Source: Macrostomum lignano
Taxonomy: Eukaryota
Length of the DNA: 64,000 bases
Direction: 5' to 3'
Assembly: GCA_002269645.1 (NCBI GenBank)
Contig: NIVC01003356.1
Span: forward strand, 38,615 to 102,614
Position 1 is the stretch's first letter; each line of letters starts with the position of its first letter. The notes beneath the pieces were generated by a model, which searched no databases, was not told where the DNA came from, and saw nothing but the letters and a program-made list of their open reading frames with translations. Both the position numbers and the translations under genes were made by a program. Positions 1 through 64,000 of this stretch are shown here, piece by piece.

Positions 1-29
1 AGATCTGGAGGGGTTTAGTTTAGTATCTC

Positions 30-205
30 TAATATTTTGGGGATCTTTGAAATTTTGGGGATCTTTGAGATTTCAGGGATCTCTGAGATTTCAGGGTATT
101 TTTGAGATTTTAGGGATGTTTGAGATTTTGGGGATCTTTGAGAGTTTTGGGAACTTGAAGATTTTGGGGATCTTTGAGACTTGGGATCTTTGAATTTGGG
201 ATTTT
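30..205. repeat. Degenerate ~17-21 bp minisatellite (GGGGATCTTTGAGATTTT-like)
   Basis: Repeated gggatctttga..atttt units; explains the repetitive ORF 15..329. Confidence 0.8.
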
Positions 206-417
206 TTCGTGATTCAAGAATCGAATGCTTTTCATTGCTGATGATGGAAGTAACAGTGATTTTTGTATTGTTTGCCCACTTATTCAGGTTCCTAGTTGTA
301 AGCAGCTCTTTAAATTTGATCAATGTCAATAATTACCACACTAATCATTTTTAAGCTCTTTCAAATCGTATGCTTTATTGAACAAAAATTCCTTTAATAT
401 AATAGACACACACTCTA

Positions 418-1927
418 GGGTGTCTATTAATCGTATCCTGGGAGGATACGATTCCTCCCAGGGTCCTGAAGCTACCAGAGCTGACCCCCGCCATCACCGA
501 GGTGCTGAACAAGCACTGCAGTCTTGGAGGCGACGCGGCCGCCTGCGCGCCCCCACAATGGCGCACCTCCAAGATCATTTCCATCCCGAAGAAGGGGGCT
601 TCTACAAGCCTGGACAACCAGCGTGGCATTGCGCTGGAATGTACCACGGCAAAGTTGCTGAATGCTGTGCTGCGCAACCGCCTCCTGCCAGGTCTCAACC
701 CACTGCTGCTGAGTCTCCAGAGCGGTTTTCGGCCAGGCAGGTCCACCACTGAGCAGGTTGCAACCATCCGCTCAATCATTGAGGCCTGCAAGACCCGCCT
801 GCGCTCCGTGTCGATTGTCTTCGTGGATTTCCGGAAGGCTTTTGACTCGGTGGCCAGGCTAGCGATTGCATGGCTGCTGTCCTACTACGGCGTCCCCCCT
901 GCACTGGTGGCTGCGGTGATGGATCTGTACAGCGATTCCAGGGCATTTGTTCAGTCGAGCGACGGCCCCACTGATGAGTTCAGCACAAGCTCTGGCGTCC
1001 TTCAGGGCGACACGCTGGCTCCTCTGCTTTTCATCATGGTCGTGGACTACGTGCTGCGCCGGTCTCTCCATGATGACGACGGCTATGTGCTAGTCCCACG
1101 TCGAAGCTCCCGACACCCTGCAGTCCCGCTGCCGGCTCTTGCGTATGCAGACGACATCGCACTCCTCTGTCGCGATCCAGCTGCTGCCCAACGCGCTCTC
1201 TTAAGACTCTGCGAGGAGGGCGCTCGGGTTGGACTGATGATCAACGCACTGAAGACAGAAGTGCTGCACGTGGGCACTGATACCGCCCCGGCACTAGATC
1301 TGCCCAACGGAGACGCCATCGCGGTGTGCGAGGACTTTCGGTACCTCGGCTCCCTGGTGATGAGTCCCGACTCCATCGTCTCCGACAGAAGGAATCAGGC
1401 CTGGCGTGCGGCGCACCTTCTCAGGAACGTCTTCAACTCTGCTGCAAGAGACAGCCTGAAGGTGCGCCTCTTCCGCGCTGCCGTTGAGCCTATCCTTCTG
1501 TACGGCATGGAAGCAGTGCCGATGACCGCCACGCGAGAGAAAGCCCTGGACGCGCTGTACAGGTCCCTGCTGCGCCACGCCCTGGGCGTGCACTACCCGG
1601 AGAGGCTGCCGTCCAGAGACCTGATGGTTCGCGCCGGCGTCCCAGCCCTGAGCGTCACCCTGCGCCGGCGCCGCCAGATGCTGCTGGGCCACTGTCTGAG
1701 GAGCCACGGTCGCGGCGAGCGAAACCCGCTTGCGCTGGTCCTCCTGCACCAACCGACCGAGCGGCTGCGCCGCGGCCAAGGAAGAACTGTGACGCTAATT
1801 ACCACTCTGTTGGCTGACTTGCAGGCTATCGGACTTGATCCCCAGTCCGCCATGGCCTGCCCCTCCCGACTGTTCTGCGAGCGCGTGCGCGCAAAAGCTA
1901 TCTAACTTTTTGCGTCTTTATATATAT
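418..1927 (+). mobile_element. 5'-truncated RTE-like non-LTR retrotransposon
   Basis: Identical 12-bp direct repeat ACACACACTCTA at 406-417 and 1928-1939 (TSD). GC-rich RT ORF in AT-rich flanks, very short 3' UTR ending in (TA)n, no endonuclease domain. Confidence 0.9.
502..1905 (+). CDS. Non-LTR reverse transcriptase (RT and C-terminal region, N-terminally truncated; frame extends up to ~463)
   Basis: Motifs QSGFRPGRST, VFVDFRKAFDSV, GVLQGDTLAPLLF, LAYADD and FRYLG. No RNase H. Uninterrupted frame suggests a young copy. Confidence 0.92.
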   Translation: MLNKHCSLGGDAAACAPPQWRTSKIISIPKKGASTSLDNQRGIALECTTAKLLNAVLRNRLLPGLNPLLLSLQSGFRPGRSTTEQVATIRSIIEACKTRLRSVSIVFVDFRKAFDSVARLAIAWLLSYYGVPPALVAAVMDLYSDSRAFVQSSDGPTDEFSTSSGVLQGDTLAPLLFIMVVDYVLRRSLHDDDGYVLVPRRSSRHPAVPLPALAYADDIALLCRDPAAAQRALLRLCEEGARVGLMINALKTEVLHVGTDTAPALDLPNGDAIAVCEDFRYLGSLVMSPDSIVSDRRNQAWRAAHLLRNVFNSAARDSLKVRLFRAAVEPILLYGMEAVPMTATREKALDALYRSLLRHALGVHYPERLPSRDLMVRAGVPALSVTLRRRRQMLLGHCLRSHGRGERNPLALVLLHQPTERLRRGQGRTVTLITTLLADLQAIGLDPQSAMACPSRLFCERVRAKAI

Positions 1928-2389
1928 ACACACACTCTACTTTGTCAGTAGTGCACTAAAAATTATTTGTGCCATTTTTGTAACTTTTGGATACTCACTT
2001 AACAGTTCTTTTAAATGGCTATTTATTATACAATAATAAAATATGATTTTTGCTACGATTTTTAAAAAAGAATTTTGTTTGTTAAGTCTTCAAAAATCGT
2101 TTTATTTCTTTTTCAAACTGAGCGAGAGCATCTTGAGTCAAACAATTGACAGATTTTTACTAAATTAGTGCTAAAAAGTGTAAGAAAACTTTGCTAAGCC
2201 TAAAATTTTAGTGATTAGTCAGTAGGTTGTCTGCTGTCTGCCACAACCTTCTTTAATGTACCATCAATGCGCCTTCTGCCACAGCATTCACTTATCAACA
2301 GTGGGTCACGTTATAAACATATAAGTCCTTTGTGTCACGTCAGTCCTTAGATATGCGAAATTAATTTCAGTTTTTTTAATATCTAAGTT

Positions 2390-3170
2390 TGAGTTCGCTC
2401 ACGCACTCAATCACTTACTCAGTAACTCGCATAATCACTCAATCACGATCACTCGCTCAATCACTCACTCACTCACCTCACTCAATTACTCTTTCACTCA
2501 CTCACTCACTCAATCAGTCACTTAATCACGATCACTCACTCAATCACCTCACTCACTCACTCACGATCACCTCACTCACTCAATCACTCACGATCACCTC
2601 ACTCAATCACTCACTCACTCAATCACTCACTCACTCACTCACTCACTCACCCACTCAATCACTCACGATCACCTCACTCAATCACTCACTCACTCACGAT
2701 CACCTCACTCACTCAATCACTCACGATCACCTCACTCAATCACTCACTCACTCAATCACTCACTCACTCACTCACTCAATCACTCACGATCACCTCACTC
2801 AATCACTCACTCACTCACTCACGATCACCTCACTCAATCACTCACTCACGATCACCTCACTCAATCACTCACTCACTCACGATCACCTCACTCAATCACT
2901 CACTCACGATCACCTCACTCAATCACTCACTCACGATCACCTCACTCAATCACTCACTCACTCACGATCACCTCACTCAATCACTCACTCAATCATTAAA
3001 TCACTCACTCACTCACTCAATTCATTCAATCACTCTTTTACTCACTCACTCACTCACTCAATCACTCTTTCACTCAATCACTCAATCACTCACGATCACC
3101 TCACTCAATCATTCACTTAATCACGATCACCTCACTCAATCACTCACTCAGTCACTCGCTCAATCACACT
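2390..3170. repeat. (TCAC)n-based compound microsatellite with TCAATCAC and GATCACC variants
   Basis: Directly visible; explains ORF 2389..3120. Confidence 0.95.
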
Positions 3171-3444
3171 GCTTATCAATGAAGTTGCAATAAGCTGTCG
3201 GGGGGCGGTTCCTGGCCCCAAGCTTTACTTAGCTTCTCCCCGCCGCAAGATTTTGGGCGCGAAAGCAAACACTCTCAGCTTACCTCCGGAAATTGAAGTT
3301 GACGATATTCAATAGTGAAGTAAAGCAGTGAATTTAGCAGTGAGGCAATCTCTGTAGGTCTTTTGCCTTTAAATTTTTCTTTTTGTTTCCATGGAGAATT
3401 TTTTTGTATTGGTTGTGTAGATTTTGTCTTTTTATGTCTTTGAT

Positions 3445-4230
3445 TTCACCCTCTGGCCTGCTTACCCTCCCTTATCTTATCCTCTGCCCTGCTTACCCTC
3501 CCTTATCTCACCCTCTGGCCTGCTTACCCTCCCTTATCTCACCCTCTGGCCTGCTTACCCTCCCTTATCTCACCCTCTGCCCTGCTTACCCTCCCTTATC
3601 TCACCCTCTGGCCTGCTTACCATCCCTTATCTCACCCTCTGGCCTGCTTACCCTCCCTTATCTCACCCTCTGGCCTGCTTACCCTCCCTTATCTCACCCT
3701 CTGCCCTGCTTACCCTCCCTTATCTCACCCTCTGGCCTGCTTACCCTCCCTTATCTCACCCTCTGCCCTGCTTACCCTCCCTTATCTCACCCTCTGCTCT
3801 CCCCTCTAACCCTCCCTTATCTCAACCTCTGTCTACCCTCTAAACCTCACTTATCTCACCCTCTGCCCTGCCTCTTACCCTCCCTTATCTCACCCTCTGC
3901 CCTGCCTCTTACCCTCCCTTATCTCACCCTCTGTCTACCCTCTTACCCTCCTTTATCTCAACCTCTGTCTACCCTCTAACCCTCACTTATCTCACCCTCT
4001 GTCTACCCTCTAACCCTCACTTATCTCACCCTCTGTCTACCCTCTAACCCTCACTTATCTCACCCTCTGCCCCGCATCTTACCCTCCCTTATCTCAATCT
4101 CTGCCCCGCCTCTTACCCTCCCTTATCTCACCCTCTGTCTACCCTCTTACCCTCACTTATCTCAACCTCTGCCCTGCCTCTTACCCTCTCCTATCTTACC
4201 CTCTGCCCTCCCCTCTTACTCTCCCCTCTC
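3445..4230. repeat. 31-bp C/T-rich minisatellite (CTCACCCTCTGGCCTGCTTACCCTCCCTTAT)
   Basis: 31-bp period, degenerating toward the 3' end. Confidence 0.95.
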
Positions 4231-4690
4231 TGTTCCATCTTCTCCTTTATTTTACCCTCCATGCTTGTAATACATTCTGTACTGCGGTCTGTTTACATTA
4301 TAATGCATTATTTCTTTATCCTTGCCATATAGAAATTCCCTAGTTGCTATAGTTACATTCTGTGCGTCATCAAGTTAGATTATGACTGCCCAAGATGTAA
4401 TAACCAGCTTATTTTATTGTAATTTATGTTTATAGCTGTGTACCTTGCATGCATGCTCAATGTGCTGCACGAACTAGATAAGAGAATCTGTCTTCTGTGT
4501 AATAAAAATTATGACCTTCTTTCTAGTTTCTTTTAGAAAATTTCATCTGTTCAAATTGTTTACAACTCTGCGAGTATTTCTTGAACTTGCGCTTGAGTCC
4601 TAAATTTGCACCCTGTACCCTGGAAAAGCATTTTTATGCATTACCCACAAAACTACTTTTCGATATGACATAGTTTATGACCATTTAAAT

Positions 4691-5293
4691 CTCGTTATAG
4701 AGAATCGCGCCTCCCATCTCACCATAGAGAATCGCCCCTCCTATCTCCCCCCATAGAGAATCGCCCCTCCCATCTCCCCCCATAGAGAATCGCCCCTCCC
4801 ATCTCACTATAGAGAATTGCCCCTCCCATGCATCTCCCCATAGAGAATCGCCGCTCCCATCTCCCCATAGAGAATCGCCGCTCCCATCTCCCCCCATAGA
4901 GAATTGCCGCTCCCATCTCCCCATAGAGAATCGCCGCTCCCACCCCCCATAGAGAATCGCCGCTCCCACCCCCCATAGAGAATCGCCCCTCCCATCCCCT
5001 ATAGAGAATCGCCGCTCCCATCTCCCCATAGAGAATCGCCCCTCCCACCCCCATAGAGAATCGCCGCTCCCACCCCCATAGAGAATCGCCCCTCCCATCC
5101 CCCCATAGAGAATCGCCGCTCCCATCTCCCCATAGAGAATCGCCCCTCCCATCTTCACATAGAGAATCGCCCCTCCCATCTTCACATAGAGAATCGCCGC
5201 TCCCATCTCCCCATAGAGAATCGCCGCTCCCATCTCCCCATAGAGAATCGCCCCTCCCATCTCCCCATAGAGAATCGCCCCTCCGATCTTCAC
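4691..5293. repeat. ~27-bp minisatellite (CATAGAGAATCGCCCCTCCCATCTCCC), left block
   Basis: Same unit and orientation as 6508-8230. Confidence 0.95.
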
Positions 5294-5300
5294 GGGATAG

Positions 5301-5550
5301 CGACGTTTGCCAGCGGGACGTTAGCCAGTCGACGTTAGCCAGCCGACGTTAGCCAGCCGACGTTAGCCAGCCGACGTTAGCCAGCCGACGTTAGCCAGCC
5401 GACGTTAGCCAGCCGACGTTTGCCAGCCGACGTTAGCCAGCCGACGTTAGCCAGCCGACGTTAGCCAGCCGACGTTAGCCAGCCGACGTTTGCCAGCCGA
5501 CGTTAGCCAGCCGACGTTAGCCAGCCGACGTTAGCCAGCCGACGTTAGGT
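5301..5550 (+). repeat. 14-bp tandem array (GCCAGCCGACGTTA)
   Basis: About 17 copies; left arm of the putative foldback element. Confidence 0.95.
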
Positions 5551-6334
5551 CAGTGAGTGAAAAATTTGATACTGAAATATTCGCAGTTTAGCGGTTTTTT
5601 AGTCCAATTTTTTGACGGTTATTCGCATGTATAAAAGTTGGAAAACAAAATCTATCCAAATTATGCAGTTCATCAATCTAGCATCCAGTTTAACAACAAT
5701 TTCTTTGAATGTGAAAATATCATAAAGTTTACTTCTGACAGTTTTGTATCGCTTTTCCTAGTTTGAGAAGTTTGATTTTTGATTTGCGATTGAAGACACG
5801 CAAATTTAAACGGGAATCTCCAGCGAGTCAAGTTTTGGACAATTAAAAGACCTGCTGAACGATAATTCTGGCTTGTATATTTCCCAGTTCATTGGGAAAT
5901 CCAAAAGTAAGCGAATTAATTCCAATGCAGCTTGTCAAGTGCATGCTGTCATGGCCCAACTCCGTTAAGCAGAGTTTGGCTTTTGAGTTAAGTATATATA
6001 GGCGAGACTAGGCCAATACCATTATGGATGTCTCAGTCTTTTCCCATTTAGCTTGTAAACACTTAGCTTGTTTGGCCACTGAGATGGAAAGGGCCATTTC
6101 ATGGCATGCATAGACATCAACTGTGACGATGGAAACTCCTATTTTGTATTTTTGTATTTAGGCAGACAAGAGCAATAACTTGAATAAGCCTGAACAGTAG
6201 TTTGTTAGTAACCTGTATATTTAATAGCAGTAGTAGGGAGCGAGGTGGAATTAGATTAGTGCTGTGTCCACAGCTTTCAAATGCAAGTACATGTAAGTCT
6301 AGAGAGGGCATACTTCTTTAACCAATTGCCGTCT

Positions 6335-6500
6335 GCAAATGTCCGGCTGGCAAACGTCGGCTGGCAAACGTCGGCTAGCAAACATCGGCTGGCAAACGTC
6401 GGCTGGCAAACGTCAGCTGGCAAACGTCGGCTGGCAAACGTCGGCTGGCAAACATCGGCTGGCAAACGTCGGCTGGCAGACGTCCGGCAGGCAAACGTCG
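6335..6500 (-). repeat. 14-bp tandem array (GGCTGGCAAACGTC), reverse complement of the 5301-5550 unit
   Basis: About 11 copies; right arm of the putative foldback element. Confidence 0.93.
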
Positions 6501-6507
6501 TAGACCC

Positions 6508-8230
6508 CATCTCCCCATAAAGAATCGCCGCTCCCATCTCCCCATAAAAAATCGCCCCTCCCATCTCCCCATAAAAAATCGCCCCTCCCATCTCCCCATA
6601 AAGAATCGCCGCTCCCATCTCCCCATAGAGAATCGCCGCTCCCATCTCCCCATAGAGAATCGCCGCTCCCATCTCCGCATAAAGAATCGCCGCTCCCATC
6701 TCCGCATAAAGAATCGCCGCTCCCATCTCCCCATAAAGAATCGCCGCTCCCATCTCCCCATAAAGAATCGCCCCTCCCATCTCCCCATAGAGAATCGCCG
6801 CTCCCATCTCCGCATAAAGAATCGCCGCTCCCATCTCCGCATAAAGAATCGCCGCTCCCATCTCCCCATAAAGAATCGCCCCTCCCATCTCCCCATAGAG
6901 AATCGCCGCTCCCATCTCCGCATAAAGAATCGCCGCTCCCATCTCCGCATAAAGAATCGCCGCTCCCATCTCCCCATAAAGAATCGCCCCTCCCATCTCC
7001 CCATAAAGAATCGCCCCTCCCATCTCCCCATAGAGAATCGCCCCTCCCATCTCCCCATAAAGAATCGCCCCTCCCATCTCCCCATAAAGAATCGCCGCTC
7101 CCATCTCCCCATAAAGAATCGCCTCTCCCAGCTCCCCATAAAAAATCGCCGCTCCCATCTCCCCATAAAGAATCGCCCCTCCCATCTTCCCATAAAGAAT
7201 CGCCCCTCCCATCTCCCCATAAAGAATCGCCGCTCCCATCTTCCCATAGAGAATCGCCCCTCCCATCTCCCCATAGAGAATCGCCCCTCCCATCTCCCCA
7301 TAGAGAATCGCCCCTCCCATCTCCCCATAGAGAATCGCCCCTCCCATCTCCCCATAGAGAATCGCCCCTCCCATCTCCCCATAGAGAATCGCCCCTCCCA
7401 TCTCCCCATAGAGAATCGCCCTCCCATCTCCCCATAAAGAATCGCCCCTCCCATCTCCCCATAAAGAATCGCCCCTCCCATCTCCCCATAGAGAATCGCC
7501 CCCCATCTTCCCATAGAGAATCGCCCCTCCCATCTCCCCATAGAGAATCGCCGCTCCCATCTTCCCATAGAGAATCGCCGCTCCCATCTCCGCATAAAGA
7601 ATCGCCGCTCCCATCTCCGCATAAAGAATCGCCCCTCCCATCTCCCCATAAAGAATCGCCCCTCCCATCTCCCCATAGAGAATCGCCGCTCCCATCTCCG
7701 CATAAAGAATCGCCGCTCCCATCTCCGCATAAAGAATCGCCGCTCCCATCTTCCCATAGAGAATCGCCCCTCCCATCTTCCCATAGAGAATCGCCCCTCC
7801 CATCTCCCCATAGAGAATCGCCCCTCCCATCTCCCCATAAAGAATCGCCCCTCCCATCTCCCCATAAAGAATCGCCGCTCCCATCTCCGCATAAAGAATC
7901 GCCTCTCCCATCTCCCCATAGAGAATCGCCCCTCCCATCTCCCCATAAAGAATCGCCCCTCCCATCTCCCCATAGAGAATCGCCCCTCCCATCTCCCCAT
8001 AAAGAATCGCCCCTCCCATCTCCCCATAAAGAATCGCCGCTCCCATCTCCCCATAAAGAATCGCCTCTCCCAGCTCCCCATAAAAAATCGCCGCTCCCAT
8101 CTCCCCATAGACAATCGCCCCTCCCATCTCCCCATAGAGAATCGCCCCTCCCATCTCCCCATAGAGAATCGCCCCTCCCATCTCCCCATAGAGAATCGCC
8201 TCCCATCTTCCTATAGAGAATCTCCCATCA
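6508..8230. repeat. ~27-bp minisatellite, right block (~64 copies)
   Basis: Source of the GGAILYGEM, MGRWEGRF and GDGRGDSLW pseudo-ORFs. Confidence 0.97.
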
Positions 8231-8759
8231 TCATGGTCATCCACATTTAAATGGGTTTGTGTTTATCCACCGGATGCACTTGGGAAGAGAAAAAAACAGG
8301 GAAAGGGATAAAATTTCGACTGTTTATTCCCGTCAGCAAAATTTTGCACCTGCCTGTTATTTTGCTAGTTTTTGGCCTAATTAGTGTTTTTGCGTCATTA
8401 GCTAAGAAAAGCTGTTAAAGGCGCTATAGGTAGATTGGGGCGCAACAGATTTTCTTATTTTGTCTTTCTGTTTATCAGCTGATTAAATAGTGGCTAGTTG
8501 GTCGCGTGATGTTTGACTGTACGCCGGTAGTATCCTTGCTAATTCTCTCATTTAGCTGCACTCTGTCTAATTGGACAAATACTTGACTCTGTCTGACCTA
8601 AGGATTAATAGATTGATGGGAAGTTAAAGCAAAGAAGAGACCTCTTATTGCAAGGAGATCCACAATAATATAGATTTCAGGAGGAATAAAGCTTGCAATC
8701 AGGTTTGTAATTTGCTCTAATTTGGGCTTTTTTCGGATCTTCGACCATAAATTTAAATC

Positions 8760-9050
8760 CCAACCATCCGAAACCTAAAGATCCCAAAGTTGGAGAAAGA
8801 TTAAAAAATCGAACTATGAAAAACTCTGATCCCAAATTCAGACTAAAACAAATTCGAAAATCCCAAAGTCAAAAAGATCCCGAAATTCGAAAAGTTCCTA
8901 ACGACAAAAAGGTTCCAAAATCAAAGAGATCTCGATGTCAAAGGATCCCAAAGTCAAAAAGATCCCGAAGTTAAAGGGATCCCAAAGTCAAGGGGACCTA
9001 AAGTCAGCAAAATCCCAGCTTGATATAAGAATCTAAGAACTCCAGATCCG
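8760..9050. repeat. Degenerate AAAGATCCCAAAGTC-type repeat
   Basis: Recurrent gatcccaaag motifs; resembles the reverse complement of the 30-205 repeat. Confidence 0.6.
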
Positions 9051-9489
9051 ATAAATTTTATTAGAGTTCCATGGCCCCTTTAAAGTGTAAACCTACGCTC
9101 GTAGAATGATAAAACATTGTTTGAGATTAGCCATACGGATGGATTGGCTTTGAGTCCTGCAGGCCCTGGAGCCCAGTTTGGTGGAATAGAAGGGCACTGA
9201 GCTCGTGTGTGACTTGAGCAAACAGACCGTTTATATAGGCTGCTGAGCTGGCGAAAGTGATGGAACCAACTGAACCCAGTCTGCAGAGGGTTAAATGAGT
9301 TGGGAAGATGGGAACACGAGATCCTGTTGACTCAACATCTCTCTTTCTCTCGTCGTTGGGTGCCAGTTATTGAGTTTTCCTATGAGAAGATGAGAAGATT
9401 TTCACATCAGCTAAGAGTAATAAAACTGATGAAGGACAGGAGAGGACACAGTTTCATACAGGAAAGGGACAGAGTTTAAAAGGATATGA

Positions 9490-9800
9490 TGAGGGAGAGC
9501 AAGAGATGATGAGATGGGAAGAGCAAGAGATGATGAGATGGGGAGAGCAAGAGATGATGAGACAGGGAGAGCAAGAGATGATGAAATGGGGAGAGCAAGA
9601 GATGATGAGACAGGGAGAGCAAGAGATGATGAGACAGGGAGAGCAAGAGATGATGAAATGGGGAGAGCAAGAGATGATGAGACAGGGAGAGCAAGAGATG
9701 ATGAGACAGGGAGAGCAAGAGATGATGAGACAGGGAGAGCAAGAGATGATGAGACAGGGAGAGCAAGAGATGATGAGACAGGGAGAGCAAGAGATGAGAC
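9490..9800. repeat. 24-bp minisatellite (GAGCAAGAGATGATGAGACAGGGA)
   Basis: About 13 copies; 8-aa periodic ORFs. Confidence 0.95.
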
Positions 9801-10749
9801 ATTTTTTGAGAAAAAGAAAGTAAAATCTATAAATATTTTCAAATTTAGCCCTAGCCGCTTTGTTGCCAAGGACATGTAGGTAAACAGCGAAACTGTAATT
9901 TTTACGAGGGTAAATAGAAACATTTTTTGTCCAAGCCAAGTCAGCTGCTTATCTCAGCTTAATTAGGCCATCTGTGCTGCGGTTGCGGACGCGTCTTTAA
10001 ATTGGCTAGCTTGACTCATCTTCGACTTCTCTAACTACTTAGCTTAGTTTCCTGTTTCACTATCGTGACCAGGAGTCCTCCTTGAGTCATTCTGCCAATT
10101 AACAATGCTATGGACTGTTCACGCGGACTGCTTGTGGAAAGAACTTCAGCTAGCTAAGTTGAGCAAGGAGTAAAAAATCGAGCACGTGTCGTCTTGTTGC
10201 ACTTTTATGTACCTGAAAAGTAAATTATTAGAGAAAAGTAAGATACAACTAGGTGGACTCTAGGTAAACAAAAGTTTTAAATACTAATTTTGTTACCCTT
10301 TTTCAGTCACTTTTGACAGCAAAAAAATAAACAATCAACGAGTCACCACGCACATCAGCAGCAGGCAGCACTTTGCTGATAGAGTTAATTATTATTACGG
10401 TTTTAACGGATTACATTGTCACTCTTTGGTGAGTCCATTCTTGTGTCTACCCTCTAAAGAGTGAATCTTTGGCCTTAGAAACATAATCTCATGTTGAGAA
10501 AGTGAGAAGTGAGATCTGCTATGAGTATTACAAGGCATCATAAAGTGTCAGGGTTTTTTTACGAGCTAGGATATTAAAACTCTAGCCCTCTCTCTTGAGA
10601 TTTAAAAAATCCATAAAAACTTTGCCCACTAGTTTTGCAGATTTGACAGCATGTCCCTTACTTCTGACATTAATTTTTTATTATGCCGTATAGAGTTTTG
10701 TTAAAGCTAGCTATGGTTAATTTGCTAATATCTTTGCAGACAAATATTT

Positions 10750-11320
10750 CCGATCAAACCAGCCCAACCCCCACTTCACTCACCCCTCAGTGTACATAGA
10801 CTCCGATCAAACCAGCCCAACCCCTAACTTCACTCACCCCTCAGTGTACATAGACTCCGATCAAACCAGCCCAACCCCCAACTTCACTCACCCCTCAGTG
10901 TACATAGACTCCGATCAAACCAGCCCAACCCCCAACTTCACTCACATCTCAGTGTACATAGACTCCGCTCAAACCAGCCCAACCCCTAACTTCACTCACC
11001 CCTCAGTGTACATAGACTCCGATCAAACCAGCCCAACCCCCAACTTCACTCACCCCTCAGTGTACATAGACTCCGATCAAACCAGCCCAACCCCCAACTT
11101 CACTCACATCTCAGTGTACATAGACTCCGCTCAAACCAGCCCAACCCCCAACTTCACTCACCCCTCAGTGTACATAGACTCCGCTCAAACCAGCCCAACC
11201 CCCAACTTCACTCACCCCTCAGTGTACATAGACTCCGCTCAAACCAGCCCAACCCCCAACTTCACTCACCCCTCAGTGTACATAGACTCCGATCAAACCA
11301 ATCCACAACACCCCACTTAA
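10750..11320. repeat. 54-bp minisatellite (~10 copies)
   Basis: Unit CCGATCAAACCAGCCCAACCCCCAACTTCACTCACCCCTCAGTGTACATAGACT. Confidence 0.95.
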
Positions 11321-11919
11321 CTCACCCTGGATGTACTTATTCTCCGACAAAACAATTTATCTCCCGACTTCAATGGGTTTAAACTGATATTCAATTTTTT
11401 TAAATATCCAAGAAGCTTCAAGAAGCCACTTTTATGATACTTTTCTCTCTACATACGGTATTATTCCGACCTTGCTAACCTGGCGGATAGGAACGAGGCA
11501 AGTTCAGCTGGGTTAGTTGGAGATCAATAAAATAAATTCAGCGAAGGCAGCTGAGTGGGGAGTCATTGATTTTTACGTGTTGATTTTTTTCTTTGAGACA
11601 CTGCGTGTTTCTTTTTTTCTAAGCGAGAGCAAGCTTCCTCAGTCCTCTCTGCGCTCTCCCTTTTTCACTTCAAGTCTTTTTTCTCATAAAAGTTCGCGCA
11701 TGCTATTATGTTCGGAATGAAAGTTTCTTGTATAGATTCGATAAATAGTTGATGAGAAGGCAAAGTTCGTATGACTTCCCATTGTGGTTGTAAAGAAAGG
11801 ACTGACATTTTAATAATGGCTTCTATGAGGAAAATTGTTTGAAACAAAGTGGACAGATTTGAGGGGGGGGGATAAAAACTGGATTTTATAAAATTGAAGC
11901 TTAACCCATGAGGGGGCAG

Positions 11920-12205
11920 AGATGGAAAGAAATTGAAGAGAAGTACATGGGGGGAAATAACGAGTAGATGCAAAATATGTGCACTCGCAGATAGAGAAGT
12001 ACAGAGGGGAGAGGGAGAGGAGAGAGGGAAGGAAGTACAATAAGAAGGAGAAGAGATGGAGAGAATTGGACAGAAGAGGGGGAGAGAAGTAGAGATGAGA
12101 GATGGCAATGAAAGTAGAGAGGGGAGTGGGAGAGAGGAAGAGAAGTAGAGAGGACAGATGGATAGAAGTACAGGGAGATAAGGAATAGAAAAAAAAGTAG
12201 AAAGA

Positions 12206-12294
<89 letters not shown>

Positions 12295-12430
12295 AAGAGG
12301 AGAGAGGTAGAGAAGTAGAAAGGAGAAGATGGCAATGAAAGTAGAGAGGGGAGTAGGAGAGAGGGAGAGAAGTAGAAATGATAGAGGGTGAGAAGTAGAG
12401 GGGAGATAGAGATTAGGAAAGAAGTAGAAG
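11920..12430. repeat. Polypurine low-complexity tract including (GA)n at ~12210-12290
   Basis: Directly visible. Confidence 0.9.
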
Positions 12431-13029
12431 GGATACGGAAGAAACTAGATTTGAGAGCAGATTACTGTCAGGATTAACACTAATCCTTTCCCCTCAACCT
12501 TTGACTCTTCCTATCAAGATTGGCTAATAGCCATAAACAAAGTAATCGTGACAAGAACAAAGGCCAAAATGCAGAATAGAATTTCTTCAAGAAAGCAAGC
12601 AATCTTATATCCTTGCTAGCCAATTTGTCATGCAAGTCAAAGCGAGGCAGGGCAAAAGAGAATAAAGGAGGGGGGGATAGTCAGTGATAAAATGTTCTTG
12701 AGTTGTTTTCAGTCGTTAATTCTGCATTGCAAATGTGAACCAGGTGCATCAGGGTTGCTGAAGGATTCAAGGTAATTCAACACTGTTGACTAGAATTGCG
12801 TGCGTCACAGAAGGGAGACAAGACAAATGCTGAATTAATAATTTTCTTCTCAGCCAGTGGCAAGTTCGGCGCCATATCGACTTTCATGGCGAGAAGAAAA
12901 ATGATCTGCGCGTGACGATGCAAAACGAATGATTCGTTCGATAATATTTATTTTCCTTGTTTTAATTGAAATGACAGCGAATGTTACTGTGTGTGTTGAT
13001 TGACCACAGATGTGTTACTCTGGGTTCTG

Positions 13030-15569
13030 TGGCGTCAAGTTGGGGGTCAGTAGCTTCAGTTTGGGTGTCAGTAGCTTCAGTTTGGGTGTCAGTAGCTCCA
13101 GTTTGGGTGTCAGTAGCTCCAGTTTGGGTGTCAGTAGCTCCAGTTTGGGTGTCAGTAGCTTCAGTTTGGGTGTCAGTAGCTCCAGTTTGGGTGTCAGTAG
13201 CTCCAGTTCAAGTGTCAGCAACTTCAGTTTGGGTGTCAGTAGCATCAAGTTGGGTGTCAGTAGCTCCAGTTCATGTGTCAGCAACTTCAGTTTGGGTGTC
13301 AGCAACTTCAGTTTGGGTGTCAGTAGCTCCAGTTCAAGTGTCAGCAACTTCAGTTTGGGTGTCAGTAGCATCAAGTTGGGTGTCAGTAGCATCAATTTTG
13401 GGTGTCAGTAGCATCAATTTTGGGTGTCAGTAGCATCAATTTTGGGTGTCAGTAGCATCAATTTTGGGTGTCAGTAGCATCAAGTTGGGTGTCAGTAGCA
13501 TCAAGTTGGGTGTCAGTAGCGTCAAGTTGGGTGTCAGTAGCATCAAGTTGGGTGTCAGTAGCATCAAGTTGGGTGTCAGTAGCATCAAGTTGGGTGTCAG
13601 TAGCATCAAGTTGGGTGTCAGTAGCATCAAGTTGGGTGTCAGTAGCATCAAGTTGGGTGTCAGTAGCATCAAGTTGGGTGTCAGTAGCATCAAGTTGGGT
13701 GTCAGTAGCATCAAGTTGGGTGTCAGTAGCATCAAGTTGGGTGTCACTTGCGTCAAATTGGGTGTCAGTAGCGTCAAGTTGGGTGTCAGTAGCATCAAGT
13801 TGGGTGTCAGTAGCATCAAGTTGGGTGTCAGTAGCATCAATTTTGGGTGTCAGTAGCATCAATTTTGGGTGTCAGTAGCATCAATTTTGGGTGTCAGTAG
13901 CATCAAGTTGGGTGTCAGTAGCATCAATTTTGGGTGTCAGTAGCATCAAGTTGGGTGTCAGTAGCATCAAGTTGGGTGTCAGTAGCGTCAAGTTGGGTGT
14001 CAGTAGCATCAAGTTGGGTGTCAGTAGCATCAAGTTGGGTGTCAGTAGCATCAAGTTGGGTGTCAGTAGCATCAAGTTGGGTGTCAGTAGCATCAAGTTG
14101 GGTGTCAGTAGCATCAAGTTGGGTGTCAGTAGCATCAAGTTGGGTGTCAGTAGCATCAAGTTGGGTGTCAGTAGCATCAAGTTGGGTGTCACTTGCGTCA
14201 AATTGGGTGTCAGTAGCGTCAAGTTGGGTGTCAGTAGCATCAAGTTGGGTGTCAGTAGCATCAAGTTGGGTGTCAGTAGCATCAATTTTGGGTGTCAGTA
14301 GCATCAATTTTGGGTGTCAGTAGCATCAAGTTGGGTGTCAGTAGCATCAAGTTGGGTGTCAGTAGCGTCAAATTGGGTGTCAGTAGCGTCAAGTTGGGTG
14401 TCAGTAGCATCAAGTTGGGTGTCAGTAGCATCAAGTTGGGTGTCAGTAGCATCAAGTTGGGTGTCAGTAGCATCAAGTTGGGTGTCAGTAGCATCAAGTT
14501 GGGTGTCAGTAGCATCAAGTTGGGTGTCAGTAGCATCAAATTGGGTGTCAGTAGCATCAAATTGGGTGTCAGTAGCATCAAGTTGGGTGTCAGTAGCGTC
14601 AAATTGGGTGTCAGTAGCTCCAGTTTGGGTGTCAGTAGCTTCAAGTTGGGTGTCAGTAGCGTCAAATTGGGTGTCAGTAGCTTCAAGTTGGGTGTCAGTA
14701 GCATCAAATTGGGTGTCAGTAGCATCAAATTGGGTGTCAGTAGCGTCAAGTTGGGTGTCAGTAGCTCCAGTTTGGGTGTCAGTAGCTTCAAGTTGGGTGT
14801 CAGTAGCATCAAATTGGGTGTCAGTAGCATCAAGTTGGGTGTCAGTAGCATCAAATTGGGTGTCAGTAGCGTCAAGTTGGGTGTCAGTAGCATCAAATTG
14901 GGTGTCAGTAGCATCAAATTGGGTGTCAGTAGCTTCAAGTTGGGTGTCAGTAGCGTCAAATTGGGTGTCAGTAGCGTCAAATTGGGTGTCAGTAGCTCCA
15001 GTTTGGGTGTCAGTAGCTTCAAGTTGGGTGTCAGTAGCTCCAGTTTGGGTGTCAGTAGCTTCAAGTTGGGTGTCAGTAGCGTCAAATTGGGTGTCAGTAG
15101 CGTCAAATTGGGTGTCAGTAGCTCCAGTTTGGGTGTCAGTAGCTCCAGTTTGGGTGTCAGTAGCTTCAAGTTGGGTGTCAGTAGCGTCAAATTGGGTGTC
15201 AGTAGCGTCAAATTGGGTGTCAGTAGCATCAAATTGGGTGTCAGTAGCATCAAATTGGGTGTCAGTAGCGTCAAGTTGGGTGTCAGTAGCTCCAGTTTGG
15301 GTGTCAGTAGCTTCAAGTTGGGTGTCAGTAGCGTCAAATTGGGTGTCAGTAGCGTCAAGTTGGGTGTCAGTAGCTCCAGTTTGGGTGTCAGTAGCATCAA
15401 GTTGGGTGTCAGTAGCGTCAAATTGGGTGTCAGTAGCGTCAAGTTGGGTGTCAGTAGCATCAAGTTGGGTGTCAGTAGCGTCAAATTGGGTGTCAGTAGC
15501 GTCAAGTTGGGTGTCAGTAGCATCAAGTTGGGTGTCACTTGCGTCAAATTGGGTGTCAGTAGCGTCAAG
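13030..15569. repeat. 21-bp minisatellite (GGGTGTCAGTAGCATCAAGTT), ~120 copies
   Basis: 7-aa periodic ORFs on both strands, with 22-bp variants and an internal 445-bp duplication. Confidence 0.97.
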
Positions 15570-16069
15570 GCGGATGTATTCTGGAAAAAAGTTAATTAAA
15601 TCAATATGCAGTTGGTACTCGTTTCACGAGAAAGAACCTTTTTTAATTAAATCATTGCATGGGCTTCCATTATTTTTAACCATTTTTCTGCAGTACCGTC
15701 GAAATCTTATAAGTGTAACAAGAGGGTCGCGTTAAATTCGTGCAGATTCTTTTTATACGGCTGCAAAAAGCACTTAAATCCAACAGGAAAAAAAGACCGG
15801 AAGTATATTCTATTTTTTAAAGAGTTATTAAAAATAAGGTACGATATTATTCGGCCTGCTTGTCCTGTTTCTGTGGCAAGCGGCTTGGCAGGCTGGGCGG
15901 ATCTGATTTACCATGCAAAATTTCCACCGAGCTGGGATTGCGGCTGGCTCTTTTGTGTCTTCAGATCCGCGACTCGATCTAGATTTGGGACTCTTGAAGC
16001 TCTTGGAAAGGGTCACCATTATTTTATGCTAGTTCAAGGAGAGGCCAAAGTAAATGCGTTCTATTCCTT

Positions 16070-16280
16070 AATCCATGATATTGGCTAGATTAGCAATCCA
16101 TTCTATTCCTTTATCCATTATGTTGGCTAGATTAGAAATCCATTATATTCCTCCATTAATAATGCTGGCTAGATTAGCAATCCATTCTATTCCTTCATCC
16201 ATGATGCTGGCTAGATTAGCAATCCATTCTATTCCTTCATCCATGATGCTGGCTAGATTAGCAATCCATTCTATTACATT
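16070..16280. repeat. 42-bp tandem repeat (~5 copies)
   Basis: GGCTAGATTAGCAATCCATTCTATTCCTTCATCCATGATGCT units. Confidence 0.9.
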
Positions 16281-16559
16281 CACCAATTATTTAGGTTATA
16301 TTAGCAATGCAATATCTTACTTTTTACACGTAATTTCAAATCAATTGAATTTTTTTCATTGAGTGGTAACGCCTACTGCTTTCTATGACCTTTGGTATAA
16401 CAATTTAAATCGAAATCGTAAACAATGCTAAAGTATTTATGGTGAAAGTTGCATATATAACTTCGAAGTAAAAGGCGGAAGTTAGCTTTCAAACTCCTTC
16501 GTTGTCTTATACTTTTAAAATAGCTTTTGAATGGTCTTCGCTTTTTATGCTGGATAAGA

Positions 16560-17095
16560 CCTCCTTCACCTAACCTGCAACCCTCCTTCACCTAACCTAC
16601 AACCCTCCTTCACCTAACCTACAACCCTCCTTCACCTCCATCATCCTACAACCCTCCTTCACCTAACCTACAACCCTCCTTCACCTAACCTACAACCCTC
16701 CTTCACCTAACCTACAACCCTCCTTCACCTAACCTACAACCCTCCTTCACCTAACCTACAACCCTCCTTCACCTAACCTACAACCCTCCTTCACCTAACC
16801 TACAACCCTCCCTTTACCTAACCTACAACCCTCCTTCACCTAACCTACAACCCTCCTTCACCTAACCTACAACCCTCCTTCATCTAACCTACAACCCTCC
16901 CTTTACCTAACCTACAACCCTCCCTTCACCTAACCTACAACCCTCCTTCATCTAACCTACAACCCTCCCTTTACCTAACCTACAACCCTCCCTTTACCTA
17001 ACCTACAACCCTCCCTTTACCTAACCTACAAACTTATGCCTTCACCTAATCTACAAATCTGCCTCCACCTAATCTACAGCTTAACCTTCACCTAC
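16560..17095. repeat. 22-bp minisatellite (CCTCCTTCACCTAACCTACAAC)
   Basis: Directly visible, about 22 copies. Confidence 0.95.
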
Positions 17096-17215
17096 TGTAA
17101 CTATCCCGAATGTACGTCAATACAAAATAGCAATTGAGAAACAAACACGACAATTTTCAGGTAGCTATGCCTATCGAGGTCAACTTGAAAATAAAGTTCT
17201 CTGCGCCTCCGCATC

Positions 17216-17219
<4 letters not shown>

Positions 17220-17291
<72 letters not shown>
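17220..17291. repeat. (CT)n microsatellite
   Basis: Directly visible. Confidence 0.97.
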
Positions 17292-17294
<3 letters not shown>

Positions 17295-17814
17295 TTCCTG
17301 ACCAGCAGAGATAATTAGATTATGTAATTATTTATCGATCCGCATATATTTTAGGTGGGAACAGCGGTCCCTGTGCAGACTGAAGCGTAGGAATTATATT
17401 TGTATGTATAAATGTATATTTGTTTAGTGTAGTGGATGCTACCTGAGGGTACTGAGGGTAGTATTTAATTTCCATAGCCATAGTTAGCTATGCAGATTGT
17501 AAATTTTGTACAGTATGTTGTTCAATAGAGACTGGACTTATACTGTTTATTCTTAGTAGCTAGCTTTCGCGCTTCTGTGTTACCCATAGCTAATGCAAAG
17601 AATCGCTGTTCACAGGTGTATATGTATAGTATAATAACAGTTAGTTGCTAACATGAATATTTAATCTGATTAAACATTTCCAGTGTTCGTGTGCGTGTGT
17701 GTGCACACAGACGGTTACTCCAGCGCGTTCAACTTTCGGGGTCTACCATTATGTGCAAACTGTCAAAAAAACTTTTTTAACGTGTAACTATAACTCGTGA
17801 AACATTACTGCTTG

Positions 17815-19041
17815 TTACACACGACTGTCAACATTCAAAGCATTGTTAGCATTATCTTTAGCAACTTCTGCTAGCAGCAGCGGCGTTTCGTTAGCATTTT
17901 TAGTTTCCTGTGATAGTTCGGTCGCTCTCTGAACTTTCGACGCGTCCGCAGCGCAGGCTTCTTCGTCGTTGTCCTCCTCTCGCTGTTGCAAAGCCAACTT
18001 TCTAGTGTTACGCTTGGTCGCTCGCCTGTTGGCATTGTTAATGTTGGAGCACTCAGGGGTGACCATCGTGTTGAAGCTGGTTCGAAATCGACCGTCAATT
18101 GGCAGGTAGATTAGAAAGTTGATGGCGTTGTTAGTGTAGGACAGCATTAGTAAGATGTTATTCACTAGAAAGCTGGTGCCTTTGTAGTCAATGAACGAGT
18201 GCGACAGCAGGTAAACGGCACTGGGCATGGTTGTTAGCAGGTGAATTGTGCCCGAGACCAACGCCACCCTGGCTACAGACATTTGCCTCTGCCGACTGTC
18301 CGTCTGACTTCGTTTCCTGGCCGGTGTTAAGATAGACACCGAAGCTACTGACGAGTTCCGATCCACGGATGCTTTCACCGTCTGCGCCATCAGCCTGGCA
18401 TGCTTCCTGATGCTAAAGAAGATGATCAAATTGAATATCAACAGCAGAGAGTCTGGAGCGAAGAAGTTCAAAATACTGTCAGCTACCAAGTAGTACTTGA
18501 AGAAGTTGTCCCGGTACATGCAGCGTCGCGTCTCGTCGGCGTGCCAATCGTGCGACATCAACAGCGGCAAATCTTTGGCGCAGAGAACGGCCAGGATAGC
18601 CAGCAGGACTTTCACCGCATTCCGTTTCGTCATGATGAGTCTGGCTCGCATCGGATAGGTCACTGCTAGAAATCTGTCCAACACGATGAACACCAACACC
18701 CAGGTGGCGAAGTCAACGCACAGATACGTCAGAACGACGTGGCTTAAACAGACTGGATAGCCAAGATCCCGGATGTCAAAGCGAAACGCCTGTTGAATCC
18801 AGTAGCGACCAACGACTAGCAGCAGGACGCAGCTGTCAGCAATCTGCAGGATGATCAGCAGGAAGTGCGTGCTCTCCTTGAACACGTCGCTATTCCAGAA
18901 GATCTTCAGGCTCAGCATGTTGCCAATGGTGCCGAATACGATTATGCATGCTCCGTAGATTGAAGCAATCACTCGAGTCACCAGGTCGCCAAACGGTGCC
19001 GCGTCTGCTAGCAATTCAGTTCCGTTGTTTGTGACGTTCAT
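17815..19041 (-). CDS. Intronless class A (rhodopsin-like) GPCR, probably of the FMRFamide/sex-peptide-receptor-like neuropeptide group, 408 aa
   Basis: Seven hydrophobic segments; GN in TM1 (GTIGN), IAD in TM2, Cys at the start of TM3, DRF (VLDRFLAVTYP), TM7 YTNNAINFLIY. Ligand class is an inference. Confidence 0.92.
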   Translation of the reverse strand: MNVTNNGTELLADAAPFGDLVTRVIASIYGACIIVFGTIGNMLSLKIFWNSDVFKESTHFLLIILQIADSCVLLLVVGRYWIQQAFRFDIRDLGYPVCLSHVVLTYLCVDFATWVLVFIVLDRFLAVTYPMRARLIMTKRNAVKVLLAILAVLCAKDLPLLMSHDWHADETRRCMYRDNFFKYYLVADSILNFFAPDSLLLIFNLIIFFSIRKHARLMAQTVKASVDRNSSVASVSILTPARKRSQTDSRQRQMSVARVALVSGTIHLLTTMPSAVYLLSHSFIDYKGTSFLVNNILLMLSYTNNAINFLIYLPIDGRFRTSFNTMVTPECSNINNANRRATKRNTRKLALQQREEDNDEEACAADASKVQRATELSQETKNANETPLLLAEVAKDNANNALNVDSRV

Positions 19042-19635
19042 TGTTTTTTTAGTTCGTGACGAAAATATCTACTCTTCCTATAGAAGAGCTTTTCTTGCTT
19101 GTCGATCTCGTTATTTAGCTCGTATTTCCAAATCTTTTGCCAATTAGAACTATCCTGAGTCGAACCCAGCCAATCAGAGGACAGACTGCTCTTTCTCCTC
19201 ACGCTTGTTCGGTTTTTAAACTCATATCTAGTTTTGTCTACTTATAGTAATAAAAAACCATAGAAAAGAGCCGGTCGCATGTTGTGCGATTAAAAAATTC
19301 GCTGTTATGATAGCCAGACTTTGAGTGTGTACATGTCTTCCTGTCGATGAGACGATCAGCTAACGCTAGCAGACATTGTCCCACAAGCAGAGCACCACTA
19401 AGGCAGTTCTGCCCCATTCCGCTGACTCCTTAGCGCACACAAGCGCACCAATACTGTGCGCCGGCACGCACTCGTACACAAGCTCACACAGGGTGTACAG
19501 CAGCCCCTTGACTTTATAATCATCAGACATGTACACTCTCTAGATACAGTATCCAAGGCACTACTAACTTGTGACATAAATCTGTCTGCAAACTTCAATT
19601 TTTACAGATCGGAACTTTTGAATTGGTCTGTAAAA

Positions 19636-19754
19636 ATGGCGTCACACCTGCTGCGATCTGCAAAGGGCCTGCTGTGCGACATTTCCGGCGTGCTTTACGA
19701 CCCGGATGGATCAGGCGGCAGACTGATTGAAGGATCCATTGAGGCGGTCAAAAG
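19636..19754 (+). CDS. LHPP: LHPP (HAD-family phospholysine/phosphohistidine inorganic pyrophosphate phosphatase), exon 1 of 4; join(19636..19754,21072..21259,40303..40735,41423..41510) = 275 aa
   Basis: MASHLLRSAKGLLCDISGVLYD contains the LHPP-type HAD motif I (DISGVL). Donor AG|GTAACT, phase 2. Confidence 0.88.
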
Positions 19755-19909
19755 GTAACTGTACAGGAAACCTACGCTCGTACATTGTCTGAGTAGATTT
19801 CAACCCACCTTTGACTGGCCTTAAGTCTTCAGAGACTTAGCCTGTAAGTAAAGAGTAACCCGTAAAATTCTAGGAATATTTTCTGATCTTGTTTTAAGAA
19901 TCGTGCAAA

Positions 19910-20990
19910 ATCTCACCCTGAGAATCACTTTCGAATCTCACCCTGAGAATCACTTTTGAATCTCACCCTGAGAATCACTTTTGAATCTCACCTGGAGAAT
20001 CACTTTTAAATCTCACCCTGAGAATCACTTTTGAATCTCACCCTGAGAATCACTTTTGAATCTCACCCTGAGAATCACTTTCGAATCTCACCCTGAGAAT
20101 CACTTTCGAATCTCACCCTGAGAATCACTTTCGAATCTCACCCTGAGAATCACTTTCGAATCTCACCCTGAGAATCACTTTCGAATCTCACCCTGAGAAT
20201 CACTTTCGAATCTCACCCTGAGAATCACTTTCGAATCTCACCCTGAGAATCACTTTTGAATCTCACCCTGAGAATCACTTTCGAATCTCACCCTAAGAAT
20301 CACACCCATAGCTCACCCTGAGAATCGCTTTCGAATCTCACCCTGAGAATCACTTTTGAATCTCACCCTGAGAATCACTTTTGAATCTCACCCTGAGAAT
20401 CACTTTCGAATCTCACCCTGAGAATCACTTTCGAATCTCACCCTGAGAATCACTTTCGAATCTCACCCTGAGAATCACTTTCGAATTTCACCCTGAGAAT
20501 CACTTTCGAATCTCACCCTAAGAATCACACCCGTAGCTCACCCTGAGAATCGCTTTCGAATCTCACCCTGAGAATCACTCTTGAATCTCACCCTAAGAAT
20601 CACACCCAAATCTCACTCTGAGAATAACACCCAAATCTCACCCTAAGAATTCTCCCCTTGAAAATCACACCCAAATCTCACCCTGAGAATCGCCATTGAA
20701 TCTCACCCTAAGAATAACACTCTACTGGTAATCTCGCCATGAGAGTCGCTTTCGAATCTCACCCTTAGAATCATACCCAAGTCTCACCCTGAAGATTACA
20801 CTCGAATCTCACCCTAAGAATCGCCATGAATTTCACCCTGAGAGTCGCCATTAATCTCACCCTGAGAATCCCTTTCGAATCTCACCCTGAGAATTTCTCA
20901 CCCTGAGAATCCCTTTCGAATCTCACCCTGAGAATCGCACTCGAATCTCATACTGAGAGTCACTCCTGAGTCTCACCGTGAGAATCACTC
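19910..20990 (+). repeat. 25-bp minisatellite (TCTCACCCTGAGAATCACTTTCGAA) in LHPP intron 1
   Basis: About 40 copies; each contains a TCTCA-ccc-TGAGA mini-hairpin. Confidence 0.95.
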
Positions 20991-21071
20991 TGATACATGT
21001 ACATGTTAACCCTGAATTCACATGTATCAATCATAATTAAGCCAAAACTCGCCTTCTGCTTTCCAACCCAG

Positions 21072-21259
21072 ATTGAAAGACGCTCGATTTCCGCTGAAAT
21101 TTGTCACCAACGAGAGTCAGACGACTCGAGCTGGGCTGACGGCAAAGCTTCAACATCTCGGCTTCTCAGTGACGGAGGAGGACATCCTGTCACCAGTGAC
21201 TGCTGTCCGGGCGGTGCTGAAGGAGCGGAATTGGAAAGCTCATCTGCTGGTGCACGAGG
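21072..21259 (+). CDS. LHPP: LHPP exon 2
   Basis: CCCAG| acceptor; RLKDARFPLKFVTNESQ includes HAD motif II (TN); donor G|GTGAG. Phases match exons 1 and 3. Confidence 0.88.
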
Positions 21260-21289
21260 GTGAGATCTTTTGCTGAGATTATGAAGCGA

Positions 21290-21760
21290 TTCGCAGAATG
21301 AGATTCTGTGTGGTTCTCAGAATGAGATTCGGGGCGATTCTCAGGGTGAGATTCGAAAGCGATGGGGTGAGATTCGAGTGTGATTTTCAGGGTGAGATTC
21401 AAAAGGGATTCTCAGGGTGAGATTCGAAAGCGATGGGGTGAGATTCGAGTGTGATTTTCAGGGTGAGATTCAAAAGGGATTCTCAGGGTGAGATTCGAAA
21501 GCGATTCTTAGGGTGAGATTCGAGTGTGATTTTCAGAGTGAGATTCATGGCGATTCTCAGGCTTCTTTGAGGCGATTCTCAGAGTGAGATTCATGGCGAT
21601 TCTCATTCTTCTTTGAGGCGATTCTCAGGGTGAGATTCATGGAGATTCTCAGTATGAGATTCATGGCGATTCTCAGTATGAGATTTATGGCGATTCTCAG
21701 GATAAGACTCATGGATATTCTCAGGTTGAGATTCCATATAATACTCGTAGTTGAGATTCT
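21290..21760 (-). repeat. Same 25-bp minisatellite family in inverted orientation (start of LHPP intron 2)
   Basis: GATTCTCAGGGTGAGATTCGAAAGC is the reverse complement of the intron-1 unit. Confidence 0.9.
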
Positions 21761-22793
21761 GATTGAGATCGTGACTGTTTCAGTATAAATGCGTTTCTTT
21801 TTATTTTGAACAAAATTTTATTGACAATCATTAATCTCTAATATATTATTATCGATTATTAATATGGAAAAAACAATAAATTTACTCAGTGTAAGCATTT
21901 ATCTTTTATTCAATGGTGTACAAGTATATTCTATTTATAACTAATATATATTATAAGTTAAACAAGACGATAATGAACAGGTTACATGCGCCTGACAAAA
22001 CAATATATGACCGTAAAAGTAGCACAGAATGAGCAAATCAATGCGTGCAATTATAACAAAGTTTCTTTAAGTAGCGAGTTACAAAATCGTGCAGCATTTC
22101 ATAGTGCACAAGGCGAAAGAGGCTTTCAAGACGAGCTGAGGGACTTATTTCTTTTTTGGGCCGTCAGAATTTGTCAAATTGGTGTAAAAAAATAAGGTCC
22201 TAAAATGTCTGAACTGTATACTGTTAGTAGTCTGATGGCACAACATGCTTATAAAAGTAATGAAAGCTAAAAATTAAGAAAGTTAATAATAATAATTGAC
22301 ATTTTACTGCGCTGTTTGAAAAATTGGCAGAGAAACTTTTATTTATAACAAATAAAATAACATGGTCAAATAAGCAATATTTTGTTAGCGTCGAACTACA
22401 CTACTGTTTAGATAGAGTAAGTAGTCAGTGGCAGAATTTGCTAATAATGTTTTGTTTGGTGGCATCCTAGATTTTAATAAATAATTAACTACAGAAACGG
22501 CCAAAGTTATTGTTGTGTAACTTGTGCGTGACGTGAGGGAACACGTGAGAAAGACGCACGGCCAGGGGACTTAAAGTTCATTGTGTTCTTATAATTCGCT
22601 AGTATAAATTACAAATTTACAGCACTAGAGTGGGGGGCCTCGTGTTTTAACCGTATTATTGACATCGACAGTGTAAAATTTTATATTTTCAACACCCAGA
22701 CTACCTATCACAGTAAAGCTATATTGTGTTTTCTTGTAGTCTTTTTAAAAGTACTTCTAAAACTTTAAATTGACTTAAATCGAAGACTTTAGT

Positions 22794-23003
22794 TCACTCT
22801 CCATCGGACACTGGCTGCGGTTGGACACCGCAGTGCTGGAAATATTCCTGAGGTCCGCAGCGGACAACATCTTCCATGTTCATGGCGAACCGGTACACGT
22901 AGCGTTTGCCGGTGGTCTTCTCAATGATTCTCTTGTCGTAGTAGTACCGAAGGCCCCTGCTCAGCTTCTCGTAATTCATTTTCGGCTTGTTCTTGCGCTG
23001 GCC
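22794..23003 (-). CDS. ETS1/2-Pointed-class transcription factor, last exon (second half of ETS domain); join(35897..35666,29331..29215,25077..24805,24134..23359,23003..22794) = 535 aa
   Basis: [39 protein letters not shown] closely matches the ETS1/2 recognition region. Acceptor CTCCAG|, phase 0. Confidence 0.95.
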
Positions 23004-23358
23004 CTGGAGTTGATGGAGTGAGTTTAAGAGTGAGTTAAAGTGAGAAATTTCCTTGAGCGGCCATATTCAATTAGCAACAGGCGATTCACACCATGAAGGC
23101 CAACCCTGTACACCCTGTCCCGCTGAAAACGATCCCGTGGCAAGAATTGCTAAAAAAGCCGTTGTAAACAACTTTCTAGTGCCTCTTGTGACTTTTTAAC
23201 GATTCAAACGCGTCTAATGTCACTAAAAGAGGCGACTGTTGCGTCACAAGCGCCTCTCGTGAGTTGTAGTTTGTAGTTTGTAGTTTGCAACGACTCTGCC
23301 CGCAGCCCCTCAAACCCCAGTGACATTCGTTGCCAAGAGAACTATAAAGTCAGCTCAC

Positions 23359-24134
23359 CCAGCGCCTTGCAACTTCGTCCGGATCCTTGAGCTTGAACTC
23401 CCACTGGCCCTGACCGGTCCAGCAGATGTGCCGGTCAGACGCGGGGTTCGACAGTTCTTCAAGCAGGAACTGCCACAGGTGAACCTGGCCACCGCCGCCT
23501 CCGCCACCTCCGGCAGCGCTGCCACCTTCGCTGGTTGGTACTTCACTGGCCGTAGTGGTAGTTCTAGGAGCAGTCGAGGAGCTTCTACTGCCTCGCTGTT
23601 GTACCAGCGGTTGCTGCTGTTGTTGACGCTGTCTTTGATGTGCCTGCTGCTGCTTCGGCTGCGTCTGCTGCTGCTGTTGCTGAATTAATGAATCTAATTG
23701 AGCGAAACCATCAAGTTGCTGCTGCTGCTGCTGCATCATGGTAGCCTCTTTGCCAGAGTTCAGAAGGAACCCATCATCTTGATCGAGTACGTAACCGCGG
23801 TCGTTTATTGTTGAGTAGCAGAAGTACTGTTGCTGCTGGTGCTGATGTTGCTGCTGTTGAACTGTATTAGGAAAGTTATTAGCCATAAAAAGTTCATTGC
23901 ACAGCTGCGTTTCAGTTGGCAGTTCATGACCGATCTGGTAGCCGCCTGGTGGATAGCAGGAGTCGTAGCTGAATAAATCACAGTGACCTTGATGACCTGG
24001 CCACGCTGGCAGTGACTGCTGTTGAGACGGCTGGTACTGCTGAGTCTGCTGCTGCTGCTGCTGCGGCTGGTACTGCTGCGGCTGCATGAGGTGTCTGTGG
24101 TGCAGCTGCAGCTCGGTTGAGTAAGGATCCATTT
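23359..24134 (-). CDS. ETS factor exon 4 (Q-rich region and first half of ETS domain)
   Basis: LWQFLLEEL...[21 protein letters not shown]; acceptor TGCAG|, donor |GTGAG. Confidence 0.92.
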
Positions 24135-24239
24135 CTGCAAAACGTTTGACAAGAAATGTTGTCGTGTTTTTGTTGCTGTATCTGGGATGATTAGTCTGCA
24201 GTCGTAGGGAGTGGGCTAAGAGGAATAAGTGCGATTAAA

Positions 24240-24720
24240 GAGACGTTCTTAAATGATTCTTAGAAATGGATTTGAAAGACGTTTTTTTGAAATAAATCTA
24301 AAGGGTGATTCTTAGAAACAGATCTTAAGGGTGATTCTTAGAAATAAATCTAAATGGTGATTCTTAGAAATAAATCTAAATGGTGATTCTTAGATATAAA
24401 TCTAAAGGGTGATTCTTAGAAATGGATTTGAAGGACGATTCTTAGAAAGGATTAGAAGTGCGATTCTTAGAAAGGATTAGAAGTGCGATTCTTAGAAATA
24501 GATTCGAAGGACGATTCTTAAAAATGGATCTGAAGGGTGATTCTTAGAAATAGATTTAAGGTTGATTCTTAGAAATTATTTGAACGACGATTCTTAGAAA
24601 TGGATTTGAAGGGCTAGAAAAACATTAGAAAGACGATCCTAGGAAAATATTGAATGGTTTATTCTTAAAGACAATTTAAAGGGGCAATTCCTAAAAACAC
24701 ATGTAGAAGACGATTCAAAA
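24240..24720. repeat. Degenerate ~26-bp repeat (GATTCTTAGAAAT..ATTT.AAGGGT)
   Basis: Periodic TTCTTAGAAA motifs inside an ETS intron. Confidence 0.8.
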
Positions 24721-24804
24721 GGCGATTGTTATAATAAATAAAATTTATTATCTTAAACCAGCGAAACTAAAGACATGATAAAATAGATAAAAATACTTAT
24801 TCAC

Positions 24805-25077
24805 CTTGCATAAAACCATCAGTACTGCTACTCCACCAGCTTCCATTGTTATAATCCGGATGATGCTGCACATGTTGCTGCTGTTGCTGTTGCTGGTACA
24901 TGCCTTCTGCTCCGCCTCCACCACCACCGCTACCGAAGTCAGCCTGCAGAGGAATTTCCTCTTTCTGAATCGATTCAGAAGTCAGCAACAATCCCGAGTC
25001 CGAGTCCTGAGCATCTCCGCTTGTTGCGGCGGCGACTTCTTGACGACTGTCGTTTGAAGATTTCGCCGGCTCAGCAA
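24805..25077 (-). CDS. ETS factor exon 3
   Basis: Open Q/G-rich frame; acceptor TGTCAG|, donor G|GTGAAT. Phase 1 on both sides fits the neighbouring exons. Confidence 0.75.
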
Positions 25078-25344
25078 CTGACAGTTGGGAGAGGTGGACA
25101 AGGGACGTTGTTTGAGTAAATTACTTTTTTTTCCAAAAACAGGCAGATATTCAATCGAATAGGGGTAATATAAATTTGTTGATCTATTTACAATGTTTAG
25201 TTCTACTTTGCTGTCACCTTTATTTGCGACTGTGGCTTGGGCCCTGTGCGAAACTGTCAGCCAGTCAGGGCGATTGGGGCCTGTGAGTCACAGGCCATGT
25301 GCATTTAGTGTGGCGTGTAGGTTATGTATATCTGTGAAGGAGAA

Positions 25345-28090
25345 TACCTGTGTATCTATATACCTGTGTATCTAAATACCTGTGTATCTATATACCTGTG
25401 CATCTAAATACCTGTGTATCTATATACCTGTGTATCTAAATACCTGTGTATCTATATACCTGTGTATCTAAATACCTGTGTATCTAAATACCTGTGTATC
25501 TATATACCTGTGTATCTAAATACCTGTGTATCTAAATACCTGTGTATCTAAATACCTGTGTATCTAAATACCTGTGTATATATATACCTGTGTATCTAAA
25601 TACCTGTGTATCTAAATACCTGTGTATCTAAATACCTGTGTATCTAAATACCTGTGTATCTAAATACCTGTGTATCTAAATACCTGTGTATATATATACC
25701 TGTGTATCTAAATACCTGTGTATCTAAATACCTGTGTATCTAAATACCTGTGTATCTATATACCTGTGTATCTAAATACCTGTGTATCTAAATACCTGTA
25801 TATATAAATACCTGTGTATCTATATACCTGTGTATCTAAATACCTGTGTATCTAAATACCTGTGTATCTAAATACCTGTGTATCTATATACCTGTGTATC
25901 TAAATACCTGTGTATCTAAATACCTGTGTATCTAAATACCTGTGTATCTAAATACCTGTATATATAAATACCTGTGTATCTAAATACCTGTATATATAAA
26001 TACCTGTGTATCTAAATACCTGTATATATGAATACCTGTGTATCTAAATACCTGTGTATCTAAATACCTGTGTATCTAAATACCTGTGTATCTAAATACC
26101 TGTGTATCTAAATACCTGTGTATCTAAATACCTGTGTATCTAAATACCTGTGTATCTAAATACCTGTCTATCTAAATGCCTGTGTATCTAAATACATTTG
26201 TATCTAAATACCTGTGTATCTAAATACCTGTGTATCTAAATATACCTGTGTATCTAAATACCTGTGTATCTAAATACCTGTGTATCTAAATACCTGTGTG
26301 TCTAAATGCCTGTGTATCTAAATATACCTTTGCATATAAATACCTGTGTATCTAAATACCTGTGTGTCTAAATGCCTGTGTATCTAAATATACCTTTGCA
26401 TATAAATACCTGTGTATCTAAATACCTGTGTGTCTAAATGCCTGTGTATCTAAATATACCTTTGCATATAAATACCTGTGTATCTATATACCTGTGTATC
26501 TAAATACCTGTGTATCTAAATACCTGTGTATCTAAATACCTGTGTATCTATATACCTGTGTATCTAAATACCTGTGTATCTAAATACCTGTGTATCTAAA
26601 TACCTGTGTATCTAAATACCTGTATATATAAATACCTGTGTATCTAAATACCTGTATATATAAATACCTGTGTATCTAAATACCTGTATATATGAATACC
26701 TGTGTATCTAAATACCTGTGTATCTAAATACCTGTGTATCTAAATACCTGTGTATCTAAATACCTGTGTATCTAAATACCTGTGTATCTAAATACCTGTG
26801 TATCTAAATACCTGTGTATCTAAATACCTGTGTGTCTAAATGCCTGTGTATCTAAATACATTTGTATCTAAATACCTGTGTATCTAAATACCTGTGTATC
26901 TAAATATACCTGTGTATCTAAATACCTGTGTATCTAAATACCTGTGTATCTAAATACCTGTGTGTCTAAATGCCTGTGTATCTAAATACCTGTGTATCTA
27001 AATACCTGTGTATCTAAATACCTGTGTATCTAAATACCTGTGTATCTAAATACCTGTCTATCTAAATACCTGTCTATCTAAATGCCTGTGTATCTAAATA
27101 CATTTGTATCTAAATACCTGTGTATCTAAATACCTGTGTATCTAAATATACCTGTGTATCTAAATACCTGTGTATCTAAATACCTGTGTATCTAAATACC
27201 TGTGTGTCTAAATGCCTGTGTATCTAAATATACCTTTGCATATAAATACCTGTGTATCTAAATACCTGTGTGTCTAAATGCCTGTGTATCTAAATATACC
27301 TTTGCATATAAATACCTGTGTATCTAAATACCTGTGTATCTTAATACCTGTGTGTCTAAATGCCTGTGTATCTAAATATACCTTTGCATATAAATACCTG
27401 TGTATCTATATACCTGTGTATCTAAATACCTGTGTATCTAAATACCTGTGTATCTAAATACCTGTGTATCTAAATACCTGTGTATCTAAATACCTGTGTA
27501 TCTAAATACCTGTGTATCTAAATACCTGTGTATCTAAATACCTGTATATTTAAATACCTGTGTATCTAAATACCTGTATATATAAATACCTGTGTATCTA
27601 AATACCTGTATATATGAATACCTGTGTATCTAAATACCTGTGTATCTAAATACCTGTGTATCTAAATACCTGTGTATCTAAATACCTGTGTATCTAAATA
27701 CCTGTGTATCTAAATACCTGTGTATCTAAATACCTGTCTATCTAAATACCTGTCTATCTAAATGCCTGTGTATCTAAATACATTTGTATCTAAATACCTG
27801 TGTATCTAAATACCTGTGTATCTAAATATACCTGTGTATCTAAATACCTGTGTATCTAAATACCTGTGTATCTAAATACCTGTGTGTCTAAATGCCTGTG
27901 TATCTAAATATACCTTTGCATATAAATACCTGTGTATCTAAATACCTGTGTGTCTAAATGCCTGTGTATCTAAATATACCTTTGCATATAAATACCTGTG
28001 TATCTAAATACCTGTGTGTCTAAATGCCTGTGTATCTAAATATACCTTTGCATATAAATACCTGTGTATCTAAATATACCTGTGTCTAAA
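25345..28090. repeat. 16-bp minisatellite (TACCTGTGTATCTAAA), ~170 copies with higher-order variant blocks
   Basis: Directly visible; the variant TATATGAATACC recurs near 26025, 26690 and 27610. Confidence 0.97.
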
Positions 28091-28749
28091 TACTTGTGTA
28101 GCATGCCTATCACTATATAAAATATCCGGATTTATCTATCTATATACCTGTACCTGCAACCTTATATTTATCAATCTCTACTTCTCCTAAAGCAACCAAG
28201 TCCCACAGATTAATTTAATAATCAAAGGAAATTTACCGCCAAAAAAATTCTGCAAAACTCTCTCAAGCAGCAACAATGAATAGATTTGCAAAACTAACTA
28301 TAATTTTGTTGTGTGTGTTGTTGCTGTGTGTGAGTGGAAAAATCACAGTTTCTCTATGCAAATGTTATGCAAATGTATTCCTATACAGAGTATATAATAA
28401 AACCTGTTAGATCTAAAACTAGAATCCAGTGTTAATGAGGTGAGGCCAGTCAGAATCGGTTAAAAACAACAGTTTAAGAAGAACAGGACATACTGGCAGT
28501 TTACAGAAAAGAGTGACTGGTGATTTCAGTCTCCAAGTCTAGATTTCTGGCTAAGTCCTTAGTCCTAGTAGGTGTGTTCCAATTAAGGTTTTATGTTCCC
28601 ATTATGAAATGTGACACTGCTGAGCGTGGAACCCTCTCCAGCCCAGTATGCAAAATTTGAATACCATTATTGCTTTGCAGACAGGTTGACTTGAAATTAA
28701 TAGACTAACTGAATGAGACTTGAAGGCGGGGAATGAGATAGAATTACAT

Positions 28750-29085
28750 TGCTAGGTGGATGAGATTGTGGATGAGATTGTGGATGAGATTGTGGATGAG
28801 ATTGTGGATGAGATTGTGGATGAGAATTAGAAGGAGATTGACACTGGGATTGAGAGTAAGAGTGAGAGTGAGAGGGAAAGGGAGATTGAGAGTCAGAGAG
28901 AGAGATTAAGAGTGAGAGGGAGATTGAGAGTGAGAGGGAGATTGAGAGTGAGAGGGAGATTGAGAGTGAGAGGGAGATTGAGAGTGAGAGGGAGAGATGG
29001 AGAGTGAGAGGGAGAGTGAGAGTGAGATTGAGATTGAGAGTGAGAGGGAGATTTAGAATGAGAGTGAGAGAGTGAGATAGAGACT
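28750..29085. repeat. 12-bp (GATGAGATTGTG) and 18-bp (GAGAGTGAGAGGGAGATT) repeats
   Basis: Directly visible. Confidence 0.9.
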
Positions 29086-29214
29086 GGGATTTAAAAATAA
29101 GACTCAAACATAGAGAAGACTCTGCAGAATGCTCACCATTACCAACGAGCACTCGCTCAGTGCACACCGAGGCGCCTGTTGCACCCACGAGGTGTTTCAT
29201 TTGACAGTGCTCAC

Positions 29215-29331
29215 CGCACTGCCCATAGCAACTGGTCATTTGTCCGCCACTGTTCATTGGGGCGGCGGCTGCGGCTGCTATGAGGGCGGCATTTGAAGCG
29301 GCGGTTGCACCATTGCTGGCCGTGTCCTGAT
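29215..29331 (-). CDS. ETS factor exon 2 (Ala-rich)
   Basis: DQDTASNGATAASNAALIAAAAAAPMNSGGQMTSCYGQC; acceptor GACAG|, donor G|GTGAG, phase 1/1. Confidence 0.7.
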
Positions 29332-29579
29332 CTGTCAATATTGAAATGAGGAGTTTTTATTGTCCCAGTTTGATTCACGGAAGGTTTCTGTTTGTTTGAC
29401 AATCGTAGCCTGATCATGATTGCGTAATAACACCCTGCCGACAGAAGTTGTAAACAATCAAGGAGATGAGATTTTCACACTTACGAGTATATGATTGTTT
29501 ATTACTTCAAATGCAACTGTTGAATGCGCGATGCATCGAAAACAGTTTGAAAAATTAATGCTGAGAAATCTTACTGTCT

Positions 29580-30020
29580 GACACACACAGTCACTTGGCG
29601 TCACTTTTGTGTGACACACACAGTCACTTGGCGTCACTTTTGTGTGACACACACAGTCACTTGGCGTCACTTTTGTGTGACACACACAGTCACTTGGCGT
29701 CACTTTTGTGTGACACACACAGTCACTTGGCGTCACTTTTATGTGACACACACACACTCACTTGGCGTCATTTCTGTCTGACACACACAGTCACTTGGTG
29801 TCATTTCTGTCTGACACACTCAGTTTAGCGTCATTTCTGTCTGACACACTCAGTTTAGCGTCATTTCTGTCTGACACACTCAGTTTAGCGTCATTTCTGT
29901 CTGACACTCTCAGTTTAGCGTCATTTCTGTCTGACACTCTCAGTTTAGCGTCATTTCTGTCTGACACACTCAGTTTAGCGTCATTTCTGTCTGACACGCA
30001 GTCACTTGGCATCATTTCTG
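29580..30020. repeat. 33-bp repeat grading into a related 30-bp repeat
   Basis: CACACAGTCACTTGGCGTCACTTTTGTGTGACA, then CAGTTTAGCGTCATTTCTGTCTGACACACT. Confidence 0.92.
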
Positions 30021-30639
30021 TCTCACACCTGCACTTTCTTCTTACAGTATCTGCCTGTAAATGCCTATTCACTTAATTGATGGATGCAAAGTTAAGGCCG
30101 AGCCTGCATAGCCTCTCGCTAGGATTAGCAATTCAAATTGATATAAAAGGTGATGCGCAGATTCGTTTGCATGCTTAGGTGTTTACGCAATTTGACACTT
30201 TGGAGAGAATCGAAAGAAACCGAATAGAAATCCAAGAGATGCAATGTCACTGATTGCGAGTTCTCCCAATGTAGGCTTGTTTAGAGTTCGGCTATAGCTA
30301 TGTTTGAGGACAATAATTGGGTTGGGGGGCTTGGCAACCTCCAGAACATTTTTTTATTGCCCAAGCCCCAAATGAATATTGCCGCGTGAGAATCCGGGAT
30401 ATAGTGGCATATCCCTGCCATTTTCCCAACTCGAAGGTTGCAGTAATGTATAGTATTGTTCAATATTGTGTAGTTACAAGCGGGTGGGTGCCGAGCGTGT
30501 GCCTGTATACATAGTTTATGTACTCATTCTCGCCTAACACGTAGTCACAAAATTATAGAACTAAACAATGTGATTCTGTTTTGTGTTCGGAAACTGATGC
30601 TGTGTAGCTGGAAATAACTAGTTATTCTACTCACTATCC

Positions 30640-30880
30640 CTTATCTACTTTCTCACCTCTACTCTCCCTTATCTACTTTCTCACCTCTACTCTCCCTTAT
30701 CTACTTTCTCACCTCTACTCTCTGTTATCTAGCCTCTTTATTTCTTATCTACTCTCTCACCTCTACTCTCTCACCTCTACTCTCTCACCTCTACTCTCTG
30801 TTATCTAGCCTCTCTATCTCTTATCTACTCTCTCACCTCTAGTCTCTGTTATCTACTTTCTCTCAACTACTATCTCTTCT
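30640..30880. repeat. CTACTCTCTCACCT-type C/T-rich repeat
   Basis: Directly visible. Confidence 0.85.
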
Positions 30881-31864
30881 TTCTAGCCATTTTCTTGTTC
30901 TCTCCACTTGGCCCAGCCCAGAGCGCAGCACACCAGAAGTGACGAACCGTTATAAAACGCTTCCAACAAAATATAGAGCATCGGAAATGACCTGCTCAAA
31001 AATTATTATTATTATTATTATTATTGCTCATCTTCCAGCATCCCAATCGCTACAACCTTTCAAACTGTGTGCCAGCTGGAACAGAAAAGCTCAAGCACTG
31101 CACGTCTTCGTTGTAAAAAAAATTTAGAAAACCTGGAAGGTCTGAGAGTTTACAAGGCGCAGATGCCACTACAATTCAGTACTTGTGTTAAAGCTTTCTG
31201 TATTAAAGCACAGAATAGCATAGCAAAATAATACTTTGGCATTCAATTCGGAGATTTGGCTAAGATCATGTTTCATTGGAAAACAATTCACTCCGTTGTT
31301 AATATTTTATTTCTGGGTACCGGGTTCCAGGTCTTTGTAGCTCTTGTAATAGGTTACCCGCTCTACCGCTCTACTTCTCTCCCTCTCTCCCTCTCTCCTC
31401 TTCTCCCTGTCTCCCTCTCTCCCCTCTCTTCCTATCTCCCCTCTCTCCCCTCTCTTCCTATCCCCCTCTCTCATCTCTCTTCCTATCCCCCTCTCTCCCT
31501 CTCTTCCTATCTCCCCTCTCTTCCCTCTCTCCCTCTCTCCCCTAAGTCATATAGCATCCTTGTCCCTGTCCAAAAAAGCTGTACTTTTTATAGTTTATCC
31601 CAAAAAATTCAGGAACAGAGAAAATTCCGCGAATTTTTTTCTAGTTCCAAGACATCCTCATTGTTTCGGTTTATTAATCACCCTTTGTGCTGTCATAAAC
31701 TATCGGAGGTGGTGGTGTTGGTGCTCTATCAGTAACCAGTTGACTGGAGAGGGGGTTTTTCTTGTCCCGGTGATAAGTTCCTCTTTTTGGTGTGGGCCTC
31801 CACTCCCAGGAAATCTTGAAATAGGGTCTGGAGAGCTGAACTTGTCAACTGGGGGGAGGGGGAA

Positions 31865-32692
31865 CTGGCGCCCCTGGTGCTGGCGCCCCTTGGTGCTGGC
31901 GCCCCTGGTGCTGGCGCCCCTTGGTGCTGGCGCCCCTGGTGCTGGCGCCCCTGGTGCTGGCGCCCCTGGTGCTGGCGCCCCTGGTGCTGGCGCCCCTGGT
32001 GCTGGCGCCCCTGGTGCTGGCGCCCCTGGTGCTGGCGCCCCTGGTGCTGGCGCCCCTGGTGCTGGCGCCCCTGGTGCTGGCGCCCCTGGTGCTGGCGCCC
32101 CTGGTGCTGGCGCCCCTGGTGCTGGCGCCCCTGGTGCTGGCGCCCCTGGTGCTGGCGCCCCTGGTGCTGGCGCCCCTGGTGCTAAAGCCCCTGGTGCTGG
32201 CGCCCCTGGTGCTAAAGCCCTGGTGCTGGCGCCCCTGGTGCTGGCGCCCCTGGTGCTGGCGCCCCTGGTGCTAAAGCCCCTGGTGCTAAAGCCCCTGGTG
32301 CTAAAGCCCCTGGTGCTAAAGCCCCTGGTGCTAAAGCCCCTGGTGCTAAAGCCCCTGGTGCTAAAGCCCCTGGTGCTAAAGCCCCTGGTGCTAAAGCCCC
32401 TGGTGCTAAAGCCCCTGGTGCTAAAGCCCCTGGTGCTAAAGCCCCTGGTGCTAAAGCCCCTGGTGCTAAAGCCCCTGGTGCTAAAGCCCCTGGTGCTAAA
32501 GCCCCTGGTGCTAAAGCCCCTGGTGCTAAAGCCCCTGGTGCTAAAGCCCCTGGTGCTAAAGCCCCTGGTGCTAAAGCCCCTGGTGCTAAAGCCCCTGGTG
32601 CTAAAGCCCTGGTGCTAAAGCCCCTGGTGCTAAAGCCCCTGGTGCTAAAGCCCCTGGTGCTAAAGCCCCTGGTGCTAAAGCCCCTGGTGCTA
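31865..32692. repeat. 15-bp minisatellite, GGTGCTGGCGCCCCT switching to GGTGCTAAAGCCCCT
   Basis: About 55 copies; explains the GAGAP/LVLKP ORFs. Confidence 0.97.
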
Positions 32693-33214
32693 AAATCTAT
32701 ACAAAGCTCTGACGAAATTTACACAAGTTTGCAATGAGACCAGAACGAAAACACGCAGAACAATCGCCCTTAAATCAGTGCTTAACTTAATACATTGTGT
32801 TACTCCAAGTTCTAGTTGAGGATCTCCTTGACGGGCCTCCCGAACAAATCTTGAAAGCGGAAGTTGGGGTGTTGTTACCACAATGCCTCTCACTTGCCAT
32901 GCGCCTCCTTGTCCCAAAGTTTTCCTTTAGCCCCCACTTGTCTGGGCACCCCCACCCCCTACATCCGCCTGCAATCTTTTTGTGTCATCTTTTCGGCTTT
33001 TTAAAAAAAAACTTTTTCCTCCCTGACGATACGGAATAGGAAAGGAGTTCCGCCTTTTTGTGACGAGTCTGTTTGAAATATAGAAATGAAAAGTTAAGAG
33101 GCTGCACGCGCATGGAGGGAGGCTCTCGGATTACCTTGGACCGGAAATGAATCAGGCACCACCAATTGTAACCTGTCAAAATATTTTCTGATTTTTGGCG
33201 GAGCCCCAACTCTG

Positions 33215-33800
33215 TTGAAATGGCGCCGCCCCAACTCTAGTGAAATGGCGCCCCAACTCTAGTGAAATGGCGCCCCAACTCTAGTGAAATGGCGCCGCCC
33301 CAACTCTAGTGAAATGGGGCCCCAAATCTAATGAACTGGCGCCCCAAATCTATTGAACTGGCGCCCAAATCTAATGAACTGGCGCCCCAAATCTATTGAA
33401 CTGGCGCCCCAAATGTAATGAACTGGCGCCAAAATCTAATGAACTGGCGCCCCAAACGTAATAAACTGGCGCCCCAAATATAATGAAATGGCGCGCTGAC
33501 TCTAGTGAAATGGCGCCGTGACTCTAGTAAAATGGCGCCCTAAATCAAGTGAAATGGCGCCCCAAATCTAGTGAAATGGCGCCCCAACTCTAGTGAAATG
33601 GCGCCCCGACTTTAGTGAAATGGCGCCGTCCTAACTCTAGTGAAATGGCGCCCCGACTCTAGTGAAATGGCGCGGTCCTAACTCTAGTGAAATGGCGCCC
33701 CAACTCTAGTGAAGTGGCGCCCCGACTCTAGTGAAATGGCGCCGTCCCAACTCTAATGAACTGGCGCCCCAACTGAGTGCAATGGCGCCCCCAACTCTGA
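33215..33800. repeat. ~22-bp minisatellite (GAAATGGCGCCCCAACTCTAGT)
   Basis: Directly visible, with 25-bp variants. Confidence 0.92.
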
Positions 33801-34574
33801 TGAAATAATTGTCAATTGACTGAATCTGTTCATAGGTGGGTCTGTCTATATAAGTTCAAAGCTGATGTAATTGAAATATGAAACCGAACTTTAAAAAATT
33901 ACACGAGTAACATGGTTCCGGTTTTTTCTAGCCGAACTTGTCCAGGCACCTGCATGGGACGGGATCAAAGATTGGCGGACACTCTAACGGGAATGAAAAA
34001 AAAAGATTTTATTTTACATTCGTAACTTCCGGGCAGACAGACAGTCAGACAGGCTGACAGACAGACAGGAAGGTAAGCTTGTTCTTCGAGCACGAGCACA
34101 GGTTTTATAGCTTAGATAGAATTTTCTCGAATTGAAGACAATGACTATAAATGTTTTTTTCCACTTCCGGGTTCTAATGCATTGCGCATGCATTGTGGTC
34201 ACCACCTGCGGTCACAGGGAAACCGGAACTCGGGCAACACTCTGCCTAATATAATATAGCATAATATAGGTTAGACTATATTGCTATTGTTTTTATAAAC
34301 TAAATAATAATACGATTTACCTGAGAAGAATGAGCAATCCGGACTTGTGCCCTGGCCCGGGGACAGCTCGAGCTCAAATGTCTGCGAAGAAAGCTGCTGC
34401 TGCTGATGGTGACTGTAGATATTCTCCTCTGGTACAATCACACAGTTGTAGTTGTTATAATCTGCAGTCAGGTGTATTCATTATAATTTTTCAAATATTA
34501 AATTTTATTAAATTATTACTTCAAGTGAGAGCTTTACATGCCATTTTTAGCTAGAAGTTGTCACTAGAGGCTAA

Positions 34575-35620
34575 ACATGCCATTTCAGAATTTTAAAATG
34601 CCATTTTTGAAGATAAAATATGCCATTTTGGAGATTAGTTATGCCATTTTGTAGCTTAGAGATGCCATTCTGGAGCCTAGAGATGCCATTTTTGAAGCTC
34701 AGAGATGCCATTCTGGAGCCTAGAGATGCCATTTTTTGAAGCTTAGAGATGCCATTTTTGAAGCTTAGAGATGCCATTTTGAAGCTTAGAGATGCCATTT
34801 TGGAGATTAGTTATGCCATTTTGTAGCTTAGAGATGCCATTCTGGAGCCTAGAGATGCCATTTTTGAAGCTCAGAGATGCCATTCTGGAGCCTAGAGATG
34901 CCATTTTTTGAAGCTTAGAGATGCCATTTTTGAAGCTTAGAGATGCCATTTTGAAGCTTAGAGATGCCATTATGGAGCCTAGAGATGCCATTCTGGAGCC
35001 TAGAGATGCCATTTTTGAAGCTTAGAGATGCCATTTTTTGAAGCTTAGAGATGCCATTATGGAGCCTAGAGATGCCATTATGGAGCCTAGAGATGCCATT
35101 TTTGAAGCTTAGAGATGCCATTCTGGAGCCTAGAGATGCCATTTTTTGAAGCTTAGAGATGCCATTTTGGAGCCTAGAGATGCCATTTTTGAAGCTTAGA
35201 GATGCCATTCTGGAGCCTAGAGATGCCATTTTTTGAAGCTCAGAGATGCCATTTTGAAGCTTAGAGATGCCATTATGGAGCCTAGAGATGCCATTATGGA
35301 GCCTAGAGATGCCATTTTTGAAGCTTAGAGATGCCATTTTGAAGCTTAGAGATGCCATTATGGAGCCTAGAGATGCCATTTTTGAAGCTTAGAGATGCCA
35401 TTTTGGAGCCTAGAGATGCCATTTTGAAGCTTAGAGATGCCATTTTGGAGCCTAGAGATGCCATTTTTGAAGCTTAGAGATGCCATTCTGGAGCCTAGAG
35501 ATGCCGTTTAGAGATTAAAGATGCCATTTTAGAGATTAAAGATGCCATTTTTTGAAGCTTAGAGACGCCATTTTGAAGCTTAAAGATGCCATTTTAGAGA
35601 TTAAAGGTGCCATTTCGGAG
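34575..35620. repeat. 21-23-bp minisatellite (GAGATGCCATTTTTGAAGCTTA)
   Basis: Directly visible. Confidence 0.95.
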
Positions 35621-35665
35621 CTAAAATAAGCAAATTCGCATTTATAATGTAATCTTCAGCCTTAC

Positions 35666-35897
35666 CAGCAAACATCTGTTCCACCATGGTCGCCTCATCT
35701 TCGTCCGGTTGCTGAAGATGCTGCTGTGCTGACGGCACTGTCATATTCGTCATCATCAAAGGCTGCTCAGATGAGTACTCAGTAGATGAAGGCGGATGCT
35801 GTTCAATTAGGGCCAGCAGTTCGAGATCTGTGGTCTCCAATGCGGCTGGGTTTGGCCAGCCTGAGGCTGAGCCATCGTCACCATCAAATTTTTGCAT
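35666..35897 (-). CDS. ETS factor, probable first coding exon
   Basis: ATG at 35897; acidic/Q-rich frame MQKFDGDDGSASGW...EQMFA; donor G|GTAAG, phase 1, fits exon 2. Linkage to the ETS gene is inferred from strand and phase only. Confidence 0.65.
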
Positions 35898-36229
35898 AGG
35901 ATCGGCCGATTAGCTTGATAGATTGAGTTGAAAAGATTAAGTGTGTGTTTGTATGTTTTGCGGACTGGCAGGTGGCTAATCAAGTTTTATTATAGAAGTG
36001 GTTAGGGATGCGTTCTCGTTGGCGATGGGGAAGGCAAGGGATGGGGCTCCACCAGCGCGTCTGTCATTGGCTGGCTGAATCTCTGCGGCCACGAATCGCG
36101 TTTGAGAAAGGGTGGAGAGACTGGGGCAGTGGGAAGCGACGAAAATCGGGTTCAACTGCAATTATGAGCTATTATGCATGTTCAGTTTAATGACGATATC
36201 CTTATGAAGTTTTGGACTCTCCAGTGAAG

Positions 36230-36680
36230 TTGCAGAATCCTCAGTAAAGCTTTAGAATCAGTGATGAAGCTTTAAAAAATCATCGATAAAGTTTAAGCAA
36301 CCTCAGTGAAGCTTTTGAATCCTCAGTGAAGCTTTTGAATCCTCAGTGAAGCTTTCAAATCCTCAGTGAAGCTTTAGAATCCTCAGTGAAGCTTTAATAT
36401 CCTCGATAAGGTTTTAAAAACCTCAATGAGGCTTTTGAATCCTCAGTGAAGCTTTTGAAACCCCAGTGAAGCTTTAGAATCCTCAGTGAAGTTTCAGGAT
36501 CCTCAGCAAAGTTTTAGGATCCTCAGTGAAGCTTTAATATCCTCGATAAGGTTTTAAAAACCTCAGTGAGGCTTTTGAATCCTCAGTGAAGCTCATGAAG
36601 CCTCAGTGAAGCTTTTGAAACCTCAGTGAAGCTTTTGAAACCTCAGTGAAGCTTGAGAATTTTCAAAATGACACTTTAGA
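36230..36680. repeat. 20-bp minisatellite (CCTCAGTGAAGCTTTTGAAT)
   Basis: Directly visible. Confidence 0.9.
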
Positions 36681-37610
36681 ATCCTCAAATGAGCTATAAT
36701 GCCCATAATACAATTGCCTTAGCTAAGTATCTCTGTTTATTTCATCCCAGCAACTAAAAAAATCGGGTCGCGCAGCAGCAGCAACAGAGGCCGCGGCCCG
36801 AGCAGTTCATGAGAGCATTAAAATAAAAATCATGCAAGCCAACTTCCGCTTGACAACGAAACAAAATCGCTCCAGGTAGATGTGCGCATGGAAACCGTAA
36901 AGTGAATGAAACATTATTGGGAGTTACAGAGGCCCAGAACACAGAATTTGTTTGTTGTTTTAAATAAACTAAACTCAACTTTGACTATAAATTATTCGAG
37001 TTTCAGAATGCATCCAACAAATACTAGAGAACCGTGTGCTCAGTGATCTGGACATCCTGCTAAAAGACTAATATTAATGTTCTTTCTTCACTTTAATGTA
37101 TTCAATCTCTGACTCTAATGCTTCTCTTTGCAATGGTCATGTCGTCTTTAAGTTTTTTAATTGCTCAATTGCTTCTTTCTGTTGTCAAGGCGGGGTTTCG
37201 AGTTGGGGTCTGAAAACCGAAATCCATCCCCTCCTAAACACTGTCTATCTAATATGGCAAATACACAACTGTCTTCTCAGCTTTGGCTAAGCCATCGCAA
37301 ACTTTAGCTCGTTATAAGAAACGATATTAGTACAGGTGTACTTAATTTCGACTTTGTGTTAGACTGAAAATTGTGTTCAGAACTTCAGACTTCAAAAAAG
37401 TGGAATTGAACAGTTATTGTTTAAATATACAAATAGACTTATATTTGCCTTCTTGTTCTTTGTTATAGAAAGGAGGCCTTGACGTGTCCGATGGGAGTGC
37501 AAGATAACTGACAAATAAGGGAAGAGGAAAGTTTAGGATTGTGAAGCTATGTGAAATTGATACTTTGTACTTGTTTGTACTTTATTTTGGATTGCATTTA
37601 CCTAGAGTCC

Positions 37611-39270
37611 AGGATCTGGGATCTAGGATCTGGGATCTAGGATCTGGGATCTAGGATCTGGGATCTAGGATCTGGGATCTGGGATCTAGGATCTGGTATT
37701 TAAGATCTGGGATCTAGGATCTGGGATCTAGGATCTGGGATCTAGGATCTGGGATCTAGGATCTGGGATCTAGGATCTGGGATCTAGGATCTGGGATCTA
37801 GGATCTGGGATCTAGGATCTGGGATCTAGGATCTGGGATCTAGGATCTGGGATCTAGGATCTGGGATCTAGGATCTGGGATCTAGGATCTGGGATCTAGG
37901 ATCTGGGATCTAGGATCTGGGATCTAGGATCTGGGATCTAGGATCTGGGATCTAGGATCTGGGATCTAGGATCTGGGATCTAGGATCTGGGATCTAGGAT
38001 CTGGGATCTAGGATCTGGGATCTAGGATCTGGGATCTAGGATCTGGGATCTAGGATCTGGGATCTAGGATCTGGGATCTAGGATCTGGGATCTAGGATCT
38101 GGGATCTAGGATCTGGGATCTAGGATCTGGGATCTAGGATCTGGGATCTAGGATCTGGGATCTAGGATCTGGGATCTAGGATCTGGGATCTAGGATCTGG
38201 GATCTAGGATCTGGGATCTAGGATCTGGGATCTAGGATCTGGGATCTAGGATCTGGGATCTAGGATCTGGGATCTAGGATCTGGGATCTAGGATCTGGGA
38301 TCTAGGATCTGGGATCTAGGATCTGGGATCTAGGATCTGGGATCTAGGATCTGGGATCTAGGATCTGGGATCTAGGATCTGGGATCTAGGATCTGGGATC
38401 TAGGATCTGGGATCTAGGATCTGGGATCTAGGATCTGGGATCTAGGATCTGGGATCTAGGATCTGGGATCTAGGATCTGGGATCTAGGATCTGGGATCTA
38501 GGATCTGGGATCTAGGATCTGGGATCTAGGATCTGGGATCTAGGATCTGGGATCTAGGATCTGGGATCTAGGATCTGGGATCTAGGATCTGGGATCTAGG
38601 ATCTGGGATCTAGGATCTGGGATCTAGGATCTGGGATCTAGGATCTGGGATCTAGGATCTGGGATCTAGGATCTGGGATCTAGGATCTGGGATCTAGGAT
38701 CTGGGATCTAGGATCTGGGATCTAGGATCTGGGATCTAGGATCTGGGATCTAGGATCTGGGATCTAGGATCTGGGATCTAGGATCTGGGATCTAGGATCT
38801 GGGATCTAGGATCTGGGATCTAGGATCTGGGATCTAGGATCTGGGATCTAGGATCTGGGATCTAGGATCTGGGATCTAGGATCTGGGATCTAGGATCTGG
38901 GATCTAGGATCTGGGATCTAGGATCTGGGATCTAGGATCTGGGATCTAGGATCTGGGATCTAGGATCTGGGATCTAGGATCTGGGATCTAGGATCTGGGA
39001 TCTAGGATCTGGGATCTAGGATCTGGGATCTAGGATCTGGGATCTAGGATCTGGGATCTAGGATCTGGGATCTAGGATCTGGGATCTAGGATCTGGGATC
39101 TAGGATCTGGGATCTAGGATCTGGGATCTAGGATCTGGGATCTAGGATCTGGGATCTAGGATCTGGGATCTAGGATCTGGGATCTAGGATCTGGGATCTA
39201 GGATCTGGGATCTAGGATCTGGGATCTAGGATCTGGGATCTAGGATCTGGGACTTAGGATCTGGGATCTA
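37611..39270. repeat. Near-perfect 14-bp array (GGATCTGGGATCTA)n, ~118 copies
   Basis: Dimer of 7-mers GGATCTG/GGATCTA; variants only near the edges. Confidence 0.98.
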
Positions 39271-39601
39271 CGATTTTCAGAAACTATAATTTAACAATAA
39301 TAAAATAAGACTTTTAAGCCACATCAGATAACAACTTTTTCTTGTTAACATCCGGTCTCACACTAAGCCACAATGATTGTCCCTGTCAAGGGCACAGACG
39401 GATTTTATTGGCTACTGAGCTGCGTCACTTGCCTGGAGAAAATCGGGAAGGAAAATCTCTTAATGCAGCTGTCCGCCCCGCGCATGCCCAATGCTGTATT
39501 TTATAGCTATTACAGCAATTTCTTGGAAATCCCATACTCCCGCTTTCATATGCATATAGCAGATGAAGTACTGTTACAGTGGGAAACCACCTTTCAAGCA
39601 A

Positions 39602-39732
39602 ACCGGATGTGACTACTAATTTTTTTCTGAAGGCGGAAGTGGCTATGTCGGGAATTTTGTGTTTTTTATCATCAGCAGAAAAGCACCTGGCAGCGCCGCG
39701 GAGGCCCCTGGAGCTGCGGAAGTTCATCCGGT
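39602..39732. promoter_or_regulatory. Cluster of four ETS-type binding motifs
   Basis: ACCGGATGT 39602-39610, GCGGAAGTG 39633-39641, GCGGAAGT 39716-39723, and CATCCGGT (ACCGGATG on minus) 39725-39732. Function not demonstrated. Confidence 0.35.
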
Positions 39733-40044
39733 TTCCCAACTAATAGTTATATTCTCTTAAATTTGGAAAACATTTCAAATGAGGCAAAATGCTTGCACTG
39801 TTGGTGGATAAGCTGGATAGATCCTTTTAAAGGGAGGAAAGGAGGAAAATCTGTCATTGAAACCTGAGCCTTTTTGGCGTTTAAAAACTTTCTCTTTTCA
39901 CCGAGCTTTTCGTAATGCAAGGAATTAAGAAGCAAGTCAAAATTTTCATTTAAAAAGCCTTTTTTATTACTACTGGTAGTAGCAAAGCTAGTGTAGTAGT
40001 ATCATGAATTTCTTCAGTTAACTAACTACAGCACAGGGCCTGGC

Positions 40045-40260
40045 CCAGAAACTAATAACCTGGGAGGCTGGCCCAGCAACTGAGGATCTGGGAGGCTGGC
40101 CCAGTAACTGGGGATCTGGGAGGCTGGCCTAGCAACTGAGGATCTGGGAGGCTGGCCCAGCAACTGAGGATCTGGGAGGCTGGCCCAGCAGCTGAGGATC
40201 TGGGAGGCTGGCCCAGCAACTCAGGATCTGGGAGGCTGGCCCAGCAACTGAGGATCTGGG
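40045..40260 (+). repeat. 28-bp repeat (GGGAGGCTGGCCCAGCAACTGAGGATCT), short block before LHPP exon 3
   Basis: Same unit and orientation as 42220-44600. Confidence 0.93.
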
Positions 40261-40302
40261 ATGCGCAGCATTGATAAAACCCCCCTCAAACCGATCCTCC
40301 AG

Positions 40303-40735
40303 ACTGTCTTCCCGAGCTTCAAGACGTGGCAGCGACCGCCGCCGACCCTGTCGACTGCGTCGTGCTCGGAGACGCCAGCGACGGGTTCAGCTACGCGGCG
40401 TTGAACGCCGCCTTCCAGCGGTTGATGACGCCGGCAGCGCGCGGCGGCGGGCAGCCAGTGGGGCTGCTCAGCCTCGGCATGGGCCGCTACTACAGGCAGG
40501 CGGAGCAGCTGCATCTGGATGTCGGCGCCTTCGCCAGAGCGCTGGAGTTCGCATCCGGTTCGACGGCCGAGGTTGTCGGCAAGCCGTCGGCGGCTTTCTT
40601 CGGTGCCGGAGTCAAAACGCTCGGATTGGACGGCGCCGCTGCTGTGGTCATGGTTGGGGACGACATTGTCAGCGACGTGGGCGGAGCGATGGCTGCTGGA
40701 CTGCTGGGCGTGCAGGTGCGGACTGGAAAGTTCAG
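40303..40735 (+). CDS. LHPP: LHPP exon 3
   Basis: VVLGDASDGFSYAALNAAF, GMGRYY, LDVGAF, VVGKPS, MVGDDIVSDVGGA and VRTGKF match LHPP/HDHD2-family motifs; CTCCAG| and AG|GTGAG. Confidence 0.93.
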
Positions 40736-40759
40736 GTGAGTGGCTAAATCGAGAGCGAG

Positions 40760-41400
40760 GCAGTGCAATGGGGTGGTGGGTGCTGATTAAGTGTGAGGCA
40801 GTGGGGTGGTGGGTGCTGATCGAGAGCGAGGCAATGGGATTGTGGGTGCTGATTAAGTGTGAGGCAGTGGGGTGGTGGGTGCTGATTAAGTGTGAGGCAG
40901 TGGGGTGGTGGGTGCTTATTAAGTGTGAGGCAGTGGGGTGGTGGGTGCTGATTGAGAGTGAGGCAGTGGGGTGGTGGTTGCTGATTGAGAATGAGGCAAT
41001 GGGATTGTGGGTGCTGATTAAGTGTGAGGCAGTGGGGTGGTGGGTGCTGATCGAGAGCGAGGCAATGGGATTGTGGGTGCTGATTAAGTGTGAGGCAGTG
41101 GGGTGGTGGGTGCTGATTAAGTGTGAGGCAGTGGGGTGGTGGGTGCTGATTAAGTGTGAGGCAGTGGGGTGGTGGGTGCTGATTGAGAGTGAGGCAGTGG
41201 GGTGGTTGGTGCTGATCGAGAGCGAGGCAATGGGATTGTGGGTGCTGATTAAGTGTGAGGCAGTGTGGGGTGGTGGGTGCTGATTAAGTGTGAGGCAGTG
41301 TGGGGTGGTGGGTGCTGATTAAGTGTGAGGCAGTGTGGGGTGGTGGGTGCTGATTAAGTGTGAGGCAGTGGAGTGGTGGGTGCTGATTGAGTGTGAGGCA
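40760..41400. repeat. 33-bp G-rich minisatellite filling LHPP intron 3
   Basis: GTGGGTGCTGATTAAGTGTGAGGCAGTGGGGTG units. Confidence 0.95.
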
Positions 41401-41422
41401 GTTATTGGACTTTTAATTTCAG

Positions 41423-41510
41423 ACCGAGCGCAGACGAGCCGCACCCTAGCGTGACCCCAACGGCTTACGTGGACGACCTGAAGCAGCTGGTGGATATTCT
41501 TCTTAACTGA
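41423..41510 (+). CDS. LHPP: LHPP exon 4 (terminal)
   Basis: TTTCAG| then (R)PSADEPHPSVTPTAYVDDLKQLVDILLN-stop, matching the LHPP C-terminus; phase 2 fits. Confidence 0.88.
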
Positions 41511-42219
41511 TCGAATCTGGTTATTACATTTTAAATTGATTTTTCAGTAAAATTACGCTCGGAATTATCTATAAACAAAAATAATTTACCTTTCTTACCC
41601 TTAGGATTTTACGGTAGACAAACAATTATTCTGTTTGCAGTTTATCTTCAGCTAAACTTTCGCAATATTGCATATCACCTTTATACTGAATGTAAAACAC
41701 GGTCATGGTTATCAGTTAGTTTTTATACGCTATTGTGACTTTTGGTGCATGGATATCATATTGTTTTTGTCAAATTGAATAATTTCTCGATATTATCGCC
41801 TCCTTTCATTGAAGCATTGTTTGTAGTAGATACAGTTTTACTACATGTACGAGTACAAGAGAAACATACCATTCACCAAAAATTCCTGCGTAACATGTAC
41901 GCTACTAACGCCAGCTGCAGATCTGCGTTCAGGTACTTACACGTACATGTATGTACTTTATCTTGTAGTGCAGCTGTCTAATTGCATGGGATCCATTTCC
42001 CTCCCGTGCACTCCAATTGAGGAGCCCAGCTCGATAGGCTTGACCGGGTTAATTGCATATGTACGCTCGTACATGTACATTCTATCGAGACGGTATGCTC
42101 ATTGGGATTATTATTAATATATTTAGCCGCATGTACACTCTCGTATGCCTGGGGGTTGGACCTCAAATCCTTGCATGTACATGTAATAGTGCGATTTGTT
42201 ATAATTGTGCCGATCTGAG

Positions 42220-44600
42220 AGACTGGCCCAGCAACTGGGGATCTGGGAGGCTGGTGGCCCAGCAACTGAGGATCTGGGAGGCTGGTCCAGCAACTGAGGA
42301 TCTGGGAGGCTGGCCCAGCAACTGAGAATCTGGGAGACTGGCCCAGCAACTGAGGATCTGGGAAGTTGGTGGCCCAGTAACTGAGGATCTGGGAGGCTGG
42401 TCCAGCAACTGAGGATCTGGGAGGCTGGCCCAGCAACTGAGAATCTGGGAGACTGGCCCAGCAACTGAGGATCTGGTAGGCTGGCCCAGCAACTGAGAAT
42501 CTGGGAGGCTGGCCCAGCAACTGAGGATCTGGAAGGCTGGCCCAGCAACAGAGGATCTGGGAGGCTGGCCCAGCAACTGAGGATCTGGGAGGCTGGCCCA
42601 GCAACTGAGGATCTGGGAGGCTGGCCCAGCAATTGAGAATCTGAGAGACTGGCCCAGCAACTGAGGATCTGAGAGGCTGGCCCAGCAACTGAGGATCTGG
42701 GAGGCTGGCCCAGCAACTGAGGATCTGGGAGGCTGGCCCAGCAACTGAAGATCTGGGAGGCTGGTGGCCCAGCAACTGAGGATCTGGGAGGCTGGACCAG
42801 CAACTGAGGATCTGGGAGGCTGGCCCAGCAACTGAAGATCTGGGAGGCTGGCCCAGCAACTGAGGATCTTGGAGGCTGGCCCAGCAACAGAGGATCTGGG
42901 AGGCTGGCCCAGCAATTGAGAATCTGAGAGACTGGCCCAGCAACTGAGGATCTGAGAGGCTGGCCCAGCAACTGAGGATCTGGGAGGCTGGCCCAGCAAC
43001 TGAGGATCTGGGAGGCTGGCCCAGCAACTGAAGATCTGGGAGGCTGGTGGCCCAGCAACTGAGGATCTGGGAGGCTGGACCAGCAACTGAGGATCTGGGA
43101 GGCTGGCCCAGCAACTGAGAATCTGGGAGGCTGGCCCAGCAACTGAGGATCTGGAAGGCTGGCCCAGCAACAGAGGATCTGGGAGGCTGGCCCAGCAACT
43201 GAGGATCTGGGAGGCTGGCCCAGCAACTGAGGATCTGGGAGGCTGGCCCAGCAATTGAGAATCTGAGAGACTGGCCCAGCAACTGAGGATCTGAGAGGCT
43301 GGCCCAGCAACTGAGGATCTGGGAGGCTGGCCCAGCAACTGAGGATCTGGGAGGCTGGCCCAGCAACTGAAGATCTGGGAGGCTGGTGGCCCAGCAACTG
43401 AGGATCTGGGAGGCTGGACCAGCAACTGAGGATCTGGGAGGCTGGCCCAGCAACTGAGGATCTGGGAGGCTGGCCCAGCAACTGAGGATCTGGGAGGCTG
43501 GCCCAGCAACAGAGGATCTGAGAGGCTGGCCCAGCAACTGAGGATCTGGGAGGCTGGCCCAGCAACTGAGGATCTGGGAGGCTGGCCCAGCAACTGAAGA
43601 TCTGGGAGGCTGGTGGCCCCGCAACTGAGGATCTGGGAGGCTGGCCCAGCAATTGAGAATCTGGGAGGCTGGCCCAGCAACTGAGAATCTGAGAGACTGG
43701 CCCAGCAACTGAGGATCTGAGAGGCTGGCCCAGCAACTGAGGATCTGGGAGGCTGGCCCAGCAACTGAGGATCTGGGAGTCTGGCCCAGCAACTGAAGAT
43801 CTGGGAGGCTGGTGGCCCAGCAACTGAGGATCTCGGAGGCTGGCCCAGCAACTGAGGATCTGGGAGGCTGGCCCAGCAACTGAGGATCTGGGAGGCTGGC
43901 CCAGCAACTGAAGATCTGGGAGGCTGGTGGCCCAGCAACTGAGGATCTGGGAGGCTGGCCCAGCAACTGAGGATCTGGGAGGCTGGCCCAGCAATTGAGA
44001 ATCTGAGAGACTGGCCCAGCAACTGAGGATCTGAGAGGCTGGCCCAGCAACTGAGGATCTGGGAGGCTGGCCCAGCAACTGAGGATCTGGGAGGCTGGCC
44101 CAGCAACTGAAGATCTGGGAGGCTGGTGGCCCAGCAACTGAGGATCTGGAGGCTGGACCAGCAACTGAGGATCTGGGAGGCTGGCCAGCAACTGAAGATC
44201 TGGGAGGCTGGCCCAGCAACTGAGGATCTTGGAGGCTGGCCCAGCAACAGAGGATCTGGGAGGCTGGCCCAGCAACTGAGGATCTGGGAGGCTGGCCCAG
44301 CAACTGAGGATCTGGGAGGCTGGCCCAGCAACTGAAGATCTGGGAGGCTGGTGGCCCCGCAACTGAGGATCTGGGAGGCTGGCCCAGCAATTGAGAATCT
44401 GGGAGGCTGGCCCAGCAACTGAGAATCTGAGAGACTGGCCCAGCAACTGAGGATCTGAGAGGCTGGCCCAGCAACTGAGGATCTGGGAGGCTGGCCCAGC
44501 AACTGAGGATCTGGGAGTCTGGCCCAGCAACTGAAGATCTGGGAGGCTGGTGGCCCAGCAACTGAGGATCTCGGAGGCTGGCCCAGCAACTGAGGATCTG
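42220..44600. repeat. 28-bp minisatellite (~83 copies, with 31-bp variants) between the convergent LHPP and ValRS 3' ends
   Basis: Source of the 811-917 aa pseudo-ORFs. Confidence 0.97.
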
Positions 44601-45128
44601 GAAGGTCGCCGGCAGCAAATGAACGAAAATTCAAATACTTGACTTATTTGTCCAGAGGCTGCAATCAACAAACTCTTATTTTTAGTCAGCAATCTTCCAA
44701 TCGAAGATTCAGCACACGCAGTTATATTCAAGGCAATTGCATTTTCAAATCAATGTTTTGAGCGGAGCACGACTGAGTGATGGCGGCACATTTTTTATAC
44801 TTTGCAAATACATTAGCCAGTCGCAATTAATTGAATCAAGTGGTCCATTTTCTAATTGTCTTTTTCTAATGTCAATTCAACAACTTTCGAATAAAATATC
44901 AGTAATTAGATTACAGTAAGTAGCATAAAAATTTTTATTACTAATTAAACAAAAATGTTTATTTATGGCGCAAATTAACAAGACTTTACCTGGGGAGGGG
45001 TTGATTGGTGATAAATTAAGTTTCTAAATCCTGTAATTGTAAATATTCCCAGTTTTATAGCTGTCACCAAAAAGGAGTCATGGGAATTAATAAGGTCAAA
45101 TTAAGACGGTAATTATTGCCCAGTCTCC

Positions 45129-46136
45129 TCAGGCAAGCGGCTCCCGGTGCTTCATCAGATCCAAATACCGTCTAACATTGCCAAACTCGGTCAATGTTGT
45201 CACGGCAACATCGCTAGAAACCTGTTGAAGAAGACTTGCAACAGCCGCATCGGCAGCACTGAGCGACTCGCCGACCAGAAAAGTCCTGGTAGCCAAGTAG
45301 CCATTCAGCATTCGGGCAAAGTCTACAAATTGACAGCGGCCAATAGAAGAATGCCGGCTGTTAGTTGCCATGGCAACCACGGCTGGCAATAGGCGGCTAA
45401 TAGCCAGGCTAATCCATTGGTCTCTGGCGCAATGCACACCCGGCTGCAGTCGGTGGCACAGGCCAATCAAATCAAAGATTGCATCATTGGGGTTGGAACT
45501 ATCGAATGTCGCTACGAATTCGGCATTTCCATTTGGCATATTGTTACAGTTGATTAGCCGGTCTCGAGTCTGCTTGTCGGCCTCTTGAACAGTAGTGATC
45601 TTCTGCCCGTTGCCAAGCAGATTAGCAATGCACTTGGCCGCTTCAGTCAGTAGATAAGCGGATTTGCTATTCGACAGGCGAATCAGCTGCTTGATGCCGC
45701 CGCTGCCGCCAGACACAACAGCTGACTCGGCCAGCTTGGCCCGTTCGGTCAGCAGCTTCTCCAGCTTGTCTCTGTTGGCCGCACGGACAGCCTCCGGCAT
45801 GCTCGCCGAGCCCGGCGCGTCAAGCTGTTCGCGAAGCTTCGCCACCTGCTTGTCGAGGGTGTCCAGCCGGGATGCCAGCCGGGCGGCCTCCTTGGCGAGG
45901 TCAACAATGCCAGCTAGGACCAGGTGCAGTTCAACCCGATCGTTCAGGGTGTTCATAGCGCAGGCTTCGGTTGGACGACTGCTGCTGCACTCGATGATGG
46001 AGCAGTTGGAGAGGCTGCACAATGGTTTCTGCTCTCGTTGTACTAGAGCAGCGAGTTCGGAATCTGCTGTGACCAGAATGGCGCGAGTTCGCTGGCGTCC
46101 AGTCAGCTGGTATTCACCGCGGAGACTGCGGACTGC
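45129..46136 (-). CDS. VARS1: Valyl-tRNA synthetase exon 8: end of anticodon-binding domain, coiled-coil arm and C-terminal GST-like domain
   Basis: Acceptor CTGTAG|; AVRSLRGEY; coiled coil LAKEAARLASRLDTLDKQVAKL; SGGSGG linker; GST_C-like LNGYLATRTFLVGESLSAAD and FGNVRRYL; stop at 45129. Confidence 0.88.
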   Translation of the reverse strand, partial: AVRSLRGEYQLTGRQRTRAILVTADSELAALVQREQKPLCSLSNCSIIECSSSRPTEACAMNTLNDRVELHLVLAGIVDLAKEAARLASRLDTLDKQVAKLREQLDAPGSASMPEAVRAANRDKLEKLLTERAKLAESAVVSGGSGGIKQLIRLSNSKSAYLLTEAAKCIANLLGNGQKITTVQEADKQTRDRLINCNNMPNGNAEFVATFDSSNPNDAIFDLIGLCHRLQPGVHCARDQWISLAISRLLPAVVAMATNSRHSSIGRCQFVDFARMLNGYLATRTFLVGESLSAADAAVASLLQQVSSDVAVTTLTEFGNVRRYLDLMKHREPLA

Positions 46137-46209
46137 CTACAGGGCGGTATGGTAATAATAATATAGTAGTAATAGCTTACAGGCTTTCTTAGAAATGCTT
46201 CAAAAATGA

Positions 46210-46340
46210 ATCTTATACTGATTACTAGAAATGGGAGACTGATTACTAGAAATGGGATACTGATTACTAGAAAATGGATACTGATTACTAGAAATGGGAT
46301 ACTGATTACTAGAACAGATTCAAGATTCTTAGAAATTGTG
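46210..46340. repeat. 21-bp repeat in ValRS intron 7 (TGATTACTAGAAATGGGATAC)
   Basis: About 5 copies. Confidence 0.88.
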
Positions 46341-46423
46341 TTCATGAAATACTGTTTGTTAGAAACGTCAAGTATCAATGGTGCTTATTAGGACAAAAGT
46401 CGAAATATGCACTTTATTCTCAC

Positions 46424-46756
46424 CTTAATAATTTTGATCAGCTGATCAACCTCAGTCTCGCAGTGCTCTTTACGATAGCAGTGAAACTCGCCAATCGAAG
46501 GGAACTCAGCAACACACAGGCTGGGCTCGGAGAACAGCGGCGTCGGCGGATGTCGAGGCAATCGCTGCCAGAGCTCCTCAGTGATGAAGGGCATGAATGG
46601 ATGAGCCAGTCGCAGGCCCGTGTCGCAGCAGATGTACAGCGTGTGCCTGATCAAGTCGGCGTCGTATTCGGGGTCCTTTAAGGCGAGCTTCGAGTACTCC
46701 AGGTACACATCGCAGAAGTCGTACAGCCAGAAATTGTAGCAGGCGGTGGTGGCCGA
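46424..46756 (-). CDS. VARS1: ValRS exon 7 (anticodon-binding domain)
   Basis: SATTACYNFWLYDFCDVYLE...LAHPFMPFITEELWQRLP; canonical AG/GT, phase 0/0. Confidence 0.95.
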
Positions 46757-46769
46757 CTGGAGTGGACAG

Positions 46770-47350
46770 GGGATTGGGGAATCTCACCATTAGGGATTGG
46801 GGATTCTCACCATTAGTAATTGGGGATTCTCAACATTAGTGATAGGGGAATCTCACTATTGGGGATTGGGGAATCTCACCATTAGTGATTGGGGAATCTC
46901 ACTATTGGGGATTGGGGAATCTCACCATTAGTGATTGGGGAATCTCACTATTGGGGATTGGGAAATCTCACCATTAGGGATTGGGGAATCTCACTATTGG
47001 GGATTGGGGAATCTCACCATTAGGGATTGGGGAATCTCACTATTAGGGATTAGGGATTCTCACCATTAGGGATTGGGGAATCTCACCATTAGGGATTGGG
47101 GAATCTCACTATTGGGGATTGGGGAATCTCACCATTAGGGATAGGGGAATCTCACTATTAGGGATTGGGGATTCTCACCATTAGGGATTGGGGAATCTCA
47201 CCATTAGGGATTGGGGAATCTCACTATTTGGGATTGGGGAATCTCACCATTAGGGATTGGGGAATCTCACCATTAGGGATTGGGGATTCTTACCATTAGA
47301 GAGCGGGAAATCTTACCATTAGGGTAGGGGAATCTTACTATTAGGGTAGG
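46770..47350. repeat. 23-24-bp minisatellite in ValRS intron 6 (GGGATTGGGGAATCTCACCATTA)
   Basis: Directly visible. Confidence 0.95.
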
Positions 47351-47408
47351 AGAATTCTCGCCAATGATGCAAAGGGACTATCATGCTATAACTAAGGTCC
47401 ACACAAAC

Positions 47409-47783
47409 CTGGAAGTCGTAGGCCTCCAATCCTTTGTCAATAGCTCGCACAGTGTAGGTCAGCCTAGACAGAATCCATTGATCCAACGAGCTGCCAATTC
47501 GATGCGGCAGCCGAGTCTCGGGCAGTTGAAACGAATCGCCCAGACACATAAGCACATAGCGTACAGCTTGCCACATCTTGTTGCAGAAGAACCGATATCC
47601 TTGAACTCGTAGCACGTCCAAGTTGATATCGCGTCCTTGAGCGCTGTAGGCGCAGAGAGCGAAGCGCAGGGCGTCGGTGCCGCACTCAGGAATGCCATTG
47701 GGATAATCTTCCTTCTGGCACTGGCGAGCTCGATCAATCTCGCGACGGTCCAGGTTCGAATCTTCGAGTTGAGCGTGAAGAGA
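47409..47783 (-). CDS. VARS1: ValRS exon 6
   Basis: YPNGIPECGTDALRFALCAY...GYRFFCNKMWQA; CCACAG| and |GTTTGT. Confidence 0.95.
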
Positions 47784-47824
47784 CTGTGGGATTTTTTGGA
47801 TAACAAACTTCTATGTTAAAGGTG

Positions 47825-49420
47825 AATCTTTGAGTAGCTTATCTGAGCAGTTTTTGAGTAGCTTATCTAAGGAGTTATTAAGTAGCTTATTTGAGTAGTT
47901 TTTGAGTAGCTTATCTGAGCAGTTTTTGAGTAGCTTATCTGAGCAGTTTTTGAGTAGCTTATCTGAGCAGTTTTTGAGTAGCTTATCTAAGGAGTTATTA
48001 AGTAGCTTATTTGAGTAGTTTTTGAGTAGCTTATCTGAGCAGTTTTTGAGTAGCTTATCTAAGGAGTTATTAAGTAGCTTATTTGAGTAGTTTTTGAGTA
48101 GCTTATCTGAGCAGTTTTTGAGTAGCTTATCTGAGTAGTTTTTGAGTAGCTTATCTGAGTAGTTTCTGAGTAGCTTATCTGAGTAGTTGTTGAGTAGCTT
48201 ATCCGAGTAGTTTCTGAGTAGCTTATCTAAGTAGTTTCTGAGTAGCTTATCTGAGTAGTTTCTGAGTAGCTTATCTGAGTAGATTCTGAGTAGCTTATCT
48301 GAGTAGTTTCTGAGTAGCTTATCTAAGTAGTCTCTGAGTAGCTTATCTGAGTAGTTTCTGAGTCGCTTATCTGAGTAGTTGTTGAGTAGCTTATCTAAGT
48401 AGTTTCTGAGTAGCTTATCTGAGTAGTTTCTGAGTAGCTTATCTGAGTATTTGTTGAGTAGCTTATCTAAGTAGTTTCTGAGTAGCTTATCTGAGTAGTT
48501 TCTGAGTAGCTTATCTGAGTAGTTGTTGAGTAGCTTATCTAAGTAGTTTCTGAGTAGCTTATCTGAGTAGCTTATCTGAGTAGTTGTTGAGTAGCTTATC
48601 TAAGGAGTTATTAAGTAGCTTATTTGAGTAGTTTCTGAGTAGCTTATCTGAGTAGTTGTTGAGTAGCTTATCTGAGTAGTTTCTGAGTAGCTTATCTAAG
48701 TAGTCTCTGAGTAGCTTATCTGAGTAGTTTCTGAGTCGCTTATCTGAGTAGTTGTTGAGTAGCTTATCTAAGTAGTTTCTGAGTAGCTTATCTGAGTAGT
48801 TTCTGAGTAGCTTATCTGAGTATTTGTTGAGTAGCTTATCTAAGTAGTTTCTGAGTAGCTTATCTGAGTAGTTTCTGAGTAGCTTATCTGAGTAGTTGTT
48901 GAGTAGCTTATCTAAGTAGTTTCTGAGTAGCTTATCTGAGTAGCTTATCTGAGTAGTTGTTGAGTAGCTTATCTAAGGAGTTATTAAGTAGCTTATTTGA
49001 GTAGTTTCTGAGTAGCTTATCTGAGTAGTTGTTGAGTAGCTTATCTGAGTAGTTTCTGAGTAGCTTATCTGAGTAGTTTCTGAGTAGATTATCTAAGTAG
49101 TTTCTGAGTAGCTTATCTGAGTAGTTTCTGAGTAGCTTATCTGAGTAGTTGTTGAGTAGCTTATCTGAGTAGTTTCTGAGTAGCTTATCTGAGTAGTTTC
49201 TGAGTAGCTTATCTAAGTAGTTTCTGAGTAGCTTATCTGAGTAGTTTCTGAGTAGCTTATTGAGTAGTTTCTGAGTAGCTTATCTGAGTAGTTGTTGAGT
49301 AGCTTATCTAAGTAGTTTCTGAGTAGCTTATCTGAGTAGTTTCTGAGTAGTTGTTGAGTAGCTTATCTAAGTAGTTTCTGAGTAGCTTATCTAAGTAGTT
49401 TATGAGTAGCTTATCTGAGC
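47825..49420. repeat. 24-bp minisatellite in ValRS intron 5 (GAGTAGCTTATCTGAGTAGTTTCT)
   Basis: Directly visible. Confidence 0.96.
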
Positions 49421-49474
49421 ATATTGCAAACAATATTATGCAGTATAATCCCAAAATCCAAAAATGACACGAAC

Positions 49475-49777
49475 CTCAAGCGTGATGCCATTAATGACGT
49501 CCATTGGATCGATGACGTTGCCCTTAGATTTGGACATTTTCTGTCCATGAGAGTCGCGAACAATAGCGTGAAGATACACGTAGCGAAAGGGCAGCTTGTC
49601 CATCAATGTTAATCCGGCCATAACCATTCGGGCCACCCAGAAAAACAGGATGTCGTGTCCAGTCTCCAAAAGAGTGCCAGGATAGAATGTGCTCAATTCT
49701 AGAGTTTGATCTGGCCAATCGAATACGCTAAATGGAAATAGTTGAGAGCTGAACCAGGTGTCCAAGACGTCCGGGTC
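49475..49777 (-). CDS. VARS1: ValRS exon 5 (KMSKS motif)
   Basis: [39 protein letters not shown]. Confidence 0.97.
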
Positions 49778-49889
49778 CTGCGAGTGAAATTGTGAAGTTA
49801 CTTTAGAGCTTATCTTGAAATACTTCATTAATGAAAAGAAATCGGTAGGTAAAAAAGAGTCCTGTAAGTGACATCCTGAGATTCTCTGG

Positions 49890-50510
49890 TGGGGTCATAT
49901 GACACTCTGATGATTTCTCTTGGGTGAGGGGGTCATATGACACTCTGATGATTTCTCTTTGGTGAGGGGGTCATATGACACTCTGATGATTTCTCTTGGG
50001 TGAGGGGTCATATGACACCCTGATGATTTCTCTTGGGTGAGGCGGTCGTATGACTCCCCAATGATTTCTCTTGGATGAGGGGGTCGTATGACTCCCTCAT
50101 GATTTCTCTTGGATGAGGGGGTCGTATGACTCCCTGATGATTTCTCTTGGGTGAGGGGGTCGTATGACTCCCTGATGATTTCTCTTGGGTGAGGGGGTCG
50201 TATGACTCCCTGATGATTTCTCTTGGTGAGGGGGTCGTATGACTCCCTGATGATTTCTCTTGGGTGAGGGGGTCGTATGACTCCCTGATGATTTCTCTTG
50301 GGTGAGGGGGTCGTATGACTCCCTGATGATTTCTCTTGGGTGAGGGGGTCGTATGACTCCCTCATGATTTCTCTTGGGTGAGGGGGTCGTATGACTCCCT
50401 GATGATTTCTCTTGGGTGAGGGGGTCGTATGACTCCCCAATGATTTCTCTTGGATGAGGGGGTCATATGACTCCCCAATGATTTCTTAAGTGAGGGGTCA
50501 TATGACTCTC
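49890..50510. repeat. 38-bp minisatellite in ValRS intron 4
   Basis: GTCGTATGACTCCCTGATGATTTCTCTTGGGTGAGGGG units. Confidence 0.95.
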
Positions 50511-50582
50511 GCAGAAGGGGGTCATGAGATTCCTTATTGAATCACGGGATGGGTGGCTGGCTGCCAACACCTTTTTATTTAC

Positions 50583-50901
50583 CTGCTTTAAAGTCAGCCG
50601 GCCTTCAGCGGCCTCTTTAGGCCACTTGGCCCTGGCCTGAGCCATCGCCTCGTCATGGTTGCGCCTAATCAGCCAGGAGTCGCCGCTATTGGGGTCGCAT
50701 CCGCCTGCCGGTTTACCGTCGATCAGCGGCAGCCAAGCCGGCACCTGATGGCCCCACCAGAGCTGGCGGCTGATGCACCAATCGCGACAGTTGCTGAGCC
50801 ATTCGCGCCAAACTCGATTGTGATATTCGGGTATGAGCTGCAGTTCGCCAGATTCCACCGCGTCTAAGGCGCGCTTGGCCATGCCTTCGCAGCGGACGTA
50901 C
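50583..50901 (-). CDS. VARS1: ValRS exon 4
   Basis: (W)YVRC...DWCISRQLWWGHQVPAW; phase 2/0 junctions are consistent. Confidence 0.96.
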
Positions 50902-50924
50902 CTAGAGTGCAAGATTGAAGGCGA

Positions 50925-52160
50925 TTCTTCATAGAAATCTGGAGCGATTTTTTATAGAAATCTGGGGCGATTCTTCATAGAAATCTGGGGCGATTTTTCA
51001 TAGAAATCTGGGGCGATTCTTCATAGAAATCTGGGGCGATTTTTCATGGAAATCTAGGGGCGATTCTTCATAGAAATCTGGGGTGATTCTTCATAGAAAT
51101 CTGGGGTGATTCTTTATAGAAATCTGGGGTGATTCTTCATAGAAATTTAGGGGCGATTCTTCATAGAAATCTGGGGTGATTCTTCATAGAAATCTGGGGT
51201 GATTCTTTATAGAAATCTGGGGTGATTCTTTATAGAAATCGGGGGTGATTCTTCATAGAAATTTAGGGGCGATTCTTCATAGAAATCTGGGGTGATTCTT
51301 CATAGAAATTTAGGGGCGATTCTTCATAGAAATCTGGGGTGATTCTTCATAGAAATCTGGGGTGATTCTTTATAGAAATCTGGGGTGATTCTTCATAGAA
51401 ATTTAGGGGCGATTCTTCATAGAAATCTGGGGTGATTCTTCATAGAAATCTGGGGTGATTCTTTATAGAAATCTGGGGTGATTCTTTATAGAAATCTGGG
51501 GTGATTCTTTATAGAAATCTGGGGTGATTCTTCATAGAAATTTAGGGGCGATTCTTCATAGAAATCTGGGGTGATTCTTCATAGAAATCTGGGGTGATTC
51601 TTTATAGAAATCTGGGGTGATTTTTCATAGAAATCTGGGGTGATTCTTCATAGAAATCTGGGGTGATTCTTTATAGAAATCTGGGGTGATTTTTCATAGA
51701 AATCTGGGGTGATTCTTTATAGAAATCGGGGGTGATTCTTTATAGAAATCTGGGGTGATTCTTTATAGAAATCGGGGGTGATTCTTCATAGAAATTTAGG
51801 GGCGATTCTTCATAGAAATCTGGGGTGATTCTTCATAGAAATCTGGGGCGATTCTTCATAGAAATCTGGGGTGATTCTTCATAGAAATCTGGGGTGATTC
51901 TTTATAGAAATCTGGGGTGATTCTTTATAGAAATCGGGGGTGATTCTTCATAGAAATCTGGGGTGATTCTTCATAGAAATCTGGGGCGATTCTTCATAAA
52001 AATCTGGGGCGATTATTTATAGAAATCTGGGGTGATTCTTCATAGAAATCTGGGGCTATTTTACATAGAAACAGGGGCGATTTTTCATAGAAATCTAAGG
52101 TGATTAGAAATCTAAGGCGATTTTTATGTAAATCTGGGGCGATTATTACAGAAATCTGGG
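50925..52160. repeat. 23-bp minisatellite in ValRS intron 3 (GATTCTTCATAGAAATCTGGGGT)
   Basis: Directly visible, about 52 copies. Confidence 0.96.
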
Positions 52161-52311
52161 CAATTTTTCATCGAATTCAGGATTTTTAAAATAGAAATAG
52201 AACTTTGGGGCGAACTTTTTAATTCTGAAACCCTACGATTGTTAAATATTAAAGTCAAGTTATCACTGCACAACTTTTATAGTGTAAAACAAGCATGATA
52301 AAAGAACAAAC

Positions 52312-52683
52312 CATTGCGGCTTAATTAGCGGTTCAATAACGTCTTTGCTGCGACTACAAATTGGCACAACCATAGGATTGTCCTGCTCTCCAATCCAGAG
52401 ACCCTTGGCTTTCAAAGCGTCCACAACGCGTTGGCGAGCATCGAACCGGGGCAAACCGGAGAACTCGCCGCAATTGTCGGCGATGCGACCGTCCTCGCCG
52501 ATGACTGTGATAAAGGCGAGATTGTTACGAATGCCGCATTCAAAATCGTTGGTGTCGTGAGCCGGGGTGATTTTCACCGCGCCTGTGCCGAACTCGCGCT
52601 CGACAAAGCTGTCAGCAACGACGCGCATCTCCCGGTCGGGGAAGAACGGATGAACGATACGACGGTCGTGCATGTGCTTGTAT
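52312..52683 (-). CDS. VARS1: ValRS exon 3 (CP1 editing domain)
   Basis: FGTGAVKITPAHDTNDF, CSRSKDVIEP; phase 2/2. Confidence 0.96.
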
Positions 52684-52724
52684 CTAGGGGGAGCGGAGAG
52701 TTGGTTTCGAATAATTTAATTGCT

Positions 52725-53200
52725 ATTATCGATACATATCGGCCGAATACATTACATAATGTAATCCAATACGCTGATAAAGTGATTTTCGATACATATC
52801 GGCCGATTTTATAATCTAACATAAAACGCTGATAAAGTGATTTTTGATACATATCGGCCGATTTTACAATCTAATATAAAACATTGATAAAGTGATTTTC
52901 GATACATATCGGCCGATTTTACGATGTAATCCAATACGCCTATAAATTAATTTTCGATACATATCGGCTAACTGTACTATATAATGTAACACGCTGATAA
53001 AGTGATTTTCTATTCATATCGGCCAATCGACAATCGATCTAGATATGTGATTTTCGATACATATCGGGCAATTTTACCAATGATCTACTCTGATAATGAT
53101 TTTTTGATACATAACGGCAAGCTAATTTAAAATGACGCTTTCTAGTACATCATAACCTGTGCAAACTCTATTTTCGATACATTCGATACGGCAAAATTTC
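52725..53200. repeat. Degenerate ~55-60-bp repeat in ValRS intron 2
   Basis: Recurrent GATAAAGTGATTTTCGATACATATCGGCCGA. Confidence 0.8.
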
Positions 53201-53247
53201 AAACACAATCAACACAATTCTACAAGTAATTAATAACCGCAACCTAC

Positions 53248-53738
53248 CTAGGATCTTCCGGGTGCACAGCCACAGCAGTGTCGCCCAGCATAGTTTCCGG
53301 CCGAGTAGTAGCCACGACAATCTTCTCATCCGAATCTGCTAACGGATAGGCAAAATGGGTGAGCACGCCGAACTCAATGGGCTGCTCGTAGCCGGGCACG
53401 TGAAGCGCTTTCCTGCCAGTCAGTTCCTTCTTTTCCACTTCGATATCGGAGATGGCGCTGCGCAGGGTGCAGGACCAGTTAACCAGCCGGTTGGCCCGGT
53501 ACATCAGGCCCATGCCGTGCATGCGAACGAAGGCTTCAATAACGGCCCGACTCATTTTTGGTTCCATTGTGAATCGAGCCCGTGACCAATCGCATGAGCA
53601 GCCGAGATGACGCAATTGATAATAGATTCGATCGCCTTTCTCGTTGCGATAGCGCCAGATTTCTTGTTCGAATGCTTCCCGGCCGAGGTCGTGTCGGGTC
53701 AGGCCGCGCTCTCGCATCAGCTTCTTTTCCACTACAAC
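53248..53738 (-). CDS. VARS1: ValRS exon 2
   Basis: [48 protein letters not shown]. Confidence 0.97.
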
Positions 53739-53749
53739 CTGCGGCAGTT

Positions 53750-54345
53750 GGATATTGTGAGAGTGCTCAGACTTTGAGACTACTTAGATTATTGACTTGC
53801 CGATATTGTGGCAGTGCTCGGATTTTGAGAGTTCTAAGATTGTGGGAACGCTCAGATTGTGAGAGTGCTCAGATTGTGGGAGGGCTGAGATTATGGAAGT
53901 TCTAAGATAATGGGAGGGCCGAGATTGTGGAGTGCTCAGATTGTGAAAGTTCAAAGATGGTGGGAGTGCTCAGATAGTGAGAGTTCTAAGATTATGGGAG
54001 TGCTCAGATTGTGAGAGTTCTAAGATTGTGGGAGTGCTCAGATTGTGAGAGTTCTAAGATTGTGGGAGTGCTCAGATTGTGAGAGTTCTAAGATTGTGGG
54101 AGTGCTCAGATTGTGAGAGTTTTAAGATTGTGGAATGCTCAGACTGTGAGAGTTCTAAGATTGTGAGAGTTCTAAGAGATCGCGGGAGTGCTGAGATTAT
54201 GGTAGGGCCGAGATTGAGGATGTGTAGATTTTTAGAGTTCGACTATTGTGGGAGTGCCGAGATTGTGAGAGTGCTCAGGTTGTGGGAGTGTCAAGCTAAT
54301 GAGTGCTCAGATTGTGGGAGTGCCGAGATTGTGGGATTGATGAGA
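53750..54345. repeat. 34-bp (2x17) minisatellite in ValRS intron 1
   Basis: GATTGTGAGAGTTCTAAGATTGTGGGAGTGCTCA units. Confidence 0.9.
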
Positions 54346-54398
54346 TTTTAAGAGTTGATGAAACTGTGGGATCTGAAATGGCACCAGCCAACACAAAC

Positions 54399-54920
54399 CT
54401 GCGTAGCAATGCCAGCGTGATCGCATCCGGGATTCCACAGGGTGGTCTCACCCCGCATCCGGTGCCACCTAGTTAGGGTGTCCTCAATAGCGCTAGTCAA
54501 CGCGTGGCCAATATGCAGGCCAGCTGTGACATTCGGCGGCGGAATCACCATCATAAATATACCTCTGGGATTTGGTTTAGTAAAATCTGGCTGTTGATAT
54601 TCGGGCTTGAAGAAGCCTTTAGATTCCCACCATTCGTACCAGGCAGATTCAACATAGCGAGGCTCATAGGCCTCTGGTAGGGGACAGGCTGTGTTCTTAC
54701 GCTGCCCGGGCTCGTGCTCCCACTTGTACTCAGCTGGACCAGTTGGCTTCTCTGGCTTGCCAGCTTTCTTCTTTTTTGATTGCTTTTGTCCATCAGCAGC
54801 TGCTGCAGCGGCTTTCTGCTGCTCCTCTAACTGCTTCTTGGCTTGAAACTTGGCCAATTTGGCTGCTTTTTCAGCCTCCTTCTTTTGCTTCTTTTTGTCA
54901 GCTTTCTCTTTGTCAGCCAT
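54399..54920 (-). CDS. VARS1: Cytosolic valyl-tRNA synthetase exon 1; join(54920..54399,53738..53248,52683..52312,50901..50583,49777..49475,47783..47409,46756..46424,46136..45129) = 1240 aa
   Basis: K-rich N-terminus, [28 protein letters not shown] (HIGH motif), [11 protein letters not shown]. The spliced total of 3723 nt is one open frame. Confidence 0.96.
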
Positions 54921-57031
54921 GGTATTTCTTGTTCAAACTAATGATTGTAGCAAAAATTGTTGTTTTATTCTTGCATCAAAAGAGAATTGATCATTTCCAG
55001 TTTTAGGAAAAATTAAATTTCAAGTTAACCAGCTTGAATTGTAGTCATGCATGTTCAACTTTCTGAATTTTACCTGGCTGGTGCAACATAGTTCTTCATC
55101 AAACTGCAATATACATCCATCTGTCGAGATTTTTTGCAATATTGCTTTTCTCTGCTTGTAATTCAAGTTTTTTCTCTTTCTTGCCTCAACCATTTAATGC
55201 CTTTTTTAATTTATTTGTTTCTGTGATCATAAGTTTTTTTCCTTAACTTTCCTATATTTTTTCTTTGTTTTATAGATTTAATATTCAAGCTCTTGTCTTG
55301 TGAACAACATTTAAAAAAGTTTAGTGCTTGATTGTTTAATTATATACCTACTTGCCTTGGCTGGCATATCAACCAGCTGATGATATCTAGATACCAATAG
55401 TGTTTCATTGTAAATTATCACTATGGCTCTTATAATCCTATAAAAAATTTAGAAAAATAGGTATTTATACTATTTTAGTAAAATAAATGCTATTTTTATT
55501 AAAAAAAGAGTCATTTATAAACAACTTTTTATATTTACAAGCACACTCTTAGCTTTTTTTAATTGTAAAATTTATACAAAAGACAAAGAAAATACAAGTT
55601 ATATTAAAAAGACAATTTTTCTATTTAAAAAATAATGCATATTGATTTTTTATCAACTATCTTATTATTTATAAAAAATTATTTTACCATTGAAAATTTC
55701 ATTTTATATAGTTACATTCATATGAGCTAATAATATTAGATCTTTAGAAACTAAAGTATAAAAAATATATATTTAATATTAAGGTCATTCTTTATTGCTA
55801 AATTATCAGTTATAGTCAATAATTGTAAAGCAAAAAGTATCTGTACTATTAATTAGTATTGGAATATCTTATATTCTACTATTAGGCCCTAATAAATGCA
55901 TTAGGAATTTGTAAAAAGTGTTTTAAGACTCTAATGTCTGTAAAAGGCTTCACTTTTAGTAGATCAAATTTCTTTAAAAAATAATTTCAAAATTGCATTA
56001 TTTTGTTATATCATACACATATTTGAAATATTTTATATATTTTGTATATTTTATATGTTGTTATGATTAAAAAAGTAAGCAAAAAGTTTATTATAAAATA
56101 GAAGCCAACTGAAAGCCTAACCAAATAAACTGTTAAATGATAACTATTCTTGTAAATTGCAGTTCTTTCAAGCATGCTAATAATTTCTCCAGTTGTTTGT
56201 TCTTTTTAGAGACAAAATTCAATTAGCCTCAGGGCTAGTATTCACTCTTATGTTACTTCTTTTGAATAGTAGATAGCAACCTAAAAAGAGCACCAAAAAG
56301 GGATTTGATCCATTCTTTAGAATCTAGCAACTTGCCTTAGAAGGCAGAACATCTACCAAAAGGGTAGACTAATCTAGATATATAGTCTAAAAACTTTGCC
56401 CTAGGGCAGTAAACTTAGCAAAGTGTAAGCCATGATCCTCTAATCCCAGGAATGCCCAAGACTGAAAGAAAACTCTTTAGAGGAATAGAATAAGGGGATA
56501 TATATAAGAATAGAGTAGACAGTACCATAGGATTATTCAGGCCAATAAATATTTATATATGCTACTAGTAGATAAACACATGCTACCAATAGATAAATAT
56601 ATATGCTACCAAAGGATAAATACATGAAAGAAGTACATAAATATTAAGATAAATAACAACTTTAGCATTAATAACAATAGGATTACTCTAGAAGGCAGAA
56701 GTAACCCCTGTCCTCTATATCAACTTAGGGCCTAGTGATAGCAATGAGATCATTTTATAGGATAGAACCATAACACATTAACATTTATAACATCTTTTTT
56801 TCTTGTCTTGAATAATCTTGGGTTTTTACAAAAACTTGGGAAATTATTTTTAAATTATAAAAAAACCAAAACAATTTAGTATTTTAGAGTACTAATGTAT
56901 ATCAAACATGAAAATTTTGTTTTTTTGCTTTTTTAATTTCAATCAATTTTTGTGTCTATCATGAAAAAAAACAATCTACAATTGTTTAGCTTTCATATAC
57001 TAATATAGTATCAAAATTTTCTCATTTACTT

Positions 57032-60000
57032 CAGTGGCGCGTCCAAGGGGGCCAGGGAGGGCCTGGGCCCCCTTGTTAGGCCATAGGCCCCCCTGTGGCC
57101 CCCCCACTTTCAGTTCTGACTTCTGAACGTCGAATTTTTTCAAAAAAAATTGAAAAACCTTTTTATAATTTTAATTTTAGAAACAATACTACTATACTAG
57201 AAGTTTTTACACGAGCATAACTTTACATGGGTACAATATTCTTTACTCTCTGATCTGATAGTATGGCAAATTTCGTTTCGTTTGTTTTTATAGTATCTGT
57301 CGGTGTTTTTGGTTTTGTCTAACTTTAATTATAAAGTGCATTGCCTCTCAGACTTTATTGTTTTTATCTAACTGTTCAGTCTATATGGCTGTATCCTTCC
57401 AACCCCCAACCCCCTCCCCCACGCGTATAGCCTAACACTTGCACTGGGACAGGGAAAGGAGGGATAGGACAGACAGAAAGGGAAGGGAGAAGCGTGCTGA
57501 TAAATGTACATTTGGACAGGGACAAAGAGTTAAACCATCATACATTCAGGCAGTGTGTAAAAGACTACAGAGCATTGCCCCTCTGCCCCTTAAGATTTAA
57601 GTCACACTTTAGCTACTGCTCTCTTAAGTCTTAAGGTTCAAAAAAACGGAAATGTATTTTTAAGAATTGAATTAAAGAAGCCTGGCCAACAATGCAGAGG
57701 CCTGATATTCGAAGTTTTTTAAAAAGACCTAGCTCAGACCCGCGAGAAGATGATGAAGGTCCAGGCGAAAAAACTGATAGCCAGGCGAAAAGGCATAAGG
57801 ATCAACCAAGTGCCATCTCTACGATTGCGGATCAGGAGTCTGAACAGGATGCTCAACTGACTGGCTCTGAAACAAATTTTCCTGGCACTCCTGTTCTAGT
57901 TGAGACAGCTACCGCTGCCACTGCTACAGAGTCAGCCTCAGACAGTAGAACAATTGAGCAACCTTCTTCGAAGGCCCTATGTGATATTTCCCAGAATAAG
58001 GACGATCCACCCTGTCAGCCATTTTTGCGGAACTACCCAAAATCAGTTGGAACTTCAGGCAGTAAGTCGACAGTTATTTATATAATACTGTTTGTGCTAA
58101 TGGTTACTAGTGGCTAGTGCTAGTGGCTAAGGCTAGCTATACTGATATAGACGTATTTTTTAAAAGTTTGTAAAAATCAATGTAAAAATTTGTAAAAATC
58201 CTCCACAGGAACGGATAAGGCAAAGCAAAAGTCCCGTTCATTTCAATTCTCGTGGTTTGAGACTTACAAGTGGCTTGAGTATTTGCAAATGAAGGATTCT
58301 GCTTTTTGCTTTCCCTGCCGCCACTTCGCGCCTCCATCTATGCAAGAAGAGCCATCTTTTACTACTCAGGGATTCCGCAACTGGAAAAATGCTCAGTGTC
58401 AGGATGCAGGCTTTAAAAAGCATGCCCGCTCTCATTGCCACAGTTTAGCAATGCAAGCATGGTGTGACTACAAAGTAATGAAAGACACTGAAGGAACTGT
58501 ATTGAAACAGCTTGATGCTACGTACAAAGCTAAGGTAGCTGAGAACAGGCACTTCATTAAGTGTGTAGGAGAAGTATTACTTCTTACAGCAACTCAAAAC
58601 ATCGCCCAAAGGGGGCATCGCGAAAATGATGAGCAAGTAAATCCTGGAAACTTCAAAGTATTATTGAAGCTGATTGGCAGACATGACGAAATAATAAAGA
58701 AGATATCTGAACAGAAGAAGAATGCAAAGTACACGAGTGACACAATTCAAAATGAAGTTATTAACATTCTGGCAGACATGGTCCGTGATGTTGTTGTAAA
58801 CGACATCCAAGAAGCCAAATATTTTTCTGTGATTGTAGATGAGGCCAAGGATATATCTAAGGTTAAAATGATCTCCTTAATCATTCGTTTCTACAAGCAT
58901 TCAGAAGGAGTGCAGGAAGTCTTTATGGAATTTAAACCTGCTTCAGGACTATCTGCCCAATCACTTGCTAACTCACTAGTAGAAAGCCTTCAGAAATATG
59001 GCCTAGACACCGGATTTCTAGTTGGCCAAGGCTATGATGGAGCCTCAGTGATGAGCGGAGTTCATAATGGGCTCCAAAAGCTGATTCGAGACAAGTCGGA
59101 ACTCGCAATTTACATACACTGCTATGCACACTGCCTGAATCTATGTCTTGTTGATGCTTGCAAATCAGTGCCCTAGATTGAGGACTTCTTTTCTCTTGTG
59201 CAGAAGCTCTACTGTTTTATGTCAAACTTAGTTGTTCATCCTCAGTTTATTGACCACCAGAAGAAACTCTATCTTGGAAAGCCAGCCTTAGAGCTTCAGC
59301 GCCTCTCAGACACGAGATGGGCCTGCAGAGAGAAGGCGTGCAACAATATTCTTAATCGTATTGGCGCGATTCTCTCCGTTTTAAAAGAAATTAAGGAGCA
59401 GGACTCCGGAGATCGTGTTGTTGAAGCCACTGGAATTTTAGCTCAGTTGACCCGAAGCTTCGTACTAAGGCTAGTTCTTATGTGCGAAATTCTGACTCGC
59501 ACAAAGGCACTATCGGATTTCCTTCAACAAAAAGATTTAGACCTTGCTTCTGCTGTTGATTTGGCACAGTCAACAATCACCAAATTCCAAACTTTGCGCG
59601 ACAGCAACGAATTCTTAGAGAAAGTATTTCTGGACTCCCAGCAGTTAGGTAATGAGTGGAATATACCTGAGCCAGAACCAAACAGACAAACAAAACGCCC
59701 AAATAAGCGCTTCGATCAGTTTGTAACTTTTGAAAGGGATCATGTCGCTCAGCGCAACTCTGAATCTGGAGCAAACAGATTTCGAATTAATGTATATCTA
59801 CCGGTGATCGACTGCCTATTGTCGGAAATGCGACAAAGATTTGACCATGAAACAGCTGTTCTCTTTAAGGGAATTGGTTCTCTAAAGCCAAACTCGGACT
59901 GTTTTTTGGACGCTTCACAGCTGGAGGATTTAGGAGGCCTATTCAAATGTGACCAAGAGTTCCTGAAACTTGAGGTAATTCAAGTAAAGCGTCTGATTGA

Positions 60001-61605
60001 GAGAAAGGGCAATGGCAGCTTGACTGATTTAAAAGCATTTGCTGAGATGTTGCACCCATTCAGAGAGGTTTTCCCTGAGTTGTACAAGCTTTTCATCATA
60101 TGCTTGACTATTCCAGTAACAACAGCATCAGCGGAGCGCAGTTTTTCGAAAATGCGCCTGATCAAGACGTACTTGAGAAGTCGAATGTCATCTTCTTGAC
60201 TTTCGAATCTGGCTCTTTTGTCGATTGAAAATGAGCGAGCATCAATAATTGATCTTGACTGTTTTGTTGATGAATTTGCGTCTGCCCATTCTAATAGGCG
60301 AATAAGTCTAACATAATTTTATGACTTATTTTGCTCGCTAAGACAATTTACATTTGCTACGGCCACTTGACTAATGTATGTACATGTATAGTATTACAGT
60401 ATATGTATGTTGCTTTTACGTTTTTATTCTGTACATACTTCATTTATGTACGTTACATTACTTGTCATTTTTCACTTCATTGTCATTGCTACTAATTGCT
60501 ACCTGTTTCATGTATCGTTCAAAGGTATACGAATGTACGTGTGTATGCACATTGATCGAATTGGCTGATTTGTTTTAAATTATGTATATATATTAAATAA
60601 TATGTATATATGCATGCATTCATGTTAAGGTCTGTTGTTATGTTATGTACCGGTATGGTGATTGTGATGAAGTGGGTGGTAAAGTGTTATTGTAAATTCA
60701 TATTCAAGTTCATTCTACGCTGACGTGTTTTCACTAAACCTATCATCAATCATCAAATGTACTTTATGCACCATGCATGCATACTCAGCAAGACAAGTGT
60801 CCCCATCCGTTTCTTAGGAGAATTTTGTCTCTCAGTTGAGTGGCGAATTAATCCAACAGTTCGACCATAGACAAATTACAATTACAAAAACTGTCTATCC
60901 ATAGATATCTAGCTTAGATTTCTATGGTCTGGTCTATCAGACTCTATCTCGATGTATCTCAATGCGCATACATGTATCAGAATAAATGTCTGTGGCCCAG
61001 AGTCTCCAATTTGTCACCAAGGACAACTTGATAACTGTTATCAAGTTGTCCTTGTTTGTCACTCAAACAGAGAGATGAAATTCTGTCAAGAGAAGTGTGG
61101 AAAATTTTGTCTTGCTGGGTATATATCTATTATTAATGAGGTCATTGAAGAATGCATAAAAATTTTAAACGTCGGCATTTCTTATTTTTTATAATAATGA
61201 AGGTTCAATGTGTAGTAAATGCATGAAATCTTCCAAAGGAGTAACCAACGGAGTTTTTTGACGAGAATCTGCTGGAAAAAGTAACATGCATGCATTTGTG
61301 TTTAAAGTCTTCCAATTACAAAACTAAACAACTTGACAAAGCAAAAAATATTCAAAAGCATTTTCTTGGGCAAAAAAAACAAGAACCATTTAGTGATTTA
61401 GAATGTTCGTTTTTCTTAAATTAACTAAACAATTGCAATCATTCATTGCGAGGTATTTTTGGATGTCATTTTTGCTTTTCGATGAAAATTTTCTCTTACA
61501 ATACTTGTAATTAAAAAATGTACACTCTATTCGAGATGTTGCCCTTTCAGTTTTTACTGGGCCCCAACTGGGCCCCCCCATCCTGAAACCTCTGACGCGC
61601 CCCTG
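57032..61605 (+). mobile_element. Full-length hAT DNA transposon (4574 bp)
   Basis: TIRs CAGTGGCGCGTC and GACGCGCCCCTG (1 mismatch); perfect 8-bp TSD ATTTACTT at 57024-57031 and 61606-61613; GC-rich subterminal GGGCCCCCC motifs; internal transposase. Confidence 0.95.
57692..60316 (+). pseudogene. hAT transposase (ZMYM1-like/TTF zinc-finger type); join(57692..58061,58209..60316), two in-frame stops
   Basis: Intron GTAAGT..CCACAG. Motifs: WFETYKWLEY..AFCFPCRHF (TTF-type Zn finger), VIVDE, GQGYDGA, CYAH, TRW, TTASAERSFS (hATC). TAG at 59174-59176 and TGA at 60197-60199, with in-frame continuation after both. Confidence 0.88.
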
Positions 61606-62249
61606 ATTTACTTTGATTATAAGCAAGCAACAAGCTTTGTGGCAAAGTGCTATCAAATTGTTTTATGTGATGATGCCTCTAATTTTTAAGACAATCTAAT
61701 TACAATTTGAGATTAGATTAGCAACAGTTTACTACATATAAGTAACAATCCAATGCCAAGGCCACATCTATTATAAGCTAGGAAGTGGTTGCCCACAATC
61801 TGCTTAGGCCTACATTGCTAAGACAATTGCTATTGTGAAAGCCATGATTTGCCATGATCCTTGGACTTGGCAGCTGAGCATAGAATGGTGCCAATATCTG
61901 TCAATGCATAGACTAGTAAAGGCTGACTGGTACTGGCACTCTGTGGTTTGCAAGACTTAGCCACTTGTCATTAAGGTACAGTTGTACAAAAGGTAAAGCA
62001 AGTTTAACAATATGATTTTAGTTTAACAAGTTGATTTGTTAGTTTAACATGTTGTTTTAGTTCTAGTTTAACAAGATGATTTGTTAAACTAGATCAAAGA
62101 CTATGATTCTAGTTAGACTATTGTCTTTTAGATAAGACAAGATTTTCATTTTTAGTATATGGACTAGCAATCTTTGCCCCCCAATGGGGGACATCTGGAT
62201 AGAATATTTGTTTTCTTTACAAGTAACAAATAGACAACAAAAAAATAAC

Positions 62250-62605
62250 AGACATTTCCTCCAAAAAAACATCCCAAGACAGCAAGCATCTCCAGACAGC
62301 ATGCAAGCATCTCCCAGATAGCAAGGATATCTCAGATAGCAAGCATCCCCCAAATAGCAAACATCCCCCAGATAGCAAGCATCCCCAGATAGCAAGCCCT
62401 TCTACCCCAAATACAATAGCAAGCACCCCCAAATACAATCTCAAGAGCATGTTCCAGATAGCAAGCATCACCCAGATAGCAACCCCTCTCCAAAAATAGC
62501 AAGTACCCCTCCCAAAAATAGCAAGTACCCCTCCCCTCTAAGAGCAAGCTTCTTGCCTCCCTAATATCAAGCATCCCCAGATAGCATGCAAGCATACCCC
62601 AGATA
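62250..62605. repeat. Degenerate 18-bp repeat (CAGATAGCAAGCATCCCC)
   Basis: Directly visible. Confidence 0.85.
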
Positions 62606-62614
62606 GCAAGAATC

Positions 62615-64000
62615 ATGTTTGACATGGTTGCTCTTTTATGCTTGACATAGTGGCTCTTTAATGTTTAACATGGAGTCACGTATACTTTTGACATAGTCAC
62701 GTATATGTTTGACATGGAGTCACGTATATATTTGGCATGGAGTCACATATATGTTTTACATGGTGGCTCTTTTATAGTTGACATGGTGGCTCTTTTATGT
62801 TTGATGTGGTGGCTTTTTAATGTTTGACATGGTGTCGCTTCAATGTTTAACATGGAGTCATATATGTTTGACAAGGTGGCTCTTGAATGTTCGACATGGA
62901 GTCATGTAGGTTTGACATGGTGGCTCTTTAATGTTTGAAATGGTGGCTCTTTAATGTTTGACATGGTAGCTCTTTTATGTTCGACATGGTGGCTCTTTTA
63001 TATTCGACATGGTGGCTCTTTTAGGTTTGACATGGTGGCTTTGAAATGTTTGACATGGTGGCTCTTTAATGTTGACATGGTGGCTCTTAAATGTTTGACA
63101 TGGTGGCTCTTAAATTTTTGACATGGTGGCTCTTCTAATGTTCTTCATGGTGGCTATTAATTATTCTACATGGGGCTCTTTTATGTTCGACATGGTGGCT
63201 CTCTAATGTTTGACATGGTAGCTCTTTTATGTTTCACATGGAGTCACGTATATGTTTGACATGTTGGCTCTTTTATGTTTGACATGGAGTCACGTATATG
63301 TTTGACATGTTGGCTCTTTTATGTTTGACATGGTGGCTCTCTAATGTTTGACATGGTAGCTTTTTTATGTTTAACATGGAGTCACGTATATGTTTGACAT
63401 GTTGGCTCTTTTATGTTTGACATGGTAGCTATTTAGTGTTTGACATGGTGGCTCTTTAATTTTCGACATAGTGGCTCTTCAATGTTTGACATGGTGGCTC
63501 TTTAATGTTTGACATGGAGTCACGTATATGTTTGACATGGTGGCTCTTTAATGTTTGACATAGTGGCTCTTTAATGTTTGACATGGTAGCTTTTTTATGT
63601 TTGACATGAGGTCACATATATGTTTGACATTGAGTCACATATGTTTGACATGGTAGCTCTTTTATGTTTGACATGGAGTCACATATATGTTTGACATGGT
63701 GGCTCTTTTATGTTTGACATGGTGGCTCTTTAATGTTTGACATAGTGGCTCTTTAATGTTCAACATGGTCGCTCTTTATGTTTGACATGGAGTCACATAT
63801 ATGTTTGACATGGTGGCTCTTTTATGTTCAACATGGCTCTTCTATGTTTGCCATGGGAGCCCTTTTACATTTGAAATGGTGTCTCTGTTATGTTTGACAT
63901 GGTGGCTCTTAATGTTTGACATGATGGCTCTTAACATTTGACATGGTGGCTTTTTATGTTTGACATGGTGGCTCTTTTATGTTTGACATAGTGGCTTTTT
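62615..64000. repeat. 22-23-bp minisatellite (TGTTTGACATGGTGGCTCTTTTA / TGTTTGACATGGAGTCACGTATA), runs off the window
   Basis: Two interleaved unit variants. Confidence 0.95.

Follow-up and report, generated by a model that had tools for sequence, protein, structure and literature searches.

The window, meaning the whole stretch of 64,000 nt that was analysed, carries on its minus strand the genuine cytoplasmic valyl-tRNA synthetase (ValRS) gene of Macrostomum lignano, which is confirmed to continue, in frame and within its last exon, into a C-terminal extension. Sequence profiles and a predicted structure identify the final ~100 residues of this extension as a domain of the GST_C superfamily. 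Taken as a whole, the data are best explained by a lineage-specific C-terminal GST_C appendix that would dock ValRS to eEF1B, and this reading is given a probability of about 0.5. The C-terminal GST-like domain on ValRS is a real, new positional variant of a known appended domain. The features of the locus are as follows:

45129..54920, minus strand: cytoplasmic ValRS gene of M. lignano (Mlig030791 family), start to stop codon, 8 exons, 1240 aa
54920-54399, 53738-53248, 52683-52312 and 50901-50583, minus strand: ValRS exons 1-4
49777-49475, 47783-47409, 46756-46424 and 46136-45129, minus strand: ValRS exons 5-8
45726..45902, minus strand: coiled-coil tRNA-binding arm, Val_tRNA-synt_C, aa 984-1042 (PF10458, 27.3-30.8 bits, cut-off 25.9)
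45696..45722, minus strand: Gly/Ser-rich linker AVVSGGSGG, aa 1044-1052 (read from the translation)
45438..45695, minus strand: first half of the extension, aa 1053-1138 (AF2 pLDDT 30-48 even with an alignment)
45132..45437, minus strand: GST_C-like helical domain of the eEF1B-gamma / ValRS-N class, aa 1139-1240 (Pfam, profile, AF2/Foldseek)
45129..45131, minus strand: TGA stop of the fused reading frame
44958..44963, minus strand: AATAAA, likely poly(A) signal 165 nt past the stop (direct reading; putative)

ValRS core and N-terminus

All introns of the gene are GT-AG, and the CDS of 3723 nt stays in frame to give 1240 aa. The start codon has a Kozak-like context (ACCATGG), and four codons (12 nt) ahead of it lies a stop in the same frame. 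The product is a eukaryotic cytoplasmic class Ia ValRS. Enzymes of this type combine a class I catalytic core, which bears the HIGH and KMSKS signatures, with domains for editing (CP1) and anticodon binding and with a coiled-coil arm at the C-terminus. Both class I signatures are present as LHIGHAL (HIGH) and KMSKSKGN (KMSKS). Pfam places tRNA-synt_1 at aa 94-725 (451 bits) and Anticodon_1 at aa 770-924 (120 bits), tRNA-synt_1_2 is matched as well, and identity to metazoan ValRS is 54-58%. The arm is the end point of the enzyme in other animals, as P0003, P0030, and P0048 stop a few residues past the equivalent helix.

The protein begins directly with a Lys-rich segment, and the plain K-rich N-terminus without GST described in the first-pass annotation was found as stated. 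When vertebrate ValRS GST domains were used in tblastn, no GST-coding sequence was detected in the 9 kb ahead of the ATG (54921-64000), and in the whole window only the C-terminal extension was matched, besides low-complexity matches in a satellite. The gene does not have the vertebrate-type ValRS-eEF1H architecture (N-terminal GST, Lys-rich linker, core), as its GST_C-like domain sits after the coiled coil.

Fold and affinity of the extension

The motifs QW...LP, RTFLVGE-SxAD, and NVRRY mark the GST_C-like domain. Pfam GST_C (PF00043) was matched at aa 1181-1236 with 22.3 bits for the whole protein and 26.8 bits when the extension is scored by itself (gathering cut-off 20.7), and GST_C_3 (PF14497) with 23.3 bits in the extension alone (cut-off 21.6). 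A profile of 35 vertebrate ValRS N-terminal domains scored 32.5 bits over extension residues 101-185, compared with 7.6 bits for the best of 1000 shuffled sequences, and hhalign of this profile with the extension gave a probability of 92%. Residues 89-183 of Elgaria ValRS were 35% identical in tblastn at 45419-45162. The best PDB sequence match of the extension was eEF1G (E = 0.009), and besides M. lignano itself, an exhaustive HMMER search with the extension recovered eEF1G-type GST domains only.

The AF2 model computed with an alignment reached pLDDT 73-93 over extension residues 95-190. Its top Foldseek matches were 5jpo and 5dqs, the human eEF1B-gamma GST-like domain, with probability 1.00, TM 0.47-0.49 over 113-135 columns, and top rmsd of 2.7-2.9 A over 113 columns, a fold match that is partly circular because the alignment consisted of ValRS-N and eEF1G-like sequences. 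The top five PDB matches were all eEF1B-gamma, and the best 50 of 552 PDB matches (E <= 10) were all GST or GST-like. From the single sequence, AF2 gave a model with pLDDT 38, which is unusable. The domain is of the same subclass as the eEF1B-gamma and vertebrate ValRS-N domains and probably non-catalytic. Daphnia P0131, vertebrate ValRS-N, and eEF1G all scored 42-51 bits in BLAST with the extension, a range in which ancestry from the animal's own eEF1G and from a ValRS-N type domain is not separable.

The first half of the extension is less clear. Pfam found no GST_N in the extension at E <= 10, and hhalign of the first half with the N-half of vertebrate ValRS GST domains scored 11.9, no better than shuffled sequences (9.8 +/- 2.2). 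With its length of ~90 aa and its alternation of strand-like and helix-like hydrophobic segments it would agree with GST_N, and it could be a degenerate thioredoxin-like GST_N subdomain. As these ~90 residues are not recognisably GST_N, the GST-like domain may be incomplete when compared with eEF1B-gamma. The first-pass annotation had taken ~195 aa as GST-like and had proposed a Pfam and structure check of the last ~200 aa. That check puts GST_C above its cut-off and an AF2 GST_C fold in the C-terminal half, and the claim holds for the last ~100 residues (Pfam, profile, AF2) but not for the first ~90 (hhalign, pLDDT).

A lone armadillo-repeat-like motif, GGIKQLIRLSNSKSAYLLTEAAKCIANLLG, is located in the first half, where Pfam Arm is borderline with 21.4 bits for the 196-aa query and 16.4 bits for the full protein (cut-off 20.6). 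The armadillo reading was rejected, as there is a single borderline repeat only, and the low E-values obtained against designed ARM proteins come from the same 30 residues summed over many repeats.

GST-like domains are the assembly currency of the multisynthetase complex (MSC), and ValRS is a member of this complex in C. elegans (PMC4394549); the extension might then dock ValRS into the MSC as a heterodimer with the GST-like domains of MetRS, GluRS/EPRS, AIMP2, or AIMP3. Weak matches to Arc1p_N_like (19.9-23.3 bits, short of its cut-off of 27) and, among PDB sequences, to the GST domains of EPRS (E 0.6-0.8) point in the same direction. This reading is nevertheless considered unlikely, because the matches to eEF1G and ValRS-N are clearly better, chains of AIMP3, AIMP2, and MetRS are absent among the PDB sequence matches of the extension at E <= 10, and eEF1B-gamma fills the top Foldseek places. 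By profile and sequence, the extension does not match the MSC-type GST families (MetRS-N, EPRS-N, AIMP2-C, AIMP3, Arc1p-N) beyond these weak hits. Both sequence and model place it nearer to eEF1B-gamma / ValRS-N than to the remaining GST-like domains that occur in the translation apparatus. The resemblance to eEF1B-gamma and EPRS proposed at first sight was borne out for eEF1B-gamma, by sequence and by Foldseek, but is weak for EPRS.

Distribution and constraint

Database ValRS sequences of other protostomes measure about 1050-1070 aa and have no GST match, which fits the separate, lineage-restricted gain proposed in the first-pass annotation. GST appendices of synthetases are described as N-terminal in the searchable literature (PMC4394549), in line with the first-pass annotation, and no description of a C-terminal GST on ValRS or of flatworm synthetase architecture was found in the literature.

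The homologue search with the 335-aa exon-8 product returned nothing, the identical public protein included, and covers short proteins only, since the hits of this tool did not exceed 773 aa (about 1.7x the query, as seen with a 446-aa query). In the 446-aa search, the ValRS fragments all end at the coiled coil with at most 60% query coverage, and no fragment from a related Macrostomum extends over the C-terminus. JGI metagenome contigs scanned with the extension contained no relative. A fragment covering the N-terminal part, with 93% identity, is present in the run SRR28338164. The exhaustive representative search was run on 50%-identity clusters, in which M. lignano ValRS itself is behind another representative; fused orthologues elsewhere would be hidden too, and the search therefore cannot establish the taxonomic range of the fusion.

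No extension-bearing orthologue was thus found outside M. lignano, in searches poorly suited to show one, and conservation, hence selection, is unproven for this reason. The same negative result favours a recent lineage-specific fusion that is tolerated with little or no function, arisen for example by stop loss and read-through into an eEF1G-like or neighbouring gene fragment. The polycistronic precursors of M. lignano (PMC5730564) could favour such joining of adjacent cistrons, and the N-half without recognisable fold also agrees with it. Among three genomic copies, the extension has 4 nonsynonymous and 0 synonymous differences in 196 codons and the core 5 and 3 in 1044 codons (Fisher p = 0.04), a nonsynonymous density ~4x that of the core which hints at weaker constraint on the extension; with copies ~99.7% identical and 12 variable codons in total, these counts are almost without power. 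On the other side, none of the three copies has a break of the frame in these 588 nt, P0123 also contains the complete extension, the core GST_C motifs are kept (QW, RTFLVGE, the SxxD N-cap box, NVRRY), and a clean Gly/Ser linker lies between the domains. A neutral fusion is accordingly judged improbable, to about the same degree as docking into the MSC.

Continuity of the fused reading frame

Exon 8 (46136-45129, minus strand) is preceded by an AG acceptor and is a single open frame of 335 codons terminated by TGA. It codes for the coiled-coil arm, the AVVSGGSGG linker, and then 196 more residues before the stop, the 196 extra codons occupying 45719-45132. The linker region has no stop codon, ATG, or splice junction. 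The composition of the extension is coding-like, with GC3 of 0.55 compared with intron GC of 0.32-0.48. The first-pass annotation was accurate in its coordinates and in running the last ValRS exon past the coiled coil through AVVSGGSGG as a single exon, in frame, and the strings it quoted (AVVSGGSGG, RDQWISLAISRLLPAV, LNGYLATRTFLVGESLSAADAAVASLL, and FGNVRRYLDLM) are all in the translation.

The ValRS of the window is identical or ~99.7% identical to P0001, P0121, and P0122, which are GenBank/UniProt M. lignano entries of 1240 aa each. P0123 (1235 aa, in UniRef/MetaClust only) is a further model with the whole extension. The GenBank models of M. lignano were derived from genome-guided RNA-seq transcript assemblies with TransDecoder ORFs (PMC5730564), and through them the fused ORF has indirect transcript support. 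The precomputed domain lists of the public entries lack GST_C, and the architecture is easily overlooked.

The M. lignano genome is repeat-rich and duplicated and has many trans-spliced polycistronic units (PMC5730564), a background against which the fusion might have been created by misassembly or misannotation, or the GST part might be a trans-spliced cistron of its own, downstream of ValRS. Either is very improbable, as the junction lies inside one uninterrupted exon and is present, with the ValRS gene and extension, in the window and on two other contigs whose intron repeat arrays differ from it, the extension neither begins at or close to an ATG nor is preceded by a stop, and P0123 has the same C-terminus. 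Least probable of all is a catalytic role of the fused domain, as glutathione transferase or redox enzyme, for which membership in the GST_C superfamily is the sole argument, whereas the GST_N / G-site subdomain is not detectable and the nearest relatives, eEF1B-gamma and ValRS-N, serve as structural and interaction domains (PMC9458455).

Proposed docking to eEF1B

According to the preferred reading, ValRS in the lineage of M. lignano gained a C-terminal appendix, fused in cis past the coiled coil through a flexible Gly/Ser linker, and the GST_C-like domain would act as a protein-protein docking module. Its likeliest partner would be the GST_C-like N-terminal domain of an eEF1B GEF subunit (eEF1B-alpha or -delta), comparable to the contact of eEF1B-gamma in 5DQS and 5JPO. 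Binding to the GEF N-domain is proposed by analogy with these structures and with Bec et al. 1994, as far as that work is cited in PMC9458455 and PMC4394549. Docking would tether ValRS to the eEF1B/eEF1A complex, and Val-tRNA could be passed directly to eEF1A. The arrangement would be a positional variant of the vertebrate ValRS-eEF1H, very probably acquired independently.

The GST domain of vertebrate ValRS is needed for eEF1B binding (PMC4394549, PMC9458455), and by analogy, eEF1B docking of M. lignano ValRS is a reasonable inference. Partners are not readable from domain content alone, as the ValRS of C. elegans has no GST domain and yet belongs to the multisynthetase complex (PMC4394549).

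Comparison with known systems

The N-terminal domain of vertebrate ValRS is on the same host enzyme and of the same GST_C subclass, with 31-42% identity over about 65-95 residues and the common motifs QW, RT[FY]LVGE-[ST]LAD, and NV[TR]R[WY]. The position is different, as the M. lignano GST_C lies past the coiled-coil arm and the vertebrate domain ahead of the Lys-rich tRNA-binding region; the linker is Gly/Ser in M. lignano but Lys-rich in vertebrate ValRS, and the N-terminal half of the extension is not alignable with vertebrate ValRS-N. The host group also differs, since M. lignano is a protostome and N-terminal ValRS GST has been reported only for Deuterostomia (PMC4394549). Among the database matches, N-terminal ValRS GST was found in vertebrates and in one spiralian-like sequence (P0048) only, the latter with N-terminal eEF1G-like GST_N and GST_C.

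eEF1B-gamma is the best solved-structure match by both sequence and fold, and eEF1G-type domains are the nearest database relatives. It is, however, a free-standing subunit with a clear GST_N and a C-terminal EF1G domain, while in M. lignano no more than the GST_C half can be recognised, as part of a synthetase. An invertebrate precedent is the MetRS of C. elegans, which resembles the M. lignano ValRS in having a complex-forming, p43/Arc1p-like cofactor domain in cis at the synthetase C-terminus (PMC4394549), but this is an EMAPII/OB tRNA-binding fold, not GST, and another synthetase.

The polyneopteran ValRS (for example Cryptotermes secundus XP_023727095.1) is the same enzyme with a GST_C-type module from the eEF1B toolkit. 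The module is an internal insert between the catalytic and anticodon-binding domains, and its best PDB match in termite/cockroach ValRS is the eEF1B-alpha N-domain of 5DQS (E = 1.6e-7); it thus resembles the complementary partner, in contrast to the eEF1B-gamma-like domain of M. lignano. Shorter X2 isoforms suggest that the insert is alternatively spliced. The termite/cockroach insert and the N-terminal GST of P0048 lend indirect support to eEF1B docking of M. lignano ValRS.

Possible recurrence of ValRS-eEF1B coupling

Apart from ValRS, no synthetase is known to associate stably with the eEF1B exchange complex; why ValRS does so is still open (PMC9458455), and textbook accounts tie this association to a deuterostome-restricted N-terminal GST-like domain (PMC4394549). 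Tentatively, and with less confidence than the docking itself, it is proposed that coupling of ValRS to eEF1B has arisen independently in animals at least three or four times, through addition of a different eEF1B-type GST-like module at a different position in each case. Vertebrates and, separately, a spiralian-like lineage (P0048) would have placed an eEF1B-gamma-like GST at the N-terminus, polyneopteran insects an eEF1B-alpha-N-like module inside the protein, and Macrostomum an eEF1B-gamma-like GST_C at the C-terminus. In that event, direct transfer of Val-tRNA to eEF1A would be under recurrent selection and the geometry of attachment would be flexible; the association would be a recurrent evolutionary solution and no vertebrate peculiarity, with a function independent of the attachment site of the tether. 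Transgenesis is established in M. lignano (PMC5730564), and therefore the domain could be deleted or tagged in vivo, so that a second, independent system would be available for testing the channelling hypothesis.

In Daphnia, a gene for an eEF1G-like GST is located 303 bp downstream of AlaRS. A donor, GG|GTTGGT, precedes the annotated AlaRS stop closely and might be spliced to the GST exon. The Daphnia GST gene may be a further instance, on another synthetase.

Structure of the ValRS gene

The gene for valyl-tRNA synthetase (ValRS) has exon borders set by open segments and sequence anchors. Its introns (46137-54398) are largely minisatellite in six out of seven cases, with a different repeat in each; the arrays below were located with Tandem Repeats Finder, and a short ~23-nt repeat was seen by eye in intron 7.

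ValRS gene and intronic minisatellites
54920-45129, minus strand: ValRS gene, 8 exons
53805-54355: minisatellite in ValRS intron, 17/68 nt
52725-53024: minisatellite in ValRS intron, 55 nt
50923-52105: minisatellite in ValRS intron, 23 nt
49891-50508: minisatellite in ValRS intron, 38 nt
47831-49419: minisatellite in ValRS intron, 24 nt
46770-47346: minisatellite in ValRS intron, 23 nt

All introns are of GT..AG type, and the spliced CDS of 3723 nt encodes 1240 aa with class I signatures LHIGHAL and KMSKSKGN. Pfam domains are arranged as tRNA-synt_1 (aa 94-725), Anticodon_1 (770-924), Val_tRNA-synt_C (984-1042), and GST_C (1181-1236). Database search recognized the product as the valine--tRNA ligase from Macrostomum lignano, a free-living flatworm, and the core of other metazoan ValRS is 54-58% identical to it. 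Three public models, BOX15_Mlig030791g2, g1, and g3 (P0001, P0121, and P0122, respectively), are 1240 aa each; compared by eye, the window product is apparently identical to g3, and differs from g2 in 4 and from g1 in 7 residues. Among the three genomic copies, exons are ~99.7% identical and intron array lengths differ.

The start codon, in the context ACCATGG, is preceded by an in-frame stop 12 nt (four codons) upstream, and its Met is also the start Met of the public models. The N-terminus is a Lys-rich segment, which in vertebrate ValRS separates the GST domain from the core. No match was found upstream of exon 1 when vertebrate ValRS GST domains were compared with the window in tblastn. 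The first-pass annotation, which had described a plain Lys-rich N-terminus without GST domain, was right on both counts. An AATAAA is located 165 nt 3' of the stop.

C-terminal extension of ValRS

Exon 8 (46136-45129, minus strand) is a single open frame of 335 codons encoding the last part of the anticodon-binding region, then the coiled-coil tRNA-binding arm (Pfam PF10458, over cut-off), followed by AVVSGGSGG, 196 more residues, and TGA at 45131-45129. In its translation, no stop, ATG, or splice junction lies between the arm and the extension, so the last exon does run on past the coiled coil through the linker, as had been proposed; all peptide strings of that proposal were found, at correct coordinates. 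Indirect evidence bears on whether the fusion is genuine and expressed. The same junction and an intact frame of 588 nt are present in the window and on two other contigs of GCA_002269645.1 with intron repeat arrays unlike those of the window, and the C-terminus is identical in P0123, a 1235-aa model found in UniRef/MetaClust only. The GenBank annotation of this assembly is not ab initio, but a genome-guided StringTie/TACO assembly of RNA-seq data with transcripts split at trans-splice and poly(A) sites that had been determined by experiment, and ORFs from TransDecoder (PMC5730564). GC3 of the extension is 0.55, which is inside the range of core exons and well over the intron GC of 0.32-0.48. 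That the fusion is an artefact, or the extension a separate downstream cistron, is very improbable, the latter because the GST-like domain lacks its own start codon.

The C-terminal half of the extension is a GST_C-type domain. In the Pfam check that had been suggested for the ValRS tail, GST_C scored 26.8 bits with the extension alone and 22.3 bits with the whole protein (cut-off 20.7), and GST_C_3 was also over cut-off in the extension. A profile built from 35 vertebrate N-terminal ValRS domains matched extension residues 101-185 with 32.5 bits (7.6 bits for the best of 1000 shuffles); in hhalign the probability was 92%, and the N-domain of lizard ValRS was 35% identical over 95 residues at 45419-45162 in tblastn. 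The core motifs of GST_C are all present: QW opening its first helix, RTFLVGE with the S-x-x-D N-cap box after it, and NVRRY.

When 1.84 billion representatives were searched exhaustively with HMMER, the matches, besides poor M. lignano models, were solely eEF1B-gamma-type GST domains, including chytrid eEF1-gamma, tandem eEF1G copies of a protist, and a Daphnia protein (E = 7e-23 to human eEF1G). The best sequence match among solved structures was human eEF1B-gamma (E = 0.009); EPRS domains were far weaker, and AIMP3, AIMP2, and MetRS were absent from these matches. Of the two likenesses proposed earlier, that to eEF1B-gamma is supported and that to EPRS is weak. The AlphaFold2 model was unusable without alignment (pLDDT 38), and when supplied with the extension aligned to 17 N-terminal ValRS or eEF1G-like domains it reached pLDDT 73-93 at extension residues 95-190. 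In Foldseek, 5JPO and 5DQS (the GST-like domain of human eEF1B-gamma) ranked first, and the best 50 of 552 matches were all GSTs. The model is partly circular, as homologues were its input, yet it is consistent with the sequence evidence.

Over the first ~90 residues, no Pfam GST_N match was found, profile similarity was not above shuffles, and AlphaFold2 confidence was low. The GST-like domain of ~195 aa claimed in the first-pass annotation is therefore demonstrable for the last ~100 residues only, and the extension is accurately described as a linker, ~90 residues without recognisable fold, and a GST_C domain of ~100 residues of eEF1B-gamma class. Directly after the linker there is an armadillo-repeat-like motif, GGIKQLIRLSNSKSAYLLTEAAKCIANLLG (45629-45718, minus strand; aa 1045-1074), which with Pfam Arm scored 21.4 bits when the extension was taken alone and 16.4 bits within the full protein (cut-off 20.6). 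It is the sole profile match in this half; a single borderline repeat is probably fortuitous.

Proposed function

The complex that vertebrate ValRS forms with eEF1B is proposed to channel Val-tRNA to eEF1A (PMC4394549, PMC9458455). In 5DQS and 5JPO, eEF1B-gamma's GST-like domain is bound to small GST_C-like N-domains of eEF1B-alpha and -delta. Since the flatworm domain belongs to the eEF1B-gamma subclass, the best-supported reading, with a probability of about 0.45-0.5, is that it would tether ValRS to an eEF1B GEF subunit, and would do so from the C-terminal end, through the flexible Gly/Ser linker after the tRNA-binding arm.

Docking to the multi-aminoacyl-tRNA-synthetase complex is unlikely, as the extension did not fall in the GST families of that complex in the tests run. 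A recent, tolerated fusion without function is no more probable than such docking. In the three genomic copies, 4 of 9 nonsynonymous differences lie in the extension, which is 16% of the length (p = 0.04), a weak hint that it may be under looser constraint than the core, in copies too alike to measure selection. A catalytic GST is the least credible alternative.

Comparison with other ValRS and distribution

The domain may be likened to the GST appendix of vertebrate ValRS, but the N-terminal placement that defines the vertebrate form is absent. A review of ValRS architecture gives the N-terminal form alone (PMC4394549), and no description of a C-terminal GST-like domain on ValRS was found in the literature searched. 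Public M. lignano entries go by the names hypothetical protein or valine--tRNA ligase, and GST_C is missing from their precomputed domain lists. The novelty is in the position of the appended domain, its kind being already known.

Among the matches, vertebrate ValRS are ~1265-1280 aa long with GST_C N-terminal; protostome ValRS (molluscs, an annelid, nemerteans, a brachiopod, a priapulid, crustaceans, most insects, and a nematode) are 1045-1075 aa and those of amphioxus and echinoderms 1065-1091 aa, all without GST match. No C-terminal GST-like domain was found outside M. lignano in searches ill-suited to this question, with apparently length-restricted candidates and 50% clusters. The word-indexed search is apparently length-limited: a 446-aa query gave no match over 773 aa (~1.7x query), and the 335-aa query of exon 8 gave none, though identical 1240-aa proteins are in the database. 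Negatives with domain-sized queries therefore leave room for the domain in longer proteins. In the exhaustive search, ValRS orthologues were hidden within 50% clusters, and from related Macrostomum the sole trace is a 374-aa N-terminal transcript fragment (SRR28338164). Thus, the fusion may be limited to M. lignano, genus-wide, or broader among flatworms.

eEF1B-type modules on other ValRS, and possibly on AlaRS

In long ValRS isoforms of termites, cockroaches, orthopterans, and stick insects (1166-1190 aa), ~115 aa are inserted after the catalytic domain and before the anticodon-binding domain (aa ~808-865 in P0030). The insert was seen in Cryptotermes secundus (P0030/P0255, XP_023727095.1), Coptotermes (P0105), Anabrus X1 (P0029), Schistocerca (P0061), Periplaneta X1 (P0100), and Timema (P0117). 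Pfam GST_C_2 scored 25.9 bits (cut-off 24.9), and the best PDB match was the eEF1B-alpha N-domain of 5DQS, the partner of eEF1B-gamma (E = 1.6e-7). The insert is encoded in Logan transcript contigs (3.8-4.6 kb), and such contigs confirm the long isoforms for termites. This polyneopteran insert may be an undescribed second route of tethering ValRS to eEF1B.

A JGI ValRS of 1298 aa (P0048) shares 70-72% identity in its core with the enzymes of nemerteans, molluscs, and brachiopods. Its N-terminal GST_N and GST_C are complete and, by their look, much closer to eEF1G than the vertebrate domain is, which suggests an N-terminal acquisition outside deuterostomes, against the distribution in PMC4394549. 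Judged from these sequences, ValRS seems to have gained eEF1B-type modules more than once, in varying positions, which makes an eEF1B-related role of the flatworm domain more plausible; if recurrent ValRS-eEF1B coupling holds, the finding gains interest.

The closest single-domain relative of the extension is Daphnia pulex P0131, a partial eEF1G-like GST of 193 aa (E = 7e-23 to 5dqs_A). At this locus (L004:5576-10644, from GL732525.1), the AlaRS gene lies 303 bp upstream of the GST, on the same strand, and the GST begins with an AG acceptor and lacks a start Met. Two donors are phase-compatible: GG|GTTGGT, located 8 nt ahead of the AlaRS stop, would yield a C-terminal AlaRS-GST fusion, and CTG|GTGAGT ends a small ATG-containing exon. 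Use of the former would mean that the flatworm is not alone in having a C-terminal GST appendix on a synthetase.

Other features of the window

Features outside the ValRS gene
42212-44605 (also 40040-40261): 28-nt satellite, ~84 copies, 199-nt higher-order period, beginning ~500 nt downstream of the ValRS stop
58283-60199, plus strand: two adjoining ORFs (297 and 333 aa) upstream of ValRS, hAT/ZBED-type transposase look
502-1905, plus strand: putative reverse-transcriptase fragment, non-LTR-retrotransposon-like, YADD motif (by eye)
17815-19041, minus strand: intronless 408-aa ORF, seven-transmembrane GPCR-like look (by eye)
23350-24132, minus strand: exon with Gln-rich region, then ETS-domain-like end (...WEFKL) (by eye)

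The satellite contains spurious ORFs of over 800 aa in three frames. The transposase-like ORFs have a zinc-finger-like N-terminus and a dimerisation-like C-terminal region ending ERSFS...LRSRM. At the paralogous M. lignano ValRS loci L001 and L002, an opposite-strand HAD-hydrolase gene is located ~1.4-1.8 kb after ValRS.
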